Below are positions 1 to 56,299 of a stretch of 56,299 nucleotides of DNA, in pieces. Every line of letters starts with the position of its first letter. Within the stretch, counting starts at the first letter, position 1. Location: positions 1-56,299 of the forward strand of contig JAJDAV010000113.1 in assembly GCA_029261695.1 (NCBI GenBank), written 5' to 3'. The stretch comes from Nitrospinaceae bacterium (GTDB lineage Bacteria > Nitrospinota > Nitrospinia > Nitrospinales > VA-1). The notes beneath the pieces are model-generated. The model was not told where the DNA came from and searched no databases. It was given only the letters and a program-made list of their open reading frames with translations. Position numbers and translations under genes: made by a program.

Positions 1-1790
1 CGCGAAGCCTGCCCAAGTGTGACGGGGCGAATCGCTTCCAGCTTTTGCGCGACTTCATTCGATAGACCGGGCACACCTTCGTATTGAAAGCTTTCTGGGA
101 TGCGGTAATGCTCCAACCTTTTTTGTTTTTCCACCAGTTGGTTCTGGCGGGCAATGAAGCCTTCGTACTTAACTTGAATCTCTACCTGCTCCCCCACCAA
201 TTGCGGAACTTCTTCGCCTTCGAAGGCACGAATCAAGCCATCATGAGTTACTTCCGGTCGACGCAATAAAACGTTCAAGGTGGTTGCATTACGTAGCTCA
301 TTGATACCCAGCTTTGATAATTTCGCCAGCGTTTCTTCGTTGGGCAGAACGGTGGTTGCTTCCAACCTTTTTATCTCACGTTCGACAGCATTGTATTTTT
401 CCATGCAGCGGTTATAAAGTTCGCCACTGACCAGCCCTAATTCATGGCCTTTCCCCATCAATCTTTGGTCGGCATTGTCTTGCCTTAAAATCAAACGGTA
501 TTCGGCTCGGGATGTGAACATGCGATAAGGTTCCTGCGTGCCTTTGGTCACAAGATCATCTATGAGCACCCCGATATAGCTATCCATTCTTGTCAATAAA
601 AACGGTTTGCGTTTTTGCGATTTGAGCGCAGCGTTAATTCCCGCCATCAAACCCTGACACGCTGCTTCTTCATAACCTGATGTTCCATTAATTTGGCCGG
701 CGTGGAACAATCCACTCACCCGCTTGGTTTCCAAAGATGGCGTTAACTGTGTGGGAGGAACAAAATCGTATTCTACAGCGTAACCGGGAAGAACAATCTC
801 GGCGTTTTCCAATCCGGGAATCGTTTGAACCAGTTGCCGTTGCACTTCTTCATCGAGACTGGTTGAAATGCCGTTTGGGTAAATCCAGTCTGTATCCAAG
901 CCTTCGGGTTCCAGAAAAATATTATGCGAATTCTTATCAGGGAATTTTACTACTTTATCCTCAATCGACGGACAGTAGCGTGGCCCGACGCCCTCAATGA
1001 TTCCACTGTATAGCGGTGACAGATGCATATTTTTGCGAATCACTTCCGCAGTTTTCTCATTCGTGGATGTGATATGACAAGGGATTTGATCGCGTTCTAT
1101 ATGAGTGGTCGAAAAAGAAAATGGTCTCGGAAGGGTGTCCCCATCTTGCACAACACATTTAGAAAAGTCGATGCTGTCGCGTTTCAGTCGAGGCGGAGTG
1201 CCGGTTTTTAAGCGACCCAGTTCGAATCCTGCCGCTAGAAAAGATTGCGATAATTTTGTCGAGGGTTTTTCACCCACACGTCCAGCGGGCCGGCTGTTGA
1301 GGCCTATATGAATCCGTCCGTTTAAAAATGTTCCTGTGGTGATGACCACCGAGGCGCACTGCAATTCAACGCCGCTCGCGGTTCGCATACCTCTCACTTC
1401 GTTGTTCTCAAAAATCAACTCATCCACTTCTTCAAAAATAAGTTCCAAGTTGGCGGTATTTTCAAGAACCCGGCGCATGGCCTCTTTATATTTATGCTTA
1501 TCTGCCTGAGCACGATAACCGTGCACAGCGGGACCTTTAGAGGAGTTTAATAAACGAAACTGTATTCCGGTTTCGTCTATCACCTTCGCCATCTCACCCC
1601 CGAGCGCATCTATCTCGCGCACAATATGTCCTTTACCGACGCCACCAATAGCAGGATTGCACGGCATCAGGGCAATTTTATCTGCCTCCAATGTGACCAA
1701 CGCCGTGGTGCAACCCATTCGTGCGGATGCCAAAGCTGCTTCGCAACCTGCGTGACCGCCTCCTATTACTATGACATCGTATCGTTTCAT
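1..1790 (-). CDS. mnmG: tRNA uridine 5-carboxymethylaminomethyl modification enzyme MnmG/GidA (partial; C-terminal about 25-30 aa lie beyond the left edge)
   Basis: Absent from the ORF track because it runs off the window. The reverse complement from ATG 1790-1788 reads MKRYDVIVIGGGHAGCEAALASARMGCTTALVTLEADKIALMPCNPAIGGVGKGHIVREIDALGGEM (FAD GxGxxG plus the MnmG signature). The frame stays open to position 1, ending ...LLRRPEVTHDGL...VEIQVKYEGFIARQ...GLSNEVAQKLEAIRPVTLGQAS. Confidence 0.92.
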   Translation of the reverse strand, partial: MKRYDVIVIGGGHAGCEAALASARMGCTTALVTLEADKIALMPCNPAIGGVGKGHIVREIDALGGEMAKVIDETGIQFRLLNSSKGPAVHGYRAQADKHKYKEAMRRVLENTANLELIFEEVDELIFENNEVRGMRTASGVELQCASVVITTGTFLNGRIHIGLNSRPAGRVGEKPSTKLSQSFLAAGFELGRLKTGTPPRLKRDSIDFSKCVVQDGDTLPRPFSFSTTHIERDQIPCHITSTNEKTAEVIRKNMHLSPLYSGIIEGVGPRYCPSIEDKVVKFPDKNSHNIFLEPEGLDTDWIYPNGISTSLDEEVQRQLVQTIPGLENAEIVLPGYAVEYDFVPPTQLTPSLETKRVSGLFHAGQINGTSGYEEAACQGLMAGINAALKSQKRKPFLLTRMDSYIGVLIDDLVTKGTQEPYRMFTSRAEYRLILRQDNADQRLMGKGHELGLVSGELYNRCMEKYNAVEREIKRLEATTVLPNEETLAKLSKLGINELRNATTLNVLLRRPEVTHDGLIRAFEGEEVPQLVGEQVEIQVKYEGFIARQNQLVEKQKRLEHYRIPESFQYEGVPGLSNEVAQKLEAIRPVTLGQAS

Positions 1791-1963
1791 GTTATCTTGC
1801 ACTCAATTGCCACAAACAAGATTTATTCCTCGTGGCGTATTTTGGCTTTTAAATATAATTCGGATACCCCATCCAATTGCGGGAAGGGGCTGTTCATTCG
1901 GAGTTCATATTTTACAATAAAACTCCATTTTTTTAGAACTAATAAACCAGATATCGACAACAA

Positions 1964-2767
1964 ATGGATTTACAAGAGGTAAACAGGGAAGTCAAACGCG
2001 AGTTTGAAGAGGAATGGGCAGGCACCTCCGTTGAAGCTCTACTGAAGACCAATAAATATCCACGGACTCAGGAAGAATTCGCCTGTCTGGAAAAGTTTCT
2101 TCCAAAAGACGACCTCATTCTGGAAGCAGGATGCGGACTCGGCCCCAAGCTCATTCATTTTGACAAAAAAAATTACAAAATCTGGGGAATCGACTATATC
2201 TATTCCGCTATAGAACAGGTTAAGAAATACAATTCCAATCTCGTTCTTGCCCAGTCAGATGTCCACGCGTTGCCGTTCCCTGAATCGACTTTTGGAGCTT
2301 ACCTTTCATACGGTGTGGTCGAACATTTTCCACAAGGACCGCAGGACTCTATCATCGAAGCTTATCGAGTCTTAAAACCCGGTGGACTGATTTTCATGAT
2401 GGTCCCGGCAGCCAACCCGGTAACGCATTTTGTTTATGACGAACAAAACTTCCTTCACAAATTAAGAAGAAACGGCCTGGTCAGAAAACTAATGGGCAAG
2501 CCCCCTTTACCCCCACAAGAAGATCACCTCACTTATTTCAAGTTGCACGAAAGAGAAGAGATGCGTGTCATTCTAGAAACAACCAAATTCGAAATTATTC
2601 ACGAGCAACCCATGAGCCACAGCTTTAATTTGTATCTTGGTTGCGAGTGCTTCCATAAAGACACTAATGGAAGAACCAATCGCCTCGCAGAAGGCTTGGC
2701 AGCATTGCTTCGAAAATTCTTCCCCTGGTCTTCCTGCAATTATCTTTTATTCGTTGGAAGAAAATAA
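1964..2767 (+). CDS. class I SAM-dependent methyltransferase (Methyltransf_11-like)
   Basis: 267-aa ORF with motif I LILEAGCGLGPK, acidic loop WGIDY, and post-I/II motifs LPFPESTFGAY and LKPGGLIFMMVP. Confidence 0.8.
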   Translation: MDLQEVNREVKREFEEEWAGTSVEALLKTNKYPRTQEEFACLEKFLPKDDLILEAGCGLGPKLIHFDKKNYKIWGIDYIYSAIEQVKKYNSNLVLAQSDVHALPFPESTFGAYLSYGVVEHFPQGPQDSIIEAYRVLKPGGLIFMMVPAANPVTHFVYDEQNFLHKLRRNGLVRKLMGKPPLPPQEDHLTYFKLHEREEMRVILETTKFEIIHEQPMSHSFNLYLGCECFHKDTNGRTNRLAEGLAALLRKFFPWSSCNYLLFVGRK

Positions 2768-2779
2768 TTCCGGTTTATT

Positions 2780-3706
2780 TTAAAGAAACAAAAGGCGGAG
2801 TTTTATCTTTAGCGAATCATCCATTGTGGCCGAACCTTGGAGATGGCGGAAGGCTGAACGCAGTAATCCCACAAAAAATGTAATCTTATATAGAGAGCGT
2901 AAAATAATATTCCAGAAAAAGGAATAATATTTGGAATAAAAATACAAGTTACTTCGATAGGCTTCTATTATTACTTTTTGGCGATATTTTTTCTGGTGGG
3001 TACTTTGACCGTGTAAATGCTGCACCGAAGTTTCAGGGTAAAAACAGATTTTTTTTCCATTCTTCCTAGCTCTTCGACAAAGATCATCTTCTTCGTTATA
3101 CAAAAAATGCTTTTCATCCATCAGCCCGATGGATTCAATAAGATCGCGGGTCACAACAAAGCAGCAACCTGAAATTACCTTCGCTTCCTTCGCCAGCATC
3201 GGTTCCATTCTTTTTAGTTCGCTTGCAGGATCATAAACCCCCATGATCTTTTTTGCCGCATCCTGCGGCGTGTCTTCCCACAAACGAATAGGGCAGGGCT
3301 GGCTGTTTTCATCAACGATTCCAGCTCCAAGGATGGAATACTCTGGATGACCTTCCATGAAGCTGACGATCTTTTTAAAACTGTTTTCTGTTAAAAGAGT
3401 ATCTGGGTTTAACAACCCTATCCTGTTACCTCGCGATATCATGATCCCCTGATTATTCGCGGCTGAAAACCCACGGTTATCTTGATTGGCAATCACTTTC
3501 ACATCTGGAAAAAGTTCAACCACTGCATCCACGGTTCCATCTTCTGAGGCGTTGTCCACAACAATCACTTCATAAGAAATTTCCTGCGTCTGTTTTTTCA
3601 GTGATCCAAGACAGCGCAGCAAAATATCCCGGGTATTGAAACTGACAATAACAAGAGTGATGTCTAGTTCGGCAGGCTGTGGGAATTTAAAACCAGGTGA
3701 GGTCAT
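2780..3706 (-). CDS. glycosyltransferase family 2 (GT-A fold)
   Basis: The track ORF is 2780..3760. Motifs: ITLVIVSFNTRD, YEVIVVDNASEDGT, NRGFSAANNQG, NEEDD. I place the start at ATG 3706 (MTSPGF...) because the TTG at 3760 directly abuts the C5/G5 hairpin with no spacer. 3760 remains an alternative start. Confidence 0.82.
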   Translation of the reverse strand: MTSPGFKFPQPAELDITLVIVSFNTRDILLRCLGSLKKQTQEISYEVIVVDNASEDGTVDAVVELFPDVKVIANQDNRGFSAANNQGIMISRGNRIGLLNPDTLLTENSFKKIVSFMEGHPEYSILGAGIVDENSQPCPIRLWEDTPQDAAKKIMGVYDPASELKRMEPMLAKEAKVISGCCFVVTRDLIESIGLMDEKHFLYNEEDDLCRRARKNGKKICFYPETSVQHLHGQSTHQKKYRQKVIIEAYRSNLYFYSKYYSFFWNIILRSLYKITFFVGLLRSAFRHLQGSATMDDSLKIKLRLLFL

Positions 3707-3769
3707 TTTTGCATTTAACTTTAAAGAAGGAATGGAAGCATTGGCATGTAATATAAGCAACCCCCTTTA

Positions 3770-3787
3770 TCCCCCTTATCAGGGGGA
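3770..3787. repeat. C5T/AG5 tetraloop hairpin (TCCCCCT-TATC-AGGGGGA), one member of a recurring intergenic motif
   Basis: Read directly: 7-bp perfect stem 3770-3776/3781-3787 with loop TATC, and another C5 run at 3761-3765. Similar hairpins occur at 33867-33882 and 48582-48599. Confidence 0.6.
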
Positions 3788-3891
3788 ATCATGAAAAAAT
3801 AAATCTGGAAATGCCCGTAAACTGAAGGTAAAAGGCCTGACCCCATTTAATGTATTACGGGCACCGACTTATCGTAACCGGCGCCTGCCGG

Positions 3892-5070
3892 TTAGCCCAT
3901 GATGAATTTTCGGTCGGGCAAAAAGTTTCCGTTACTATCGTAATATTCTTTTAGATTGTGCCAGCTCAAATGGATATCGCAATCTTGACAGATGGCAACA
4001 TCGAATCGTTTACGATTCACCATTTGATCGCGGTAGTTTTTCATCGTAGGGCCATTCCATACTTCTGTTATGGAATTTGTTTTCAAGTCTCCAACAACGG
4101 TTTGAGAAAACATATCAGCACAACAAAGAACCACACTACCATCCCAATAGACGACCATCCATTTCCACAATTGCGTGCAGGGTGCAATATTGGTCTGATT
4201 GAAACGTTTGTGTGTGTAACGCGTTTTATTATTGGTAGAGATTTCGAATTCTTTTACGAAAGCATCTTTGTCGAGTTTTCCCGCCCAGTTAGAAATAATA
4301 TTGTCATCGATGGAATTCAACACTACCGAGCAATCGTGAGAAGCGATTATTTTAAATAACTCCTGCTGCATGGTTTCTTCCACTGTTCTCAGTGTTTTGA
4401 TTCGAATGTTGACCGGAACAGGGTGCGCTGCTTTTTTATTTGCCTCGAGAAAGCTAACGATATTGTCGCGCACCACATCGAAACTCATTTTTTTAACATC
4501 TTCAAATGTCTGTTTGTCGAGTTCATCGAGACTGATGTCTACCCCGACCCCATGCTTAAGAAGAGTGGGAACAATTTTATCGTTGAGGAAAAAACCGTTA
4601 GTGAGAACTTCTACCTTATGAATTTTTGGATAGCGTTGCAGATATTCAATCCGCTCCTGCATAAACTTATCCATCAAAGGTTCACCAAAAGTTCCGAACG
4701 TCACCACACCGCCACGAGTTCCAAAGTCATCTATGATCTTGCGATAAACATCCATATCCATTGCACCCACGTTGGTGAGATCGGGATTCGGGCACCAGAC
4801 ACATTTTGCGTTGCATCGATTAGTTATGTCTATCAACAACGCCCCCGGCCATTCCTCAAGAGTTTTTGCCAGAGGTCGAACAGAAGCATCGAATAAAGAT
4901 GAGTCGTAAACTTTACGACGAAAATAATCCACAGCAGGAAAGAAAGGGATTTTCTTAATCCACGTCTTGAGTGGATTCTCTTTAACAGGATTGGGATTAT
5001 TTAATGGAACGGTAGCAACAGGGGATGGATCCAATTGCGGTTCTTTTTCTAGAGTGGAGTTTGGGTTCAT
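3892..5070 (-). CDS. radical SAM enzyme with C-terminal SPASM/twitch Fe-S domain
   Basis: 392 aa. It has the CX3CX2C cluster motif NRCNAKCVWCPNP and the Cys-rich C-terminus CTQLWKWMVVYWDGSVVLCCAD...ICQDCD, typical of SPASM domains. The Pro-rich N-terminal extension of about 60 aa is unassigned. Confidence 0.85.
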   Translation of the reverse strand: MNPNSTLEKEPQLDPSPVATVPLNNPNPVKENPLKTWIKKIPFFPAVDYFRRKVYDSSLFDASVRPLAKTLEEWPGALLIDITNRCNAKCVWCPNPDLTNVGAMDMDVYRKIIDDFGTRGGVVTFGTFGEPLMDKFMQERIEYLQRYPKIHKVEVLTNGFFLNDKIVPTLLKHGVGVDISLDELDKQTFEDVKKMSFDVVRDNIVSFLEANKKAAHPVPVNIRIKTLRTVEETMQQELFKIIASHDCSVVLNSIDDNIISNWAGKLDKDAFVKEFEISTNNKTRYTHKRFNQTNIAPCTQLWKWMVVYWDGSVVLCCADMFSQTVVGDLKTNSITEVWNGPTMKNYRDQMVNRKRFDVAICQDCDIHLSWHNLKEYYDSNGNFLPDRKFIMG

Positions 5071-5136
5071 TAAAATGTCCTAGGTTTCTTATACCTAGCG
5101 GATATTTTATCTGATTTCTTGATATAAACGGGCTGA

Positions 5137-6276
5137 TTATTTGACCAAAACGCTTTCATATAGGCTGAGCATGCTGTTTGCTGCTTTTTCCCATGAAAGC
5201 TTCTGCTGAACCACCGTTTTTGCCGCTTTTGCCATACTTTCAGAGCCTTGTGGATCTTCCAGGGCCAAAATTAGAGCTTTTGCCAGAGCATCTGCATCAT
5301 TGACCGGCACCAATCGGCCGGTTACACCATCTTCAATATTCTCCGGAATAGCACCCCCACGAGCAGCAATTACTGGAAGACCCGTCGCCAGGGCTTCGGC
5401 CACCGACAATCCAAAACTTTCGATACGGGATGGGAAAATTCCGATACTACTTTTAGTCGTTAGATTTTGAATTTCACGATCATTCAACCATCCCGTAAAT
5501 TCAACATGATCCGTTAGACCAAGATCAGCAATTCGAGATTTGTATTCCTGCAATCGGTTACCTTCGCCTACCAAAGTCAGTTTACTATCCACCTTCTTTG
5601 AAACAACTTTTTTAAATGCATCAAACAGTTCCGGTAAACCTTTTTCATCTTCCAGCCGCCCCCAAAACAATATTCGATTTAGATCCACTTGATTTCTTTC
5701 CACATCAAACCAAGAGCTATCTAGTCCGGGTGGGATTACTTTTACTCGATCCGCGTGGTCGGTTCCCAATCCCTTCACGATGAGGTCGCGGGAAAACTCA
5801 CTAAAAGCAATGATACAACCTGCCTCCACCATCGCCTGCCGCAAAAGATAAGTATTGATACTTTTTAGAAATTGAATCGGATGAGCCATTCCCTTCAACA
5901 TTCCAGTAGCAGGAATATTCGGCGCATGTGAAGTAAATACATAAGCAGATCGATTCATCCGAGCAATCAAACCAAAATGATAAGCCTCTTCTGCATTGCC
6001 GTGGATAACATCAAACTTTTCTTTTTTTAACAGCGTCCTTAATTCATTGGAATAGGAAAGAAAGTTAAAATTGATCGTGGCAAAATCATGATGGAACGCC
6101 CAATGGATTTTATAAGGAACATCCACATCAAAATTTTCATGGGGATACTTCGAATACAAGGTATGCACTTCATGACCTATGGCAGCGAGAGCGCAAGCAA
6201 GAGAATGCACTGCAAGCTGACCACCGCCTTTAAACTTGGACCAGGGCGAAGAATTTATTGTTAGACATATTTTCAA
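5137..6276 (-). CDS. glycosyltransferase family 4 (GT-B, group 1)
   Basis: 379 aa. The N-terminus GGGQLAVHSLACALAAIGHEV and the C-terminal E-x7-E region FPSRIESFGLSVAEALATGLPVIAARGGAIPE are typical of GT4/Glycos_transf_1. Confidence 0.85.
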   Translation of the reverse strand: MKICLTINSSPWSKFKGGGQLAVHSLACALAAIGHEVHTLYSKYPHENFDVDVPYKIHWAFHHDFATINFNFLSYSNELRTLLKKEKFDVIHGNAEEAYHFGLIARMNRSAYVFTSHAPNIPATGMLKGMAHPIQFLKSINTYLLRQAMVEAGCIIAFSEFSRDLIVKGLGTDHADRVKVIPPGLDSSWFDVERNQVDLNRILFWGRLEDEKGLPELFDAFKKVVSKKVDSKLTLVGEGNRLQEYKSRIADLGLTDHVEFTGWLNDREIQNLTTKSSIGIFPSRIESFGLSVAEALATGLPVIAARGGAIPENIEDGVTGRLVPVNDADALAKALILALEDPQGSESMAKAAKTVVQQKLSWEKAANSMLSLYESVLVK

Positions 6277-6394
6277 TGGAGAATCTCTCAGCGATACGCC
6301 GGATTGAATAAAAACACAATCGGATTATATCATCAAAATATTAGTCACATGAGCTGAGATCATGTAGTGGAGCGATCATTGAACTTTTACGGCT

Positions 6395-6931
6395 TCATCT
6401 TCTAGAATAAACGAGTTGGGCCACACCGTTTTTAGAAAAGTAGTGCTCGGAGAGTACCCATCCTGCCAATAAAGGAGTTTTCCCCAGCCATGGAATACCC
6501 ACACCAATTGTTTCTGGGATAATTGTTAAAACAATTTCATCGAGTAAGTTTTCTCTAACAAAAATATTTGCAACTTCCCCACCGCCAACAAGCCAAATTC
6601 GACCTTCTGTAGAAGCTTTAAGAGATGCAAACTTCTCCTTCCAGTTTGCTGAAACCTTTTCAACCCCGACTTCTTCAACTTTGAAATCCGAATTTTCACT
6701 TAAAACCAGCCCAGGTTTCCCCTGATAGGCGTATTCACCAAAGCTCAAAACTTTTTCATAAGTTTTTCTACCCATGACCACAGCCGAGACAGTCTTATAA
6801 AATGGTTCATAATCGTATGGTGTTCCCAGTGGCTCCATATAATTAGCCAACCATTCCACACCCTCGTCTTCTCTGGCAAGGAAACCATCCAAACTAACTG
6901 CCAAATAATAAATTGTGCTTGCCATTTTCAA
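6395..6931 (-). CDS. dihydrofolate-reductase-like protein (RibD C-terminal domain family)
   Basis: 178 aa with YYLAVSLDGF, VVMGRKTYE and IWLVGGGEVA, which match the RibD_C/DHFR-like fold pattern. Confidence 0.7.
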   Translation of the reverse strand: MKMASTIYYLAVSLDGFLAREDEGVEWLANYMEPLGTPYDYEPFYKTVSAVVMGRKTYEKVLSFGEYAYQGKPGLVLSENSDFKVEEVGVEKVSANWKEKFASLKASTEGRIWLVGGGEVANIFVRENLLDEIVLTIIPETIGVGIPWLGKTPLLAGWVLSEHYFSKNGVAQLVYSRR

Positions 6932-6944
6932 TTCCTTTTCTCGA

Positions 6945-9449
6945 CTAGTTTATTTTTTCACCTGGGAGCATGACTATAAAGGTTGCGCCTTCCCCCAGCC
7001 TACTCTTGACCGATAGGGTTCCATTATGCCGATCTACAATTTTTTTACAAATCGTCAGACCCAGTCCTGTTCCTTCGTATTCATTTCTTCCATGCAGTCT
7101 CTGAAAAGGCTCAAATATTTTTTTTGTATATTTTTCATCAAAACCAATCCCATTATCTTCGATAGAAATTTCACACGAACCATCTTTATTTTGTTTTGCA
7201 GTTATATTTACGTATGGATTTTTACCTTTCTGTATATATTTCAAGGAATTCGTAATAAGATTTATGAGTAGTTGATTAATTTGATTTTTATTACCATAAA
7301 TATTTGGAAGATTTGAAAAATCAATTTTACCATTTGCGGCAAGAATAATATGGCTTAGCTCCTCGCAAATTCCATTTACTTGCTCTTGCAAATCAATTTT
7401 ATCAAAGGTCAATCTCTCTTCTGACACCACCGAAAAATGCAGCATGTCTTCAATAAAGCAACTCATTTGAAGTGCTGAGTTTTGCATTCGATGAATATAA
7501 CTAATACTCTTTTCGTCCAAGTTAATTGCGCATTGTTTCAATCGGTCTCCAAACAAACTGATTTTACGAAGAGGGGCCTGTAAATCGTGTGAAGCAATTG
7601 ATGCAAACGCCTCTAAATCTTTTTCTGCTTTTTTTCTTGAAGTAATGTCTAACCCATATATGTTCAAATAATCTCTATCTATCATGGGGACCATATTGAA
7701 GCTATAAGTTCTTCCTTCAATCTCATCTTCAAACTCAATAATCTCTCTAGAAGAAAATGCCCTGCCAAGGTTATCTTGCCAGGCCTCTGGAACTGGATGA
7801 TTTAATTTAAAATTATATTTTCGGCTGATTTTTTCTGCCGACTTATTTAAATAAATAAATTTCCCCCCAGAACAGACTCTCATGGTCGGAAAAGGGTTTT
7901 CAGAAGCAAATTTTGATTCATTCAAAATTTGCTCTTCGATCTCTTTACGCTCAGTAATATCTTCAACTATTGCAACAAAGTAATCTACATTTCCATCTGC
8001 CTTGCGGATGCACCGCGCGGAAATACTTGCGTGGATAATGCGATTGCCCTTTCGGACAAATCGTTTCTCCATTGAATACCCCTCAATTTCCCCTGCTAAT
8101 ACTCGGTCAAACTGGCCAATGTCAGCCTCAAGATCATCGGGATAAGTTAACTCAAACCAAGTCATTTGGGTCAATTCTTCACGTGTATAGCCAAAAATTT
8201 CGCAAAGCTTTTGGTTGACCTCCAGCCAACCTTTTTCAGGAGAGGTTATGGCAATACCAATTAATGGCATTTCAAAATAACTTTTTAATTTTTCCTCACT
8301 GCTTTTTAATTTTTCAAAAATCCTTTTTCGATCAGATATATCTGTCGAAATCCCGCATGTACCGTAGTTAATACCGGAAGGGTCAACAAGAGGTGTCTTT
8401 ATGGACAAGTAGGTATGTAATCCGTCAGAATGAGGAGCAAATTCCTCAAATTCCAATGCTTCTCCAGATTTAATTACTACCTGATCATTTGCAAAAAATT
8501 TTCGCGCTATCTCATCTGGAAAGATCTCGAAATCTGTTTTCCCCTTTACATTTTCATTTTTTAAGTTAAAAAGCTCCTCAAACCTTTTATTAATAAAAAG
8601 ATACTTCCCATCTAAATCCTTCAAATACATAACGGAGGTTGTGTTTTCTGAAAGACTATTTAGGAGTTTTTCATTAGCTTCTTTAGACAAATGCATTTTA
8701 TTAAATTCTTTTGCCAAATCATCAATCTCATCTGAGCTTTTGGAAGTTTCGTTTGGATAGAAATTACTTTTCCCTTTTTCAACCACCCATGCTTTTAGCT
8801 TCCCTAGGGGATTAATAATTGATCTACCAAACCAAACCCCCCAGGCATAGAATACGAGAAAGGCTGACCCTACGAGGAACAACGTGTTTCTCTGAATAGA
8901 AATCAAATTTTTCCCAACTTTTTCTGCCTCCTTCGAAATCAAATCCAGTCTGTTTTTGGCGAGTTCTAAACCTACCCTCCTTATTTCCGAGGCAGAGATG
9001 TGAAACCTTTTTATTAAACCTTTTTCCTCTTGAGAAAAATTGGAAGAAAAAATTTTTGAAGCAGTTTCGCGCGTTTTTAGCAGCAATAATCCATTAGACC
9101 TTAATTGATTGGCTTCAATTTTTATTTGAGACAAAGTTTTTTTCGCATTTTTTTCAGTCATTGAACTCTCCAGACTTGCAATGATATTGAACAAGGAAGT
9201 CGTTCGCTCGGAAAATTTATTTTTGTCAATAGGATCACCCAAAAGTAAATAAAGGAATAGATGTCCTTCAGCTCTTTTGGAGTAATTGCTTAAGTCCAAA
9301 GAATTTTTGGATTGGGATAACCAAACGCTCTCCTTCTGCGCAAAAATTAAATTAGCTTGATCGCTTAAATAAAAACCACACAAAATCAAAAAAAATATGG
9401 CTATCCCCAACAAAAAAATTCCTAAATTTAATTTAGTTCCAATTTTCAT
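6945..9449 (-). CDS. membrane sensor histidine kinase (2 TM, extracytoplasmic helical domain, HAMP, three PAS, HisKA, HATPase_c)
   Basis: 834 aa. TM1 LGIFLLGIAIFFLILCGFYL; TM2 plus HAMP ...GRSIINPLGKLKAW...DEIDDLAKEFNKM; PAS-like blocks; H-box FASIASHDLQAPLRKI; N-box LINLITNSLKY; G-boxes EDNGIGF and GTGLGLTICKKIV. No response regulator lies adjacent. Confidence 0.9.
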   Translation of the reverse strand: MKIGTKLNLGIFLLGIAIFFLILCGFYLSDQANLIFAQKESVWLSQSKNSLDLSNYSKRAEGHLFLYLLLGDPIDKNKFSERTTSLFNIIASLESSMTEKNAKKTLSQIKIEANQLRSNGLLLLKTRETASKIFSSNFSQEEKGLIKRFHISASEIRRVGLELAKNRLDLISKEAEKVGKNLISIQRNTLFLVGSAFLVFYAWGVWFGRSIINPLGKLKAWVVEKGKSNFYPNETSKSSDEIDDLAKEFNKMHLSKEANEKLLNSLSENTTSVMYLKDLDGKYLFINKRFEELFNLKNENVKGKTDFEIFPDEIARKFFANDQVVIKSGEALEFEEFAPHSDGLHTYLSIKTPLVDPSGINYGTCGISTDISDRKRIFEKLKSSEEKLKSYFEMPLIGIAITSPEKGWLEVNQKLCEIFGYTREELTQMTWFELTYPDDLEADIGQFDRVLAGEIEGYSMEKRFVRKGNRIIHASISARCIRKADGNVDYFVAIVEDITERKEIEEQILNESKFASENPFPTMRVCSGGKFIYLNKSAEKISRKYNFKLNHPVPEAWQDNLGRAFSSREIIEFEDEIEGRTYSFNMVPMIDRDYLNIYGLDITSRKKAEKDLEAFASIASHDLQAPLRKISLFGDRLKQCAINLDEKSISYIHRMQNSALQMSCFIEDMLHFSVVSEERLTFDKIDLQEQVNGICEELSHIILAANGKIDFSNLPNIYGNKNQINQLLINLITNSLKYIQKGKNPYVNITAKQNKDGSCEISIEDNGIGFDEKYTKKIFEPFQRLHGRNEYEGTGLGLTICKKIVDRHNGTLSVKSRLGEGATFIVMLPGEKIN

Positions 9450-9600
9450 TTGCAGGGCATTAATAGAGTTGGATTTAAGTAAAAGCTACAGGGGGTTTGG
9501 TTCACCATTATAATAATATTCTAAACAAAAGTTCTTACTTTATGACCCTGCATCCGATTGCCAATATTTTTTTGGCAGGATTAATTAGGAGAGAAATTTT

Positions 9601-10524
9601 CTATTTGATATGCACCGGACGTTTAAACAAACGACCGTCAATGATGGCCAAGCCAACCCAGATCACTGCCATTCCCATAATGTGCTGAAAATCAAGCCTT
9701 TCATTTAAAAACAGTATCCCCAGTAAAATCGCACTAACTGGAATTAAGAAAGTCACCAAGCTTATATTGACCGCTCCGGCTGTTGCTAAAATTCGATAAT
9801 AGAGAAAAAATGCAAATGCTGTGGATAAAACTCCCAGACCAACAATGGCAGCCCAAGTTGTACCACTGGGATTTGTTAGCGCCCAAGGGGAATCCACTAA
9901 CAGAACAATTGGAAAAAGCACAAGAGTAGAAGCGGTCAACTGGCCTGTGGCCGCGATTATGGGTTTGATCCCCATCGAATGAAACCTTCGACCATAAACC
10001 AACGCCACGCCATACAAAAAAGCGGCTGCTAAAACTGCCAGTTGTGCCAAAGTGTCTACACCAATACCTTCAATAAAATCTAAGCCCACTATTATTGATA
10101 CCCCAACAAAACCTACCACAAGACCTAAAAGCCGATTTTTGCTGATTCGTTCTTCCCTTGTTAAAAAATGTGCGAGAACAATTGTAAAAAATGGAGTGGT
10201 TGCGTTCAGGATGGATGCCAGACTACTTGTAATATGATGTTGACCCCAGGCAATAAGAGTGAAGGGCATTACATTATTTAACAAACCAATGCTAAAAAAT
10301 ATTTTCCATACTTCCTTGTTCTTCGGCATTTTTATTCCGGCAAGCATTAAGCCTAACCAAAGCAAAATTGAAGCCAGCCCGACTCGAAGGAAGACAATCG
10401 TAAAAGATGGGAGCTCTTTAGCACTAATGCCAATAAAAAAGAAAGAGCCTCCCCACACCATAGAAAGCACAACCAACATCGTCCATTCGAATAAAGTCAT
10501 TGAATGATTGATAGACTTACTCAA
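9601..10524 (-). CDS. EamA/DMT-family transporter (10 TM)
   Basis: 307-aa polytopic protein with two EamA-like halves (WGGSFFFIGISAKELP...; ...LVTFLIPVSAILLGILFLNERL). Confidence 0.85.
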   Translation of the reverse strand: MSKSINHSMTLFEWTMLVVLSMVWGGSFFFIGISAKELPSFTIVFLRVGLASILLWLGLMLAGIKMPKNKEVWKIFFSIGLLNNVMPFTLIAWGQHHITSSLASILNATTPFFTIVLAHFLTREERISKNRLLGLVVGFVGVSIIVGLDFIEGIGVDTLAQLAVLAAAFLYGVALVYGRRFHSMGIKPIIAATGQLTASTLVLFPIVLLVDSPWALTNPSGTTWAAIVGLGVLSTAFAFFLYYRILATAGAVNISLVTFLIPVSAILLGILFLNERLDFQHIMGMAVIWVGLAIIDGRLFKRPVHIK

Positions 10525-10622
10525 CAGAACCTTTCCAATTGAATTGCCATACTAGAATTAAATTAATCATCTTACCTCTAGAGAGGTTTGTCGCCACCGC
10601 GATAGGTTAAATCGTTGAGTGA

Positions 10623-10656
10623 AATTTATTTCGACCGTCGGACCGCGAAATAAATT
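10623..10656 (-). terminator. 11-bp perfect hairpin immediately downstream of the BLUF gene stop
   Basis: AATTTATTTCG (10623-10633) pairs with CGAAATAAATT (10646-10656) around a 12-nt loop. It lies 7 nt past the stop at 10663. The stem is AT-rich and there is no clean U-tract, so terminator function is inferred. Confidence 0.4.
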
Positions 10657-10662
10657 AAAAGT

Positions 10663-11109
10663 TCAAGAAGAGGAAGGATTGTTATAGCTTAAATAGTGCT
10701 GGAACATACTTATAATATTATTGGCATTTACAAGGTTTTCATTTACAAGCTCAGAAGTGAAACCAATTTTTAAATACTCTGAAAAACCATCTAATTTATT
10801 GCTATCAACAGAATCTAAATCAGTAAATGCCATACTCCAATCTTTAAATTTTCTTTCCTTTATTTCCATATCATAAACCAGATCCACAGAAGTATTTCTA
10901 TCGTCGCCACTAATGTTATCCAGCAGTTGAAATATCTCTTCCTTCTCTCCTTCTAAAATCTGAAAAAACTCCCAACCCAACCTTCTGTAAACCAGAATTC
11001 CTGTTATCTGGTGGAGGGCATTTTTCTCTCGGGAAACTTTTAATATATCCAAGATATCGTTATCCTGCATTTCCCTGGTGGCGACACTGCAATAGAATAG
11101 TGTATGCAT
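10663..11109 (-). CDS. short BLUF-domain blue-light/FAD sensor protein
   Basis: 148 aa with the conserved Tyr (LFYCSVA), Gln (ITGILVY...FFQILEG) and Trp/Met (FKDWSMAF) of BLUF domains. Confidence 0.8.
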   Translation of the reverse strand: MHTLFYCSVATREMQDNDILDILKVSREKNALHQITGILVYRRLGWEFFQILEGEKEEIFQLLDNISGDDRNTSVDLVYDMEIKERKFKDWSMAFTDLDSVDSNKLDGFSEYLKIGFTSELVNENLVNANNIISMFQHYLSYNNPSSS

Positions 11110-11246
11110 GAGAATGCTTTTCCTATTTCAAAATGTGAAATAAATGCACTAGCCGAACTTAATTATAACATTCTATTGAGACGGGGGTTCTAAGCTAACA
11201 AGAATGGGCGAACCCTAGTTCCACTTTAGCCTGAAACGGGACTAAG

Positions 11247-11618
11247 TTAAGGCTCGACAATATCATTTTTTAAGGTAAGCACAAATGCCACAACTTCATC
11301 GCATTCTTGTTTTGGAACTTGCAAAGCCTCCATTGTGGCACCCGCATGCTGTAGGAATATGGACCAATCATTGTCGCTAATCTTCATCCCTATATGCGTG
11401 GTCTTCATATCTCGACCTGTGTAGTAAACTGGCCCACCTGTGACTGAACATAAATAATCAATTAGCAATTGCTTTTCTCTCGCCACGCCATCATCCCCTC
11501 GATTTTGCCAGAAGCGACCTAATTGGTCATCCCCTTGCAAACGCGGAAGCAAGTCATTCACAAAAACTGCAAGTCCATCATAACCACCCAGCCGATCATA
11601 AAGTGATTTCTTATCCAT
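11247..11618 (-). CDS. group I truncated haemoglobin (trHbN-like, 2-on-2 globin)
   Basis: 123 aa with SLYDRLGGYDGLAVFVNDL, GGPVYYTGRDMKTTHIGMKISDNDW (proximal-His region) and a typical C-terminal helix. Confidence 0.8.
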   Translation of the reverse strand: MDKKSLYDRLGGYDGLAVFVNDLLPRLQGDDQLGRFWQNRGDDGVAREKQLLIDYLCSVTGGPVYYTGRDMKTTHIGMKISDNDWSIFLQHAGATMEALQVPKQECDEVVAFVLTLKNDIVEP

Positions 11619-11771
11619 TATTTTAATCCCTGTTTATTTTATTCGAATATGATTATAGTCGTCCCCTATCTCTTCTTAGAATTAAAAATGTTATTAATTT
11701 TTTTTTGTATTCTAGAGACTTCAGGATAGGATTCAGGTTGCTTTCACATTATTGACTTATCTAAGGAAAAA

Positions 11772-12443
11772 ATGATCAAAAAAACCGGTGGGGCTATTCT
11801 TCTTGTACTTTTGTTTCTTGCTTTGGTCTTCAGCACGCATGTGACCCTACTTGGCTCCGGGTTTATTGTTGGAGATGGAATGCATGTTCTTACCTATCAC
11901 GAACTGGTAGATGATGCAGTAGCCTTAAAGGTAAAGTTTCCCAACGAAGATGACATTGAAGCTGAAGTGGTGTTTCGCGATCCTATCAACAATCTGGCAA
12001 TATTGAAATTAAAGGAAGCCCCGAAAATTAAAAGTAAACCGCTGGTGATAAGTACAAATGGCGTTGGACCCAAAAGCGAGTCGGTATTCACATTGGGGTA
12101 CCCTTGGACAAACACCATGCGGGACCAACATTCTCTTTTGGAAGGGTCTGCGTACTTCAACTCTACTTTAATCGAATTGAATATGGACCTCGACACAGTT
12201 AATAGCGGAAGTCCCTTGTTCAACGCTAAACGGGAAGTGGTGGGATTGGTACTACTGCAAAATCATGCAAAAGAAGTGTTTCCCGTAGACGGCCCTGGCC
12301 ATTTCGCCATTCCCGCTATGTCTTTAGAAAATGCCTTGAAGGCAGCTAAAATTGACACCATGGCCTTCCCGACTGAAAACCTTACAAAAGAAGAGTTCTA
12401 CCTACAATATAGGAATAATATTGTTTTGATTGAGGCAATTTAA
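11772..12443 (+). CDS. secreted trypsin-like (S1C/DegP-like core) serine peptidase homolog without PDZ domain
   Basis: 223 aa with an N-terminal TM/signal segment, GSGFIVGDGMHVLTYHELV (His block) and TVNSGSPLFN (Ser block). The usual Asp block reads NNLAILKL (see findings). Confidence 0.65.
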   Translation: MIKKTGGAILLVLLFLALVFSTHVTLLGSGFIVGDGMHVLTYHELVDDAVALKVKFPNEDDIEAEVVFRDPINNLAILKLKEAPKIKSKPLVISTNGVGPKSESVFTLGYPWTNTMRDQHSLLEGSAYFNSTLIELNMDLDTVNSGSPLFNAKREVVGLVLLQNHAKEVFPVDGPGHFAIPAMSLENALKAAKIDTMAFPTENLTKEEFYLQYRNNIVLIEAI

Positions 12444-12578
12444 ATTGCAACCCGCAGATGAAACTTACATCTTATATGGGATCTTATTTGTTTTCCTTTT
12501 ATTGGGACTGTTATTCAATGTTGCCAAACGCCTCGGTTCCTCAAAAAATTTTCCACGACCTAAAGATAAAAATAACAA

Positions 12579-14057
12579 GTGAATAAACACCCACACTTTA
12601 ATTTCGATAACAGTTTTGCCCGTAGCCTGGATGGCTTTTTCTCTTATTGCGATGCCGAAACTTCAACCGCTCCGAAACTGCTGCAGTTCAACCATGCGCT
12701 TGCAGAAGAGCTTGGCCTTGATCCCGTTGCGCTCGATTCAGAATTTGGCCTTGCAATTTTTTCTGGAAATGAAAAAGCTGAAGGATCAGAAACGCTGGCC
12801 CAGGCCTATGCCGGTCACCAATTTGGCGGCTACTCACCGCAACTGGGTGATGGACGTGCGCTTCTGCTCGGTGAAGTTATCGACACGCAACAACGCCGTC
12901 GCGACATTCAACTCAAAGGGTCGGGGCGAACCCCGTTTTCTCGTGGCGGAGATGGCAAAGCAGCTATTGGCCCAGTGCTGCGCGAATACCTTATAGGGGA
13001 AGCGATGCACGCGCTCGGCGTCCCTACGACACGCGCCCTCGCAGCCGTTGCCACCGGTGCCGACGTTTATAGAGAAACCGTTCTTCCTGGAGCAATACTT
13101 ACTCGGGTTGCATCTAGTCATATTCGGGTTGGTACTTTTCAATATGGAGCAGCCCGCGGTGATGTCGAAAAAATCCTCAAGCTTGCCGATTATACAATTG
13201 AACGACATTATCCAGACACAGCTGAAGCCGACAATCCCTATTTAGCTTTCTTCGCAGCAGTCGCCGATGCTCAAGCCGCACTGGTTGCGCGCTGGATGAA
13301 TATCGGATTCATCCACGGTGTGATGAACACCGACAACACAACCATCTCCGGCGAGACCATCGACTATGGTCCTTGTGCCTTTATGGATAACTACGCGCGG
13401 GGCACGGTGTTTAGCTCCATAGACCGAGGTGGGCGCTATGCCTATGCTAACCAACCGGAGATTCTGATTTGGAATTTGGCCCGATTGGCGGAAACGCTTA
13501 TCCCGCTTGTTGATTCCAAAAAGGAACGCGCTGTGGAATTGTTGACCGAAACCATTGAATGCATTCAACCACTCTATGAATCTTACTGGCTGACCGGAAT
13601 GCGGTCTAAAATTGGTTTGACAACGGAAGAATCTGGCGACCAGCAATTGATCAATGATCTTTTAAAAAAAATGGAAGAGGGTCATGTAGATTTCACCTTA
13701 TTCTTTCGTCATTTTTCTCAAGCCTTGCGCGGCGACAGTGAAGAAGTAAGACAATTGTTCGATAAACCCGCTGACTTCGACGCTTGGGAGCACCGTTGGT
13801 GGATGCGCTATGAACAGGAAGGAATTTCAGCAGAAAGAACTGCGCAGTCGATGGACGAAATTAATCCCATCTATATTCCGCGCAACCATAAAGTTGAAGA
13901 AGCCCTTGCTGCTGCAACGGATCAGGAAGATATAGCTCCATTCAAAAAGTTGCTGGAGGTTTTGACTCATCCCTTTGACGAAGTTGAAGGCAACGAAGCT
14001 TACGCCGAACCCGCCCCAAAAACCAACATCCCCTACCGAACCTTCTGCGGGACCTGA
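12579..14057 (+). CDS. selO: protein adenylyltransferase SelO/YdiU (pseudokinase-fold AMPylase)
   Basis: 492 aa with a GTG start. Motifs: FDNSFARSL, AGHQFGGYSPQLGDGRALLLGE, LKGSGRTPFSRGGDGKA, HGVMNTDNTTISGETIDYGP. Confidence 0.92.
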   Translation: MNKHPHFNFDNSFARSLDGFFSYCDAETSTAPKLLQFNHALAEELGLDPVALDSEFGLAIFSGNEKAEGSETLAQAYAGHQFGGYSPQLGDGRALLLGEVIDTQQRRRDIQLKGSGRTPFSRGGDGKAAIGPVLREYLIGEAMHALGVPTTRALAAVATGADVYRETVLPGAILTRVASSHIRVGTFQYGAARGDVEKILKLADYTIERHYPDTAEADNPYLAFFAAVADAQAALVARWMNIGFIHGVMNTDNTTISGETIDYGPCAFMDNYARGTVFSSIDRGGRYAYANQPEILIWNLARLAETLIPLVDSKKERAVELLTETIECIQPLYESYWLTGMRSKIGLTTEESGDQQLINDLLKKMEEGHVDFTLFFRHFSQALRGDSEEVRQLFDKPADFDAWEHRWWMRYEQEGISAERTAQSMDEINPIYIPRNHKVEEALAAATDQEDIAPFKKLLEVLTHPFDEVEGNEAYAEPAPKTNIPYRTFCGT

Positions 14058-14226
14058 TGATTTTTTAAAAACTCCCATCGATTCACCAAAATCAGCTCCC
14101 CCCCCTAAGAACGCAGAATAAAAAAATCAGATACCCGCACCTAGTTAAAACTCAGAAATACTTAGATATACAGATATTATAATAATAGCTACAGGCCTTA
14201 ATTATCCTATAAAAACCCTAAATTGC

Positions 14227-14255
14227 TAGACAAACGCCATTTCCCATGCTAAATA
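14227..14255 (+). promoter_or_regulatory. candidate sigma-70 promoter for the orphan gene (TAGACA-N17-TAAATA)
   Basis: Read directly: -35 TAGACA at 14227-14232, a 17-nt spacer, and -10 TAAATA at 14250-14255, about 55 nt upstream of ATG 14310. Pattern match only. Confidence 0.25.
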
Positions 14256-14309
14256 TTATTTCGGAATACCATAATAATTCGGGAAACATGTATAAATGGA
14301 GGTTTGGCC

Positions 14310-15269
14310 ATGCTTAAAGTTGATCTTTCCTTTGGTTCTAATTTTGCGTATCAAAACGCTTTCGTTGAAATGCACGACCGTTCGCACGCGCTCTCACTTA
14401 CGCTCAAGGACGGGAAAAATACCTGCACTTCTGACGAGTTTCCTGTTGGAGTCTTTCACGCCTTCGAAGGAAAACGCCTACTCGCTCAGTTGAAGTTTCA
14501 ATACGACTATGATGAAAAGCAGAATATCGTCACCGTTTGCGGAACGGATTTCGAATCCTCAGATGCCATGTGTCTTAAGACCGTTCCGGAAGGAACCTCG
14601 GAATACTGCAACCAGCGAACCAGCTCGGGTGGGTTTGCGGCCGACGATCTCATGCACAACCCGCATTGGAATTACCGCACACCTCTCATGCCAGGACTGG
14701 AAGACGTTTTAAAGAAAATGGCAAGAGCCGCCAACGAATCTTTGATCGCCGCTCTAAAAAAAGTCCCAGGGTTAACAGTAAAGGTGCGCACGCACCCACC
14801 GGAAATTGCGCCCGAAGACTATAATAAGTTGCTCACGGTTTATCGCGACAAAAAATTTCATGGCTTATACGAACCGGGAACTGAGTATGGTCCCACGGAC
14901 GATTTGTTTACAATCGAATCCGTATGGGGCGGTACCGTCCAATTTAATTTTCAAGAAAAGTTTGCCAACGTAATAGGCAGTACCAATGACCCGAAAATTG
15001 CTGGGTTGACGTGGATCCAATTGTGGGCAAAACAGTACGGTTTCTATCCGACCGTATGCACCTCATACCAATTCAATGGATTCCCATGTGGAAACAGTCT
15101 TGTCGGTGGACATGTGGTGACAGGTACTGTGGCAACCAAAGTTCCAGCAGGGTCCAATTCCGTTTATATATTTCCAATATGCGTACAGCACAACAATGAT
15201 GACAAAGTTTATATGGAAGCGCTCAAATATCTAAATGGAATCTGGCTGAAAAACTACATGGGGACGTAG
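14310..15269 (+). CDS. hypothetical protein; C-terminal Cys/His pattern suggests a possible HNH/His-Me-finger-like domain
   Basis: The track ORF starts at TTG 14304. I prefer ATG 14310, which sits 7 nt after GGAGG. There is no signal peptide. The C-terminus reads C-x9-C...GGHV...x20...IFPICVQHNN. I recognise no family for the N-terminal 240 aa. Confidence 0.6.
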   Translation: MLKVDLSFGSNFAYQNAFVEMHDRSHALSLTLKDGKNTCTSDEFPVGVFHAFEGKRLLAQLKFQYDYDEKQNIVTVCGTDFESSDAMCLKTVPEGTSEYCNQRTSSGGFAADDLMHNPHWNYRTPLMPGLEDVLKKMARAANESLIAALKKVPGLTVKVRTHPPEIAPEDYNKLLTVYRDKKFHGLYEPGTEYGPTDDLFTIESVWGGTVQFNFQEKFANVIGSTNDPKIAGLTWIQLWAKQYGFYPTVCTSYQFNGFPCGNSLVGGHVVTGTVATKVPAGSNSVYIFPICVQHNNDDKVYMEALKYLNGIWLKNYMGT

Positions 15270-15351
15270 GCGAAAGATCAGGTGACAAGTAAATTAGGAT
15301 CCAAGATCCTAAAGGGTAATAACTCTGCATGAATATTACTGTAGATAAAAA

Positions 15352-15382
15352 GGCTCAGCCAAAATTGGCTGGGTCTTTTTCG
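15352..15382 (+). terminator. rho-independent terminator downstream of the orphan gene
   Basis: GGCTCAGCC (15352-15360) pairs with GGCTGGGTC (15367-15375): 9 bp including 2 G-U pairs, loop AAAATT, followed by TTTTT at 15376-15380. Confidence 0.6.
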
Positions 15383-15703
15383 TTTCTACGGCTGGGATAA
15401 CGTAAGGATAAAATCTAACTAATCGAGTTGATAGCAATGAGTCGCAAACAGTAACCTTGGAGAGAGATAGAAATTGCACACAAGCTGACGGGAAAAAAAG
15501 AATCGGGGCGATTCAGGGAAATTCCCAATACAAAAAAATTACAGATCATTGATGCAACAAGAACATAAAGGGCATTGGTTTCCATATATTTTTCCTTTTT
15601 TGAATGAAACTTTTCGTCCCTCCATAAAAGCTACAGGGATTATTTCTCCATATACTTAGCATTCCATTCTGTTTTTATTTTTTTGGCAAACGCAATTAGG
15701 TCG

Positions 15704-16780
15704 CTACTTTATCACCAGGCTACCATTGCAATCTGTAAAATGTTTCCTGACAAAAGGAGAAGTCATAGTTGACAGCAGCCCACCATAATTCAAGCTAGCC
15801 CTTACTTCATCACCCGCTTTTACACTATCGTATACGCTATCCAGAATAATGTGATCGCTGCTTGATCCAAGAAATTCAAACTTTTTATTAAAATTTAATC
15901 CGGAAGGCATAGCATCTTGGTTTCCTAAAGCAATGATTACCCTCTGGCGAATTCCTCTATCTTTAAAATCAGGCACATTCCCAAAAGCGTCTTGACCAAT
16001 GTTCCCGGTTGGAAGAGACGGCTTTTTCTTGGACTCTATAACTTCAGCTACCAGTTGGAATGCGCCAGCATGCAAACCAGGAATTTCCTTTCGGCCTACA
16101 GTTTCGCGGCCTAAAAGAATCGATTCACCTAATCTAATATTGTTAATTCTGCCTACATTCTGACAGGAATTGAACCATTCATGGTTTGCTGAGTTTCCTC
16201 CTGAAATTATTTTAAGATCCATTTGAAATTCTTTTTCCAACGAATCAACCCATTCCGAGAGTTCCTGCATATTTTTATCATCAGGTTTAATCCCACCGTA
16301 GCAAGCCAAATTACAACCAATACCAATTATTTTAATGTTAGATAAAGAAAGAGCTTGCCTGATAAATTGAGATAAATTGCAAGGCATTACTCCTTCTCGC
16401 AGATCCCCCAACTCCACCATAATAACTACTTGATGAATTTTATTTTGTGTTTTTGCATGAGAGGAAAGTTCTTTAAGAGTCTCAATTTCTGTGTTTAAAC
16501 TAATATCTACATTTCTAACAACGGACTCCACTTGGCTTAAAGGGGTACGCAAAAGAACAAAGGGAATAGATATTCCTGCATTTTTCATTTTCAGAATATT
16601 TTCAACACGTGAGTCAGCAATGTACTTGACCCCACCCTGAATCATTGCTTTAGCGATTGAGGGCTCCCCCAATACGGCTTTGGTAACCCCCATTAGAGAA
16701 ATGCCCTTTCCAAAATACAAATCAGAAAGAATCTGTGTGTTTTCACGAATCTGAGAAAGAGAAATTTCAATTCTAGGCAT
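15704..16780 (-). CDS. PLP-dependent alanine/ornithine-racemase-family enzyme (COG3457-like predicted amino-acid racemase)
   Basis: The track ORF is 15704..16795. I prefer the start at ATG 16780 (MPRIEISLSQIRENTQIL), as in family members that begin MYPxIxIDLxKLxxN. It has the PLP-Lys block MGVTKAVLG and a TIM-barrel racemase N-domain pattern. The start overlaps the upstream gene stop by 8 nt. Confidence 0.78.
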   Translation of the reverse strand: MPRIEISLSQIRENTQILSDLYFGKGISLMGVTKAVLGEPSIAKAMIQGGVKYIADSRVENILKMKNAGISIPFVLLRTPLSQVESVVRNVDISLNTEIETLKELSSHAKTQNKIHQVVIMVELGDLREGVMPCNLSQFIRQALSLSNIKIIGIGCNLACYGGIKPDDKNMQELSEWVDSLEKEFQMDLKIISGGNSANHEWFNSCQNVGRINNIRLGESILLGRETVGRKEIPGLHAGAFQLVAEVIESKKKPSLPTGNIGQDAFGNVPDFKDRGIRQRVIIALGNQDAMPSGLNFNKKFEFLGSSSDHIILDSVYDSVKAGDEVRASLNYGGLLSTMTSPFVRKHFTDCNGSLVIK

Positions 16781-18020
16781 GAACAAATTCATCAATTCCT
16801 TCCAAACGATCGTTCCTTTTACCCTGTTTGTTTAAAAAGAATTTTGAATTTTCTAGCTTGATTTTATGTTTCAGCTTTGGAAATTGATCGCTCAATGCTT
16901 GTACAAGTTTTTGACACCCGTTACTTAAAACATCTGTTGTGGGCAATCCAAGCTGCAGCTCATAATCTTCTGTGATTTGTAGAACCTCTTGTTCATTCAT
17001 ACCTTCGTGACTTAAGGTTATAGCTATTACCTTGGTTTTAGAAATCGTTTCGATAAGCTTAATTTCACTTTCGGGAGTTGGCATAACCAAGTCTGGAAAA
17101 TCACAACGAAACTTTCTGGCAGGTGGATGCTGAAGGATTACTCCATCTGGCATACTTCCCTTTAAGATGCCGATAGAACTTAAGAAGGCGGGGTGACTGA
17201 TTGCACTCTGCCCTTCTACTAAAATAATGTCAGGACTTTCATTTCTAAATGCTTGAACAACAGAGCTTTCCACTTCACCGACCAGAAATTGGGAAATAAG
17301 AGCATCTGTGGTTACACCATATTTTGCACCCTGCATCAAACTGGTTTGGCCGGTTGCGACGAGTATCGACTTAACGCCGAGATTGTTAAGAGTTTCATTG
17401 AGTTCAACAGCTGTAGTCATTTTTCCACAAGCGCAATCAGTGCCTAAGACAGTAATGACAGGCACATTAACTTCAGATATTTTCCCCGTAAAAAGGTGCA
17501 AATCTTTTAATGGAGGGGGCTTTCTGATGTCTTTTATTTGGACACCGTTTAGAGCTGCTATATGTGAAAGCTCAGGGTCTTGTGTGAAAAACTCATGCAA
17601 ACCATTAATGATATCCATTCCATTTATCATGGCCTCAAGAATCAGGAGTCTTTCTTTTTTGGAAATAAATGTTTCCAAAGGGGCTTTACCATAAATGTAA
17701 CAATCCGGTGTATAGGAAAGGCTCTCTAAAGCATCATTTAAATCGGAAAAAATGGGAACACCATTTTTTCCTTCCCCTAACTCTTCTCCCGCATCCTTGC
17801 CAGCCAATGAACTATCAATAATCCCAACAATACAGTAAATTTCAGAATGTCGGACTAATGCCGCAGCCGTTTTTCCGTCTACTAAACCAAATTGTTTTTC
17901 ACAGTAAACCAGGGCCTTTTTTCTATGAAAATTTTTGTCTTTATCTTTTTGCTCCCATTTCTTTTCGGTAAATAGTGTTTTGTTTTCGATTAGGTTCTCC
18001 ATTCTATGTTTAATATGCAT
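16773..18020 (-). CDS. DUF1611-family protein (P-loop-like; DgcN-type family)
   Basis: 415 aa. The N-terminal part GKTAAALVRHSEIYCIVGIIDSSLAGKDAGEELG and the core VITVLGTDCACGKMTTAVEL match the DUF1611 pattern as I remember it. Confidence 0.72.
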   Translation of the reverse strand: MHIKHRMENLIENKTLFTEKKWEQKDKDKNFHRKKALVYCEKQFGLVDGKTAAALVRHSEIYCIVGIIDSSLAGKDAGEELGEGKNGVPIFSDLNDALESLSYTPDCYIYGKAPLETFISKKERLLILEAMINGMDIINGLHEFFTQDPELSHIAALNGVQIKDIRKPPPLKDLHLFTGKISEVNVPVITVLGTDCACGKMTTAVELNETLNNLGVKSILVATGQTSLMQGAKYGVTTDALISQFLVGEVESSVVQAFRNESPDIILVEGQSAISHPAFLSSIGILKGSMPDGVILQHPPARKFRCDFPDLVMPTPESEIKLIETISKTKVIAITLSHEGMNEQEVLQITEDYELQLGLPTTDVLSNGCQKLVQALSDQFPKLKHKIKLENSKFFLNKQGKRNDRLEGIDEFVHA

Positions 18021-18150
18021 TTATTTTCTTTCGCGACATTTTTGAATCGCAGACTCTGGTTTTTAACAACGTTTTGCTTTCAGTACGAAAAGAATGACGC
18101 TTTCTAAATTTCATCCATGGAAACTTTGATTTTTTTGGCGATCCCCTTCA

Positions 18151-18462
18151 TTAATGTTTTTCAGTTCGTTCCCCTGTAGGCCGCCCACTTAACCTTCTGT
18201 CAAGGCCAGAGATAGTCAATTTAATATCATTGACAGAGGATTCGATATAACCCAACACTCTTTCCACGTTAGTTACTCCATCTAGGGTTTGGGTGGCCAC
18301 CTTATTATTTGAAAAGCAATTGCTTTTAATTATCTTAGTTTTATTTGTAGAGTTTTCCACGGCTAAAGCTGGAGTCGGATTGATCCATGGATTTAAACCA
18401 TTTAGAAGCAAAGCTAGGGTAAGGATGGTCATTATGAATTTTGTATACTTATCTATAATCAT
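18151..18462 (-). CDS. hypothetical small secreted/membrane-anchored protein
   Basis: 103-aa ORF with the N-terminal hydrophobic segment FIMTILTLALLLNGL...ALAVE. No recognised domain. Confidence 0.4.
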   Translation of the reverse strand: MIIDKYTKFIMTILTLALLLNGLNPWINPTPALAVENSTNKTKIIKSNCFSNNKVATQTLDGVTNVERVLGYIESSVNDIKLTISGLDRRLSGRPTGERTEKH

Positions 18463-18721
18463 TTTTTCTCACTTATTTTGAAAATATTATTTGTTTTCCC
18501 CAAAAAATTTTATTTTAGGTCCAAATAGATTTTGATCTCCACTTGGCAGGCTTTCATTTTTAAGGACTTCTTTAGTTTTCAGAAATTTTCTAAAGGAGAG
18601 TTTTAAATAAAAAATGTACGGTCTCGTTCTTTAAAAACTCCTTCCTTATTTAAGGGGCGTTTTAACGCCTTTTTGATCTGGTTCTGGCAAACGATTACTT
18701 GCAAAGTGAAATACCTGGTTT

Positions 18722-18907
18722 TTAATTACTAGGTATTCTAGAGATTTCTTGACTTTTGACGCGCTTCCTTCCAAGCCTCCCAAACCTTTTATTTTTACTA
18801 AAAATCAAAGGATTTTCAATTTGCTGCTCATCTCGTGCGTTTAACGCTTTTATTGAGATCACTTTCTTCAATTTACCAAAGCTGTCGAAAATCTTAACTT
18901 CGTGCAT
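18722..18907 (-). CDS. hypothetical small basic protein (61 aa)
   Basis: The track ORF is 18722..18964. The internal ATG at 18907 is preceded by GAGG at a 7-nt spacing (cgaGGttatttcATG). The C-terminus is Lys/Arg-rich. No recognised family. Confidence 0.3.
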   Translation of the reverse strand: MHEVKIFDSFGKLKKVISIKALNARDEQQIENPLIFSKNKRFGRLGRKRVKSQEISRIPSN

Positions 18908-19323
18908 GAAATAACCTCGTTTTAATGTGTCGGACTCGTTAGGGACGGGCAAAAAAAAAGCCACTCCAAAAAAGGAATGGCAAAATAAAAAGCCCTTTAC
19001 AGTATTTAGTTGTCTTGCTCGAATAAGAAATTGGAGGAAGTAACTTTAAGTCTATCCTCATTGGTTAGAATTACAAGAATATTCTAATTAATTAATTTTA
19101 ATCTCTGCCTAAATTAGCCATTAACCCTATCCTAAGCTAAAGCTGAGTACATATAACCCCAACCGTTGAATTTATAGGGTTAGAGTAGGATCAAAAATTA
19201 AATGTGATGAGGGAGCTTAAAAATTCTTTTGAGGAAAGAGGGTGCGCATCAACGGAGAAATGTCGAACCGAAGCGAAAAGTTTCCGCCAAACATTGGCAA
19301 GCGCTCCCTTCCACGGGAATGAA

Positions 19324-19410
19324 TGGTGCCGGAGGTCGGAATCGAACCGACACGAGGTTGCCCTCGCAGGATTTTGAATCCTGTGCGTCTACCAATTTCA
19401 CCACTCCGGC
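19324..19410 (-). tRNA. tRNA-Leu (anticodon CAA), 87 nt with long variable arm and encoded CCA
   Basis: The reverse complement reads GCCGGAGTGGTGAAATTGGTAGACGCACAGGATTCAAAATCCTGCGAGGGCAACCTCGTGTCGGTTCGATTCCGACCTCCGGCACCA. Features: acceptor GCCGGAG/CTCCGGC, anticodon stem CAGGA/TCCTG with loop TTCAAAA, and T-arm GGTTCGATTCC. Confidence 0.93.
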
Positions 19411-19510
19411 ACGCTAGGTCTATCAAATTGCCAAGCCGGGAATATACCATACCCTCAATTCGGTTGGCAAAACTTTCCGTTCACCGGGCAAAACACATAA
19501 ATGGGAAGGG

Positions 19511-21322
19511 TTAGGAAGCCTCTTTGGGCAGCGAGTTCAGCTTGCCCCCTTGGTATAAATCGAGAAGTTTTCGTATTTCACCGGCCTCTTTCTGGTTTGG
19601 GTCCAGAGCCAGAGACCTGGAGAAATAGAGCAAGCTTTCCTTCAGATTCTTAAGATGATAAAAATGCAATATTCCTAAATTTTTAAAAACATGAGGGAAT
19701 CTAGATTCAATCTCAATGCATTTTTTAAAATAGGCATCTGCAAGTTTCCACTTTTTCTGTGCTAAATATATTTCACCCAATTTGGCATACGTTTCCGGAA
19801 TTTTGGGATCGAGCTGCAATGCTGTTTGAAAACGAACAATGGCATCTTCGACTCTGTCATCTTTTAAATACAGCTCACCCAAATTATAATGAGTAACAAA
19901 TATTCCATCTCCTTTCGCAAGGGATTCTTCATAGAATCGGACGGCATCTTTATTATTCCCCTCAATACTATGCGCTCTTGCAAGATTAATAAGAGGTCGA
20001 ACTTTATCTGGCGATTTTTCATAAGTGTCTTGCCATAAGGATAACTCGGTCTTCCAAATTTGATTTCTCTCAATACTTAAAATCCCCAGCAAAAGAGTAA
20101 ATTCGCATAAAATTAAAATTCCCAAAACAGATTTATCAATAATTTTAAAATCGGAAATACTTTTCACACATTGGAATACGCCCAAGACCAGAACAAAAAC
20201 AACACCGGGCAAGGCCAGATAAACTCGGTGCTCAGCAGCAAGGTCATGCAAGGTGATAATAGAAGAGGAGGGAGACAGAACAATAAAATACCAAGCTAAA
20301 AAGAAAAGATAAAAACGCCATGCCTCCTGCTTCCAAAAAATATAAAACATCAGAGCAATAGAAGCTATCCCTGCAATAAAACTAACGGAAAAGAGTTGAG
20401 TCACAACTTCAATATCGGGATCGATATTTAAGTTTACGGGAAACAGTATTTTCTTGAGATAGTAAAACACAACCACCGCGGGTTGACTGAGAATGTAGCT
20501 TGCCCTGCCAACCATTTCATCGGGATTAGAGGGTCCAATCAGGAAAGTTTCGTCCGATAACAGCTTGTAAAAAAGTAGGCCAAGGAAGATTGACACACTT
20601 GCAATGATCAACCATTTCCATTTTAAAAGATTTTTAATTATGGGAGCATCTAAGGGACAAACAGCTATGTAATATAAAAATATAATAAGAGGAAAGGTTG
20701 CCAGTGTTTGCTTAACGCTGAACCCAGCCACTACCAGGAAAACAATAGCTATAGGCAGAACATATCTTTTAAGCGGTTGCCGCTTCGTGTTCGAATCCAG
20801 ACAAACTTGGAATAACAAGAATCCCAAAAGATAGAAAGTTGAAGCAAAAATTTCTGATCGACTGATAATGTAAACAACAGATTCTGTTTGGATTGGATGA
20901 ACAAGAAAGATTACTGCCACAAAAAATGAAATGGCGACATTATTTCCATCCGCGCGAACTTGGTTTTTAAAATTTATCAAAGCCTTTTGAGAAACACAAA
21001 AAATCAGAATTGCGTTAAGAATATGCAAAGAAAGATTAAAAACATGATAGCCAAAGGGACGCAGCCCATCAAGATAGGCATTAAATGCCATAGAAATAGA
21101 AAGCAGGCCTCTTGAAAAAAAATCTGAAACCCAAAACTCTAGATTAAGTATGGATTCTGGATTCTTTAGGTTTAGGTTATTTTGAATATAGGGAACGCTA
21201 TCGAATTGAAAAGTATTGTGTAAATGGTTTCCATATATGAGGACGCCGATTATGACAAGAGCGAAACAACAATATATTCTGGATAACCATGTTGAAGAAT
21301 TATCAAAAACCTTTGAATTCAT
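19511..21322 (-). CDS. GT-C-fold membrane glycosyltransferase-like protein with C-terminal TPR repeats (TMTC/DUF1736-like), paralog 1
   Basis: 603 aa. About 420 aa form a polytopic N-domain with first-loop FQFDSVPYIQNN and the conserved HDLAAEHRVYLALPG. The C-terminus carries TPRs (AIVRFQTALQLDPKIPETYAKLGEIY...). Confidence 0.8.
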   Translation of the reverse strand: MNSKVFDNSSTWLSRIYCCFALVIIGVLIYGNHLHNTFQFDSVPYIQNNLNLKNPESILNLEFWVSDFFSRGLLSISMAFNAYLDGLRPFGYHVFNLSLHILNAILIFCVSQKALINFKNQVRADGNNVAISFFVAVIFLVHPIQTESVVYIISRSEIFASTFYLLGFLLFQVCLDSNTKRQPLKRYVLPIAIVFLVVAGFSVKQTLATFPLIIFLYYIAVCPLDAPIIKNLLKWKWLIIASVSIFLGLLFYKLLSDETFLIGPSNPDEMVGRASYILSQPAVVVFYYLKKILFPVNLNIDPDIEVVTQLFSVSFIAGIASIALMFYIFWKQEAWRFYLFFLAWYFIVLSPSSSIITLHDLAAEHRVYLALPGVVFVLVLGVFQCVKSISDFKIIDKSVLGILILCEFTLLLGILSIERNQIWKTELSLWQDTYEKSPDKVRPLINLARAHSIEGNNKDAVRFYEESLAKGDGIFVTHYNLGELYLKDDRVEDAIVRFQTALQLDPKIPETYAKLGEIYLAQKKWKLADAYFKKCIEIESRFPHVFKNLGILHFYHLKNLKESLLYFSRSLALDPNQKEAGEIRKLLDLYQGGKLNSLPKEAS

Positions 21323-21330
21323 AAATACTT

Positions 21331-23259
21331 TTATTTTATTTGCGCTAAGGAGAATTTTAACAACTCCCGGGCATTAGCATTTTGGGGTTGCAGCTTGACA
21401 AGGTTTTCCAAATGAGGAATAGCATTTTCATACTCTCCACTTTTTAAAAAAATAGCCGCAAGGTTATTATGAATAGTTGGAATGTCGGATTTTATTTCCA
21501 GAACTTTTTGAAACTCAATTTTTGCTCTTTCCAGCGCTCCCAAATTCCAAAATATCGTCCCCATATTATTATGAGCCTTGTAATGTTTTGGGTCTATTTG
21601 AAGAGTTTTTCGGAAATGTTTTAGGGCAGAATCAAACTGTTTTAGATTCTTGTAAGAATTTGCAAGGTCGAAATGATAATCGGCCATGAAGGCATTCATA
21701 CTGATAGCTTTTTTAAAATAGGGTATGGCCTCTTGAAATTGGTTTAAATTATTTCTAGCTAATCCTGCATAATAAAAAGTGTCCGATTTTTTTGTCCCAA
21801 GTGAAATTCCAAAATCAAATTTTTCGATGGCCTTTTCCCAGTTCTTTTGCCGACCCGCAATATGACCTAAATTAACATGGGAATCGATTTGTAATGGCTT
21901 TATCGCCAAAGCCGCCTCAAGAGCAGTTTTGGCTTTTTCAAGTTGGCCAGCCCCCATATAAGCGGCCGCCAGATTATTATGAACCAAAGCCTTGCGAGGA
22001 GATTTTTCTGCAGTGTCTTCCCAAATTGATATTTCCGAACGAAAATCGAGAGATCGATTTAGAGTTAGGGTTGATGTCAGTAGAATAAATATTATAAATA
22101 TTGTTCGTGTTATTCTTTGACGATCCCTTAAATTTATAAATACACATCCCAAAAACAAACTGAATCCTAACCCCGGCAAATAGGTCCGATGCTCAGTAGC
22201 CAATTGCTTAAGAGGAATAAAACTGGATGTGGGAAGGAGGGTTATGAAAAACCATAAGGCACCCAATTTTATGAGATAGGATTTTTGCCTATAAATAACA
22301 ATTCCTGCAAGAAAAAGAATGATCAGAGAAACAAACCAATCCCAATGAAACCAAGTCATATAAATAACTATATCTGGCTCAAAATTTAAACTGAAGGGCA
22401 CAACCAGTTTGAGCAAGTAATAACCGACAATGACTTTGATTTGGCTTAGCAGGTAAAGCATTCGATGTGTATCTTCTGATGTCGGGTCGGCCTTTAGTGA
22501 AAACAGATTGCCCTGCTGAAAATATCGATACATCAGAAAAGCGAACAATAAAAATAAAATCCCTGCAATTTTTGGTAATAAGGTTTTCTGCTTTTCTTTT
22601 GGCGTTGCCAGCCAGAGATAGACACTGGCTAGCAATGGAAAAGAAGCAACAATTTCCTTAGTGGCAATTCCTAAAAATAAAACCACTAAAAGCCCAAATA
22701 CAAGGAATGGAGTTTTATATTTCGACTCATCCTTTCTCTCGGGTTTTACAATTTGCACAAAGATAAAGAAAGCCAGCAGATAAAAAAATGTAGCCAAAAG
22801 TGATGAGCGGCTGGATATATAAGTTACTGTTTGGATGGTTAATGGATTCACTAAATGAATCATCGCGCAAATGATGGGCAGTCTATTATTCCAGTTTCGA
22901 TTTGCTTTTGGCTCTATGCGCAAAATTTCTGCAACAAGAAAAAACCAAAGGATGGAGTTGAGTATGTGGATTAGCACATTTGCTAGATGATAACCAAAAA
23001 CTTCCAATCCACCTATATCCTGATTGATGGCAAAGGAAAGCAGAAGTATAGATCGATTAAAAATATTTTGAATGCCCACCTTTTCCTGAAATTTACTCAA
23101 GTCCTTTATGTGAGGATTTCCAACTATTGCATGGGTGTCATCATAAAGAAATGGAGATTGAAGCGTTCCAAAAAACACCAGCAACCCCATAAAGGAGAGA
23201 AAGCAGACTGTCTTAATCTGATTGGCAAAAATATATTTATTTTGTAAAGGCTGATTCAT
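21331..23259 (-). CDS. GT-C-fold membrane glycosyltransferase-like protein with C-terminal TPR repeats (TMTC/DUF1736-like), paralog 2
   Basis: 642 aa with first-loop FLYDDTHAIVGNPHI, KQLATEHRTYLPGLGF, and at least 6 C-terminal TPRs. Confidence 0.8.
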   Translation of the reverse strand: MNQPLQNKYIFANQIKTVCFLSFMGLLVFFGTLQSPFLYDDTHAIVGNPHIKDLSKFQEKVGIQNIFNRSILLLSFAINQDIGGLEVFGYHLANVLIHILNSILWFFLVAEILRIEPKANRNWNNRLPIICAMIHLVNPLTIQTVTYISSRSSLLATFFYLLAFFIFVQIVKPERKDESKYKTPFLVFGLLVVLFLGIATKEIVASFPLLASVYLWLATPKEKQKTLLPKIAGILFLLFAFLMYRYFQQGNLFSLKADPTSEDTHRMLYLLSQIKVIVGYYLLKLVVPFSLNFEPDIVIYMTWFHWDWFVSLIILFLAGIVIYRQKSYLIKLGALWFFITLLPTSSFIPLKQLATEHRTYLPGLGFSLFLGCVFINLRDRQRITRTIFIIFILLTSTLTLNRSLDFRSEISIWEDTAEKSPRKALVHNNLAAAYMGAGQLEKAKTALEAALAIKPLQIDSHVNLGHIAGRQKNWEKAIEKFDFGISLGTKKSDTFYYAGLARNNLNQFQEAIPYFKKAISMNAFMADYHFDLANSYKNLKQFDSALKHFRKTLQIDPKHYKAHNNMGTIFWNLGALERAKIEFQKVLEIKSDIPTIHNNLAAIFLKSGEYENAIPHLENLVKLQPQNANARELLKFSLAQIK

Positions 23260-23270
23260 ATAAATTTATT

Positions 23271-25547
23271 TTAATTCGAATCCAAATTCATTATTTTTTC
23301 CAATATCATTACTTTCAATCTTTCGTCCTTATTTAGTTTTAAGGACTGGTCATATCTTTCTCTGGCTTTTCCAATATTCCCTTGCGCTGCAAATGTGTCC
23401 CCGAGCAAAATCAGAGTATTTATGTCTTTTGGATACATTCTCCAAGACTTTTCAAAAAACAACTGTGCATTGGCCCAATCTTTTAAGTTTAAATAATTAA
23501 AACCAACCTGGGTAAGCACGGAAGGATTTGGACCTGACACCGCTATATAATTTTCAAATTTGTCAATGGATTCCTGCCAACGCATTTGTTTTTGTTTTAC
23601 TAATGCAAGGTTAAATAAGGCTGGTTTGAATCTAGTATTTAAGTCGAGACATTTTAAGAAAAACTTTTCTGCCTTATCCAGTTTACCCTGCATCATAAAA
23701 GCCGTTCCCAGATTAAATTGTGCCGGGAGCAAAGAAGGGTCCAGTTGTATAGCCAGCTTCCATTCATTAATAGCTTGCGAAATCCTTCCTGTCTTGCCAT
23801 AGACTTCGCCCAAATTTAAATGTGCCAACGGAAGAGGTTTTCCGTCATTTTTGGAATTCTCGCCGTCTATTGCTTGGCGATAAAGTTTTTCAGCCTTTTC
23901 AAAATTTCCTTTTTTGTTATAGACAGAGCCCAACCCGATTTTTGCCGAGGAATGTTCCGGTCGAAGAGAAAGCGTTTTAAGATATTCACTTTCCGCGAGA
24001 TCTATTTTACCTTGATCCAAATAAATACTGGCGAGGTTATAGTGAGGTTCAACAAGCTCAGCGGCTATTCGGAGATTTTGGTTTTCGGAGCTAAGATTAT
24101 CTGGATTATTCTTTCTTTTAAGAAAGTCATCCACATTTTTCAGGTTAAACTTTGCCTCAATAAATTTGGGTATATTTTCAATACTTTTTTCAAAATGGTA
24201 ACCCGCTCGGTCCAAGTCCCCATTTTCGAAATAAGCTTTCCCAAGATTGTTATGCGCCCGAGATGAAGATGGATTTTTTCTCGCCACGTCTTCCCACAAA
24301 CTTATTTCATCGACCCAGGCATTATTCCTTGTAATGGTTGACAAACTAAAAGTAATTACCATAAAAGCTATAAAACTCATTCGCTGGAAAGAAGGGAGTT
24401 GGGTAATCACCCAACCAACCACCATGCAAAGCCCCAATGTCAAAGGAAGATAGGTGCGATGCTCAACCGCCAAATCATTCAAAGGAAGAAAACTGGAAGT
24501 AGGAGCCAGTGTTATAAAAAACCATGCAGTTCCAACCAGCACCCAAGCGTTTCGAGATTTGATGGCAGCTGCCCCCAAACCAAAAATAATTAAAGCCGCA
24601 ATTAAAATGAAAGGATCTTCGTTAATTGAATTGAAGGGCGTGCCACTATCTACACTTAAATTAAAAGGAAATATGAAAAGCTTTAAATAGTAGAAAACAA
24701 TTATCTTTATTTGAATAAAAAGATAAGGTAATTGACCGTATAACTCCATCCCCTGATCTTTTGCGTTGTATATCCAGGATTTCCCCAATAAGAAGAAGGC
24801 TGAAATTGCAACCAAAGTAAGCAGCAAATAGGCCCAGTTTTTTTTCCACAATACTTCCATACTATTTCTTGAATAAATAAAAATTGAATACCAGAAACCC
24901 ATCAACAGCGGTAAGGTGGCGGAAATCAGTTTGGAAGCAAGGCTTAGATACATTGTCAACGCAATTACAGGAATTAAAGTCAGGCGGTTTTTTAATAAGC
25001 CCTTGTCAGGACAAAATAAATTTAGAAAAAGGTACAAAGAAAATAAATAGAAAAATGTTGCAAGGACAGATGATCTAGATGAAATGTAGGATACGGAATC
25101 TGTATTTAAAGGGTGCAGTGAAAATATCAGGGCGGTTATGAATGGAAATATCCAAATGTTAGCTGAATCTTTTACTCTAAAATAACTATCGTCCGCGTTT
25201 TTTGAATTTCTTATAAACGAAGAGGTTTTTAAAACAGAAAGAAAAATTAAAAGAGTGACTCCAATATGGAGCAAGAGGTTGAACAAATGAAATCCAAATT
25301 CTTTGTTTTTCCCCAGGGAGTTGTTCAGTGCGTAGGTCCAAAGCAGAACCGGTCTATTTTCAAAAGAAGATAGCTTTACAAAACGATTGAAAGAATCCAG
25401 ATTTTGAATCCAATGATTACTGATCAATGGAACATCATCGAACTGGAAAGAGCCTTGAAGCGAATTGAAATATATCCCGGTGCTGGATATTACCAATAAC
25501 AAAATGCAAGCAAGCTGTTTTTGTATTGCTTTTGGAATCAATGTCAT
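23271..25547 (-). CDS. GT-C-fold membrane glycosyltransferase-like protein with extended C-terminal TPR array (TMTC/DUF1736-like), paralog 3
   Basis: 758 aa with first-loop FQFDDVPLISNHW, NDLAVEHRTYLPLTLG, and a TPR region of about 340 aa. Confidence 0.8.
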   Translation of the reverse strand: MTLIPKAIQKQLACILLLVISSTGIYFNSLQGSFQFDDVPLISNHWIQNLDSFNRFVKLSSFENRPVLLWTYALNNSLGKNKEFGFHLFNLLLHIGVTLLIFLSVLKTSSFIRNSKNADDSYFRVKDSANIWIFPFITALIFSLHPLNTDSVSYISSRSSVLATFFYLFSLYLFLNLFCPDKGLLKNRLTLIPVIALTMYLSLASKLISATLPLLMGFWYSIFIYSRNSMEVLWKKNWAYLLLTLVAISAFFLLGKSWIYNAKDQGMELYGQLPYLFIQIKIIVFYYLKLFIFPFNLSVDSGTPFNSINEDPFILIAALIIFGLGAAAIKSRNAWVLVGTAWFFITLAPTSSFLPLNDLAVEHRTYLPLTLGLCMVVGWVITQLPSFQRMSFIAFMVITFSLSTITRNNAWVDEISLWEDVARKNPSSSRAHNNLGKAYFENGDLDRAGYHFEKSIENIPKFIEAKFNLKNVDDFLKRKNNPDNLSSENQNLRIAAELVEPHYNLASIYLDQGKIDLAESEYLKTLSLRPEHSSAKIGLGSVYNKKGNFEKAEKLYRQAIDGENSKNDGKPLPLAHLNLGEVYGKTGRISQAINEWKLAIQLDPSLLPAQFNLGTAFMMQGKLDKAEKFFLKCLDLNTRFKPALFNLALVKQKQMRWQESIDKFENYIAVSGPNPSVLTQVGFNYLNLKDWANAQLFFEKSWRMYPKDINTLILLGDTFAAQGNIGKARERYDQSLKLNKDERLKVMILEKIMNLDSN

Positions 25548-25819
25548 CGAACCGCCAATGAAGAAAAAACTAAAAATTGCCTTGAGGGCATATTTTCTAC
25601 AAAAACTCGTTTAAATCCGAATAAGTTTCATTATTTATATATCGTCGATTTCAAAATAATTGATTAGCTGATTTATTTCAGATAATTTGCGAAATATTAA
25701 TGCTTTTCAATTTAGGGTACTATAATGTATACTATTCCGGCTTAAAATGAAAAATATATGACACTAAAAATAAATTATTGCAAATTAGTTATAATTTTAA
25801 CAAATTTATATAAAAGTTT

Positions 25820-27310
25820 ATGAAATTAATTGGCAAGCAAACAAATATTTTAGCGCTGCGCAAAATATCTAATTTATTCCAGACCACTTCACTAGAGGTC
25901 GATGAGCTCTTGGCTATGGTCATGGATACTGCAAAAGAAATTGTGGGCGTAAAAAATGGTTCTCTGTTATTGGTGCAAGACGAAAAAACTTTCAAGCTTC
26001 AATTCTATCAGGCTTCAGGCAAAAATATGGGGCAGTTGAAGGAAATTGATTTGCCCCCAGGAGTAGGGATATCTGGGTATGTTGCAAAAACCGGGGAATC
26101 CATTATCTGCAACGATGTTTCGAAAGATTCGCGATGGTACCAAAAAGTCAGTGAGAAGGTAAAAATTCCTGTTCAATCTATGGCGAGCTTTCCACTTATT
26201 CTCGAAAAAAAGGTCATTGGGGTCGTACAGTTTTTAGACAAGATCGACGAGGGTACTTTCTCCAAAGAAGATGCGGTAATTTTAGGACAGTTTGCCAATT
26301 TGATGGCAAAATTTTTCCAGGTCTCAAGAAATAGAAAACTACTTGGAGAAGAATTTGGTCGACTAAAAGAACAGTATTTACAGCGTTATGCCATTGTTGG
26401 TGAAAGCGCAGCCATTAGAAAATGCATAAGTATTGCCGAAAAAGTTGCAGACTCTAAAGCTGCAGTTTTGTTAACTGGTGAAAGCGGGACGGGCAAAGAA
26501 TTATTCGCCCACCTGATCCATGATCGAGGCGAAAGGCAGACCAAGCCTTTTGTATCTGTAAGCTGCGGTGCACTGCCAGCATCCATACTCGAACGCGAAT
26601 TATTTGGTCATGAAAAAGGTGCTTTTACTGGCGCCGACTCACAAAAGATTGGGCTTTTTGAAGCTGCCGATACCGGAACATTGTTTCTTGATGAGATAGG
26701 TGAATTACCCATGGATATGCAAGTAAAGCTACTCCGGGTAATTCAAGAAGAATCTTTTATCCGTTTGGGTGGCACTAAAACCATTGAAGTTGATGTCAGG
26801 CTGGTCACCGCAACCAATCGTGACTTAGAAAAGGAAGTAAGAGAAGGAAATTTCAGGCAAGATCTTTTTTATAGGATTAATGTAATAAAAATTACTCTTC
26901 CTCCTCTAAGAGAAAAAATGGAAGATTTACCGGATCTGGTTTCCTTTTTTATGAAAAAACACACTCCCGAAAACCAGCCGGTAAAAAAGACATCCAAAAG
27001 CCTGATCCCCCATCTAATGAGTTATTCCTGGCCCGGAAACATCAGGGAATTGGAAAACTCCGTAGAGCGCGCCATTGTTTTAAGTGATGACGCAGAGCTT
27101 ACTCCAGAGGCCTTTCCCTTTGAAACTTCGCATTTACCGATTGAATTAAATGTAGGGTCCACCTTAAAAGAGGCAGGAGATTCTTTTCGAAAAACCTTCA
27201 TTACCAATACTCTAAAATCTACCTCAGGCAATCGCACAAAAGCAGCTAAAATCCTTGACGTTCAACGCTCCTACCTTTCTCGCCTGATAAAAGAACTGGA
27301 AATCGATTAA
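25820..27310 (+). CDS. sigma-54-dependent transcriptional activator (GAF sensor - AAA+ - Fis-type HTH; no receiver domain)
   Basis: 496 aa. N-terminal GAF-like region; Walker A GESGTGKE; sigma-54 contact loop GAFTGA; Walker [11 protein letters not shown]-terminal [27 protein letters not shown]. Confidence 0.9.
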
Positions 27311-27384
27311 TTATATCCTTTTTAAATTCTGTTAATATAATCCGCGTAAAATAAGATTCATCCACACAACTTGAAAGGAAGCAG

Positions 27385-28239
27385 ATGGTCCTGATTGATG
27401 GTAAAAAAGTATCCATAGAGATTCGTAACCGCTTGGCCGAAGAGACACAGGAACTAAAGAAAAAAACCGGAAAAATACCTGGCCTGGCAACAGTTCTTGT
27501 TGGTGATGATCCCGCATCCGCTGTTTACGTTAGAAACAAAAATAAGACATGCCTTGAATTGGGTTATCAATCTTTTGAAAAAAAATTATCTTCCGATATC
27601 TCAGAAACTCAATTGTTACAGTTGATAAAAGAATTAAATTCCAATGAAGATGTTCATGGTATTTTGGTTCAGCTTCCTTTGCCCGACCAAATTGACTCTG
27701 AAAAAATTCTTCAAGCAATCGATCCCGATAAAGATGTTGATGGTTTTCATCCGATAAATGTTGGTAGGTTGGTAGTAGGCAATGCTCTATTAACGCCATG
27801 CACTCCAACAGGAATCATTGAATTACTCGACCACTATGGCATCGAAATTTCCGGGAAACACGCTGTCATTATGGGAAGAAGTAATATCGTGGGGAAACCC
27901 GTATCCATGCTACTGCTGCAACGCAATGCCACAATCACCATCTGCCATTCACGCACTAAAAATTTGGAAGAGGTTACACGTTGCGCTGATATCTTAGTGG
28001 CAGCAGTGGGTCGAGCTAATTTTGTCACCGCAGAAATGGTGAGCGAAGACACTGTAGTAATTGATGTCGGCATCAATCGCGTTGATGGAAAGTTAACTGG
28101 CGATGTTGATTTCGAACCAGTTTCAAAAAAAGCTTCACATATCACCCCCGTACCAGGGGGAGTCGGACCCATGACCATTGCCCTTCTTATGGAAAACACA
28201 TTAAAGGCTTTTAAAAAATCTATTGAAGAAGAATCCTAA
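27385..28239 (+). CDS. folD: bifunctional methylenetetrahydrofolate dehydrogenase / methenyl-THF cyclohydrolase
   Basis: 284 aa with LATVLVGDDPASAVYVRNK, DVDGFHPINVGRL, GRSNIVGKP and TPVPGGVGPMT. Confidence 0.93.
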   Translation: MVLIDGKKVSIEIRNRLAEETQELKKKTGKIPGLATVLVGDDPASAVYVRNKNKTCLELGYQSFEKKLSSDISETQLLQLIKELNSNEDVHGILVQLPLPDQIDSEKILQAIDPDKDVDGFHPINVGRLVVGNALLTPCTPTGIIELLDHYGIEISGKHAVIMGRSNIVGKPVSMLLLQRNATITICHSRTKNLEEVTRCADILVAAVGRANFVTAEMVSEDTVVIDVGINRVDGKLTGDVDFEPVSKKASHITPVPGGVGPMTIALLMENTLKAFKKSIEEES

Positions 28240-28261
28240 TTTACAATCTCCTTAAGACTCA

Positions 28262-29692
28262 ATGATACAAAACAGACAAGCACGGACAAAAAAGCAGCCT
28301 GGTTTGGAAAAAAACACGGGTGAAATTTCTGTCGACTCAGAAGCCATTAGTCAGGAAGGACAACCGCAGGTATACCAGGTAAGCCAATTGACTCGCGATA
28401 TCAAAGCGATCATGGAAGCGGCGTTTGACTCTATCTGGGTAGAAGGGGAAATTTCAAATTTCAGAACGGTAGCTTCAGGCCATAGTTATTTTGTTCTAAA
28501 GGACGATAAATCCCAAATTCGTTGCGTGTTGTTTAAAGGGCATAGAGCAGGAATAAAATTCCAACCCGAAGATGGAGACCAGGTTTTATTGTTTGGGAGA
28601 ATTACCGTTTATGATGCGCGCGGGGAATACCAGATAGTCACAGAAAGCATGGAACCACGAGGCTTAGGTGCTTTGCAAAAAGCATTTGAACAGCTGAAGG
28701 TCAAGCTTGAAAAAGAAGGACTATTCGATGAAGAAAAAAAGAAGCCTCTACCAGAGTTTCCATGGAAAATCGGTGTAGTTACATCATCAACGGGTGCTGC
28801 GGTGAGAGACATCCTAAATATTATTAGAAGAAGAAACTCAAAAGTTTCTGTTTTGCTATGCCCAGCAAAGGTTCAGGGCGAAGGCGCCGCAGAAGAAATT
28901 GCACGAGGCATCCATGATCTAAACCAAAGAAAAGATATAGAAGTGATAATTATTGGACGAGGTGGTGGTTCATTGGAAGATCTATGGGCTTTCAACGAAG
29001 AGGAAGTTGCCAGAGCCATTGCCGCTTCGCACATTCCAATAGTTTCGGCTGTCGGGCATGAAATAGATTTTACAATATCAGATTTCGTGGCGGACTTACG
29101 TGCGCCAACCCCATCAGCAGCGGCCGAGCTAACAGTGCCTCTTCTTAGTGAAACATTACGAGAAATCTCAACGCTGAATGAAACACTCATTAATTCTTTA
29201 CAACAAAAACTGCAATATTATTATGATTTGTTAAAGAGGTTAATGGATAGAAGATTTTTTCACCAGCCTAGAGAAATATTCAATCCACAAACCCAGCGAG
29301 TTGATGAACTGCATTCTCGACTCCTTAGAGGGCTGGAACAAAGCCTTCTAAGCCAGCAGCAAAAATTGCAGGATAAAATTCATCGGCTATTTCAAGCCTC
29401 TCCAGAAAAAAGCATTCCGCATTTGAAAGAGAGTCTGGCTATGCTGCAAAAAAGAATGTTTCATATTATTCAATCAAAATTGCTCATTAAAAAAGAACGG
29501 TTTGAAGGAACAATAAAAAACCTGAATGCCTTTAATCCGCTTTCCATTTTAGAAAGAGGATATAGTATTTGTTCGAAAGATAACAAATCATTGAAAAGCG
29601 CAGAAGGAATTAATACGGGAGACTCTATCGAAGTTAGGCTTTTCCGTGGAAAGCTGGATTGCACAGTGAAGGAAATTACAAAGGAAAACTAA
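28262..29692 (+). CDS. xseA: exodeoxyribonuclease VII large subunit
   Basis: 476 aa with the OB-fold block IWVEGEISNFR...SGHSYFVLKD, the catalytic region IGVVTSSTGAAVRDI and GRGGGSLEDLWAFNEE, and a C-terminal coiled coil. Confidence 0.9.
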   Translation: MIQNRQARTKKQPGLEKNTGEISVDSEAISQEGQPQVYQVSQLTRDIKAIMEAAFDSIWVEGEISNFRTVASGHSYFVLKDDKSQIRCVLFKGHRAGIKFQPEDGDQVLLFGRITVYDARGEYQIVTESMEPRGLGALQKAFEQLKVKLEKEGLFDEEKKKPLPEFPWKIGVVTSSTGAAVRDILNIIRRRNSKVSVLLCPAKVQGEGAAEEIARGIHDLNQRKDIEVIIIGRGGGSLEDLWAFNEEEVARAIAASHIPIVSAVGHEIDFTISDFVADLRAPTPSAAAELTVPLLSETLREISTLNETLINSLQQKLQYYYDLLKRLMDRRFFHQPREIFNPQTQRVDELHSRLLRGLEQSLLSQQQKLQDKIHRLFQASPEKSIPHLKESLAMLQKRMFHIIQSKLLIKKERFEGTIKNLNAFNPLSILERGYSICSKDNKSLKSAEGINTGDSIEVRLFRGKLDCTVKEITKEN

Positions 29693-29709
29693 TGCTGCTC
29701 TCGGTTTCG

Positions 29710-30066
29710 CTAAAGATCTTTAATGGATAAGATCCCGACAACTTCATTATTTTGAGTAACCGTAAGATGACGAACAGACTTCTCGCGCAACATTTCGCGG
29801 GCAGCCTCAAGGGATTCTCCAGAATCAATGGTATATAGAGGTTGAGACATTACTTCGGAAACCTTGAGCGATTTGGCATCCAGGTTTTTAATGAGAACAC
29901 GTTTCATTAAATCGGTTTTAGTTACAATGCCAATAAATTCCCCCTTTTCAGTAATAAGAAGGGAACCGACTTTATTTTCATAAATAATCTCGGCAGCATT
30001 ATTAACTGTTTTGTCCAGATCAATGGAAAGAACCGGACTGGTCATTCGTGTTTTAATTGTTTCCAA
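29710..30066 (-). CDS. CBS-pair domain protein
   Basis: 118 aa with two CBS motifs (MTSPVLSIDLDKTV...LITEKGEFIGIVTKTDL; MSQPLYTIDSGESL...HLTVTQNNEVVGILSIKDL). Confidence 0.8.
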   Translation of the reverse strand: METIKTRMTSPVLSIDLDKTVNNAAEIIYENKVGSLLITEKGEFIGIVTKTDLMKRVLIKNLDAKSLKVSEVMSQPLYTIDSGESLEAAREMLREKSVRHLTVTQNNEVVGILSIKDL

Positions 30067-30163
30067 AATTGCACCAACAGAAGTTTATCAAACTAAATAA
30101 TAACAAATATAAGTTTAACCTTTATTTGTTGTCAATATAAACCTGCTTTTAAAGAGGCCTACT

Positions 30164-30403
30164 ATGGGTGAAGTGAAATTTGAAAAAGCCATTCAAAGAT
30201 TAGAAAAAATTGTCGATGACCTTGAGAAAGGTGAGCTAGATATTGACAAATCTCTAGAAATTTTTGAGGAAGGGATTAAAATGTCCCGTATTTGCTCCAA
30301 AAAACTAAATGAGGCAGAAGCAAAAATTGAAAAACTCACCCGAGATCAAAAAGGAGAGTTAGTCTCTGAGCTTTTTCCTGTGGAAGATGAAAATGACCAA
30401 TAA
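30164..30403 (+). CDS. xseB: exodeoxyribonuclease VII small subunit
   Basis: 79 aa. FEKAIQRLEKIVDDLEKGELDIDKSLEIFEEGIKMSRIC is the classic XseB helix-hairpin. Confidence 0.9.
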   Translation: MGEVKFEKAIQRLEKIVDDLEKGELDIDKSLEIFEEGIKMSRICSKKLNEAEAKIEKLTRDQKGELVSELFPVEDENDQ

Positions 30404-31183
30404 AAAAATTAAAATCCGCCTGGATCAGTTATTGGTAAAAAAAAACTCGCGAGCACGAGAGAAAAAGCTCGTGCCATTATTCTTGCTGGCAAAGTAAGGA
30501 TTCAAAATGCCATCGCGGACAAACCCGGAAAGATTTTTGATGAAAATATCGAAATATTCGTGGCAGGCGAGGAGCACCCTTTTGCCAGTCGCGGTGGCCT
30601 AAAACTCGAACGCGCCTTAGAACATTTCAATATTGACGTTAAGGATAAAACTGCCTTGGATATTGGTGCATCGACGGGTGGATTCACCGATTGCCTTCTA
30701 CAAAAAGGTGCGGCAAAGGTTTATGCGGTAGATGTTGGTTATGGGCAACTGGATTGGAAATTAAGAAAAGACCCGCGTGTTGTTTGCCTTGATCGAATGA
30801 ACGCGCGAAATATAACACGCGAAGATTTAAACGATGACCCACAATTGGCGGTGATCGACGTTTCATTTATATCCCTGCGTTTGATTCTCCCACCCCTTTT
30901 TAAAATTCTAAAACAGAACGACGACTTGATCGCCTTGGTAAAGCCTCAGTTCGAGGTCGGGAAAGAGGAAGTCGAGAATAAAGGAATAATTAAAGATCCC
31001 GTTAAACGCATCAATGTTCTTTTACGACTGCACAAATTTATTTCCGAAAAATCCTGGTCTCTACGTCACATTGTGGAATCCCCAATACAGGGGCAAAAAG
31101 GCAACCACGAATACCTTATTCACTGCACTTCTACAGGCGCTGCATTAAATGAAGAAGATATCAGGCAAGTGGTTGTTGACTAA
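30393..31183 (+). CDS. tlyA: TlyA-family 16S/23S rRNA (cytidine-2'-O)-methyltransferase, reading frame broken in an A9 run (frameshift or sequencing error)
   Basis: ATG 30393 overlaps the xseB stop and encodes MTNKKIKIRLDQLLVKK (start of the S4 domain). After the A9 run (30437-30445) this frame stops at 30495-30497. The frame shifted by one base reads LASTREKARAIILAGKVRIQNAIADKPGKIF...FASRGGLKLERAL...DIGASTGGFTDCLL...DVSFISL, which is the track ORF 30560..31183. Confidence 0.8.
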
Positions 31184-31536
31184 AGCTCATCTTTATAGAC
31201 TGTAAAACTATCGACAGGATAAACAAGGTGAGTGTCGCCCCATTGATTTTTTGATTGAGTATCCCACTGGCTTTCGTCTTCAAGCAATTTCATGCGCACT
31301 CCGCCTGATCCTCCGTAAATAAGCAAGGCGATTCCATCGCCCGATTCTTCAACTTTGCAGGCATAGGCAGCGCAAGGCAAATTGGTTTCTGCATTCCAAC
31401 CCGTAATTTGCACAGGCTGTTCTTCGTCATTGATATTATATTTGATGCAGTACAATTCTCGGACAGGGCTAACATCCCTATAAACCATGTCGAAGCTTCG
31501 CTCAATATTGGGATTGGATTCAATTTCAAGAAACAA
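31180..31536 (-). CDS. hypothetical protein (118 aa)
   Basis: Clean ORF, acidic, with no recognised motif. Its stop (31180-31182) overlaps the tlyA stop (31181-31183) in convergent orientation. Confidence 0.45.
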   Translation of the reverse strand: MFLEIESNPNIERSFDMVYRDVSPVRELYCIKYNINDEEQPVQITGWNAETNLPCAAYACKVEESGDGIALLIYGGSGGVRMKLLEDESQWDTQSKNQWGDTHLVYPVDSFTVYKDEL

Positions 31537-31655
31537 AATAATTCTCCATTAGTCGATATGTACTATTTTACTATTTTTATTACAGCAGGGTAAAGGAGAG
31601 CGGGAAATTTTAAAAGTGAAGGATGCTTGTAAATACAGAGATAAAAACCGAAGCT

Positions 31656-32696
31656 TTAATGGCTGGCAGCAGCTCGTTTGGCCCCTGTTTTGGCAAGGTC
31701 TGCTTTTTGGGGAGCTACTTTTGCCGCGGCCGCATCAGCAAGGATCTTAATGAAATTGACAAGAATCCGGGTATCAAAATGGCCTGTCATGTTATTTTTC
31801 ATTTCATTAACTGCCGCAAATGGGGTGAGTGCTTTGCGGTTCACTCGTAATGCAGTCAACGCTCCAAACACATCCATAATGCTCACCACTCGAGCAAACA
31901 AAGAAATCTTTTCTCCCTTTAACTGGAAAGGATACCCAGTGCCATCAAATCTTTCACGATGTTCTACAGCCATTTTCAAAATATTGTCACTGTAGCATTT
32001 CATATCATTAAGTATTTTTTTTGTAGCAGAAGGAATTTTACGAATCACTTGAAAATCTTCGGGCGATAACTGGCCTTCTTTTTGGAGCAATTCGTAGGGA
32101 ATGGACTTCTTACCTATAGAGAAAAGCATTCCACCTAAACCAATTTCCCGAACAGCTTCAGGCTTCATTTTTAATTTATTAGCTAAAGCCATGCAGTACA
32201 TCCCCGTGTTAGTGCTATGGGTATAAGAATGAAAATCTTTCTTTGTTATTAAAAAAACATCAATAAATTCGAGTTGGCCTTGTGCCAGGCAGTCCTGAAT
32301 AACTGCGATGAGGTCTTCAAGGGTACGTAAAATTCGAGAAGAACCTATATTCTCAAAATATTCTTTTATAATTTGCTCGTTTAACAGGTAGGCAGACTTC
32401 AATACTTGCTTGGGAGGCTCACCATTTTTTAGAGCTTCTGATAAAGTTTTAACCCTAAAATTTTTGTAATACTTGATCAGGTCCGTTTCATGGATAAAAA
32501 ACTCCATGCAATCGTCCCCATCCATCATCTTTTTAATTTTTTCGTGATTTTCGGGAGTGTACTGGACAAACTTTCTGAATAAAGGCTGGTCGTTATCATC
32601 GTATTCAGCTAAATACGAGATCTCGAAACCCTGCCCACAGGATTTATTCAGAAAACCGCTATTTATTTCGCGGTAAAAATGAGCAATAGAGTCCAT
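31656..32696 (-). CDS. HD-GYP-domain protein with degenerate metal-binding motifs and an unassigned N-terminal domain
   Basis: 346 aa. The GYP block is HRERFDGTGYP. The canonical LHDIGK reads LFSIGK, HHE reads HRE, and DVFDAL reads DVFGAL (see findings). Confidence 0.75.
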   Translation of the reverse strand: MDSIAHFYREINSGFLNKSCGQGFEISYLAEYDDNDQPLFRKFVQYTPENHEKIKKMMDGDDCMEFFIHETDLIKYYKNFRVKTLSEALKNGEPPKQVLKSAYLLNEQIIKEYFENIGSSRILRTLEDLIAVIQDCLAQGQLEFIDVFLITKKDFHSYTHSTNTGMYCMALANKLKMKPEAVREIGLGGMLFSIGKKSIPYELLQKEGQLSPEDFQVIRKIPSATKKILNDMKCYSDNILKMAVEHRERFDGTGYPFQLKGEKISLFARVVSIMDVFGALTALRVNRKALTPFAAVNEMKNNMTGHFDTRILVNFIKILADAAAAKVAPQKADLAKTGAKRAAASH

Positions 32697-33063
32697 TCGT
32701 TGCTTACTTCTCCCCAGAATAAGCCAGCTTTTAAATTGACAGGCGCATAAATTTCAACTTCGCCGACTATTCTATATTATTCCAATTTGTGATTACATAC
32801 AATATAATTAATAACCCTTAAAAAGTCAATAGGTTACGAAAAAAACCTAATTGTTTTATGATTTCGAAATCAGGAACAAATCCTCCTCATTTAGAGGGTT
32901 AAAACCTGAATTTTCAAAACCGTATAAAATTAGAGATTTAGGGTCCTTTTTCTAATTCGGATATTTTTTCAAAAATATTACAATTAAATTCTCAATCGTA
33001 GGTAAAATAGAAAAAATTTGGGGCAAATTTTCACAGTATTTGGATACAGGAGAGAAAGAAATT

Positions 33064-33816
33064 ATGTATAAATTGGTTTTATTAAGGCATGGCCAAAGTC
33101 AATGGAATCTTGAAAACCGGTTTACCGGCTGGACAGATGTCGACCTTACCGATCAAGGAAGAAATGAGGCCAAAGCGGCAGGGGAGCTTTTTCTAAAAGA
33201 GAATATTACATTTGATTTGGCCTACACTTCTGTTTTAAAACGTGCGATTCGAACCCTGTGGATCGTGCTCGATAAAATGGACTTGATGTGGATTCCTGTC
33301 ATTCGCTCCTGGCAACTTAATGAAAGACATTATGGGAATTTGCAGGGACTTGATAAATCCGAAACCGCCGAGAAACATAGCGCTGAACAGGTAAAAATTT
33401 GGCGTCGCAGCTATGCAACTCCTCCGCCTCCCTTGCCTGATGATGACGAACGACTTCCCTCTAAAGATAGCCGCTACGCCGGGGTTCCTGAAAACCAACT
33501 TCCCAAAACCGAAGCCTTGAAACACACGGTGGATCGTTTCATTCCTTATTGGTCAGAAGAAATTGTCCCTTCAATTAAAGCAGGTAAAAATGTTTTGATT
33601 TGCGCACATGGAAACAGTTTGCGGGCACTGGTCAAACATCTCGATGGGGTGAGCGATGAAGATATCACCGAATTAAATATTCCAACAGGAATCCCTCTGG
33701 TTTACGAACTCGATGAAAATTTAAAAGCCATTAAGCACTATTATTTGGGTGATCCAGAAGCCGCCAAAAAAGCTGCCGATGCCGTCGCCAACCAAGCAGC
33801 CAGCGGTAACAAATAA
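33064..33816 (+). CDS. gpmA: 2,3-bisphosphoglycerate-dependent phosphoglycerate mutase
   Basis: Motifs: [15 protein letters not shown] (RHG phosphohistidine motif), [21 protein letters not shown] place the start at ATG 33064, preceded by AGGAGA. The track ORF begins at TTG 33040. Confidence 0.92.
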
Positions 33817-33866
33817 CCTGGCAGAGCGTAAAACTTCTAGAAATATTTTTTTCTTCTTTTAAATCT

Positions 33867-33882
33867 CCCCCTGCAAAGGGGG
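33867..33882. repeat. C5T/AG5 tetraloop hairpin (CCCCCT-GCAA-AGGGGG) between convergent gpmA and recN
   Basis: Read directly: 6-bp stem 33867-33872/33877-33882. It abuts the recN stop codon (33883-33885). Confidence 0.55.
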
Positions 33883-35580
33883 CTAGTCAGGCTGGATGAG
33901 TTCCCGTGCGTGCTTTAATGACGCTTCGGTGATTTTTTCCCCGCTCGACATTCTAGCCAACTCTTCCACACGTTCTTCAAAATCCAGTTGCCGAATTCCC
34001 GACCGTGTCCGTTTTCCCTCGACTTGTTTTTCAACACGATAATGGGTGGATGCCATGCCTGCAATTTGCGGGAGGTGGGTTATGCAAAACACTTGTTTGG
34101 TTTTTGCGACTTTTTTGAGCTTGTCGCCGACTTTTTCAGCTACGCGCCCTCCTATTCCGGTATCGACTTCATCGAAGATCATTACGGGAACAGTATCCTG
34201 TTTATTTAAAATAGATTTTAATGCCAGCATTATTCGCGACAGCTCTCCACCCGAAGCAATTTTGGCAAGCGGACGCAGTTCTTCACCGGGATTAGGAGAA
34301 AATAAAAACTCCAAATTTCCCAAACCAATAGATGTGGGTTTTAATTTTTCTTTTCGGTACTCAACGAATCCTTTTGGGTCGGGCGGGTATTTAAAATCTA
34401 CTCCAAAACGAACGCCATTCATATGCAGTTCTTTTAACTCTTTTTCAACGCCCTGCTTCAAAGATTTGGCGCCAGCCTCACGCTTATCAGCAAGTTCGAC
34501 CGCCAACTCAGATACAATTTTTTCTTTACTCACAATATCCGCTGCTAGCTGTTTCACGCTCTCTTCGTTGCCAGCTAACTGTTCCAATTCAGAGGCAAAT
34601 TGATCACGCTTGGCAAGAATTTCCGAAACATCGTTCCCATATTTTCTTTTAAGCCCGTTGATTTCAGCTAGCCGGTCTTCTATCTCCTCCAGTCTTGCCG
34701 GGTCAAAATTTAGAGTTCGATCATGCGATCTCAAAGCATCTTCAACTTCTTCCAGTTCATAAAAGGCTGACTGAGACCTTTCAAAGGGCGATGCAAGGTC
34801 CTTATCCACATCTACTAAAGGCTCTAGCTCTTTTAGTACTTGTCGTAAACTTTCCAAAATCGAACCGCTTTGCTCTGACAATAAAGATTGGCTTTGCTGT
34901 AAAGCTGAGCGAATTTTTTCTGAATGACGTAGCTTGTTTTTTTCAGCTTTGATTTCTTCTTCCTCTTCTTTGGAAAGATTTGCGGCATCAATTTCTGAAA
35001 TTTGAAATCCCAAAAACTCTTCCCTTTGCAGACGTTCTTGTTCATCAGTATTTAACGATTGCAGGGTATTCACCAGTTTCTGGTATTCCAAAAATTCCTT
35101 AGAGAACTTATCGCGATAAGGTTTCGATTTGCCAAACAAGTCCAACAAATCCACATGAATTTCAGGGTGTAAAAGAGTTTGATGGTCGTGTTGCCCGTGA
35201 AGATCTACCAATCGATTGCCAATTTTTGCGAGAGTGGAAACGGTGATCTGGCTATCGTTAAGGAAACAGCGGTTCTTGTCGGAATTGGAAATTTGTCTTT
35301 TTATATGAAACTCACCTTCTTCTGCCTCAACGCCAATTTCTTGCGCCATTGCCAGGATATCTTTATTCGATATTTGGAAAATGCCTTCGACCAATGCTGT
35401 GGTTTCACCGGTGCGAATGGAATCGGTATCTGCCCTGCCTCCAAGAAGTAAATTTAGCGCATCTATGATGATAGATTTACCGGCTCCAGTTTCACCGGTC
35501 AATACATTCAACCCTTTCTCAAAATTCACCACGAGATTTTCAATAATGGCAAAATTCTGAATTCTGATTTCTTTTAGCAT
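33883..35580 (-). CDS. recN: DNA repair protein RecN (SMC-like ATPase)
   Basis: 565 aa with Walker A GETGAGKS, a long coiled coil, signature ASGGELSRIMLALK, and Walker B VMIFDEVDTGIGG. Confidence 0.93.
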   Translation of the reverse strand: MLKEIRIQNFAIIENLVVNFEKGLNVLTGETGAGKSIIIDALNLLLGGRADTDSIRTGETTALVEGIFQISNKDILAMAQEIGVEAEEGEFHIKRQISNSDKNRCFLNDSQITVSTLAKIGNRLVDLHGQHDHQTLLHPEIHVDLLDLFGKSKPYRDKFSKEFLEYQKLVNTLQSLNTDEQERLQREEFLGFQISEIDAANLSKEEEEEIKAEKNKLRHSEKIRSALQQSQSLLSEQSGSILESLRQVLKELEPLVDVDKDLASPFERSQSAFYELEEVEDALRSHDRTLNFDPARLEEIEDRLAEINGLKRKYGNDVSEILAKRDQFASELEQLAGNEESVKQLAADIVSKEKIVSELAVELADKREAGAKSLKQGVEKELKELHMNGVRFGVDFKYPPDPKGFVEYRKEKLKPTSIGLGNLEFLFSPNPGEELRPLAKIASGGELSRIMLALKSILNKQDTVPVMIFDEVDTGIGGRVAEKVGDKLKKVAKTKQVFCITHLPQIAGMASTHYRVEKQVEGKRTRSGIRQLDFEERVEELARMSSGEKITEASLKHARELIQPD

Positions 35581-35589
35581 GGCATTTTT

Positions 35590-36342
35590 TTAAGGAGAAA
35601 TTTCATCCAACAAATCCTTTCCCTCTTCCCTTAGAGAAAGAAATTTTTCATCTAGCGTATTATCTGTAAGTTGCATGAGTTTGTGAAGAGATTCTCGCGC
35701 TTCTTTGAAATTATTTTTTCCAATTAGGCCTTTTGCCAGCCCCAGGTGGTTTTCTGGGAAGTTTGGGGCTAACCGAACGGCTTCTTTTAGATGGAATATT
35801 GATTTATCCATATCTCCCCCCAAAAAGAAGGGCAATTCCATATATAAATTCCCAAGGGCGCGGTGCGGGCCGGCACGGTTGACAGTCGGATCCAGGCTCA
35901 CCGCTTTCTCCATGTCATCCCTAAAAGGATCGATGATTCCTAAACTGGCCCAAACTCCTTTGCTTTCCCCTAGTTTTCCTCGGCAAAGGCCTCGATAAAA
36001 ATAGCTGTTTGAGGATTCCGGGTGCAGTTCAATGGCACGAGAGCTAAAATGGATACATTGTTCATAATGATGAATACTTGTTTCCTCCGATATTTTTGCA
36101 AGAGCGTAATGGGTTCTGGCCTGGCGCCATTGCCACTCATAAAGGCCAGGGTTTTCTTCCAAAACTTTTTCAATTTTAGCAGCGACGCTTTTAAACTCCA
36201 ACTCCGACTCACTAATTTTATGAAGTTCATCAATTTCATTCAGTGTCGAGCTTTGGGCAAAAGCTACTGAAATATTAAGAAAGAATATCCATAAAAAAAG
36301 GATAGAAATGGGAATCAATAATTTATTGAAAATGGTGTTCAT
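35590..36342 (-). CDS. periplasmic TPR-like protein (TatT-like family, tentative)
   Basis: 250 aa with the signal peptide LLIPISILFLWIFFLNISVAFAQS, TPR-like helices, and a LPFFLGGDMDKSIFHLKEAVRLAP block reminiscent of TatT-type proteins. Confidence 0.55.
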   Translation of the reverse strand: MNTIFNKLLIPISILFLWIFFLNISVAFAQSSTLNEIDELHKISESELEFKSVAAKIEKVLEENPGLYEWQWRQARTHYALAKISEETSIHHYEQCIHFSSRAIELHPESSNSYFYRGLCRGKLGESKGVWASLGIIDPFRDDMEKAVSLDPTVNRAGPHRALGNLYMELPFFLGGDMDKSIFHLKEAVRLAPNFPENHLGLAKGLIGKNNFKEARESLHKLMQLTDNTLDEKFLSLREEGKDLLDEISP

Positions 36343-36462
36343 AACACAGGTTAGATTCCGTTATAATTATAGAACAAAGAAACAAAGATAAATTTACCGG
36401 GTAGAGCTTCTCATCGTAATACCCGCACCCAAGAAAAATATTACCTATAAAATGTACCATAA

Positions 36463-37077
36463 ATGAAAAATCCAAAAATAATTGCTTTTGCGTCACTTCT
36501 GCTGTGCTTTTTTCTAACAGGCCTGTCTTGGGCAGATTCAGAGAAAAGCAAACCGCAAGATGCTGTCAAAATTCTTTTAAACGAGATCAAGCAAATAGTT
36601 GAAGGGGATAACTTGTCGGACGCTGACATCTCAGCAAACAAAAAACATTCCGACCAAGCCTTAAGCAATTTAAAAGTGCAAGAGATCAGCGAGAAAGCTC
36701 TGGGGAAATACTGGGCCAAACATAGTGTGGAACAGCAAAATCAATTTCAGAATTTATTGGCTGATTTATTTGTGCACGTTGCTTTCCCCAGTTCGGCGAA
36801 GTTTTTTGCAAATTTGGATTTGGTGTATGGCAAAACAAAAAGTAAAAAGGATATGATGGTTGTGCCAATTACCGTTATCCATGAAAAAGAAGGCGAAGTA
36901 GACATAGATTTTAGAATGAAACCATCAGAAGAAAGGTGGTTGGTAGTTGATGTTATTCTCGATGGGGTCAGCATGCGCAATAATTTGCGAAGCCAATTTT
37001 ACAAAATTTTAAAGAAAAAAGATTTTAATCATTTGGTTCATAAGATGGAAAAAAAATTAAAAGAAGCTAAAAGCTGA
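36463..37077 (+). CDS. mlaC: MlaC/Ttg2D-family periplasmic phospholipid-binding protein
   Basis: 204 aa with a signal peptide, the ...ISEKALGKYWAKHSVEQQNQFQNLLADLF... block, and the characteristic C-terminal WLVVDVILDGVSMRNNLRSQF. Confidence 0.8.
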   Translation: MKNPKIIAFASLLLCFFLTGLSWADSEKSKPQDAVKILLNEIKQIVEGDNLSDADISANKKHSDQALSNLKVQEISEKALGKYWAKHSVEQQNQFQNLLADLFVHVAFPSSAKFFANLDLVYGKTKSKKDMMVVPITVIHEKEGEVDIDFRMKPSEERWLVVDVILDGVSMRNNLRSQFYKILKKKDFNHLVHKMEKKLKEAKS

Positions 37078-37117
37078 TTTTTTTCTATCTGAATTTATTA
37101 TATAGAAACGGAAAAAT

Positions 37118-38473
37118 ATGAAAAAAGTTGGAATGGTTAGTTTAGGTTGCCCAAAAAACACCGTTGATTCAGAGCGGGTGTTGGGAGATCTCGTGTCTTC
37201 AGGATATGACCTCACTCAGAATGAAGAAGATGCTGAAATTTTAATCGTCAACACTTGTGGATTCATTGAATCGGCAAAAAAAGAATCCATCGACACCATT
37301 CTCGAAATGGCGCGTCAGAAAACCGATGGAAAATGTAAGCAACTTATCGTTACAGGGTGCTTGGCAGAGCGTCACACTCAAGAGCTACTCGATGAAATCC
37401 CTGAAATAGATCATTTGCTGGGTGTGGGCCAATATCCTCAGCTAAAAAATATTCTCGACACAGATGATGGTTCCAACTTTGACAATCGCAACCATGTTGC
37501 AACTCCGGCTGAGTTTTATGAGTCGTACACGGATCGCTTGATGACCACGGCGTTTTATACCGCCTATGTGAAAATCTCAGAAGGTTGTTCCAACCGTTGC
37601 GCATTTTGTATTATCCCCAAAATGCGTGGTCCGATGCGTAGCCGGTCGCCAGAATCAATCTTGGCAGAAGCTGAAAACCTGGCCAAAAGAGGTGTAAAAG
37701 AATTCAATATAATTTCACAAGACACTACGATGTACGGATTCGATCTGGCTATGAAGGACGGTCTGGCCAGATTATTAAAAGACATGGCTAAGATTGATGG
37801 TGTTGAATGGATGCGACTTTTATATTGCTATCCCACTTTTCTCAATTCAAATGTGATCGACTTTATTGCTTCCGAAGAAAAAGTGTGCCGCTACATTGAT
37901 GTTCCCTTACAGCATACCCATGATGAAATGTTGAAAAGCATGAAACGCCAGGAGACCGAAGGCGGTGTTAGAAAAATGCTTGAGGAACTGCGTTTAAAAA
38001 TTCCAAAAGCCGCCTTGCGAACCACTTTTATCACTGGCTTTCCTGGAGAAACAGACGAACATTTTAAACACATGCTCCGCTTCCTTTGCGAAATGGAGTT
38101 CGACCATGTCGGTATTTTTACTTATTCCGATGAAGAAGGAACCACTGCTTTCGATTATCCCAATCGGGTTCCTGAGGAAGTAAAAGAGGAAAGAAAAAAT
38201 ATTCTGATGGAATTTCAAAAAGAAATTGCGCTACGAAAAAACCAGGAAAAAGTGGGGCAAATCCTCCCCGTTCTCGTGGAAGGGTTTGACGCACAGGAAA
38301 ATTATATTATGACGGGGCGGTTAACCTCTCAGGCTCCTGATATTGATGGGCAGGTTATTCTGGAAAAATGTGAAGCAGAACCTGGAGAAATAATTCCTGT
38401 TCGAATAACCGCGGCGGCCGATTATGACCTGGTCGCAGAACCCACCTCACAACCAGTTGAACTGGTTGAATAA
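37118..38473 (+). CDS. rimO: ribosomal protein S12 methylthiotransferase RimO
   Basis: 451 aa. MTTase N-domain Cys residues (VSLGCPKN, NTCGFI, VTGCLA), radical SAM CSNRCAFCIIP, and a C-terminal TRAM domain. Confidence 0.9.
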   Translation: MKKVGMVSLGCPKNTVDSERVLGDLVSSGYDLTQNEEDAEILIVNTCGFIESAKKESIDTILEMARQKTDGKCKQLIVTGCLAERHTQELLDEIPEIDHLLGVGQYPQLKNILDTDDGSNFDNRNHVATPAEFYESYTDRLMTTAFYTAYVKISEGCSNRCAFCIIPKMRGPMRSRSPESILAEAENLAKRGVKEFNIISQDTTMYGFDLAMKDGLARLLKDMAKIDGVEWMRLLYCYPTFLNSNVIDFIASEEKVCRYIDVPLQHTHDEMLKSMKRQETEGGVRKMLEELRLKIPKAALRTTFITGFPGETDEHFKHMLRFLCEMEFDHVGIFTYSDEEGTTAFDYPNRVPEEVKEERKNILMEFQKEIALRKNQEKVGQILPVLVEGFDAQENYIMTGRLTSQAPDIDGQVILEKCEAEPGEIIPVRITAAADYDLVAEPTSQPVELVE

Positions 38474-38481
38474 TTAAGAAC

Positions 38482-39576
38482 ATGGGACTAAAACGGATTG
38501 GCATATTAACAGGTGGAGGCGATTGTTCAGGTCTCAATGCCGTGATTCGAGCTGTCACTCGGTCAGCTATCATCGAACATGATGCAGAGGTGGTAGGTAT
38601 TGAAGATGGTTTTGAAGGGTTGATATTTGATCGCCATCGAAAGCTCACTGTAGCAGACACCAAAGAAATTCTACCTCTAGGCGGTACCATTCTTGGCACA
38701 ACCAACAAAGGGCATCCCTTTGAATATCGCGAGTTTGACAAAGAAGGCGGTGTCACCGTCAAAGATTACTCCAAACAAACGGTTGAAAACTTTAAAAACC
38801 TGAAACTCGACTGCCTTTTTGTTGTCGGTGGAGACGGCACACTGCAACTGGCTCACCGCTTTTGTGAAATGGGTCTTCCTCTAATAGGCATCCCAAAAAC
38901 AATCGATAATGATTTAGTGGGAACCGATTATACCTTTGGCTATCAAACAGCAGTGCAAGTTGCCAGCGATGCTTTAGACCGACTGCATACCACTGGGGAG
39001 AGCCACCAACGTGTGATGATTTTAGAAGTAATGGGACGTGATGCGGGTTGGATTGCACTTGAAGCCGGCCTTGCAGGCAGGGCGCACGCTATCCTGATTC
39101 CAGAAATTCCTTATAAAATGGAAAAAGTTTTAGAGAAAATTCGTTTGCGAATAGAAGGGGGAAGTCCCTTTAGCGTGATCGTGGTTGCAGAAGGCGCAAA
39201 AGAAGTTGGAAAAGAAGCCATCACTAATGAATTAGCTTCCAATCGTCTTCAAGGAGTGGCGCAACTGGGTGGAGTGGGTTATCACGTTGCACGCGAAATT
39301 GGTGAACAAATCGACCTGGAAGTAAGATGCACAGTTTTAGGTCATACCCAAAGAGGTGGAACTCCATTGGCATTCGATCGCGTTTTAGGAACCCGGCTTG
39401 GAACTGAAGCAGTGCAGGCCGCATCCGAGGGAAAGTTTGGCAACATGGTCGCCCTGCAAGCCCGCGAAATTGTTCTCGTGCCACTAAAATCCTTGGCGGG
39501 AATTGTGCGTCAAGTTCCATCCGATTCGCAATTGATTCGCACCGCAGAATCAATCGGCGTTTGCTTAGGCCGGTAG
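38482..39576 (+). CDS. pfk: 6-phosphofructokinase (phosphoryl-donor specificity ambiguous from sequence)
   Basis: 364 aa with GILTGGGDCSGLNAVIRAV, VVGGDGTL, GIPKTIDNDL, EVMGRDAGW and LGHTQRGG. Confidence 0.9.
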   Translation: MGLKRIGILTGGGDCSGLNAVIRAVTRSAIIEHDAEVVGIEDGFEGLIFDRHRKLTVADTKEILPLGGTILGTTNKGHPFEYREFDKEGGVTVKDYSKQTVENFKNLKLDCLFVVGGDGTLQLAHRFCEMGLPLIGIPKTIDNDLVGTDYTFGYQTAVQVASDALDRLHTTGESHQRVMILEVMGRDAGWIALEAGLAGRAHAILIPEIPYKMEKVLEKIRLRIEGGSPFSVIVVAEGAKEVGKEAITNELASNRLQGVAQLGGVGYHVAREIGEQIDLEVRCTVLGHTQRGGTPLAFDRVLGTRLGTEAVQAASEGKFGNMVALQAREIVLVPLKSLAGIVRQVPSDSQLIRTAESIGVCLGR

Positions 39577-39629
39577 CCAGCGTGACGCTGGACTCTGAAG
39601 GTCAATACTTGTAAAACAAACGAGCACCG

Positions 39630-40667
39630 TCAAGCCTTTTGCTGTGACTCGTCCTTGCTCCCCCCCACGGGAGTGGGTTTTTGGCCTTGTTCCGTTGCTT
39701 GATAAATGGCTAGAAATTTTTTCCAGACTTCCTCAACACTAGTATTTCCATCCAAATAACTCACCACCGGAAAAAAAGTTTTATCCAGTTTAAAAGGGCC
39801 GACCAAATCGGGGCGGCCATTCCCTACATGCTGAAAAATCCCTATTGTAGGCGTGTTGACCGCATAGCCGATATGCATGGGGCCAGTATTGTTTGACACT
39901 AAAATGCTGGCCTGGCTCAACAGATAGGCATAATTGATGATGGTCATATCAAAAGCAAAAAATATTCTTTCGCTATCCGGAAGGTTGAGCGCTTTTAATA
40001 TTTCCAACTCTTTTTTATTGCCACCAAAAACAATATTCAAAGAAGTTTCTTTCAATATTAAGTTTGCCAGATCAAAAAAATTCTTTGACTCCCAAAGTCG
40101 ATCCACTGAGCTGGCGCCTATATGGCAAACCACGAAAGGTTTTTTCAATCCGGTCTTATCCGAGTAATCATGAAATGCCTTTTTTTCGCAATCACCAAAA
40201 AATAATTCCATTTGAGATTGTTCAAGCTCAACGTTTATTTCTTTAAGCATTAGCGCCCTACGTTCGATGGCGTGGAAGTTCGAAACCTCCTGAGGTTTTT
40301 TTTCCGGTTTGACATTAAATTCTGATGAGCACCATTTATGCCCTTGGTGGTTCCAGATGGGCGATGATTTTAGAAAAGTTTTCATTCTGCCAAAATCTGT
40401 GTTGGCGTGAAAAATAAAAATGTGATCGTATTTTGGCCTGAGAAGGAGTTTTATTCCCAATAGAAGCTGCGCATACCATCTGTTTTGATAAGGATAAATT
40501 TTTTGCAGGTGGGGGTTGTCTTTAAAAAGATCACTCCAGGCATTATTTACAATTAAATCGATTTGAGCATCGGGAAATGCTTTTTTCAATTCCCGTAGCC
40601 CTGGAGTTCCCCACAGGCAATCCCCCATCCCTGTTGTTGAGACCACTAAAAATTTTTGAACGGTCAT
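39630..40667 (-). CDS. glycosyltransferase family 9 (LPS heptosyltransferase-like)
   Basis: 345 aa with the N-terminus LVVSTTGMGDCLWGTPGLRELKKAFP and the C-terminal block LVSNNTGPMHIGYAVNTPTIGIF, typical of GT9. Confidence 0.8.
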   Translation of the reverse strand: MTVQKFLVVSTTGMGDCLWGTPGLRELKKAFPDAQIDLIVNNAWSDLFKDNPHLQKIYPYQNRWYAQLLLGIKLLLRPKYDHIFIFHANTDFGRMKTFLKSSPIWNHQGHKWCSSEFNVKPEKKPQEVSNFHAIERRALMLKEINVELEQSQMELFFGDCEKKAFHDYSDKTGLKKPFVVCHIGASSVDRLWESKNFFDLANLILKETSLNIVFGGNKKELEILKALNLPDSERIFFAFDMTIINYAYLLSQASILVSNNTGPMHIGYAVNTPTIGIFQHVGNGRPDLVGPFKLDKTFFPVVSYLDGNTSVEEVWKKFLAIYQATEQGQKPTPVGGSKDESQQKA

Positions 40668-41014
40668 AAAAGTTAAAAATAAGAGAAAAAAGGGTAATAA
40701 CTATTAATCGGAACCAAAGGTAGCAGATTTGGCAACTTAAAAAAAGCGAGTGTCCGCCCACCCATTCGTAGACAGCACCCGTTATTGGGCTGAAATTTAA
40801 GGAAAAACCTGCATTTTCGCTCAAATTTAGACGGTTCCATATTGTCTCCACAGCTTGAATATGTTAGTCTAAGCCACAATTTGGCTTCCTTTTGGGAAGA
40901 ATTCCAGAAAATTAAATCACGCACGTTTCCGGATCAAATCAGGGGTGGCCTGCGGGTTCCTGATGCGAGTCGATGGAGGCGGTGGTATAACCCATTCAAT
41001 ATTAAGGAGATAGA

Positions 41015-41812
41015 ATGTCTGAAATCACTATGAAAAGCTTACTTGAATCCGGTGTTCACTTTGGCCACCAAACCAACCGGTGGAACCCCAAAATGAAACC
41101 TTATATATACGGGGCACGTAGCGGAATTTATATCATCGATCTACAAAAAACCCTGACAGGTTTTCAAGCGGCAGAAAAATACATTAGAGAAAGTGCCCGT
41201 GCCGGTAAGAAAATACTATTTGTTGCTACAAAAAAACAAGCACAAGAATTGATCGCTGAAGAAGCAAGCCGATGCGGAATGCACTATATCAACCAAAGAT
41301 GGTTAGGTGGAACTCTTACCAATTTCGCTACAATTCGAAAAAGTATCGCTCGTCTTTTAGAATTAGAAAAAATGGACGAGGAAAACCAGTTTGATCGCTT
41401 GCATAAAAAAGAAGCTCTGGATTTGCGCAAAGAAATCGTAAAGCTGAATAAATTTTTCGGCGGAATCAAAACAATGAAAGATTTACCAGACGTTTTATTT
41501 ATTGTTGATACCCGTAAAGAAAAAATTGCACTGGCAGAAGGAAGAAAACTGGGAATTAAAATCGTAGCTATGGTCGATACAAATTCCGACCCAGATGGCA
41601 TTGACTTCCCCATTCCAGCAAATGATGACGCAATGCGGTCTATTAAGCTGTTTGCTCACAGAATCGCCGATGTTTACCTGGAAGGCCAGGAAATGAAAAA
41701 GGCCAGTCAGGAAAAAGATGCGGCTGATAAAAAGCCAAGCCCCGGTAAAAAAGAGGAAACACCCTCGGTTCCTGATGATAAGGGCAAAAGCGAAACTGTA
41801 GTGCCTGCCTGA
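41015..41812 (+). CDS. rpsB: 30S ribosomal protein S2
   Basis: Motifs: [22 protein letters not shown] and [30 protein letters not shown] lies upstream. Confidence 0.95.
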
Positions 41813-41849
41813 TCTGAATTAAATCCGGGTTTAAAAGCCCAGGCTGGAA

Positions 41850-41881
41850 TTGTTTCCGCAGAGGTTTGCTCTGCGAAACAA
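41850..41881 (+). terminator. strong hairpin in the rpsB-tsf spacer (possible attenuator or processing site)
   Basis: TTGTTTCCGCAGAG (41850-41863) pairs with CTCTGCGAAACAA (41869-41881): 13 bp with one bulged C and loop GTTTG. No U-tract follows, so termination is not assured. Confidence 0.35.
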
Positions 41882-41975
41882 CCAACCGAAGTAACTCAAA
41901 ATAAATTTACAGACAAAGCAATTTGTCATGTTCTATTAATTTTACGATTAACTTTTTTTGTAAGGATGTTTAGGA

Positions 41976-42563
41976 ATGGAAATAACTGCTGCGATGGTTA
42001 AGGACCTGCGCTCTCAATCTGGCGCGGGAATAATGGAATGCAAGTCTGCATTAAAAGAAACGGACGGAGATGTAGAAGCTGCTATCACCTTTCTGCGTAA
42101 AAAAGGGTTGGCAAAAGCAGATAAAAAATCTGATCGACAAACGGGTGATGGTTCAATAGGCACCTATATCCACGCTGGCAACAAACTGGGTGTAATGGTG
42201 GTACTGAATTGTGAAACAGATTTCGTCGCAAACACTCCAGACTTTCAAGAGTTGGTTCGTGATGTCGCAATGCATATTGCAGCTGCCAAACCTCGATTTG
42301 CAACACGAGATGAAGTAACACAGGAAATTCTGGACAAAGAAAAAGAAATTGCTGCACATCAGGCCAAAGAATCTGGCAAACCCGAAAATATTATTGAAAA
42401 AATTGTTTCCGGGAAAATGGAAAAGTTTTACGAAGAAAACTGCGTGTTGGAGCAACCCTATATAAAAGATACCAATATTACAGTTGATGAGCTGATCAAA
42501 CAAAAAATTGCTCTGCTGGGTGAAAACATCAATATCGGTAAATTTGCAAGGTTTGAAGTTTAA
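41976..42563 (+). CDS. tsf: translation elongation factor Ts (short form)
   Basis: 195 aa with [25 protein letters not shown] (UBA-like N-terminus) and [13 protein letters not shown]. Confidence 0.93.
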
Positions 42564-43282
42564 TGTCAGAAGCCATTTATAAAAGAGTACTGTTAAAATT
42601 AGGCGGCGAAAGCCTGGTTGAAGAAGAAGGAGATTTCGGCCTTCACGAAGACGCCCTAAAAAATATTACTGAAGAAATCAGGGCAGCAAAAGATCTTGGA
42701 GTGGAAATTGCCATTGTCATTGGCGGAGGCAATATTCTTCGAGGTGCTTCGTTAAGCGCAATTGGTATCGAGCGAACTACCGGCGACTATATGGGTATGT
42801 TGGCGACTGTTATTAATGCATTAGCTCTTCAGGCTGCATTGGAGCAAGCAGGCATACCTACTCGCGTTCAAACCGCAATCGAAATCCAGGCAGTAGCTGA
42901 AGCCTATGTTCGTCGAAGGGCTGTCCGTCACCTAGAAAAAGGTCGTGTCGTTATTTTTGCAGGTGGAACTGGGAATCCCTATTTCACCACCGATACCGCA
43001 GCCTCGTTAAGAGCTATGGAAATTGGGGCGGAGGTTATTTTTAAGGCCACAAAAGTAGACGGAATTTATAGTTCTGATCCCAGAATTGACAAGGATGCCG
43101 TCAAATTTGAGGAACTAAGTTACATTGATGTGCTAAACAAAGGACTGAAGGTGATGGACTCAACCTCAGTATCCCTTTGCATGGATAACAAGTTACCTAT
43201 GGTAATATTTAATTTTCGCCAGACGCATAGCATCAAAAGAGCTTTATTAGGCGAAAAAATTGGAACAACTGTGGGGGCCTAA
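42563..43282 (+). CDS. pyrH: UMP kinase
   Basis: Motifs: [36 protein letters not shown]. The start overlaps the tsf stop (TAATG). Confidence 0.93.
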
Positions 43283-43285
43283 AAG

Positions 43286-43843
43286 ATGCCAAAAGAAATA
43301 ATTCAAGACGCAGAGCAAAAAATGAAAAGCTCGATCGAACATTTACTTCACGAGCTGGGAAAATTAAGGACAGGACAAGCATCGGTGGCACTGCTCGATG
43401 ACCTGATGGTGGATTATTATGGTAACCCTACACCATTAAATCAGGTTGCAACTTTGGGCGCACCCGACAACCAGACATTAACAGTACAACCTTGGGAAGC
43501 ATCCATTTTGAAAGATGTTGAAAAAGCCATTCAAGCTTCCGACTTGGGCTTGACTCCTAATAATGATGGCAAAGTAATTCGATTGACCATTCCACCACTC
43601 ACGAGTGAAAGAAGGCAGCAACTGGTGAAACTGGTCAAAAAACAATCGGAAGAATGTAAAGTGTCTATCCGAAATGTCAGAAGGGATATCAACGAAAAGC
43701 TTAAGCAATCTGAAAAAAATCATGATATCTCTGAGGATGAAGGCCGCAAAGGACACGACGAAACTCAAAAAATTACTGACAAATTTGTAGCGGAAGTAGA
43801 TAAAATAATTCAGACAAAAGAGAAAGCCATTCTCGAAGTTTAG
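43286..43843 (+). CDS. frr: ribosome recycling factor
   Basis: 185 aa with LRTGQASVALLD, PLTSERRQQLVK and IRNVRRD, typical of Frr. Confidence 0.93.
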   Translation: MPKEIIQDAEQKMKSSIEHLLHELGKLRTGQASVALLDDLMVDYYGNPTPLNQVATLGAPDNQTLTVQPWEASILKDVEKAIQASDLGLTPNNDGKVIRLTIPPLTSERRQQLVKLVKKQSEECKVSIRNVRRDINEKLKQSEKNHDISEDEGRKGHDETQKITDKFVAEVDKIIQTKEKAILEV

Positions 43844-43912
43844 CTTCTTATCTATCATATTTTTGATGGTAAGTTTTTGCCGTTGCCCGGTTGCTTATCA
43901 GGAGTTTTCTTC

Positions 43913-44668
43913 TTGGTCGAATCAAAGTTAAAGGAAAAAATCGACCCGCATCGATTGCCCAGGCATATTGCCGTTATTATGGATGGTAATGGCCGATGGG
44001 CGCAAAAGCATTCCCTTCCCCGAGTCGAAGGCCATTGGGCCGGCGTCAAAGTTGTGGACCGAATTGTTACCCTCGGCCGAAAACTGAACCTGGAAGCTCT
44101 GACCCTGTATTCTTTCTCCGATGAAAATTGGAACCGCCCCTCTGCCGAAATCGGCACATTAATGAAAATTCTGGACTATTATCTCAAAAAAGAATTGAAC
44201 CGAATGAAGGAAGAAAATATTCAGTTCAACACCATTGGGCATATTGAAGATTTGCCAGCCCCTATACAAAAGCTGATCCAATACTCCATTGAAGAAACGA
44301 AAAATAACACTGGCATGATTCTCACTCTGGCATTGAGCTATGGGGGGAGGCAGGAAATTATAGATGCTGTAAAAAAAGTGGCCGAGATGGTAAAAGAGGG
44401 AAAAGTTTTAGCTGAAGATATTGACTCGCCGCTATTCGAATCTTTTCTTTCGACCCATCCCATTCCTGACCCTGATCTATTAATAAGAACCAGTGGAGAA
44501 AGAAGAATTAGTAATTTTCTTTTATATCAAAGCGCCTATACAGAATTGCATTATAATAATGTTTTGTGGCCAGACTTTACTGAAGATGATTTTTTAAATG
44601 CAATCATTGACTATCAAAGTCGAGAACGCCGGTTTGGATTGACCCAGGAACAAATTGCAAAGGCCTGA
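43913..44668 (+). CDS. uppS: di-trans,poly-cis-undecaprenyl-diphosphate synthase
   Basis: Motifs: HIAVIMDGNGRWA, TLYSFSDENWNRP, LIRTSGERRISNFLLYQSAYTEL. I place the start at TTG 43913, 8 nt after AGGAG (43900-43904). The track ORF starts at TTG 43877. Confidence 0.9.
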   Translation: MVESKLKEKIDPHRLPRHIAVIMDGNGRWAQKHSLPRVEGHWAGVKVVDRIVTLGRKLNLEALTLYSFSDENWNRPSAEIGTLMKILDYYLKKELNRMKEENIQFNTIGHIEDLPAPIQKLIQYSIEETKNNTGMILTLALSYGGRQEIIDAVKKVAEMVKEGKVLAEDIDSPLFESFLSTHPIPDPDLLIRTSGERRISNFLLYQSAYTELHYNNVLWPDFTEDDFLNAIIDYQSRERRFGLTQEQIAKA

Positions 44669-44756
44669 GTAAAATTTTTAATAATCATAAATGTAATTTC
44701 ATTTTCCCCTCTTTAATTCCACTTTAATAAATTTTAAATCCGTCTAGGAGACAACT

Positions 44757-45551
44757 TTGGAACGAGTTATCAGTGGGATCATAGCAATTCCCATAGTGCT
44801 TGGAATTATTCTATATGGGCACCCTTTGTTATATTTTATTTTGATCGCATCTCTGGTTCTGGTTGCTACTCACGAATACTTTTCTATGACAGCGAATGCC
44901 GGGATTAGCGGATTTCCTATTGAAGGTTTGGTTCTAAGTTTTCTACTGCTTGCTGCATATTTTTTTGCGCCACATTATTTACCAGTTTTCGCTGTCATAA
45001 TTCCTGTCACATTATTTTTGGTTTGGTGCTTTAGAGAATCAAATGTACGTTTTGCTCTCGACTCAATTGGCTACACTCTCTTCGGCATTCTCTATACGGC
45101 TGGGCTGGGAGGCTACTTTCTGTTAATTGCAAATCTGGAAGGTGGTCGGGAAATGGTGGTGTTTATTTTGTTGTTTATCTGGTTAGGCGATACCCTGGCT
45201 TATTATGGCGGCCGTAAATTTGGAGAACGCAGGTTACTTGAAGTTGTTAGCCCAAATAAAACAATTGCTGGAGCGGTATCCAATGTTTTCGGAACGTTGC
45301 TGGCGGCCTTGTTGGCCGGCAACCTGTTCTTCAATGAGGTACCTCTAATCCATTGTTTGATTGTGGCTTTTATTTGCGGTATCATCGGACAGTTTGGGGA
45401 TTTAGCAGAATCGTTGATAAAAAGAAATTGTCGCGTTAAAGATTCTGGAACCCTGATTCCAGGGCATGGAGGGGTATTAGATCGTATTGATAGCCTTCTG
45501 TTTGCTGGCCCAGCCTTTTATTGTTACTACAAGTTTATTCTGGCAGTTTAA
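44757..45551 (+). CDS. cdsA: phosphatidate cytidylyltransferase
   Basis: 264-aa polytopic protein with the signature SLIKRNCRVKDSGTLIPGHGGVLDRIDS. The TTG start is preceded by AGGAGA. Confidence 0.9.
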   Translation: MERVISGIIAIPIVLGIILYGHPLLYFILIASLVLVATHEYFSMTANAGISGFPIEGLVLSFLLLAAYFFAPHYLPVFAVIIPVTLFLVWCFRESNVRFALDSIGYTLFGILYTAGLGGYFLLIANLEGGREMVVFILLFIWLGDTLAYYGGRKFGERRLLEVVSPNKTIAGAVSNVFGTLLAALLAGNLFFNEVPLIHCLIVAFICGIIGQFGDLAESLIKRNCRVKDSGTLIPGHGGVLDRIDSLLFAGPAFYCYYKFILAV

Positions 45552-45556
45552 TAAAT

Positions 45557-46711
45557 ATGAAAAAAATATCCCTTCTTGGTTCTACAGGCTCAATTGGAGT
45601 AAATACACTAGACGTTGTTGAACGCAATCCAGAAAGCTTCCAGGTCTTAGCCATGTCAGCAGGAAGCAATGTGGATTTATTCGCAGAGCAAGTCAGAAAA
45701 TTTAAACCCAAAGTAGCCTCCTTATTTGATACCAGTAAAATTGCCATTCTCAAGGAACAGGTTGCCGATCTTGATGTTGAAGTCATCCCCGGTGAAGAAG
45801 GTTCCATCGCGGTTGCCACCCTACCCGAGGTAGATGTAGTTGTTTCGGGTGTTGTAGGGAGCGCCGGACTCGTACCTGCCATACAAGCTTTAAAGGCTGG
45901 AAAAACTCTTGCTTTGGCAAACAAAGAAACTCTCGTCATAGCGGGTGAGTTGGTCCTAAAAGAAGCAGAAAAAAATAACACACAAATCATTCCCATCGAC
46001 AGCGAACACAGTGCTATTTTTCAAGCATTGAATGGCGAAAAGAAAGAACGAATCAAAAAAATTATCCTGACAGCATCGGGGGGACCTTTCCGCACCTACA
46101 GTCTGGATCAAATGGAAGGCATAACGGTAAAAGACGCACTCAAGCACCCGAACTGGGATATGGGAGCAAAAATTACCATCGATTCATCTACTATGATGAA
46201 TAAAGGATTGGAATACATTGAAGCTAAATGGTTATTTGGTGTCGACACTCCTGTTGAAATTATTGTGCACGCCCAAAGCATCATCCATTCAATGATAGAG
46301 TTTGTAGACACTTCTATCATGGCACAGTTAGGCATTCCAGATATGCGCGTGCCCATTGCTTATGCACTGACTTATCCTGACCGATATGAATGCGATTTAC
46401 CTTCACTAGATTTAGCAACGATGGGCGACCTGACTTTTGAGGCACCAGATTTTAAACGATTCCCTTGTTTACAACTGGCTATCGATGCAATGGAAATGGG
46501 GCAGACCATGCCTGCCATACTAAATGCTGCAAATGAAATTGCTGTGCAGGCGTTTCTTGATGAACTTATCCCTTACAAAGATATCGCAGAAATCATTCGT
46601 ACGGTGATGCAAAATCATAGCCCGTCTCCGTTAAACGATTTGCAAGATGTATTGAATGCCGATCAATGGGCTCGCGATGAAACCACTAAGCTAATCACCG
46701 TTACCCACTGA
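45557..46711 (+). CDS. dxr: 1-deoxy-D-xylulose-5-phosphate reductoisomerase
   Basis: Motifs: MKKISLLGSTGSIG, LANKETLV, DSEHSAIFQ, HPNWDMGAKITIDS. I place the start at ATG 45557. The track ORF begins at 45521 inside cdsA. Confidence 0.92.
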   Translation: MKKISLLGSTGSIGVNTLDVVERNPESFQVLAMSAGSNVDLFAEQVRKFKPKVASLFDTSKIAILKEQVADLDVEVIPGEEGSIAVATLPEVDVVVSGVVGSAGLVPAIQALKAGKTLALANKETLVIAGELVLKEAEKNNTQIIPIDSEHSAIFQALNGEKKERIKKIILTASGGPFRTYSLDQMEGITVKDALKHPNWDMGAKITIDSSTMMNKGLEYIEAKWLFGVDTPVEIIVHAQSIIHSMIEFVDTSIMAQLGIPDMRVPIAYALTYPDRYECDLPSLDLATMGDLTFEAPDFKRFPCLQLAIDAMEMGQTMPAILNAANEIAVQAFLDELIPYKDIAEIIRTVMQNHSPSPLNDLQDVLNADQWARDETTKLITVTH

Positions 46712-46808
46712 AGTGAGGGGTATAGGCCAGAGCTTTTCCTGCGATATCAAAATACATAAGCTTCAGAATGAACGCTGATTCCCCTTTAAAAGAAAAACTT
46801 TCCATAAG

Positions 46809-47303
46809 ATGAATTCACCTATAATTCGCATTGGTAACGGTTACGATGTACACCGCCTCGTAGAAGGAAGGAAGCTGATACTAGGTGGTGTTGATATTCC
46901 ACATTCAACAGGACTCGATGGGCACTCCGATGCCGATGTTCTGCTGCACGCATTATGTGACGCTCTATTGGGCGCGGTAGGAGCGGGAGATATCGGCTCG
47001 CATTTTCCAGACACGGATTCCAAATGGAAAGGAATTTCTAGCCTGATCTTGCTTGAGCAAGTCACGGCTCTCTGTAGAGATAAAGGATTCGAAGTTTCCA
47101 ATATAGATACCATCATCGTGGCGCAAAAACCCAAGCTGGCATCGTTTTTACCGGATATGAAAAAGAATATTTCACAAGCGATGACAATAGACATCGGCCA
47201 AATAAATATAAAAGCCACAACAACAGAAAAATTGGGATTCGCCGGCAAAGAAGAAGGCATTGCTGCATACGCAGTCGCCTTGTTATCTAAGACGGTAAAC
47301 TAA
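46809..47303 (+). CDS. ispF: 2-C-methyl-D-erythritol 2,4-cyclodiphosphate synthase
   Basis: 164 aa with RIGNGYDVHRL, GHSDADVLLHA and KPKLA. Confidence 0.92.
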   Translation: MNSPIIRIGNGYDVHRLVEGRKLILGGVDIPHSTGLDGHSDADVLLHALCDALLGAVGAGDIGSHFPDTDSKWKGISSLILLEQVTALCRDKGFEVSNIDTIIVAQKPKLASFLPDMKKNISQAMTIDIGQINIKATTTEKLGFAGKEEGIAAYAVALLSKTVN

Positions 47304-47305
47304 AA

Positions 47306-48541
47306 ATGATCAATTCACGCATCGTCATAACTGGTATTGGGCTAACAGCTCCCAACGGAAATAACCTGAAAGAGTTTCGTCATAATCTTCTCAATGGAGT
47401 TTCGGGAGTGCAAGAGTTCGAAACCCGATATATGGGCAAAGTGCATGCCGGGGTGTGCGATTTTGACGAACTAAAATACCAAAAGAAAAAAGAACGTCGT
47501 CGTGGCACACGTGTTGGGTCCGTTGCAATTTACTGTTCGCGTGAAGCCTTTGCCGATGCAGGTCTCAACTTGGAATCGATCGACCGATCACGAGTAGGGG
47601 TTTATCTGGGAACTACAGAACATGGAAATGTAGAAACCGAAAACGAAGTCTACAATATCAGCAAATACGATTACGATGTGAAATTCTGGTCGCATCATCA
47701 TAATCCCCGAACAGTTTCAAACAATCCCGCCGGCGAAGTCACCTTGAATATGAAAATCACCGGTCCGCATTACACTATCGGTGCCGCCTGCGCTGCCGGT
47801 AACATGGGGGTCATTCAGGGACTGCAAATGTTGCGACTTGGAGAAGTGGATCTTGCGCTTGCCGGGGGTGTTTCTGAAAGCATCCATACCTTCGGTATTT
47901 TTGCCAGTTTTAAAAGTGAAGGTGCACTCGCCGAGCATGAAGACCCCACAAAAGCCAGTCGTCCGTTTGATAAAAACCGAAATGGAATTGTTTGCTCAGA
48001 AGGCGGATGCGTCTACACTCTTGAACGATTGGAAGATGCTCAGAAACGCGGGGCAAAAATTTATGGGGAAATTGTCGGATATGCAATTAACTCCGATGCC
48101 ATCGATTTTATTTTACCCGATCCAGGTAGACAGACCCAATGCATGAGAATGGCTCTAGACCGGGCCGGACTCACACCAAACGACATTGATATTCTGAACG
48201 CCCATGCAACCGCAACGCAAATGGGAGATATTCAAGAAACCAAAGCTCTTCGCGATGTGTTCGGTAACGAATGCAAAACTCGATTCAATAACACAAAAAG
48301 TTTTATCGGTCACACCATGGGTGCAGCAGGCACATTGGAATTGTCCGGTAACTTACCCGCTTTTGAAGATAATTGGGTGCATCCGACCATCAATCTCGAC
48401 GACCTCGACCCGGAATGCGCTTTGAACCATCTCGTCGCCAACAAACCTGAAAAACTTCCCGAAGTAAATTACATTATGAACAACTCCTTCGGTATGTTCG
48501 GCATCAACTCCGTTTTAATCGTTAAAAAGTTTTCGGAGTAG
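47306..48541 (+). CDS. fabF: beta-ketoacyl-ACP synthase, KAS II (FabF)-like
   Basis: 411 aa with the Cys-His-His triad blocks TIGAACAAGN, NAHATATQMGD and GHTMGAAG. The symbol is tentative because no acpP or fabG is adjacent. Confidence 0.8.
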   Translation: MINSRIVITGIGLTAPNGNNLKEFRHNLLNGVSGVQEFETRYMGKVHAGVCDFDELKYQKKKERRRGTRVGSVAIYCSREAFADAGLNLESIDRSRVGVYLGTTEHGNVETENEVYNISKYDYDVKFWSHHHNPRTVSNNPAGEVTLNMKITGPHYTIGAACAAGNMGVIQGLQMLRLGEVDLALAGGVSESIHTFGIFASFKSEGALAEHEDPTKASRPFDKNRNGIVCSEGGCVYTLERLEDAQKRGAKIYGEIVGYAINSDAIDFILPDPGRQTQCMRMALDRAGLTPNDIDILNAHATATQMGDIQETKALRDVFGNECKTRFNNTKSFIGHTMGAAGTLELSGNLPAFEDNWVHPTINLDDLDPECALNHLVANKPEKLPEVNYIMNNSFGMFGINSVLIVKKFSE

Positions 48542-48581
48542 GGCCGGGGATTTTCATTTTTTTGAGAAGCAAATCCCCCAA

Positions 48582-48606
48582 CCCCCTTCGTGAAGGGGGC
48601 TCTTTT
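48582..48606 (+). terminator. C5TT/AAG5 tetraloop hairpin plus T-run downstream of the KAS gene (same motif family as 3770 and 33867)
   Basis: CCCCCTT (48582-48588) pairs with AAGGGGG (48593-48599) around loop CGTG, followed by CTCTTTT. Confidence 0.5.
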
Positions 48607-48607
48607 A

Positions 48608-48642
48608 ATAACCCCCTCTTTCCCAAAGAGGACTGGGGTTAT
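48608..48642. repeat. second, nested imperfect hairpin (ATAACCCC...GGGGTTAT enclosing CTCTTT-CCC-AAAGAG)
   Basis: Read directly: outer 8 bp 48608-48615/48635-48642, inner 6 bp 48616-48621/48625-48630, and a 4-nt 3' bulge. Confidence 0.45.
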
Positions 48643-48869
48643 TTACCTTATTCTCCGTTTAAATATTTTATTCGGCATATTTAATATTTTCTGCTACGTT
48701 GCCAAAATCCTTTCTTCATTTTTAGGAAGCTTGAATGGAAAGTAACTGTCGCTCATGGCTCTATGGCCTATTGGTTATAATAGGGATTACGGTTTTCGTC
48801 TTGTTACGCTATAGCAATTCTTGATTACAGTACTTAACGATTATAAAAATATAATTAGGAAATTGAGTC

Positions 48870-49565
48870 GTGCCGCTTTCAAATTTTAAAGCAGTGTTCT
48901 TCGATGTCGGAGGAACTTTGATTCGTGTTCATCCTTCCGTCGGTGATGTCTATGCCAGGCACGCCCGGGATTTTGGCTTTTCTGGAACTGCGGAAGAGCT
49001 GAACGAGGGATTCCGTTCGCAATGGAAAATAATGGGCGGCATCGAATCACTGGGAAATAAGTCTGGCCCTGAGGCAGAAGAAAAATTCTGGAAAGATTTG
49101 GTGTTTCAAGTCTTTCATCCTTTGGGGGGATTGGATCGTTTTGATGAATATTTCAAACTGATTTTCGAAGTTTTCCGCGATGGTTCCAATTGGAAAATTC
49201 AAGAAGATGTCATCGAGTCGAATATCTTTGAAAAACTTAAGCAGCAAGATATCACTTTAGGTGTCATTTCAAATTGGGATTCGCGGCTGACCTCAACTCT
49301 GGAAAACCTAAAGCTGGCCGGTCATTTTAAATTTATTCTGCCGTCTGCGGTGGTGGGATCTGCCAAGCCGGATAAAAAAATATTCGAAGAAGCACTTCGG
49401 CTTAGCGGTGTTGCTCCTCACGAAGCCTGTCATATCGGGGATGAGGTAAAAACAGATATCAAGGGTGCCCAAAGTATGGGTATTCACGCCATATTATTGG
49501 ACCGGGAAAACAGATTCGATGATTCCACCCAACCCAAGGTTCGATCTTTTTTAGAACTGGTTTGA
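48870..49565 (+). CDS. HAD-superfamily hydrolase, subfamily IA
   Basis: 231 aa with a GTG start. Motif I is FFDVGGTLI (the second Asp is absent), motif II ISNWD, motif III KPDKKIF, motif IV HIGDEVKTDIKGA. Confidence 0.8.
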   Translation: MPLSNFKAVFFDVGGTLIRVHPSVGDVYARHARDFGFSGTAEELNEGFRSQWKIMGGIESLGNKSGPEAEEKFWKDLVFQVFHPLGGLDRFDEYFKLIFEVFRDGSNWKIQEDVIESNIFEKLKQQDITLGVISNWDSRLTSTLENLKLAGHFKFILPSAVVGSAKPDKKIFEEALRLSGVAPHEACHIGDEVKTDIKGAQSMGIHAILLDRENRFDDSTQPKVRSFLELV

Positions 49566-49572
49566 AGAGGGG

Positions 49573-50082
49573 CTAGGGCTTGTAACCTATCGTACCAATG
49601 AGTTTGGCGTTTTTGAAGCTCGTGTCGCGAGTTGTTGCGGATGTCAAATTAGCTTTGGTAAGATCCGCTCCGTGAAGAGATGCAGAGGTCAGGTTTGCTC
49701 TACTGAGGTCGCAACCCGTTAAGTTCGCGAAAGTAAGACTGGCCTTTATGCATTTGGCTCCGGCCAAATTTGCTTTCGTTAAATTGGCTCGACTTAAGGT
49801 GGTATTCTCTAGAGTAGCCCGGCTTAAATCGGCTTCTCTAAGGTTAGCGGTGGTTAAATCTGCTTCTGTCATATTTGAATTTTTAAAATTACATTTAGAC
49901 AGAAAAGTCCTGACGAATTTAGTTTTTATCAATAGGGTATTGCTGAAGTTTGCCGAAGCCAGAGTTAATCCACTAAAGTCCAAACCCGAAAGATCCAAGC
50001 CGGAAAAATCCATTTGGTTGGAATGCTCAATACTTTTGGTAATGAGTAACCTTCTAACTTCTTCTGTTGTTATGTTAGCCAT
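49573..50082 (-). CDS. pentapeptide-repeat protein
   Basis: 169 aa, almost entirely A(D/N)LxX repeats (ANLREADLSRATLENTTLSRANLTKANLAGAKC...). Confidence 0.85.
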   Translation of the reverse strand: MANITTEEVRRLLITKSIEHSNQMDFSGLDLSGLDFSGLTLASANFSNTLLIKTKFVRTFLSKCNFKNSNMTEADLTTANLREADLSRATLENTTLSRANLTKANLAGAKCIKASLTFANLTGCDLSRANLTSASLHGADLTKANLTSATTRDTSFKNAKLIGTIGYKP

Positions 50083-50161
50083 AGGATTTACTATTGAAAA
50101 GGCGAGTTTTATATCCCTTTGACTATAACCATTCCCCCTCTTCTAAACAAGCAATAATTTT

Positions 50162-51682
50162 TTATTGAATAGCATTATTTGTGACCGTTTCTAACTCCCT
50201 CTTTTTATTGCGAAAATCCCAAAGCAACAATAAATAAAAAGGTAGATATTCCACCCAGGGTGTCCATTGACTCCACGTTTGAATCTCCTGATAGTCAAAA
50301 TAAAAATCTAGGTAATAAAGCCCAACCAAACCGGTAAGCAAAATCCATGACCGATTTGGGAACAAACATAAAAATGGTACTACCCAGCAAAGGTACCAAG
50401 GATTTTGTATGGGGCTAAGCAAAAATACCAGAGCCATCAGAACGAAGAAATGTTTTATGAACTTTTGAGGTTCGTTAATCAATGAAGTGTTTTTCAACAG
50501 AATCCAAATTAGAACCGCCATCAATATACAAACCACGGTTAGTTTGCTAAGAAAAATGGGTAATGGGTTAGACAAAAAAGACACACTATTTAAATCTCCC
50601 GGTAAGCTTTTGAAGATAAAAACCAGACAGGCAAAAATACTGTCATTACTTTGCCAATAGAGAGAATAAGCTTTTAACCCGTCAAACATTTGCAAGCCAA
50701 TCCCCATAAAAGGGAGATACCCAAGAATTATTATCCCAATAAAGAGCAACGAGTTTAAGATGGGCGCCCCCCACGGATTCCCTTCATTTTCACGAGACTT
50801 CTCAAGACAAGATTGGAAATAAAGGGGAAATAATATTGCTGGATAAAGTTTTCCCAAAAAACCCAACGCAAGAAAAATTGTTGCCAGACTATGGCGGTGG
50901 CGGATCAGAAAATAAATAGAGCCACATAAAAATGAAATTCCAATAATATCCAGATGAGTGGAGTTGAGAGTTTCTTTGATTATGAGTGGGCACCAGAAAT
51001 AAATCACACTCCAATTTTTATTTAATCCCAACTTGCTCAGAATTCCAACAATGAAAAACAAAGTTAAAACATCGAAGAACAGAAAAGCCAAACGCATGGC
51101 AAGAATACTGTCCGCTTGAATAAGGTGAACCGCTGTGAACACAAACTGAGCCATGGGAGGGTATATGGTCGGCACTGTTGGATGGTTTACCCTCTCGAGA
51201 TATTTTAGGGATTTAGGAGTCTCCCATTTCAACGCCGATAGTTTTTCCAGTTCTCGCTCATTTGTTTCGGTATAAATCTCATAATAAGTTTCGGGATTTT
51301 GGATTCGCAACTCTTTAAAGTCATGAACTTCTGAGGGAGAGTATTTGAAAGGATTGATGCCGTTGGAAAAAACTTTCCCATCCCATAGATAGCGATAAAC
51401 ATCGTCTTCCTGGATCTGCTGCGCTGGCAAGATAGCCAGCCTGAACAGCAAGCCGAAAACAATAAGGGCCCAAAAGGTAAATCGATCTTCCGGTTTCTTT
51501 AAAACAAAAGCGCAAGCGGCAAAGAAAACCAAGGAGAGCGAAAAATAAATTACCAGATAGGTGAGAATTGGTCGATCGGCATAGCCTTCACCCCAATTGA
51601 ACTCTTTAGAAATTTTAGTAAGGAAGAAATAAAGGAGTAGACTAACAATTCCCAGGAAAATGACCTGGAGACGTGGGCGCAT
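50162..51682 (-). CDS. polytopic GT-C-fold membrane protein (DUF2029/GT87-like glycosyltransferase, tentative)
   Basis: 506 aa with at least 11 predicted TM segments. The first-loop acidic motif QIQEDDVYRYLWDGKVFSNGINPFKY is typical of GT-C enzymes. Confidence 0.65.
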   Translation of the reverse strand: MRPRLQVIFLGIVSLLLYFFLTKISKEFNWGEGYADRPILTYLVIYFSLSLVFFAACAFVLKKPEDRFTFWALIVFGLLFRLAILPAQQIQEDDVYRYLWDGKVFSNGINPFKYSPSEVHDFKELRIQNPETYYEIYTETNERELEKLSALKWETPKSLKYLERVNHPTVPTIYPPMAQFVFTAVHLIQADSILAMRLAFLFFDVLTLFFIVGILSKLGLNKNWSVIYFWCPLIIKETLNSTHLDIIGISFLCGSIYFLIRHRHSLATIFLALGFLGKLYPAILFPLYFQSCLEKSRENEGNPWGAPILNSLLFIGIIILGYLPFMGIGLQMFDGLKAYSLYWQSNDSIFACLVFIFKSLPGDLNSVSFLSNPLPIFLSKLTVVCILMAVLIWILLKNTSLINEPQKFIKHFFVLMALVFLLSPIQNPWYLCWVVPFLCLFPNRSWILLTGLVGLYYLDFYFDYQEIQTWSQWTPWVEYLPFYLLLLWDFRNKKRELETVTNNAIQ

Positions 51683-51688
51683 CCTGAG

Positions 51689-52594
51689 TTAATGCGTTTG
51701 TGCGAAGGAGCTTTGCCCTTCCAGCTTTTTCAGTTTTTCAATTTCCATGTCGGAAAGGGTTTTGTAAATCTCTAGAACACTGCGGTGGGTGTAGGGGTCA
51801 TCATTCTTAATTGCAAGGGCAGACCAATATCGGGTTAGCGCCTCCTGATACATTTTTTTCTTTTTGTATATATCTCCAAGTCGGACGAACAAATCAAACC
51901 GGTCTGGCTCAAGCACAGAGACCCGCTCCATACTATTCGCAGCTTCCAGAAGCTTTCCTGATCTTTCGAACTCGGTACCCAATGCCTCAAGGTATGTGGG
52001 GTTTTCAGGTTCGATATCCACTGCTTTTAAAATATGCTCGATTCCATGATCGTAATTTTGTTTTTTAAGGAGAAGCCTGCCTAATCGATAATGGCTGGCA
52101 GAATGCTTATTATCAATATTTATAGCTTTTAAATAGGTTTGTTCGGCTTCTGCAAGTTGACCTTCTAATTCCTGAAACTCTCCCAACACGCTTAGAGGGT
52201 GCGCCGAGTCTGGATTTTTATTTGCCGCCGTATTTAGCTGAGAAAAGGCGTCTTCTTTTTTTCCCTGTAAATAATGGATGGATGCCAAATTGATTCGGCT
52301 AAAAGTATCTTCTGTGTGCTTTAACACATCTTGATAGAGTTCTGCCGCACGATCATGCTTGCCCTGATCCTGATAAACCACACCCAGATTGTATAACGCG
52401 AAAGTGTCTTTCGGATTTTTTCTTAAAGCCAGCTTGTACTCTTCAATGGCTTTGGCATAATCCTTATTGTCGTAATGCTCAACCCCCCGATTAAAATGGC
52501 TGTCGATGGGAGCGGGCGTATTGGTGCAGCCAACAAAGAAAATCACCTGGCAGTACAAAAAAAGTTTTACAGGAAATTTTAGAAAATTCAGCAT
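51689..52594 (-). CDS. TPR-repeat lipoprotein
   Basis: 301 aa with the lipobox IFFVGC and at least 6 TPRs (YAKAIEEYKLALRKNPKDTFALYNLGVVY...). Confidence 0.8.
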   Translation of the reverse strand: MLNFLKFPVKLFLYCQVIFFVGCTNTPAPIDSHFNRGVEHYDNKDYAKAIEEYKLALRKNPKDTFALYNLGVVYQDQGKHDRAAELYQDVLKHTEDTFSRINLASIHYLQGKKEDAFSQLNTAANKNPDSAHPLSVLGEFQELEGQLAEAEQTYLKAINIDNKHSASHYRLGRLLLKKQNYDHGIEHILKAVDIEPENPTYLEALGTEFERSGKLLEAANSMERVSVLEPDRFDLFVRLGDIYKKKKMYQEALTRYWSALAIKNDDPYTHRSVLEIYKTLSDMEIEKLKKLEGQSSFAQTH

Positions 52595-52596
52595 AG

Positions 52597-53718
52597 TTAT
52601 CTGGCTGACACCTTATCGAGCCGTTTCATACGAGTATCCGGCTTTCCTGAAGTGGAAACTTCATCCGATGCCACGGGAACATCATCGGACTTGCGTACCA
52701 GTTTCCAAGGGTTCCGTTTCAAATCTTCGGTTAACGATTTCAAGTTTCGAGAAGTTTCGTTCATGTTTTTGACGAGTTCGAGTAAGCTCCGTCGATTCTC
52801 AACCATAATAGAGTTTCCCTGATCCAGAGTTTGCGCAACGCTGGTTGCAGTGCGGTCTATATCTAGAGTTATTTCTTGAGCGTTCGTTTCCATGCTATTG
52901 ATCAAACTGGTTACACCCGGTCGCGTATCAGCCATTAAAATTTCCATTTCGCGCGACATGTTATGTAGCTGGCTTATGATCTCTCTAATCTCGGTATCTT
53001 TATCTGTTAACAGTTTATCGGCTTTTTCTGAAACAGAGGCCACGTGCTCGAAGGTCGAGCCTAGCTTGCCGCTATTTTTATCCAGAAAATTTGAAAGTTT
53101 TCCCGACACCTTTAAAGCATTATCCATATTTGCTTTAATTGCCGGTCGGTTTTCCATAACGACTGAATCCATATGCGAAACAGATAGCCGTACGCCTTCT
53201 AACGTATTTCGAACATCTGTTACCAGGTCTTCGGTAAGTTTGGTAAATCGTCGGATTTCCAAAATCACTTCTGTGGCCATGTCGCCAATTTTTGCAATCT
53301 CAAAAGAATCCTGACCAATCAATTTTTCATTTGCAGCCAATTCAGGTGAGCCTTGTGTTCCTGGTCGGATATCGATATAAAGGCCACCCATTAAACCGGC
53401 GGTTTTAATCATAGCGACTGAATTTTTCTTAATGATAATAGCGGGATTAATCTCTGCAATAACCGTTACCCTATCACTGCCCTTTTCATCTTTTGAGCCG
53501 AGCAATTCGATATCTTTTACAGACCCAATATCAAGACCTGCATAACGGACCGGAGCACCCACTTCCATTCCACCTGTAAAATTAAAAACAACTTTTAACA
53601 TTTTACGAGGTTTGAAATAGTCCTGAATATTTCCCATCATAAAAATCATGGCAACCAGCCCAATCATGCTGATGAAAATAAATAACCCGGCTTTAACTTC
53701 TGAGGAACGGTATTCCAT
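52597..53718 (-). CDS. mlaD: MlaD/MCE-domain protein with long C-terminal helical extension
   Basis: 373 aa with an N-terminal TM segment, the MCE block FTGGMEVGAPVRYAGLDIGSVKDIEL, and about 230 aa of helical C-terminus. Confidence 0.85.
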   Translation of the reverse strand: MEYRSSEVKAGLFIFISMIGLVAMIFMMGNIQDYFKPRKMLKVVFNFTGGMEVGAPVRYAGLDIGSVKDIELLGSKDEKGSDRVTVIAEINPAIIIKKNSVAMIKTAGLMGGLYIDIRPGTQGSPELAANEKLIGQDSFEIAKIGDMATEVILEIRRFTKLTEDLVTDVRNTLEGVRLSVSHMDSVVMENRPAIKANMDNALKVSGKLSNFLDKNSGKLGSTFEHVASVSEKADKLLTDKDTEIREIISQLHNMSREMEILMADTRPGVTSLINSMETNAQEITLDIDRTATSVAQTLDQGNSIMVENRRSLLELVKNMNETSRNLKSLTEDLKRNPWKLVRKSDDVPVASDEVSTSGKPDTRMKRLDKVSAR

Positions 53719-53720
53719 AA

Positions 53721-54527
53721 TTATATATGACTCATGTTTTTGAGTTCGTCTCCATAATTGGTCAGGCTTTTGCTAAAGGGAATCGGTCCATCAGGGCTTC
53801 CCTGTATGAACTGTTGCACTCTTGGGTCGTCACTATTCCTGATCTCTTCTGGAGAACCCGAAGCAACGATCTTTCCCTTGAACAGCATAATAATTTTATC
53901 AGAAATTCTCATAGCGCTGGGAATTTCATGGGTGACCACAACCGATGTGATTCCCATTTTACGGCTGAGGTCGATGATTAACTTGTCAATAACGCCTATG
54001 GAAATGGGGTCAAGCCCTGCTGAAGGCTCGTCATAAAAAACAATTTTTGGGTCCAGCGCAATGGCCCGCGCCAAAGCAATGCGCTTAATCATGCCTCCTG
54101 ACAGTTGCGCTGGTTTGAGATGCTCCGCACCTCTTAACCCCACCATCTCCAATTTCATTTTCACCATTATTTGAATGGTGCTTTCGTTTAGCTCCGTATG
54201 TTCCCGCATAGGAAGGGCGACATTATCTTCAACCGTTAACGAATTGAACAAAGCACCGCTCTGAAACATGATGCCAAATTTTTTTCTTACGCCATTCGCC
54301 GCTTCACCTTGCAACAGACTTACTTCTTCACCATCGATCCAAATTTCTCCTGAGTCCGGGGTGTAAGCACCGATGAGGTGTTTCAGCACCGTACTTTTTC
54401 CGCTACCGCTTCCACCGATGATAGAAGTGATTTGACCTTTTTCCATCTCTGCATTGAAATCATCGAGCACGACCACCCGCTTATCGCCTTCACCAAAAGA
54501 TTTCCTGAGATGTTTGATTTCTATCAT
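53721..54527 (-). CDS. mlaF: ABC transporter ATP-binding protein MlaF
   Basis: 268 aa with Walker A GGSGSGKST, signature LSGGMIKRIALARA and Walker B IVFYDEPSAGLDP. Confidence 0.9.
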   Translation of the reverse strand: MIEIKHLRKSFGEGDKRVVVLDDFNAEMEKGQITSIIGGSGSGKSTVLKHLIGAYTPDSGEIWIDGEEVSLLQGEAANGVRKKFGIMFQSGALFNSLTVEDNVALPMREHTELNESTIQIMVKMKLEMVGLRGAEHLKPAQLSGGMIKRIALARAIALDPKIVFYDEPSAGLDPISIGVIDKLIIDLSRKMGITSVVVTHEIPSAMRISDKIIMLFKGKIVASGSPEEIRNSDDPRVQQFIQGSPDGPIPFSKSLTNYGDELKNMSHI

Positions 54528-55345
54528 CAGAATACAAAGAAAAATAAAGATGTAAATACTAAATCTGCGATGATCACCAGGATCATGGAGACCACCACTG
54601 CGGTGCGTGTATTTTGTCCTACTTTTTCAGCTCCACCTTCAATGATGAATGCCATGTAGCTACCCACCATTACAATGATAACTGCAAACACAACGCTTTT
54701 TACTAACCCGGTTATAACGTCCTTCACTACCATTGCATCGAGGGAATTGTTGACATAAACCACCGGGTCGATACCCAGAGTGGTCGTGCCAATGAGGAAG
54801 CCCCCTAAAATCCCCATGAGGTCTGCCATAATAGTCAGGCAGGGCAACATGATCAATAGCGCCAGAAACCGGGGAGTGATCAAAAACTTGACTGGATTCA
54901 GAGCCATGGTTTCCAAAGCCAGAACTTCATCGGAAACTTTCATGGTTCCCATCTCGGCGGTGAACGCTGCTCCCACGCGACCCGCCATAACAAGAGCGGT
55001 CATTAAAGGTCCCAGTTCTCTCAGTATGGCAACTCCCACCAGCGCACCCACAAATTCCAAAGCACCCAGTCGGCTCAATTGATGCGCAGACTGAAAAGCG
55101 AGGATGACACCGATCAAAAACGAAACCAAAAATACAATGGTGGTGGACTTAACGCCGACCTCTTCCATTTGTGTCCATACGGGACGCCATTTATTCGGCT
55201 TGCCTTTTAGCGGTTCTATGAATGTGCAATATAGGGTGGCTCGGGTCAGATAATACAGGCCACTTATTTCCCTGAAGAAATCTGTAGAGGAATCTACAAG
55301 ATTGAAACCTCTTCTACCTATGAATCCAAAAAATGACCTGACCAT
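54527..55345 (-). CDS. mlaE: ABC transporter permease MlaE
   Basis: The block LRELGPLMTALVMAGRVGAAFTAEMGTMKVSDEVLALETMALNP matches the MlaE signature. I place the start at ATG 55345 (AGGAA 5 nt upstream). The track ORF starts at TTG 55393. The stop overlaps the mlaF start by 1 nt. Confidence 0.88.
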   Translation of the reverse strand: MVRSFFGFIGRRGFNLVDSSTDFFREISGLYYLTRATLYCTFIEPLKGKPNKWRPVWTQMEEVGVKSTTIVFLVSFLIGVILAFQSAHQLSRLGALEFVGALVGVAILRELGPLMTALVMAGRVGAAFTAEMGTMKVSDEVLALETMALNPVKFLITPRFLALLIMLPCLTIMADLMGILGGFLIGTTTLGIDPVVYVNNSLDAMVVKDVITGLVKSVVFAVIIVMVGSYMAFIIEGGAEKVGQNTRTAVVVSMILVIIADLVFTSLFFFVF

Positions 55346-55459
55346 AATTATTCCTGAGGCGTAACTATGCGCAGGCCAGATAAAAGCACACAAACTAGTA
55401 ACCAGAAGCGCAACGGTTATCGTCTGCTCAATTACGTTTTGACCTACTGCGTGTGGAGG

Positions 55460-55798
55460 CTACTCCACTAAGGCTTGCTCTTTTGTATCGAAAACTTCAA
55501 AAACGGTTAACAGGCGCGCAATCTCAAAGACATCTTTAACTCCAGGAGTTAGAGAGACCAGTCGAAATTTATTCTGACTGCTGTGACTCCATTGCAGCCC
55601 TTCGACCAGTGTGGCAATGCCTGAACTATCGATATAGGAGACCCCTGATAAATCCACAATAATGGCTTTATTATTTTCCTTAAACAAGGGAGCTAGAATA
55701 TCGCGGACTTTTGTCGACGAACTCATATCGATGTCGCCATTGACTGATACGGTGACTGTGTTTTCCGCGAGATGCTCTAACTTCAACTCAATGCTCAT
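55460..55798 (-). CDS. STAS-domain protein (anti-sigma-factor antagonist SpoIIAA/RsbV-like; sits in the MlaB position)
   Basis: 112 aa. VSYIDSSGIATLVEG retains the DSSG phospho-acceptor motif. Its start overlaps the upstream kinase stop (ATGA). Confidence 0.85.
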   Translation of the reverse strand: MSIELKLEHLAENTVTVSVNGDIDMSSSTKVRDILAPLFKENNKAIIVDLSGVSYIDSSGIATLVEGLQWSHSSQNKFRLVSLTPGVKDVFEIARLLTVFEVFDTKEQALVE

Positions 55799-56238
55799 TC
55801 TTTATTCTTCTCCTGAACCGACGTTAACTCGCTTTTTAATTTTTTAACCATTGTCAACAAAGTGCCTTTTGCCCTTTCGGTGCAATAGCTCACTTCATCC
55901 ATGATCTCGTTAATGAAATGTGTACCCAATCCACCAGGTTTTATCTGGTCGAGACAGCGCGGCTTGATTTGGCTGCTATCACATTGCTTGCCGTAATCTC
56001 TTATCTGGACTTTGAAGTCATCCTCATCGATGAAAAAGGTAGCTTCGATAGGTTCCTCACAAGGCCCACCGTAACCATGCTTTATGACGTTGGAACAGGC
56101 TTCGTCCACGCAAAGAATGAGACGTCTTGCTGTTTCGTCCGGAACTTCATGGTAGTCCAGAAGTTCCTGAAGAACTTTTCGAATCAACCCCAGATACTTT
56201 GGGTGACTTGGTATGGAAAGTTTAATAGGTTGCGACAT
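55795..56238 (-). CDS. RsbW/SpoIIAB-like anti-sigma-factor serine kinase (GHKL HATPase_c_2)
   Basis: 147 aa with N-box CVDEACSNVIKHGYG and G-box IKPGGLGTHFINEIMDEV. Confidence 0.82.
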   Translation of the reverse strand: MSQPIKLSIPSHPKYLGLIRKVLQELLDYHEVPDETARRLILCVDEACSNVIKHGYGGPCEEPIEATFFIDEDDFKVQIRDYGKQCDSSQIKPRCLDQIKPGGLGTHFINEIMDEVSYCTERAKGTLLTMVKKLKSELTSVQEKNKE

Positions 56239-56270
56239 ACAGTTATTGAATTTTAATGGTTGAAGCTAAC

Positions 56271-56298
56271 AGTATACCTTGAAACCCCGTTATTTCAA
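56271..56298 (-). promoter_or_regulatory. candidate sigma-70 promoter for the kinase-STAS-mla operon (TTGAAA-N16-TATACT)
   Basis: The minus strand reads aTTGAAAtaacggggtttcaaggTATACT. The -10 ends 32 nt upstream of ATG 56238. Pattern match only, at the window edge. Confidence 0.3.
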
Positions 56299-56299
56299 T

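Follow-up and report, generated by a model that had tools for sequence, protein, structure and literature searches.

An RsbW-type kinase and an RsbV-type STAS protein head an Mla-family transporter operon in Nitrospinota and may switch the transporter by phosphorylation

The Mla-type transporter operon described here, from a Nitrospinota bacterium, rather likely has a dedicated partner-switching module that controls its cytoplasmic STAS subunit, with reversible STAS phosphorylation gating the ABC transporter. Its seven tightly packed minus-strand genes encode an RsbW-type kinase, an RsbV-type STAS protein, MlaE, MlaF, a long MlaD, a TPR lipoprotein and a 506-aa membrane protein. The recurrence of the kinase-STAS-Mla arrangement in about nine phyla, usually with a matching phosphatase, suggests that the transporter is toggled on and off by phosphorylation. 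We found no earlier account of this arrangement in the literature; the survey in PMC10665443 scored MlaB as absent in Nitrospina and did not mention a kinase.

The initial annotation of the window (the whole 56-kb stretch of DNA that was analysed) had placed these seven genes head to tail on the minus strand, and all of its coordinates and junctions were reproduced. The kinase and STAS genes overlap via an ATGA that joins the stop codon of the former to the start of the latter, mlaE and mlaF have base 54527 in common, and spacings of 2, 2 and 6 nt separate mlaF from mlaD, mlaD from the TPR gene and the TPR gene from that of the 506-aa protein. The spacing between STAS and mlaE is 66 nt with a TTG start or 114 nt with an ATG start. 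Because the start context ATGGTCAGRTCAT is conserved among relatives, the ATG at 55345 is assigned as the real start of mlaE.

The first gene (55795–56238, minus strand) encodes a 147-aa GHKL serine kinase of the RsbW/SpoIIAB type, as had been proposed from its motifs. It matches PF13581 (HATPase_c_2) at 95 bits, contains both the N-box DEACSN and the G-box GGLGT, and has B. subtilis RsbW (6M36, E 9e-12) as its closest solved structure; the N-box DEAxxN and the G2 box PGGLGT are retained in at least 95% of 81 kinase orthologues. The second gene (55460–55798, minus strand) encodes a 112-aa single-domain STAS protein (PF01740, 62 bits) with the DSSG motif noticed earlier, in which Ser58 is the predicted phospho-acceptor. 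This motif is invariant in the kinase-linked STAS proteins (82/82), and hhalign places Ser58 opposite both SpoIIAA Ser58 and E. coli MlaB Thr52. The STAS protein scores above the cut-off of 53 bits in the anti-sigma-antagonist model TIGR00377 (78.5 bits) and below that of 90 bits in the MlaB family model (23 bits), and its PDB matches are TM1442 (8e-12), RsbV (4e-6), SpoIIAA (7e-6) and MlaB (0.035); judged by its sequence, it is of the RsbV/SpoIIAA type.

The transporter core lies directly downstream. MlaE (54527–55345, minus strand; 272 aa from the ATG) is an MlaE-family ABC permease that matches PF02405 at 245 bits and passes TIGR00056 at 239 bits. The MlaF-type ABC ATPase (53721–54527, minus strand; 268 aa) matches ABC_tran at 107 bits and the MlaF model PRK11831 at 278 bits, a score that is under the 441-bit equivalog cut-off and comes from a match spanning positions 10–267 of 270. 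Its best PDB matches, with E values of about 1e-70, are the MlaF subunits of the MlaB-containing complexes 7CH8, 7D06 and 6XBD. These alignments extend through the motif DPRxxQFxxGxPDGPxPF, and the protein retains the C-terminal extension that is typically present in MlaFs that bind MlaB. MlaD (52597–53718, minus strand; 373 aa) consists of an N-terminal TM helix, an MCE domain (PF02470, 63 bits, residues 41–120) and a helical tail of about 250 aa with a weak match to Mce4_CUP1, and its length is conserved within Nitrospinota (369–375 aa).

A synteny search, proposed in the initial annotation, showed that the kinase-STAS-MlaE-MlaF linkage recurs across about nine phylum-level lineages. Kinase orthologues were detected in at least 584 GTDB species and synteny was scored in the best 80, of which 77 species-representative loci had at least 700 nt downstream; in about 72 of these 77 the kinase is followed by STAS-MlaE-MlaF(-MlaD). 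The groups include Nitrospinota, Nitrospirota, Latescibacterota, Desulfobacterota, Acidobacteriota, Planctomycetota, Entotheonellaceae and Rhodospirillales, and the genes that flank the module vary from lineage to lineage. Metagenome contigs replicate the linkage in 32 of 35 loci with close kinases. Recurrence at this level lies far beyond chance.

In relatives, a GAF-PP2C phosphatase gene is usually found directly 5′ of the kinase, in many cases overlapping it by 4 nt, and in 16 Rhodospirillales-type loci GAF, PP2C and kinase form one polypeptide of about 600 aa. The window stops 61 nt 5′ of the kinase and holds no PP2C gene; L092, the nearest relative by DNA, carries a divergent dciA gene and lacks PP2C throughout the 6 kb upstream, and several Nitrospinaceae have PP2C remnants only. 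Neither a sigma factor gene nor a second STAS/RsbW gene occurs in the 56-kb window, and annotated relatives likewise have none within 10 kb on either side. The earlier remark that no sigma factor or PP2C gene was visible holds for the entire window. A sigma gene upstream, named in the initial annotation as evidence that would count against a switched transporter, was likewise absent, relatives carrying divergent dciA or GAF-PP2C at that position.

STAS is fused to MlaE in kinase-less homologous operons from Ruegeria, Azospirillum, Legionella and Klebsiella plasmids, and in the Brucella Mpc system the STAS-MlaE permease fusion is found in a stable complex (PMC12436622). These fusions show that a STAS domain encoded ahead of mlaE serves as a subunit of the transporter. 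In E. coli, Thr52 of MlaB sits centrally in the interface with MlaF, and the T52E substitution weakens binding; phospho-regulation of MlaB was raised there as an open question, with no kinase known (PMC7367683).

The operon encodes an MCE/Mla-family trans-envelope lipid ABC transporter in which the MlaE permease and the MlaF ATPase are joined by a long MlaD of the tunnel type. In the mechanism that we propose, unphosphorylated STAS would take MlaB's role and bind MlaF via its helix alpha-2 face, and this binding would allow transporter assembly and ATP hydrolysis. Phosphorylation of Ser58, where helix alpha-2 begins, by the RsbW-type kinase would then release STAS and shut the transporter down, until the GAF-domain PP2C (adjacent in many relatives and kinase-fused in Rhodospirillales) removes the phosphate upon a small-molecule signal. 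Within this scheme we infer the phosphorylation itself, the STAS-MlaF binding and the sign of regulation. The suggestion in the initial annotation that the STAS protein could be switched gains support from four independent lines, namely the synteny, the neighbouring or fused GAF-PP2C, the absent sigma gene and the STAS-MlaE fusions.

Like E. coli MlaFEDB (6XBD, 6XGY), the system combines MlaE and an MCE protein with an MlaF that has a C-terminal extension, and its operon encodes a single small STAS protein in which the Ser/Thr that opens helix alpha-2 is conserved (Ser58 here, Thr52 in MlaB). It differs from E. coli, where no kinase or phosphatase is encoded alongside and mlaB is the last gene, whereas STAS here precedes mlaE and is of the RsbV type rather than MlaB-like by family model. 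MlaD is 373 aa compared to 183 in E. coli, there are additional genes for the TPR, GT-C and pentapeptide proteins, and mlaC is missing from the operon, although an orphan copy is located at a distance of 13 kb. Brucella abortus Mpc (MpcEFDA) and the four-gene operons of Ruegeria, Azospirillum, Legionella and Klebsiella plasmids share with the present operon the MlaE/MlaF core, a long helical MCE protein regarded as a bridge across the envelope, and a STAS domain encoded directly 5′ of the MlaE domain. However, STAS is fused to the permease in the Mpc type and there is no kinase or phosphatase, while here a separate STAS protein comes with a dedicated kinase. The kinase-linked members from Rhodospirillales share a 330-aa MCE protein and a PqiC-like lipoprotein with Mpc-type operons, whereas the Nitrospinota lipoprotein is of the TPR type. 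Veillonella parvula MlaEFD resembles the present operon in its minimal core, long MlaD and lack of MlaA/MlaC in the operon, and with its elongated MlaD has been proposed as the ancestral trans-envelope form (PMC10665443); unlike here, it has no STAS protein and a beta-barrel terminates its MlaD.

By sequence and by structure, the kinase-STAS module itself best matches the Bacillus switches RsbU-RsbV-RsbW-SigB and SpoIIE-SpoIIAA-SpoIIAB-SigF, which similarly combine a GHKL kinase, a DSSG-type STAS protein and a PP2C (present here in relatives). The present module differs in having no linked sigma factor gene, an ABC transporter as its conserved partner and GAF as the sensor domain of the phosphatase. 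This closeness to sigma-regulating proteins, together with the pass of the anti-sigma-antagonist model, is a counterpoint to gating through STAS and would fit a conventional partner switch, in which the kinase is the anti-sigma for a sigma factor encoded elsewhere, STAS is only its antagonist, and the Mla genes are neighbours or co-regulated cargo (e.g., of an envelope-stress regulon). A few loci (L036, L075 and, in part, L085) do carry PP2C-kinase-STAS without Mla genes, some contigs have lost the transporter genes by deletion but kept the kinase/STAS pair, and 9 of 20 distant metagenome relatives lie in other contexts. In Nitrospinota and Nitrospirota, the gap of 33–325 nt before mlaE could also leave room for an internal promoter and thus for independent transcription, whereas STAS and mlaE range from an 11-nt overlap to a 37-nt spacing in Alphaproteobacteria, Desulfarculaceae, Acidobacteriota, Planctomycetota and Latescibacterota. 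We nevertheless consider a conventional switch fairly unlikely: no examined locus has a sigma gene with the module, and the linkage to MlaEF is kept over nine phylum-level groups despite changing flanks. The physical fusion of STAS to MlaE in kinase-less homologues (PMC12436622) and the precedent of E. coli MlaB as an ABC transporter subunit argue in the same direction.

STAS phosphorylation with a non-sigma output is known from Anabaena HenR/All4160, which controls a polysaccharide enzyme, and from Vibrio SypE/SypA. Pseudomonas HsbR/HsbA is a further partner-switching module with a non-sigma output, and both SypE and HsbR unite kinase and PP2C in one protein, as does the Rhodospirillales GAF-PP2C-kinase. 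None of these modules is tied to an MCE/Mla transporter, however, and their sensor is a receiver domain, not GAF.

Canonical RsbW/SpoIIAB logic would also be matched by an inverted wiring, in which the kinase binds and inhibits MlaF or MlaE and the unphosphorylated STAS sequesters the kinase and never joins the transporter; the kinase-Mla linkage is indeed as tight as that between STAS and Mla. This appears improbable, as it is STAS and not the kinase that is fused to MlaE or bound to MlaF in characterised relatives (PMC12436622; PMC7367683), MlaF here has the extension through which the E. coli protein touches MlaB, and the tethering of the Rhodospirillales kinase to GAF-PP2C is a better fit to a pure signalling enzyme.

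A candidate promoter-like element, TTGAAA-16 nt-TATACT (56271–56298, minus strand), lies about 33 nt 5′ of the kinase start and is the best sigma-70-like match of the region (10 of 12 positions). Of 10 Nitrospina-clade relatives, 7 conserve the promoter-like block, with or without an upstream PP2C gene, and a palindrome likewise lies just 5′ of the kinase. Although this block, the palindrome and a head-of-operon position like that of capK-capS (PMC13373217) would suit direct control of downstream operon transcription by the kinase/STAS pair, as CapK/CapS exert on adjacent immune operons, this is very improbable, since CapK has HTH and STAS domains and CapS a wHTH, whereas here the kinase (147 aa) is a GHKL domain alone and the STAS protein (112 aa) a STAS domain alone, neither with a DNA-binding domain.

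The initial annotation had reported no hairpin between STAS and mlaE, and had named a terminator or promoter there as counter-evidence. A small hairpin, GTGGAG-TAGC-CTCCAC (55453–55468, minus strand; 6-bp stem), does exist, with the STAS stop codon inside its loop; it is without a U-tract and is not called by terminator prediction, and no terminator or promoter consensus was detected in the gap. At this stop codon a stem of at least 5 bp occurs in 17 of 32 Nitrospinota loci, with at least six different arm sequences, compared to 6.6% at control positions.

The remaining genes bear on the larger envelope machine that had been envisaged from the sequence, whose extra components (the TPR lipoprotein and GT-C protein, together with a pentapeptide protein) are present but confined to Nitrospinota as a set. 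The TPR lipoprotein (51689–52594, minus strand; 301 aa) matches many TPR families and has a lipobox-like FVGC near its N-terminus, read off the sequence; its gene is conserved after mlaD in Nitrospinota and occurs in a few other loci (L038, L060, L083). The 506-aa polytopic membrane protein (50162–51682, minus strand) is GT87-like through orthologue matches only: a Pfam search of the window copy gave no match of its own, while orthologues with 51–81% identity match PF09594 GT87 (best 4e-8), PF26314 MptA_B and PIG-U, and QEDDVYRY is invariant after the third helix. It is probably a GT-C-fold (GT87-like) glycosyltransferase, the earlier GT-C call having its basis in the orthologues. An eighth conserved member, beyond the seven genes annotated initially, encodes a 169-aa pentapeptide-repeat protein (49573–50082, minus strand; PF00805, 108 bits); it is conserved 3′ of the GT-C gene in Nitrospinota loci and closes the cluster, the next gene being convergent.

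All gene coordinates of the initial annotation were confirmed against the ORF list and the sequence. The operon opens with the kinase gene (55795-56238, minus strand), whose product is of the GHKL serine kinase type and matches PF13581 (HATPase_c_2) at 95 bits, with RsbW and SpoIIAB as the best named models. The N-box and G-box reported for it are both present, as DEACSN and GGLGT, and it matches RsbW 6M36 with an E-value of 9e-12. The kinase gene overlaps that of a single-domain STAS protein (55460-55798, minus strand; 62 bits against the Pfam STAS model) in the sequence ATGA, as had been claimed. The mlaE gene (minus strand; PF02405, 245 bits) ends on 54527, and its start, previously left open, could be fixed at the ATG at 55345 by the conserved start context ATGGTCAGRTCAT. 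Its product scores over the cut-off of TIGR00056 (239 bits) and under that of the E. coli-specific model NF033619 (178 against 315 bits). The last base of mlaE is the first base of mlaF (53721-54527, minus strand), which encodes an MlaF-like ABC ATPase covered to its C-terminus by PRK11831, at 278 bits and thus short of the 441-bit equivalog cut-off. The mlaD gene (52597-53718, minus strand) encodes a long form of 373 aa, with an MCE domain at residues 41-120 (PF02470, 63 bits) and a score of 68 bits against the E. coli MlaD equivalog model, under its cut-off of 135. It is followed by a gene with many TPR matches (51689-52594, minus strand) and by the gene for a 506-aa protein without a match in Pfam or NCBIfam (50162-51682, minus strand), the spacings from mlaF onwards being 2, 2 and 6 nt, in agreement with the earlier reading. 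The seven-gene unit described there is present in full, but it left out a conserved eighth member of the cluster, a pentapeptide-repeat gene at 49573-50082.

By sequence, the STAS protein is of the RsbV/SpoIIAA type. Its matches in the PDB are TM1442 (8e-12), RsbV (4e-6) and SpoIIAA (7e-6), with MlaB chains reaching only 0.035 by phmmer, and it passes the anti-sigma-antagonist superfamily model TIGR00377 (78.5 bits, cut-off 53). Membership of the MlaB family proper was not reached, with 23 bits against the cut-off of 90 for NF033618. An hhalign comparison of a profile of 82 STAS orthologues with E. coli MlaB (sequence verified against 6XBD chain K) covered 71 columns at 31% identity, with a probability of 94.6%, and shows that the remote homology between the two is real. 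This alignment sets D57-S58 of the STAS protein opposite D51-T52 of MlaB, and Ser58 also aligns with Ser58 of SpoIIAA. The DSSG motif containing Ser58, which stands at the start of helix alpha-2, is kept, as first noticed, and is invariant in all 82 orthologues; the helix that follows it is nearly so. In E. coli, Thr52 sits centrally in the MlaF-MlaB interface, and binding is weakened by the T52E substitution; the authors of that work called MlaB phosphorylation "one particularly intriguing possibility", no kinase being known (PMC7367683). The best PDB matches of the window MlaF (E ~1e-70) are the MlaF proteins of MlaB-containing complexes from P. aeruginosa, A. baumannii and E. coli, and it retains the C-terminal extension motif of these proteins, DPRxxQFxxGxPDGPxPF.

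Homologues of the kinase in public records bear the names Nitrospinae or Nitrospina, with identities running from 91% down to 58% (Ca. Nitrohelix vancouverensis). The order kinase-STAS-MlaE-MlaF-MlaD-TPR-GT-C-168 aa is common to the annotated contexts of three orthologues, namely the 91% relative, the complete Nitrohelix genome and Nitrospinaceae NPINA01. Scanning one genome per GTDB species with a kinase alignment yielded at least 584 relatives, the best 80 of which were analysed by calling ORFs and searching them with the window proteins. Among these best 80 of at least 584, the synteny search suggested in the initial annotation placed mlaE next in about 72 of the 77 loci whose sequence runs on for 700 nt or more past the STAS gene, and of the 63 loci long enough to hold both mlaE and mlaF, 60 had the two genes; chance adjacency was rejected on these counts. 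An MCE gene comes after these as well, the Rhodospirillales copy being too diverged for phmmer and confirmed with Pfam in one locus (L062; L-numbers denote loci of kinase relatives or related operons). The best 80 loci carry the lineage labels Nitrospinota, Nitrospirota, Latescibacterota, Desulfarculaceae, Thermodesulfobacteriota, Entotheonellaceae, Acidobacteriota/Terriglobia, Planctomycetota and Rhodospirillales/Alphaproteobacteria, with kinase identities as low as 38%, and the genes flanking the module are not the same from lineage to lineage. In most phyla the STAS and mlaE genes overlap by up to 11 nt or are spaced by up to 37 nt, gaps of 33-325 nt being confined to Nitrospinota and Nitrospirota.

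An independent scan of metagenome contigs recovered the arrangement in 32 of 35 loci with a close kinase and in 11 of 20 with a distant one (33-44% identity). The distant exceptions adjoin FHA, PPM and Hanks-kinase genes and probably represent other branches of the kinase family. True exceptions within the core set are L036, where the module stands without Mla genes, L075, L085 (Magnetospirillum sp. UT-4), where mlaE is followed by hypothetical genes, and the deletion variants found in marine Nitrospinaceae. One locus labelled Emcibacteraceae, an alphaproteobacterial family (L029, JAJFIR010000028.1), encodes a kinase 97% identical to that of the window, and 7.3 kb of its DNA align collinearly with the window at 80% identity; the contig is probably of Nitrospinota origin and was misassigned during MAG binning.

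The strongest argument that the STAS protein is a transporter subunit comes from gene fusions. In the Brucella abortus MCE transporter Mpc, where a STAS domain is fused to the MlaE-type permease, MpcE, F, D and A co-purify (PMC12436622). A tblastn search of plasmids with the concatenated STAS and MlaE sequences of a Rhodospirillales locus found single ORFs spanning both in Ruegeria and Azospirillum, annotated as MlaE-family permeases of 374-378 aa. These fusion operons consist of four genes, for the permease, an ATPase, an MlaD-family protein and a PqiC-like lipoprotein, without kinase or phosphatase, and Legionella and Klebsiella plasmids carry the same four-gene operon. Based on the fusions and the co-purification, the nearest characterised system has, as a component of the transporter itself, a STAS domain encoded immediately 5' of mlaE. 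The kinase-linked Rhodospirillales operons resemble the Mpc-type plasmid operons in having a 330-aa MCE protein and a PqiC-like lipoprotein. No STAS-MlaE fusion was present among the top 150 matches of a STAS query against 1.84 billion representative proteins, nearly all of which were stand-alone STAS proteins of about 110 aa.

A serine or threonine is retained in all of the kinase-less fusions (DTGG, DTVG, DTAG, DSSG and DSSF). We considered a rule by which DSSG would mark kinase-linked and DTGG kinase-less proteins; threonine is found in four of the six kinase-less sequences, but Legionella has DSSG and Marinibacterium DSSF, so the motif alone cannot separate the two classes. Mpc-type four-gene operons (L087-L091, from Ruegeria, Azospirillum, Legionella, Marinibacterium and Klebsiella) are common on large plasmids, enterobacterial ones included, and the MlaE part of the concatenated query matched 319 plasmid records in the tblastn search.

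The Rhodospirillales loci encode a fusion protein of 570-640 aa, GAF-PP2C(SpoIIE)-HATPase_c_2, in which the kinase domain makes up the C-terminal part, and this fusion shows that phosphatase and kinase act together. An HMM made from the Rhodospirillales PP2C domains was used to look for separate phosphatase genes, and revealed a GAF-PP2C gene of about 430 aa that directly precedes the kinase gene in the same orientation, often with a 4-nt overlap, in Nitrospirota, Latescibacterota, Desulfarculaceae, Planctomycetota, Acidobacteriota (with an additional FHA domain), Magnetospirillum and part of Nitrospinota. With GAF-PP2C adjacent or fused in most other lineages, the full conserved module can be written as GAF-PP2C, kinase, STAS, MlaE, MlaF and MlaD.

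Within Nitrospinaceae, the occurrence of the phosphatase is patchy. The gene is intact in six loci (L008, L016, L018, L019, L029 and L093), while at L009 1551-1832 and L020 8401-8833 the DNA preceding the kinase retains remnants of it, no more than a few dozen codons from each end, which indicates repeated loss in this family. In annotated orthologues, the kinase is preceded by a divergent dciA gene past a gap of about 385 nt, or by unrelated genes, and the phosphatase gene is absent from the dciA-type Nitrospinaceae loci. No PP2C gene was found across the 56-kb window, which ends 61 nt upstream of the kinase. Neither an exact protein match to the window kinase nor an exact match to 40-nt stretches of window DNA in metagenome contigs was available to extend the contig, and the upstream region was therefore inferred from relatives. 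The closest DNA relative, L092, with 93.5% identity over kinase and STAS genes, is of the dciA type and has no PP2C gene within 6 kb upstream of the kinase. Given this relative and the position of the window end, the phosphatase of the window genome is either encoded elsewhere or lost. This gap is the main weakness of the switch model as applied to the window itself.

The reading of the locus that we consider best supported by these comparisons is that the transporter would be gated by phosphorylation of Ser58, acting through the STAS-MlaF contact. Reversible phosphorylation would decide whether the STAS subunit occupies its site on MlaF, this occupancy would in turn decide transporter activity, and the GAF domain of the phosphatase would be the sensor. 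A conventional switch, in which the kinase's partner is a distant sigma factor encoded elsewhere in the genome, is favoured by the sequence affinities of kinase and STAS; it is opposed by the linkage data and the STAS-MlaE fusions, and we judge it unlikely. The statement in the initial annotation that neither a sigma factor nor a PP2C gene is visible proved true of the whole 56-kb window in domain searches, which also returned no second STAS or RsbW-like gene. A sigma factor gene immediately upstream, which would have spoken against the proposal, was not seen, annotated relatives having dciA or unrelated genes in that position, and the three annotated orthologue contexts contain none in the 10 kb to each side of the kinase. 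Inverted wiring, with the kinase itself as the inhibitor of MlaF, seems about as unlikely as the conventional switch. Transcriptional control of the operon in the manner of CapK/CapS, an HTH-STAS-GHKL kinase with a STAS-wHTH repressor, is highly improbable and was rejected, as the window kinase and STAS are both single-domain proteins without a DNA-binding domain.

The union of two known kinds of system, a partner switch and an Mla/MCE transporter, appears well supported by comparative genomics. Little is known about the regulation of lipid traffic between the two bacterial membranes. In this locus and its relatives, spread over about nine phyla, a kinase and its acceptor protein, and in most cases also a phosphatase with a ligand-binding GAF domain, are naturally encoded within the transporter operon, so that the question of MlaB phosphorylation raised for E. 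coli MlaFB becomes directly testable. If the proposed gating is true, it would extend partner switching from transcription to the direct control of an ABC transporter. A broader conjecture, to which we give somewhat less than even credence, is that phospho-gating of MCE/Mla transporters by GAF-PP2C and RsbW-type proteins is old and widespread, that proteobacterial MlaB and the STAS domain fused in MpcE are stripped-down descendants of a phospho-switchable subunit, that the GAF domain makes lipid flux across the envelope responsive to a metabolite or lipid signal in the cytoplasm, and that this is the first partner-switched ABC transporter known. A full-text search of the literature returned no paper tying partner switching, RsbW, RsbU or an anti-sigma antagonist to Mla. 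A phylogenomic survey of Mla components makes no mention of a kinase and lists Nitrospina gracilis, along with Nitrospirae entries, as lacking MlaB, an absence that follows from the MlaB model used for its search (PMC10665443). Reliance on that model suggests that published counts of STAS subunits are too low for Mla systems outside Proteobacteria.

A consensus scan of the 114-nt gap between STAS and mlaE, where a terminator or a separate promoter would have divided the operon, found neither a terminator-like nor a promoter-like site, and the fold of the gap is unremarkable (z-score -1.8). The gap had been described as free of hairpins; a 6-bp hairpin, GTGGAG-TAGC-CTCCAC, does exist at 55453-55468 (minus strand) with the STAS stop codon in its loop, although it has no U-tract. 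Owing to indels, RNAalifold gave no consensus structure for this intergenic region, and stop-codon hairpins were therefore counted with an ungapped script. Such hairpins of at least 5 bp occur in 17 of 32 Nitrospina-clade loci, against 6.6% of control positions, and are retained in the clade with compensatory changes in the arms. The best promoter-like match, TTGAAA-16-TATACT (56298-56271, minus strand), lies just upstream of the kinase, in a block that is conserved in relatives with and without the PP2C gene. Beside this block, at a position just past the window end, five relatives (L008, L012, L016, L018 and L029) have a palindrome or hairpin with compensatory changes (for example CACTGGCG-GTA-CGCCAGTG and CCCAC-GCTA-GTGGG), which could serve as an operator, or as a terminator for the gene further upstream.

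The genes for the TPR lipoprotein, the 506-aa protein and the pentapeptide-repeat protein follow mlaD in most, though not all, Nitrospinota loci with enough downstream DNA, and a TPR gene also follows mlaD in L038, L060 and L083. In L092 (9677-12441), similarity to the window stops at the end of mlaD with no TPR or GT-C gene after it, so that even near relatives differ in the operon tail. The GT-C identity first proposed for the 506-aa protein does not follow from the window copy, which falls below threshold in Pfam; it rests on matches of orthologues. Three of 13 orthologues match GT87 (4e-8) and one matches PIG-U, and precomputed MptA_B and GT87 matches exist for orthologues as well. The motif QEDDVYRY is invariant after the third helix, a profile of the 13 orthologues matched nothing in the PDB by sequence, and a single-sequence AF2 model was unusable (pLDDT 44, pTM 0.26). 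The orthologue matches and the shared motif would be compatible with a GT-C enzyme. Five marine Nitrospinaceae contigs (L010/L098, L015, L096, L102 and L163) lack part or the whole of the mlaE-mlaF-mlaD-TPR stretch and carry the GT-C and pentapeptide genes immediately behind kinase and STAS, with different breakpoints in each; in L010 the STAS gene is truncated and the PP2C gene fragmented. These contigs are either real population variants or assembly artefacts.

All of 21 Nitrospinota kinases share four cysteines (C43, C48, C86 and C119 in the window kinase), and the N-box is flanked by two of these (LCVDEAC). C43 and C86 are conserved at less than 80% in other phyla and C48 is kept more widely; together the four may form a lineage-specific redox or metal site.

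The Mla-type operon contains no mlaC. An orphan MlaC-family gene (36463-37077, plus strand; PF05494, 93 bits) lies about 13 kb away, adjoining a TPR gene (35590-36342, minus strand), and, with the operon lacking its own mlaC, this shuttle may still serve it or another MCE system. A 321-aa ORF at 14304-15269 (plus strand) matched no Pfam family at a threshold of E 1e-4. At 19511-25547 (minus strand), three large TPR proteins (603, 642 and 758 aa) are encoded in succession, divergent from a GAF-domain sigma-54 activator gene (25820-27310, plus strand). A cluster of GT2 glycosyltransferase, radical-SAM/SPASM and GT4 glycosyltransferase genes occupies 2780-6276 (minus strand), adjoined by a methyltransferase gene at 1964-2767.
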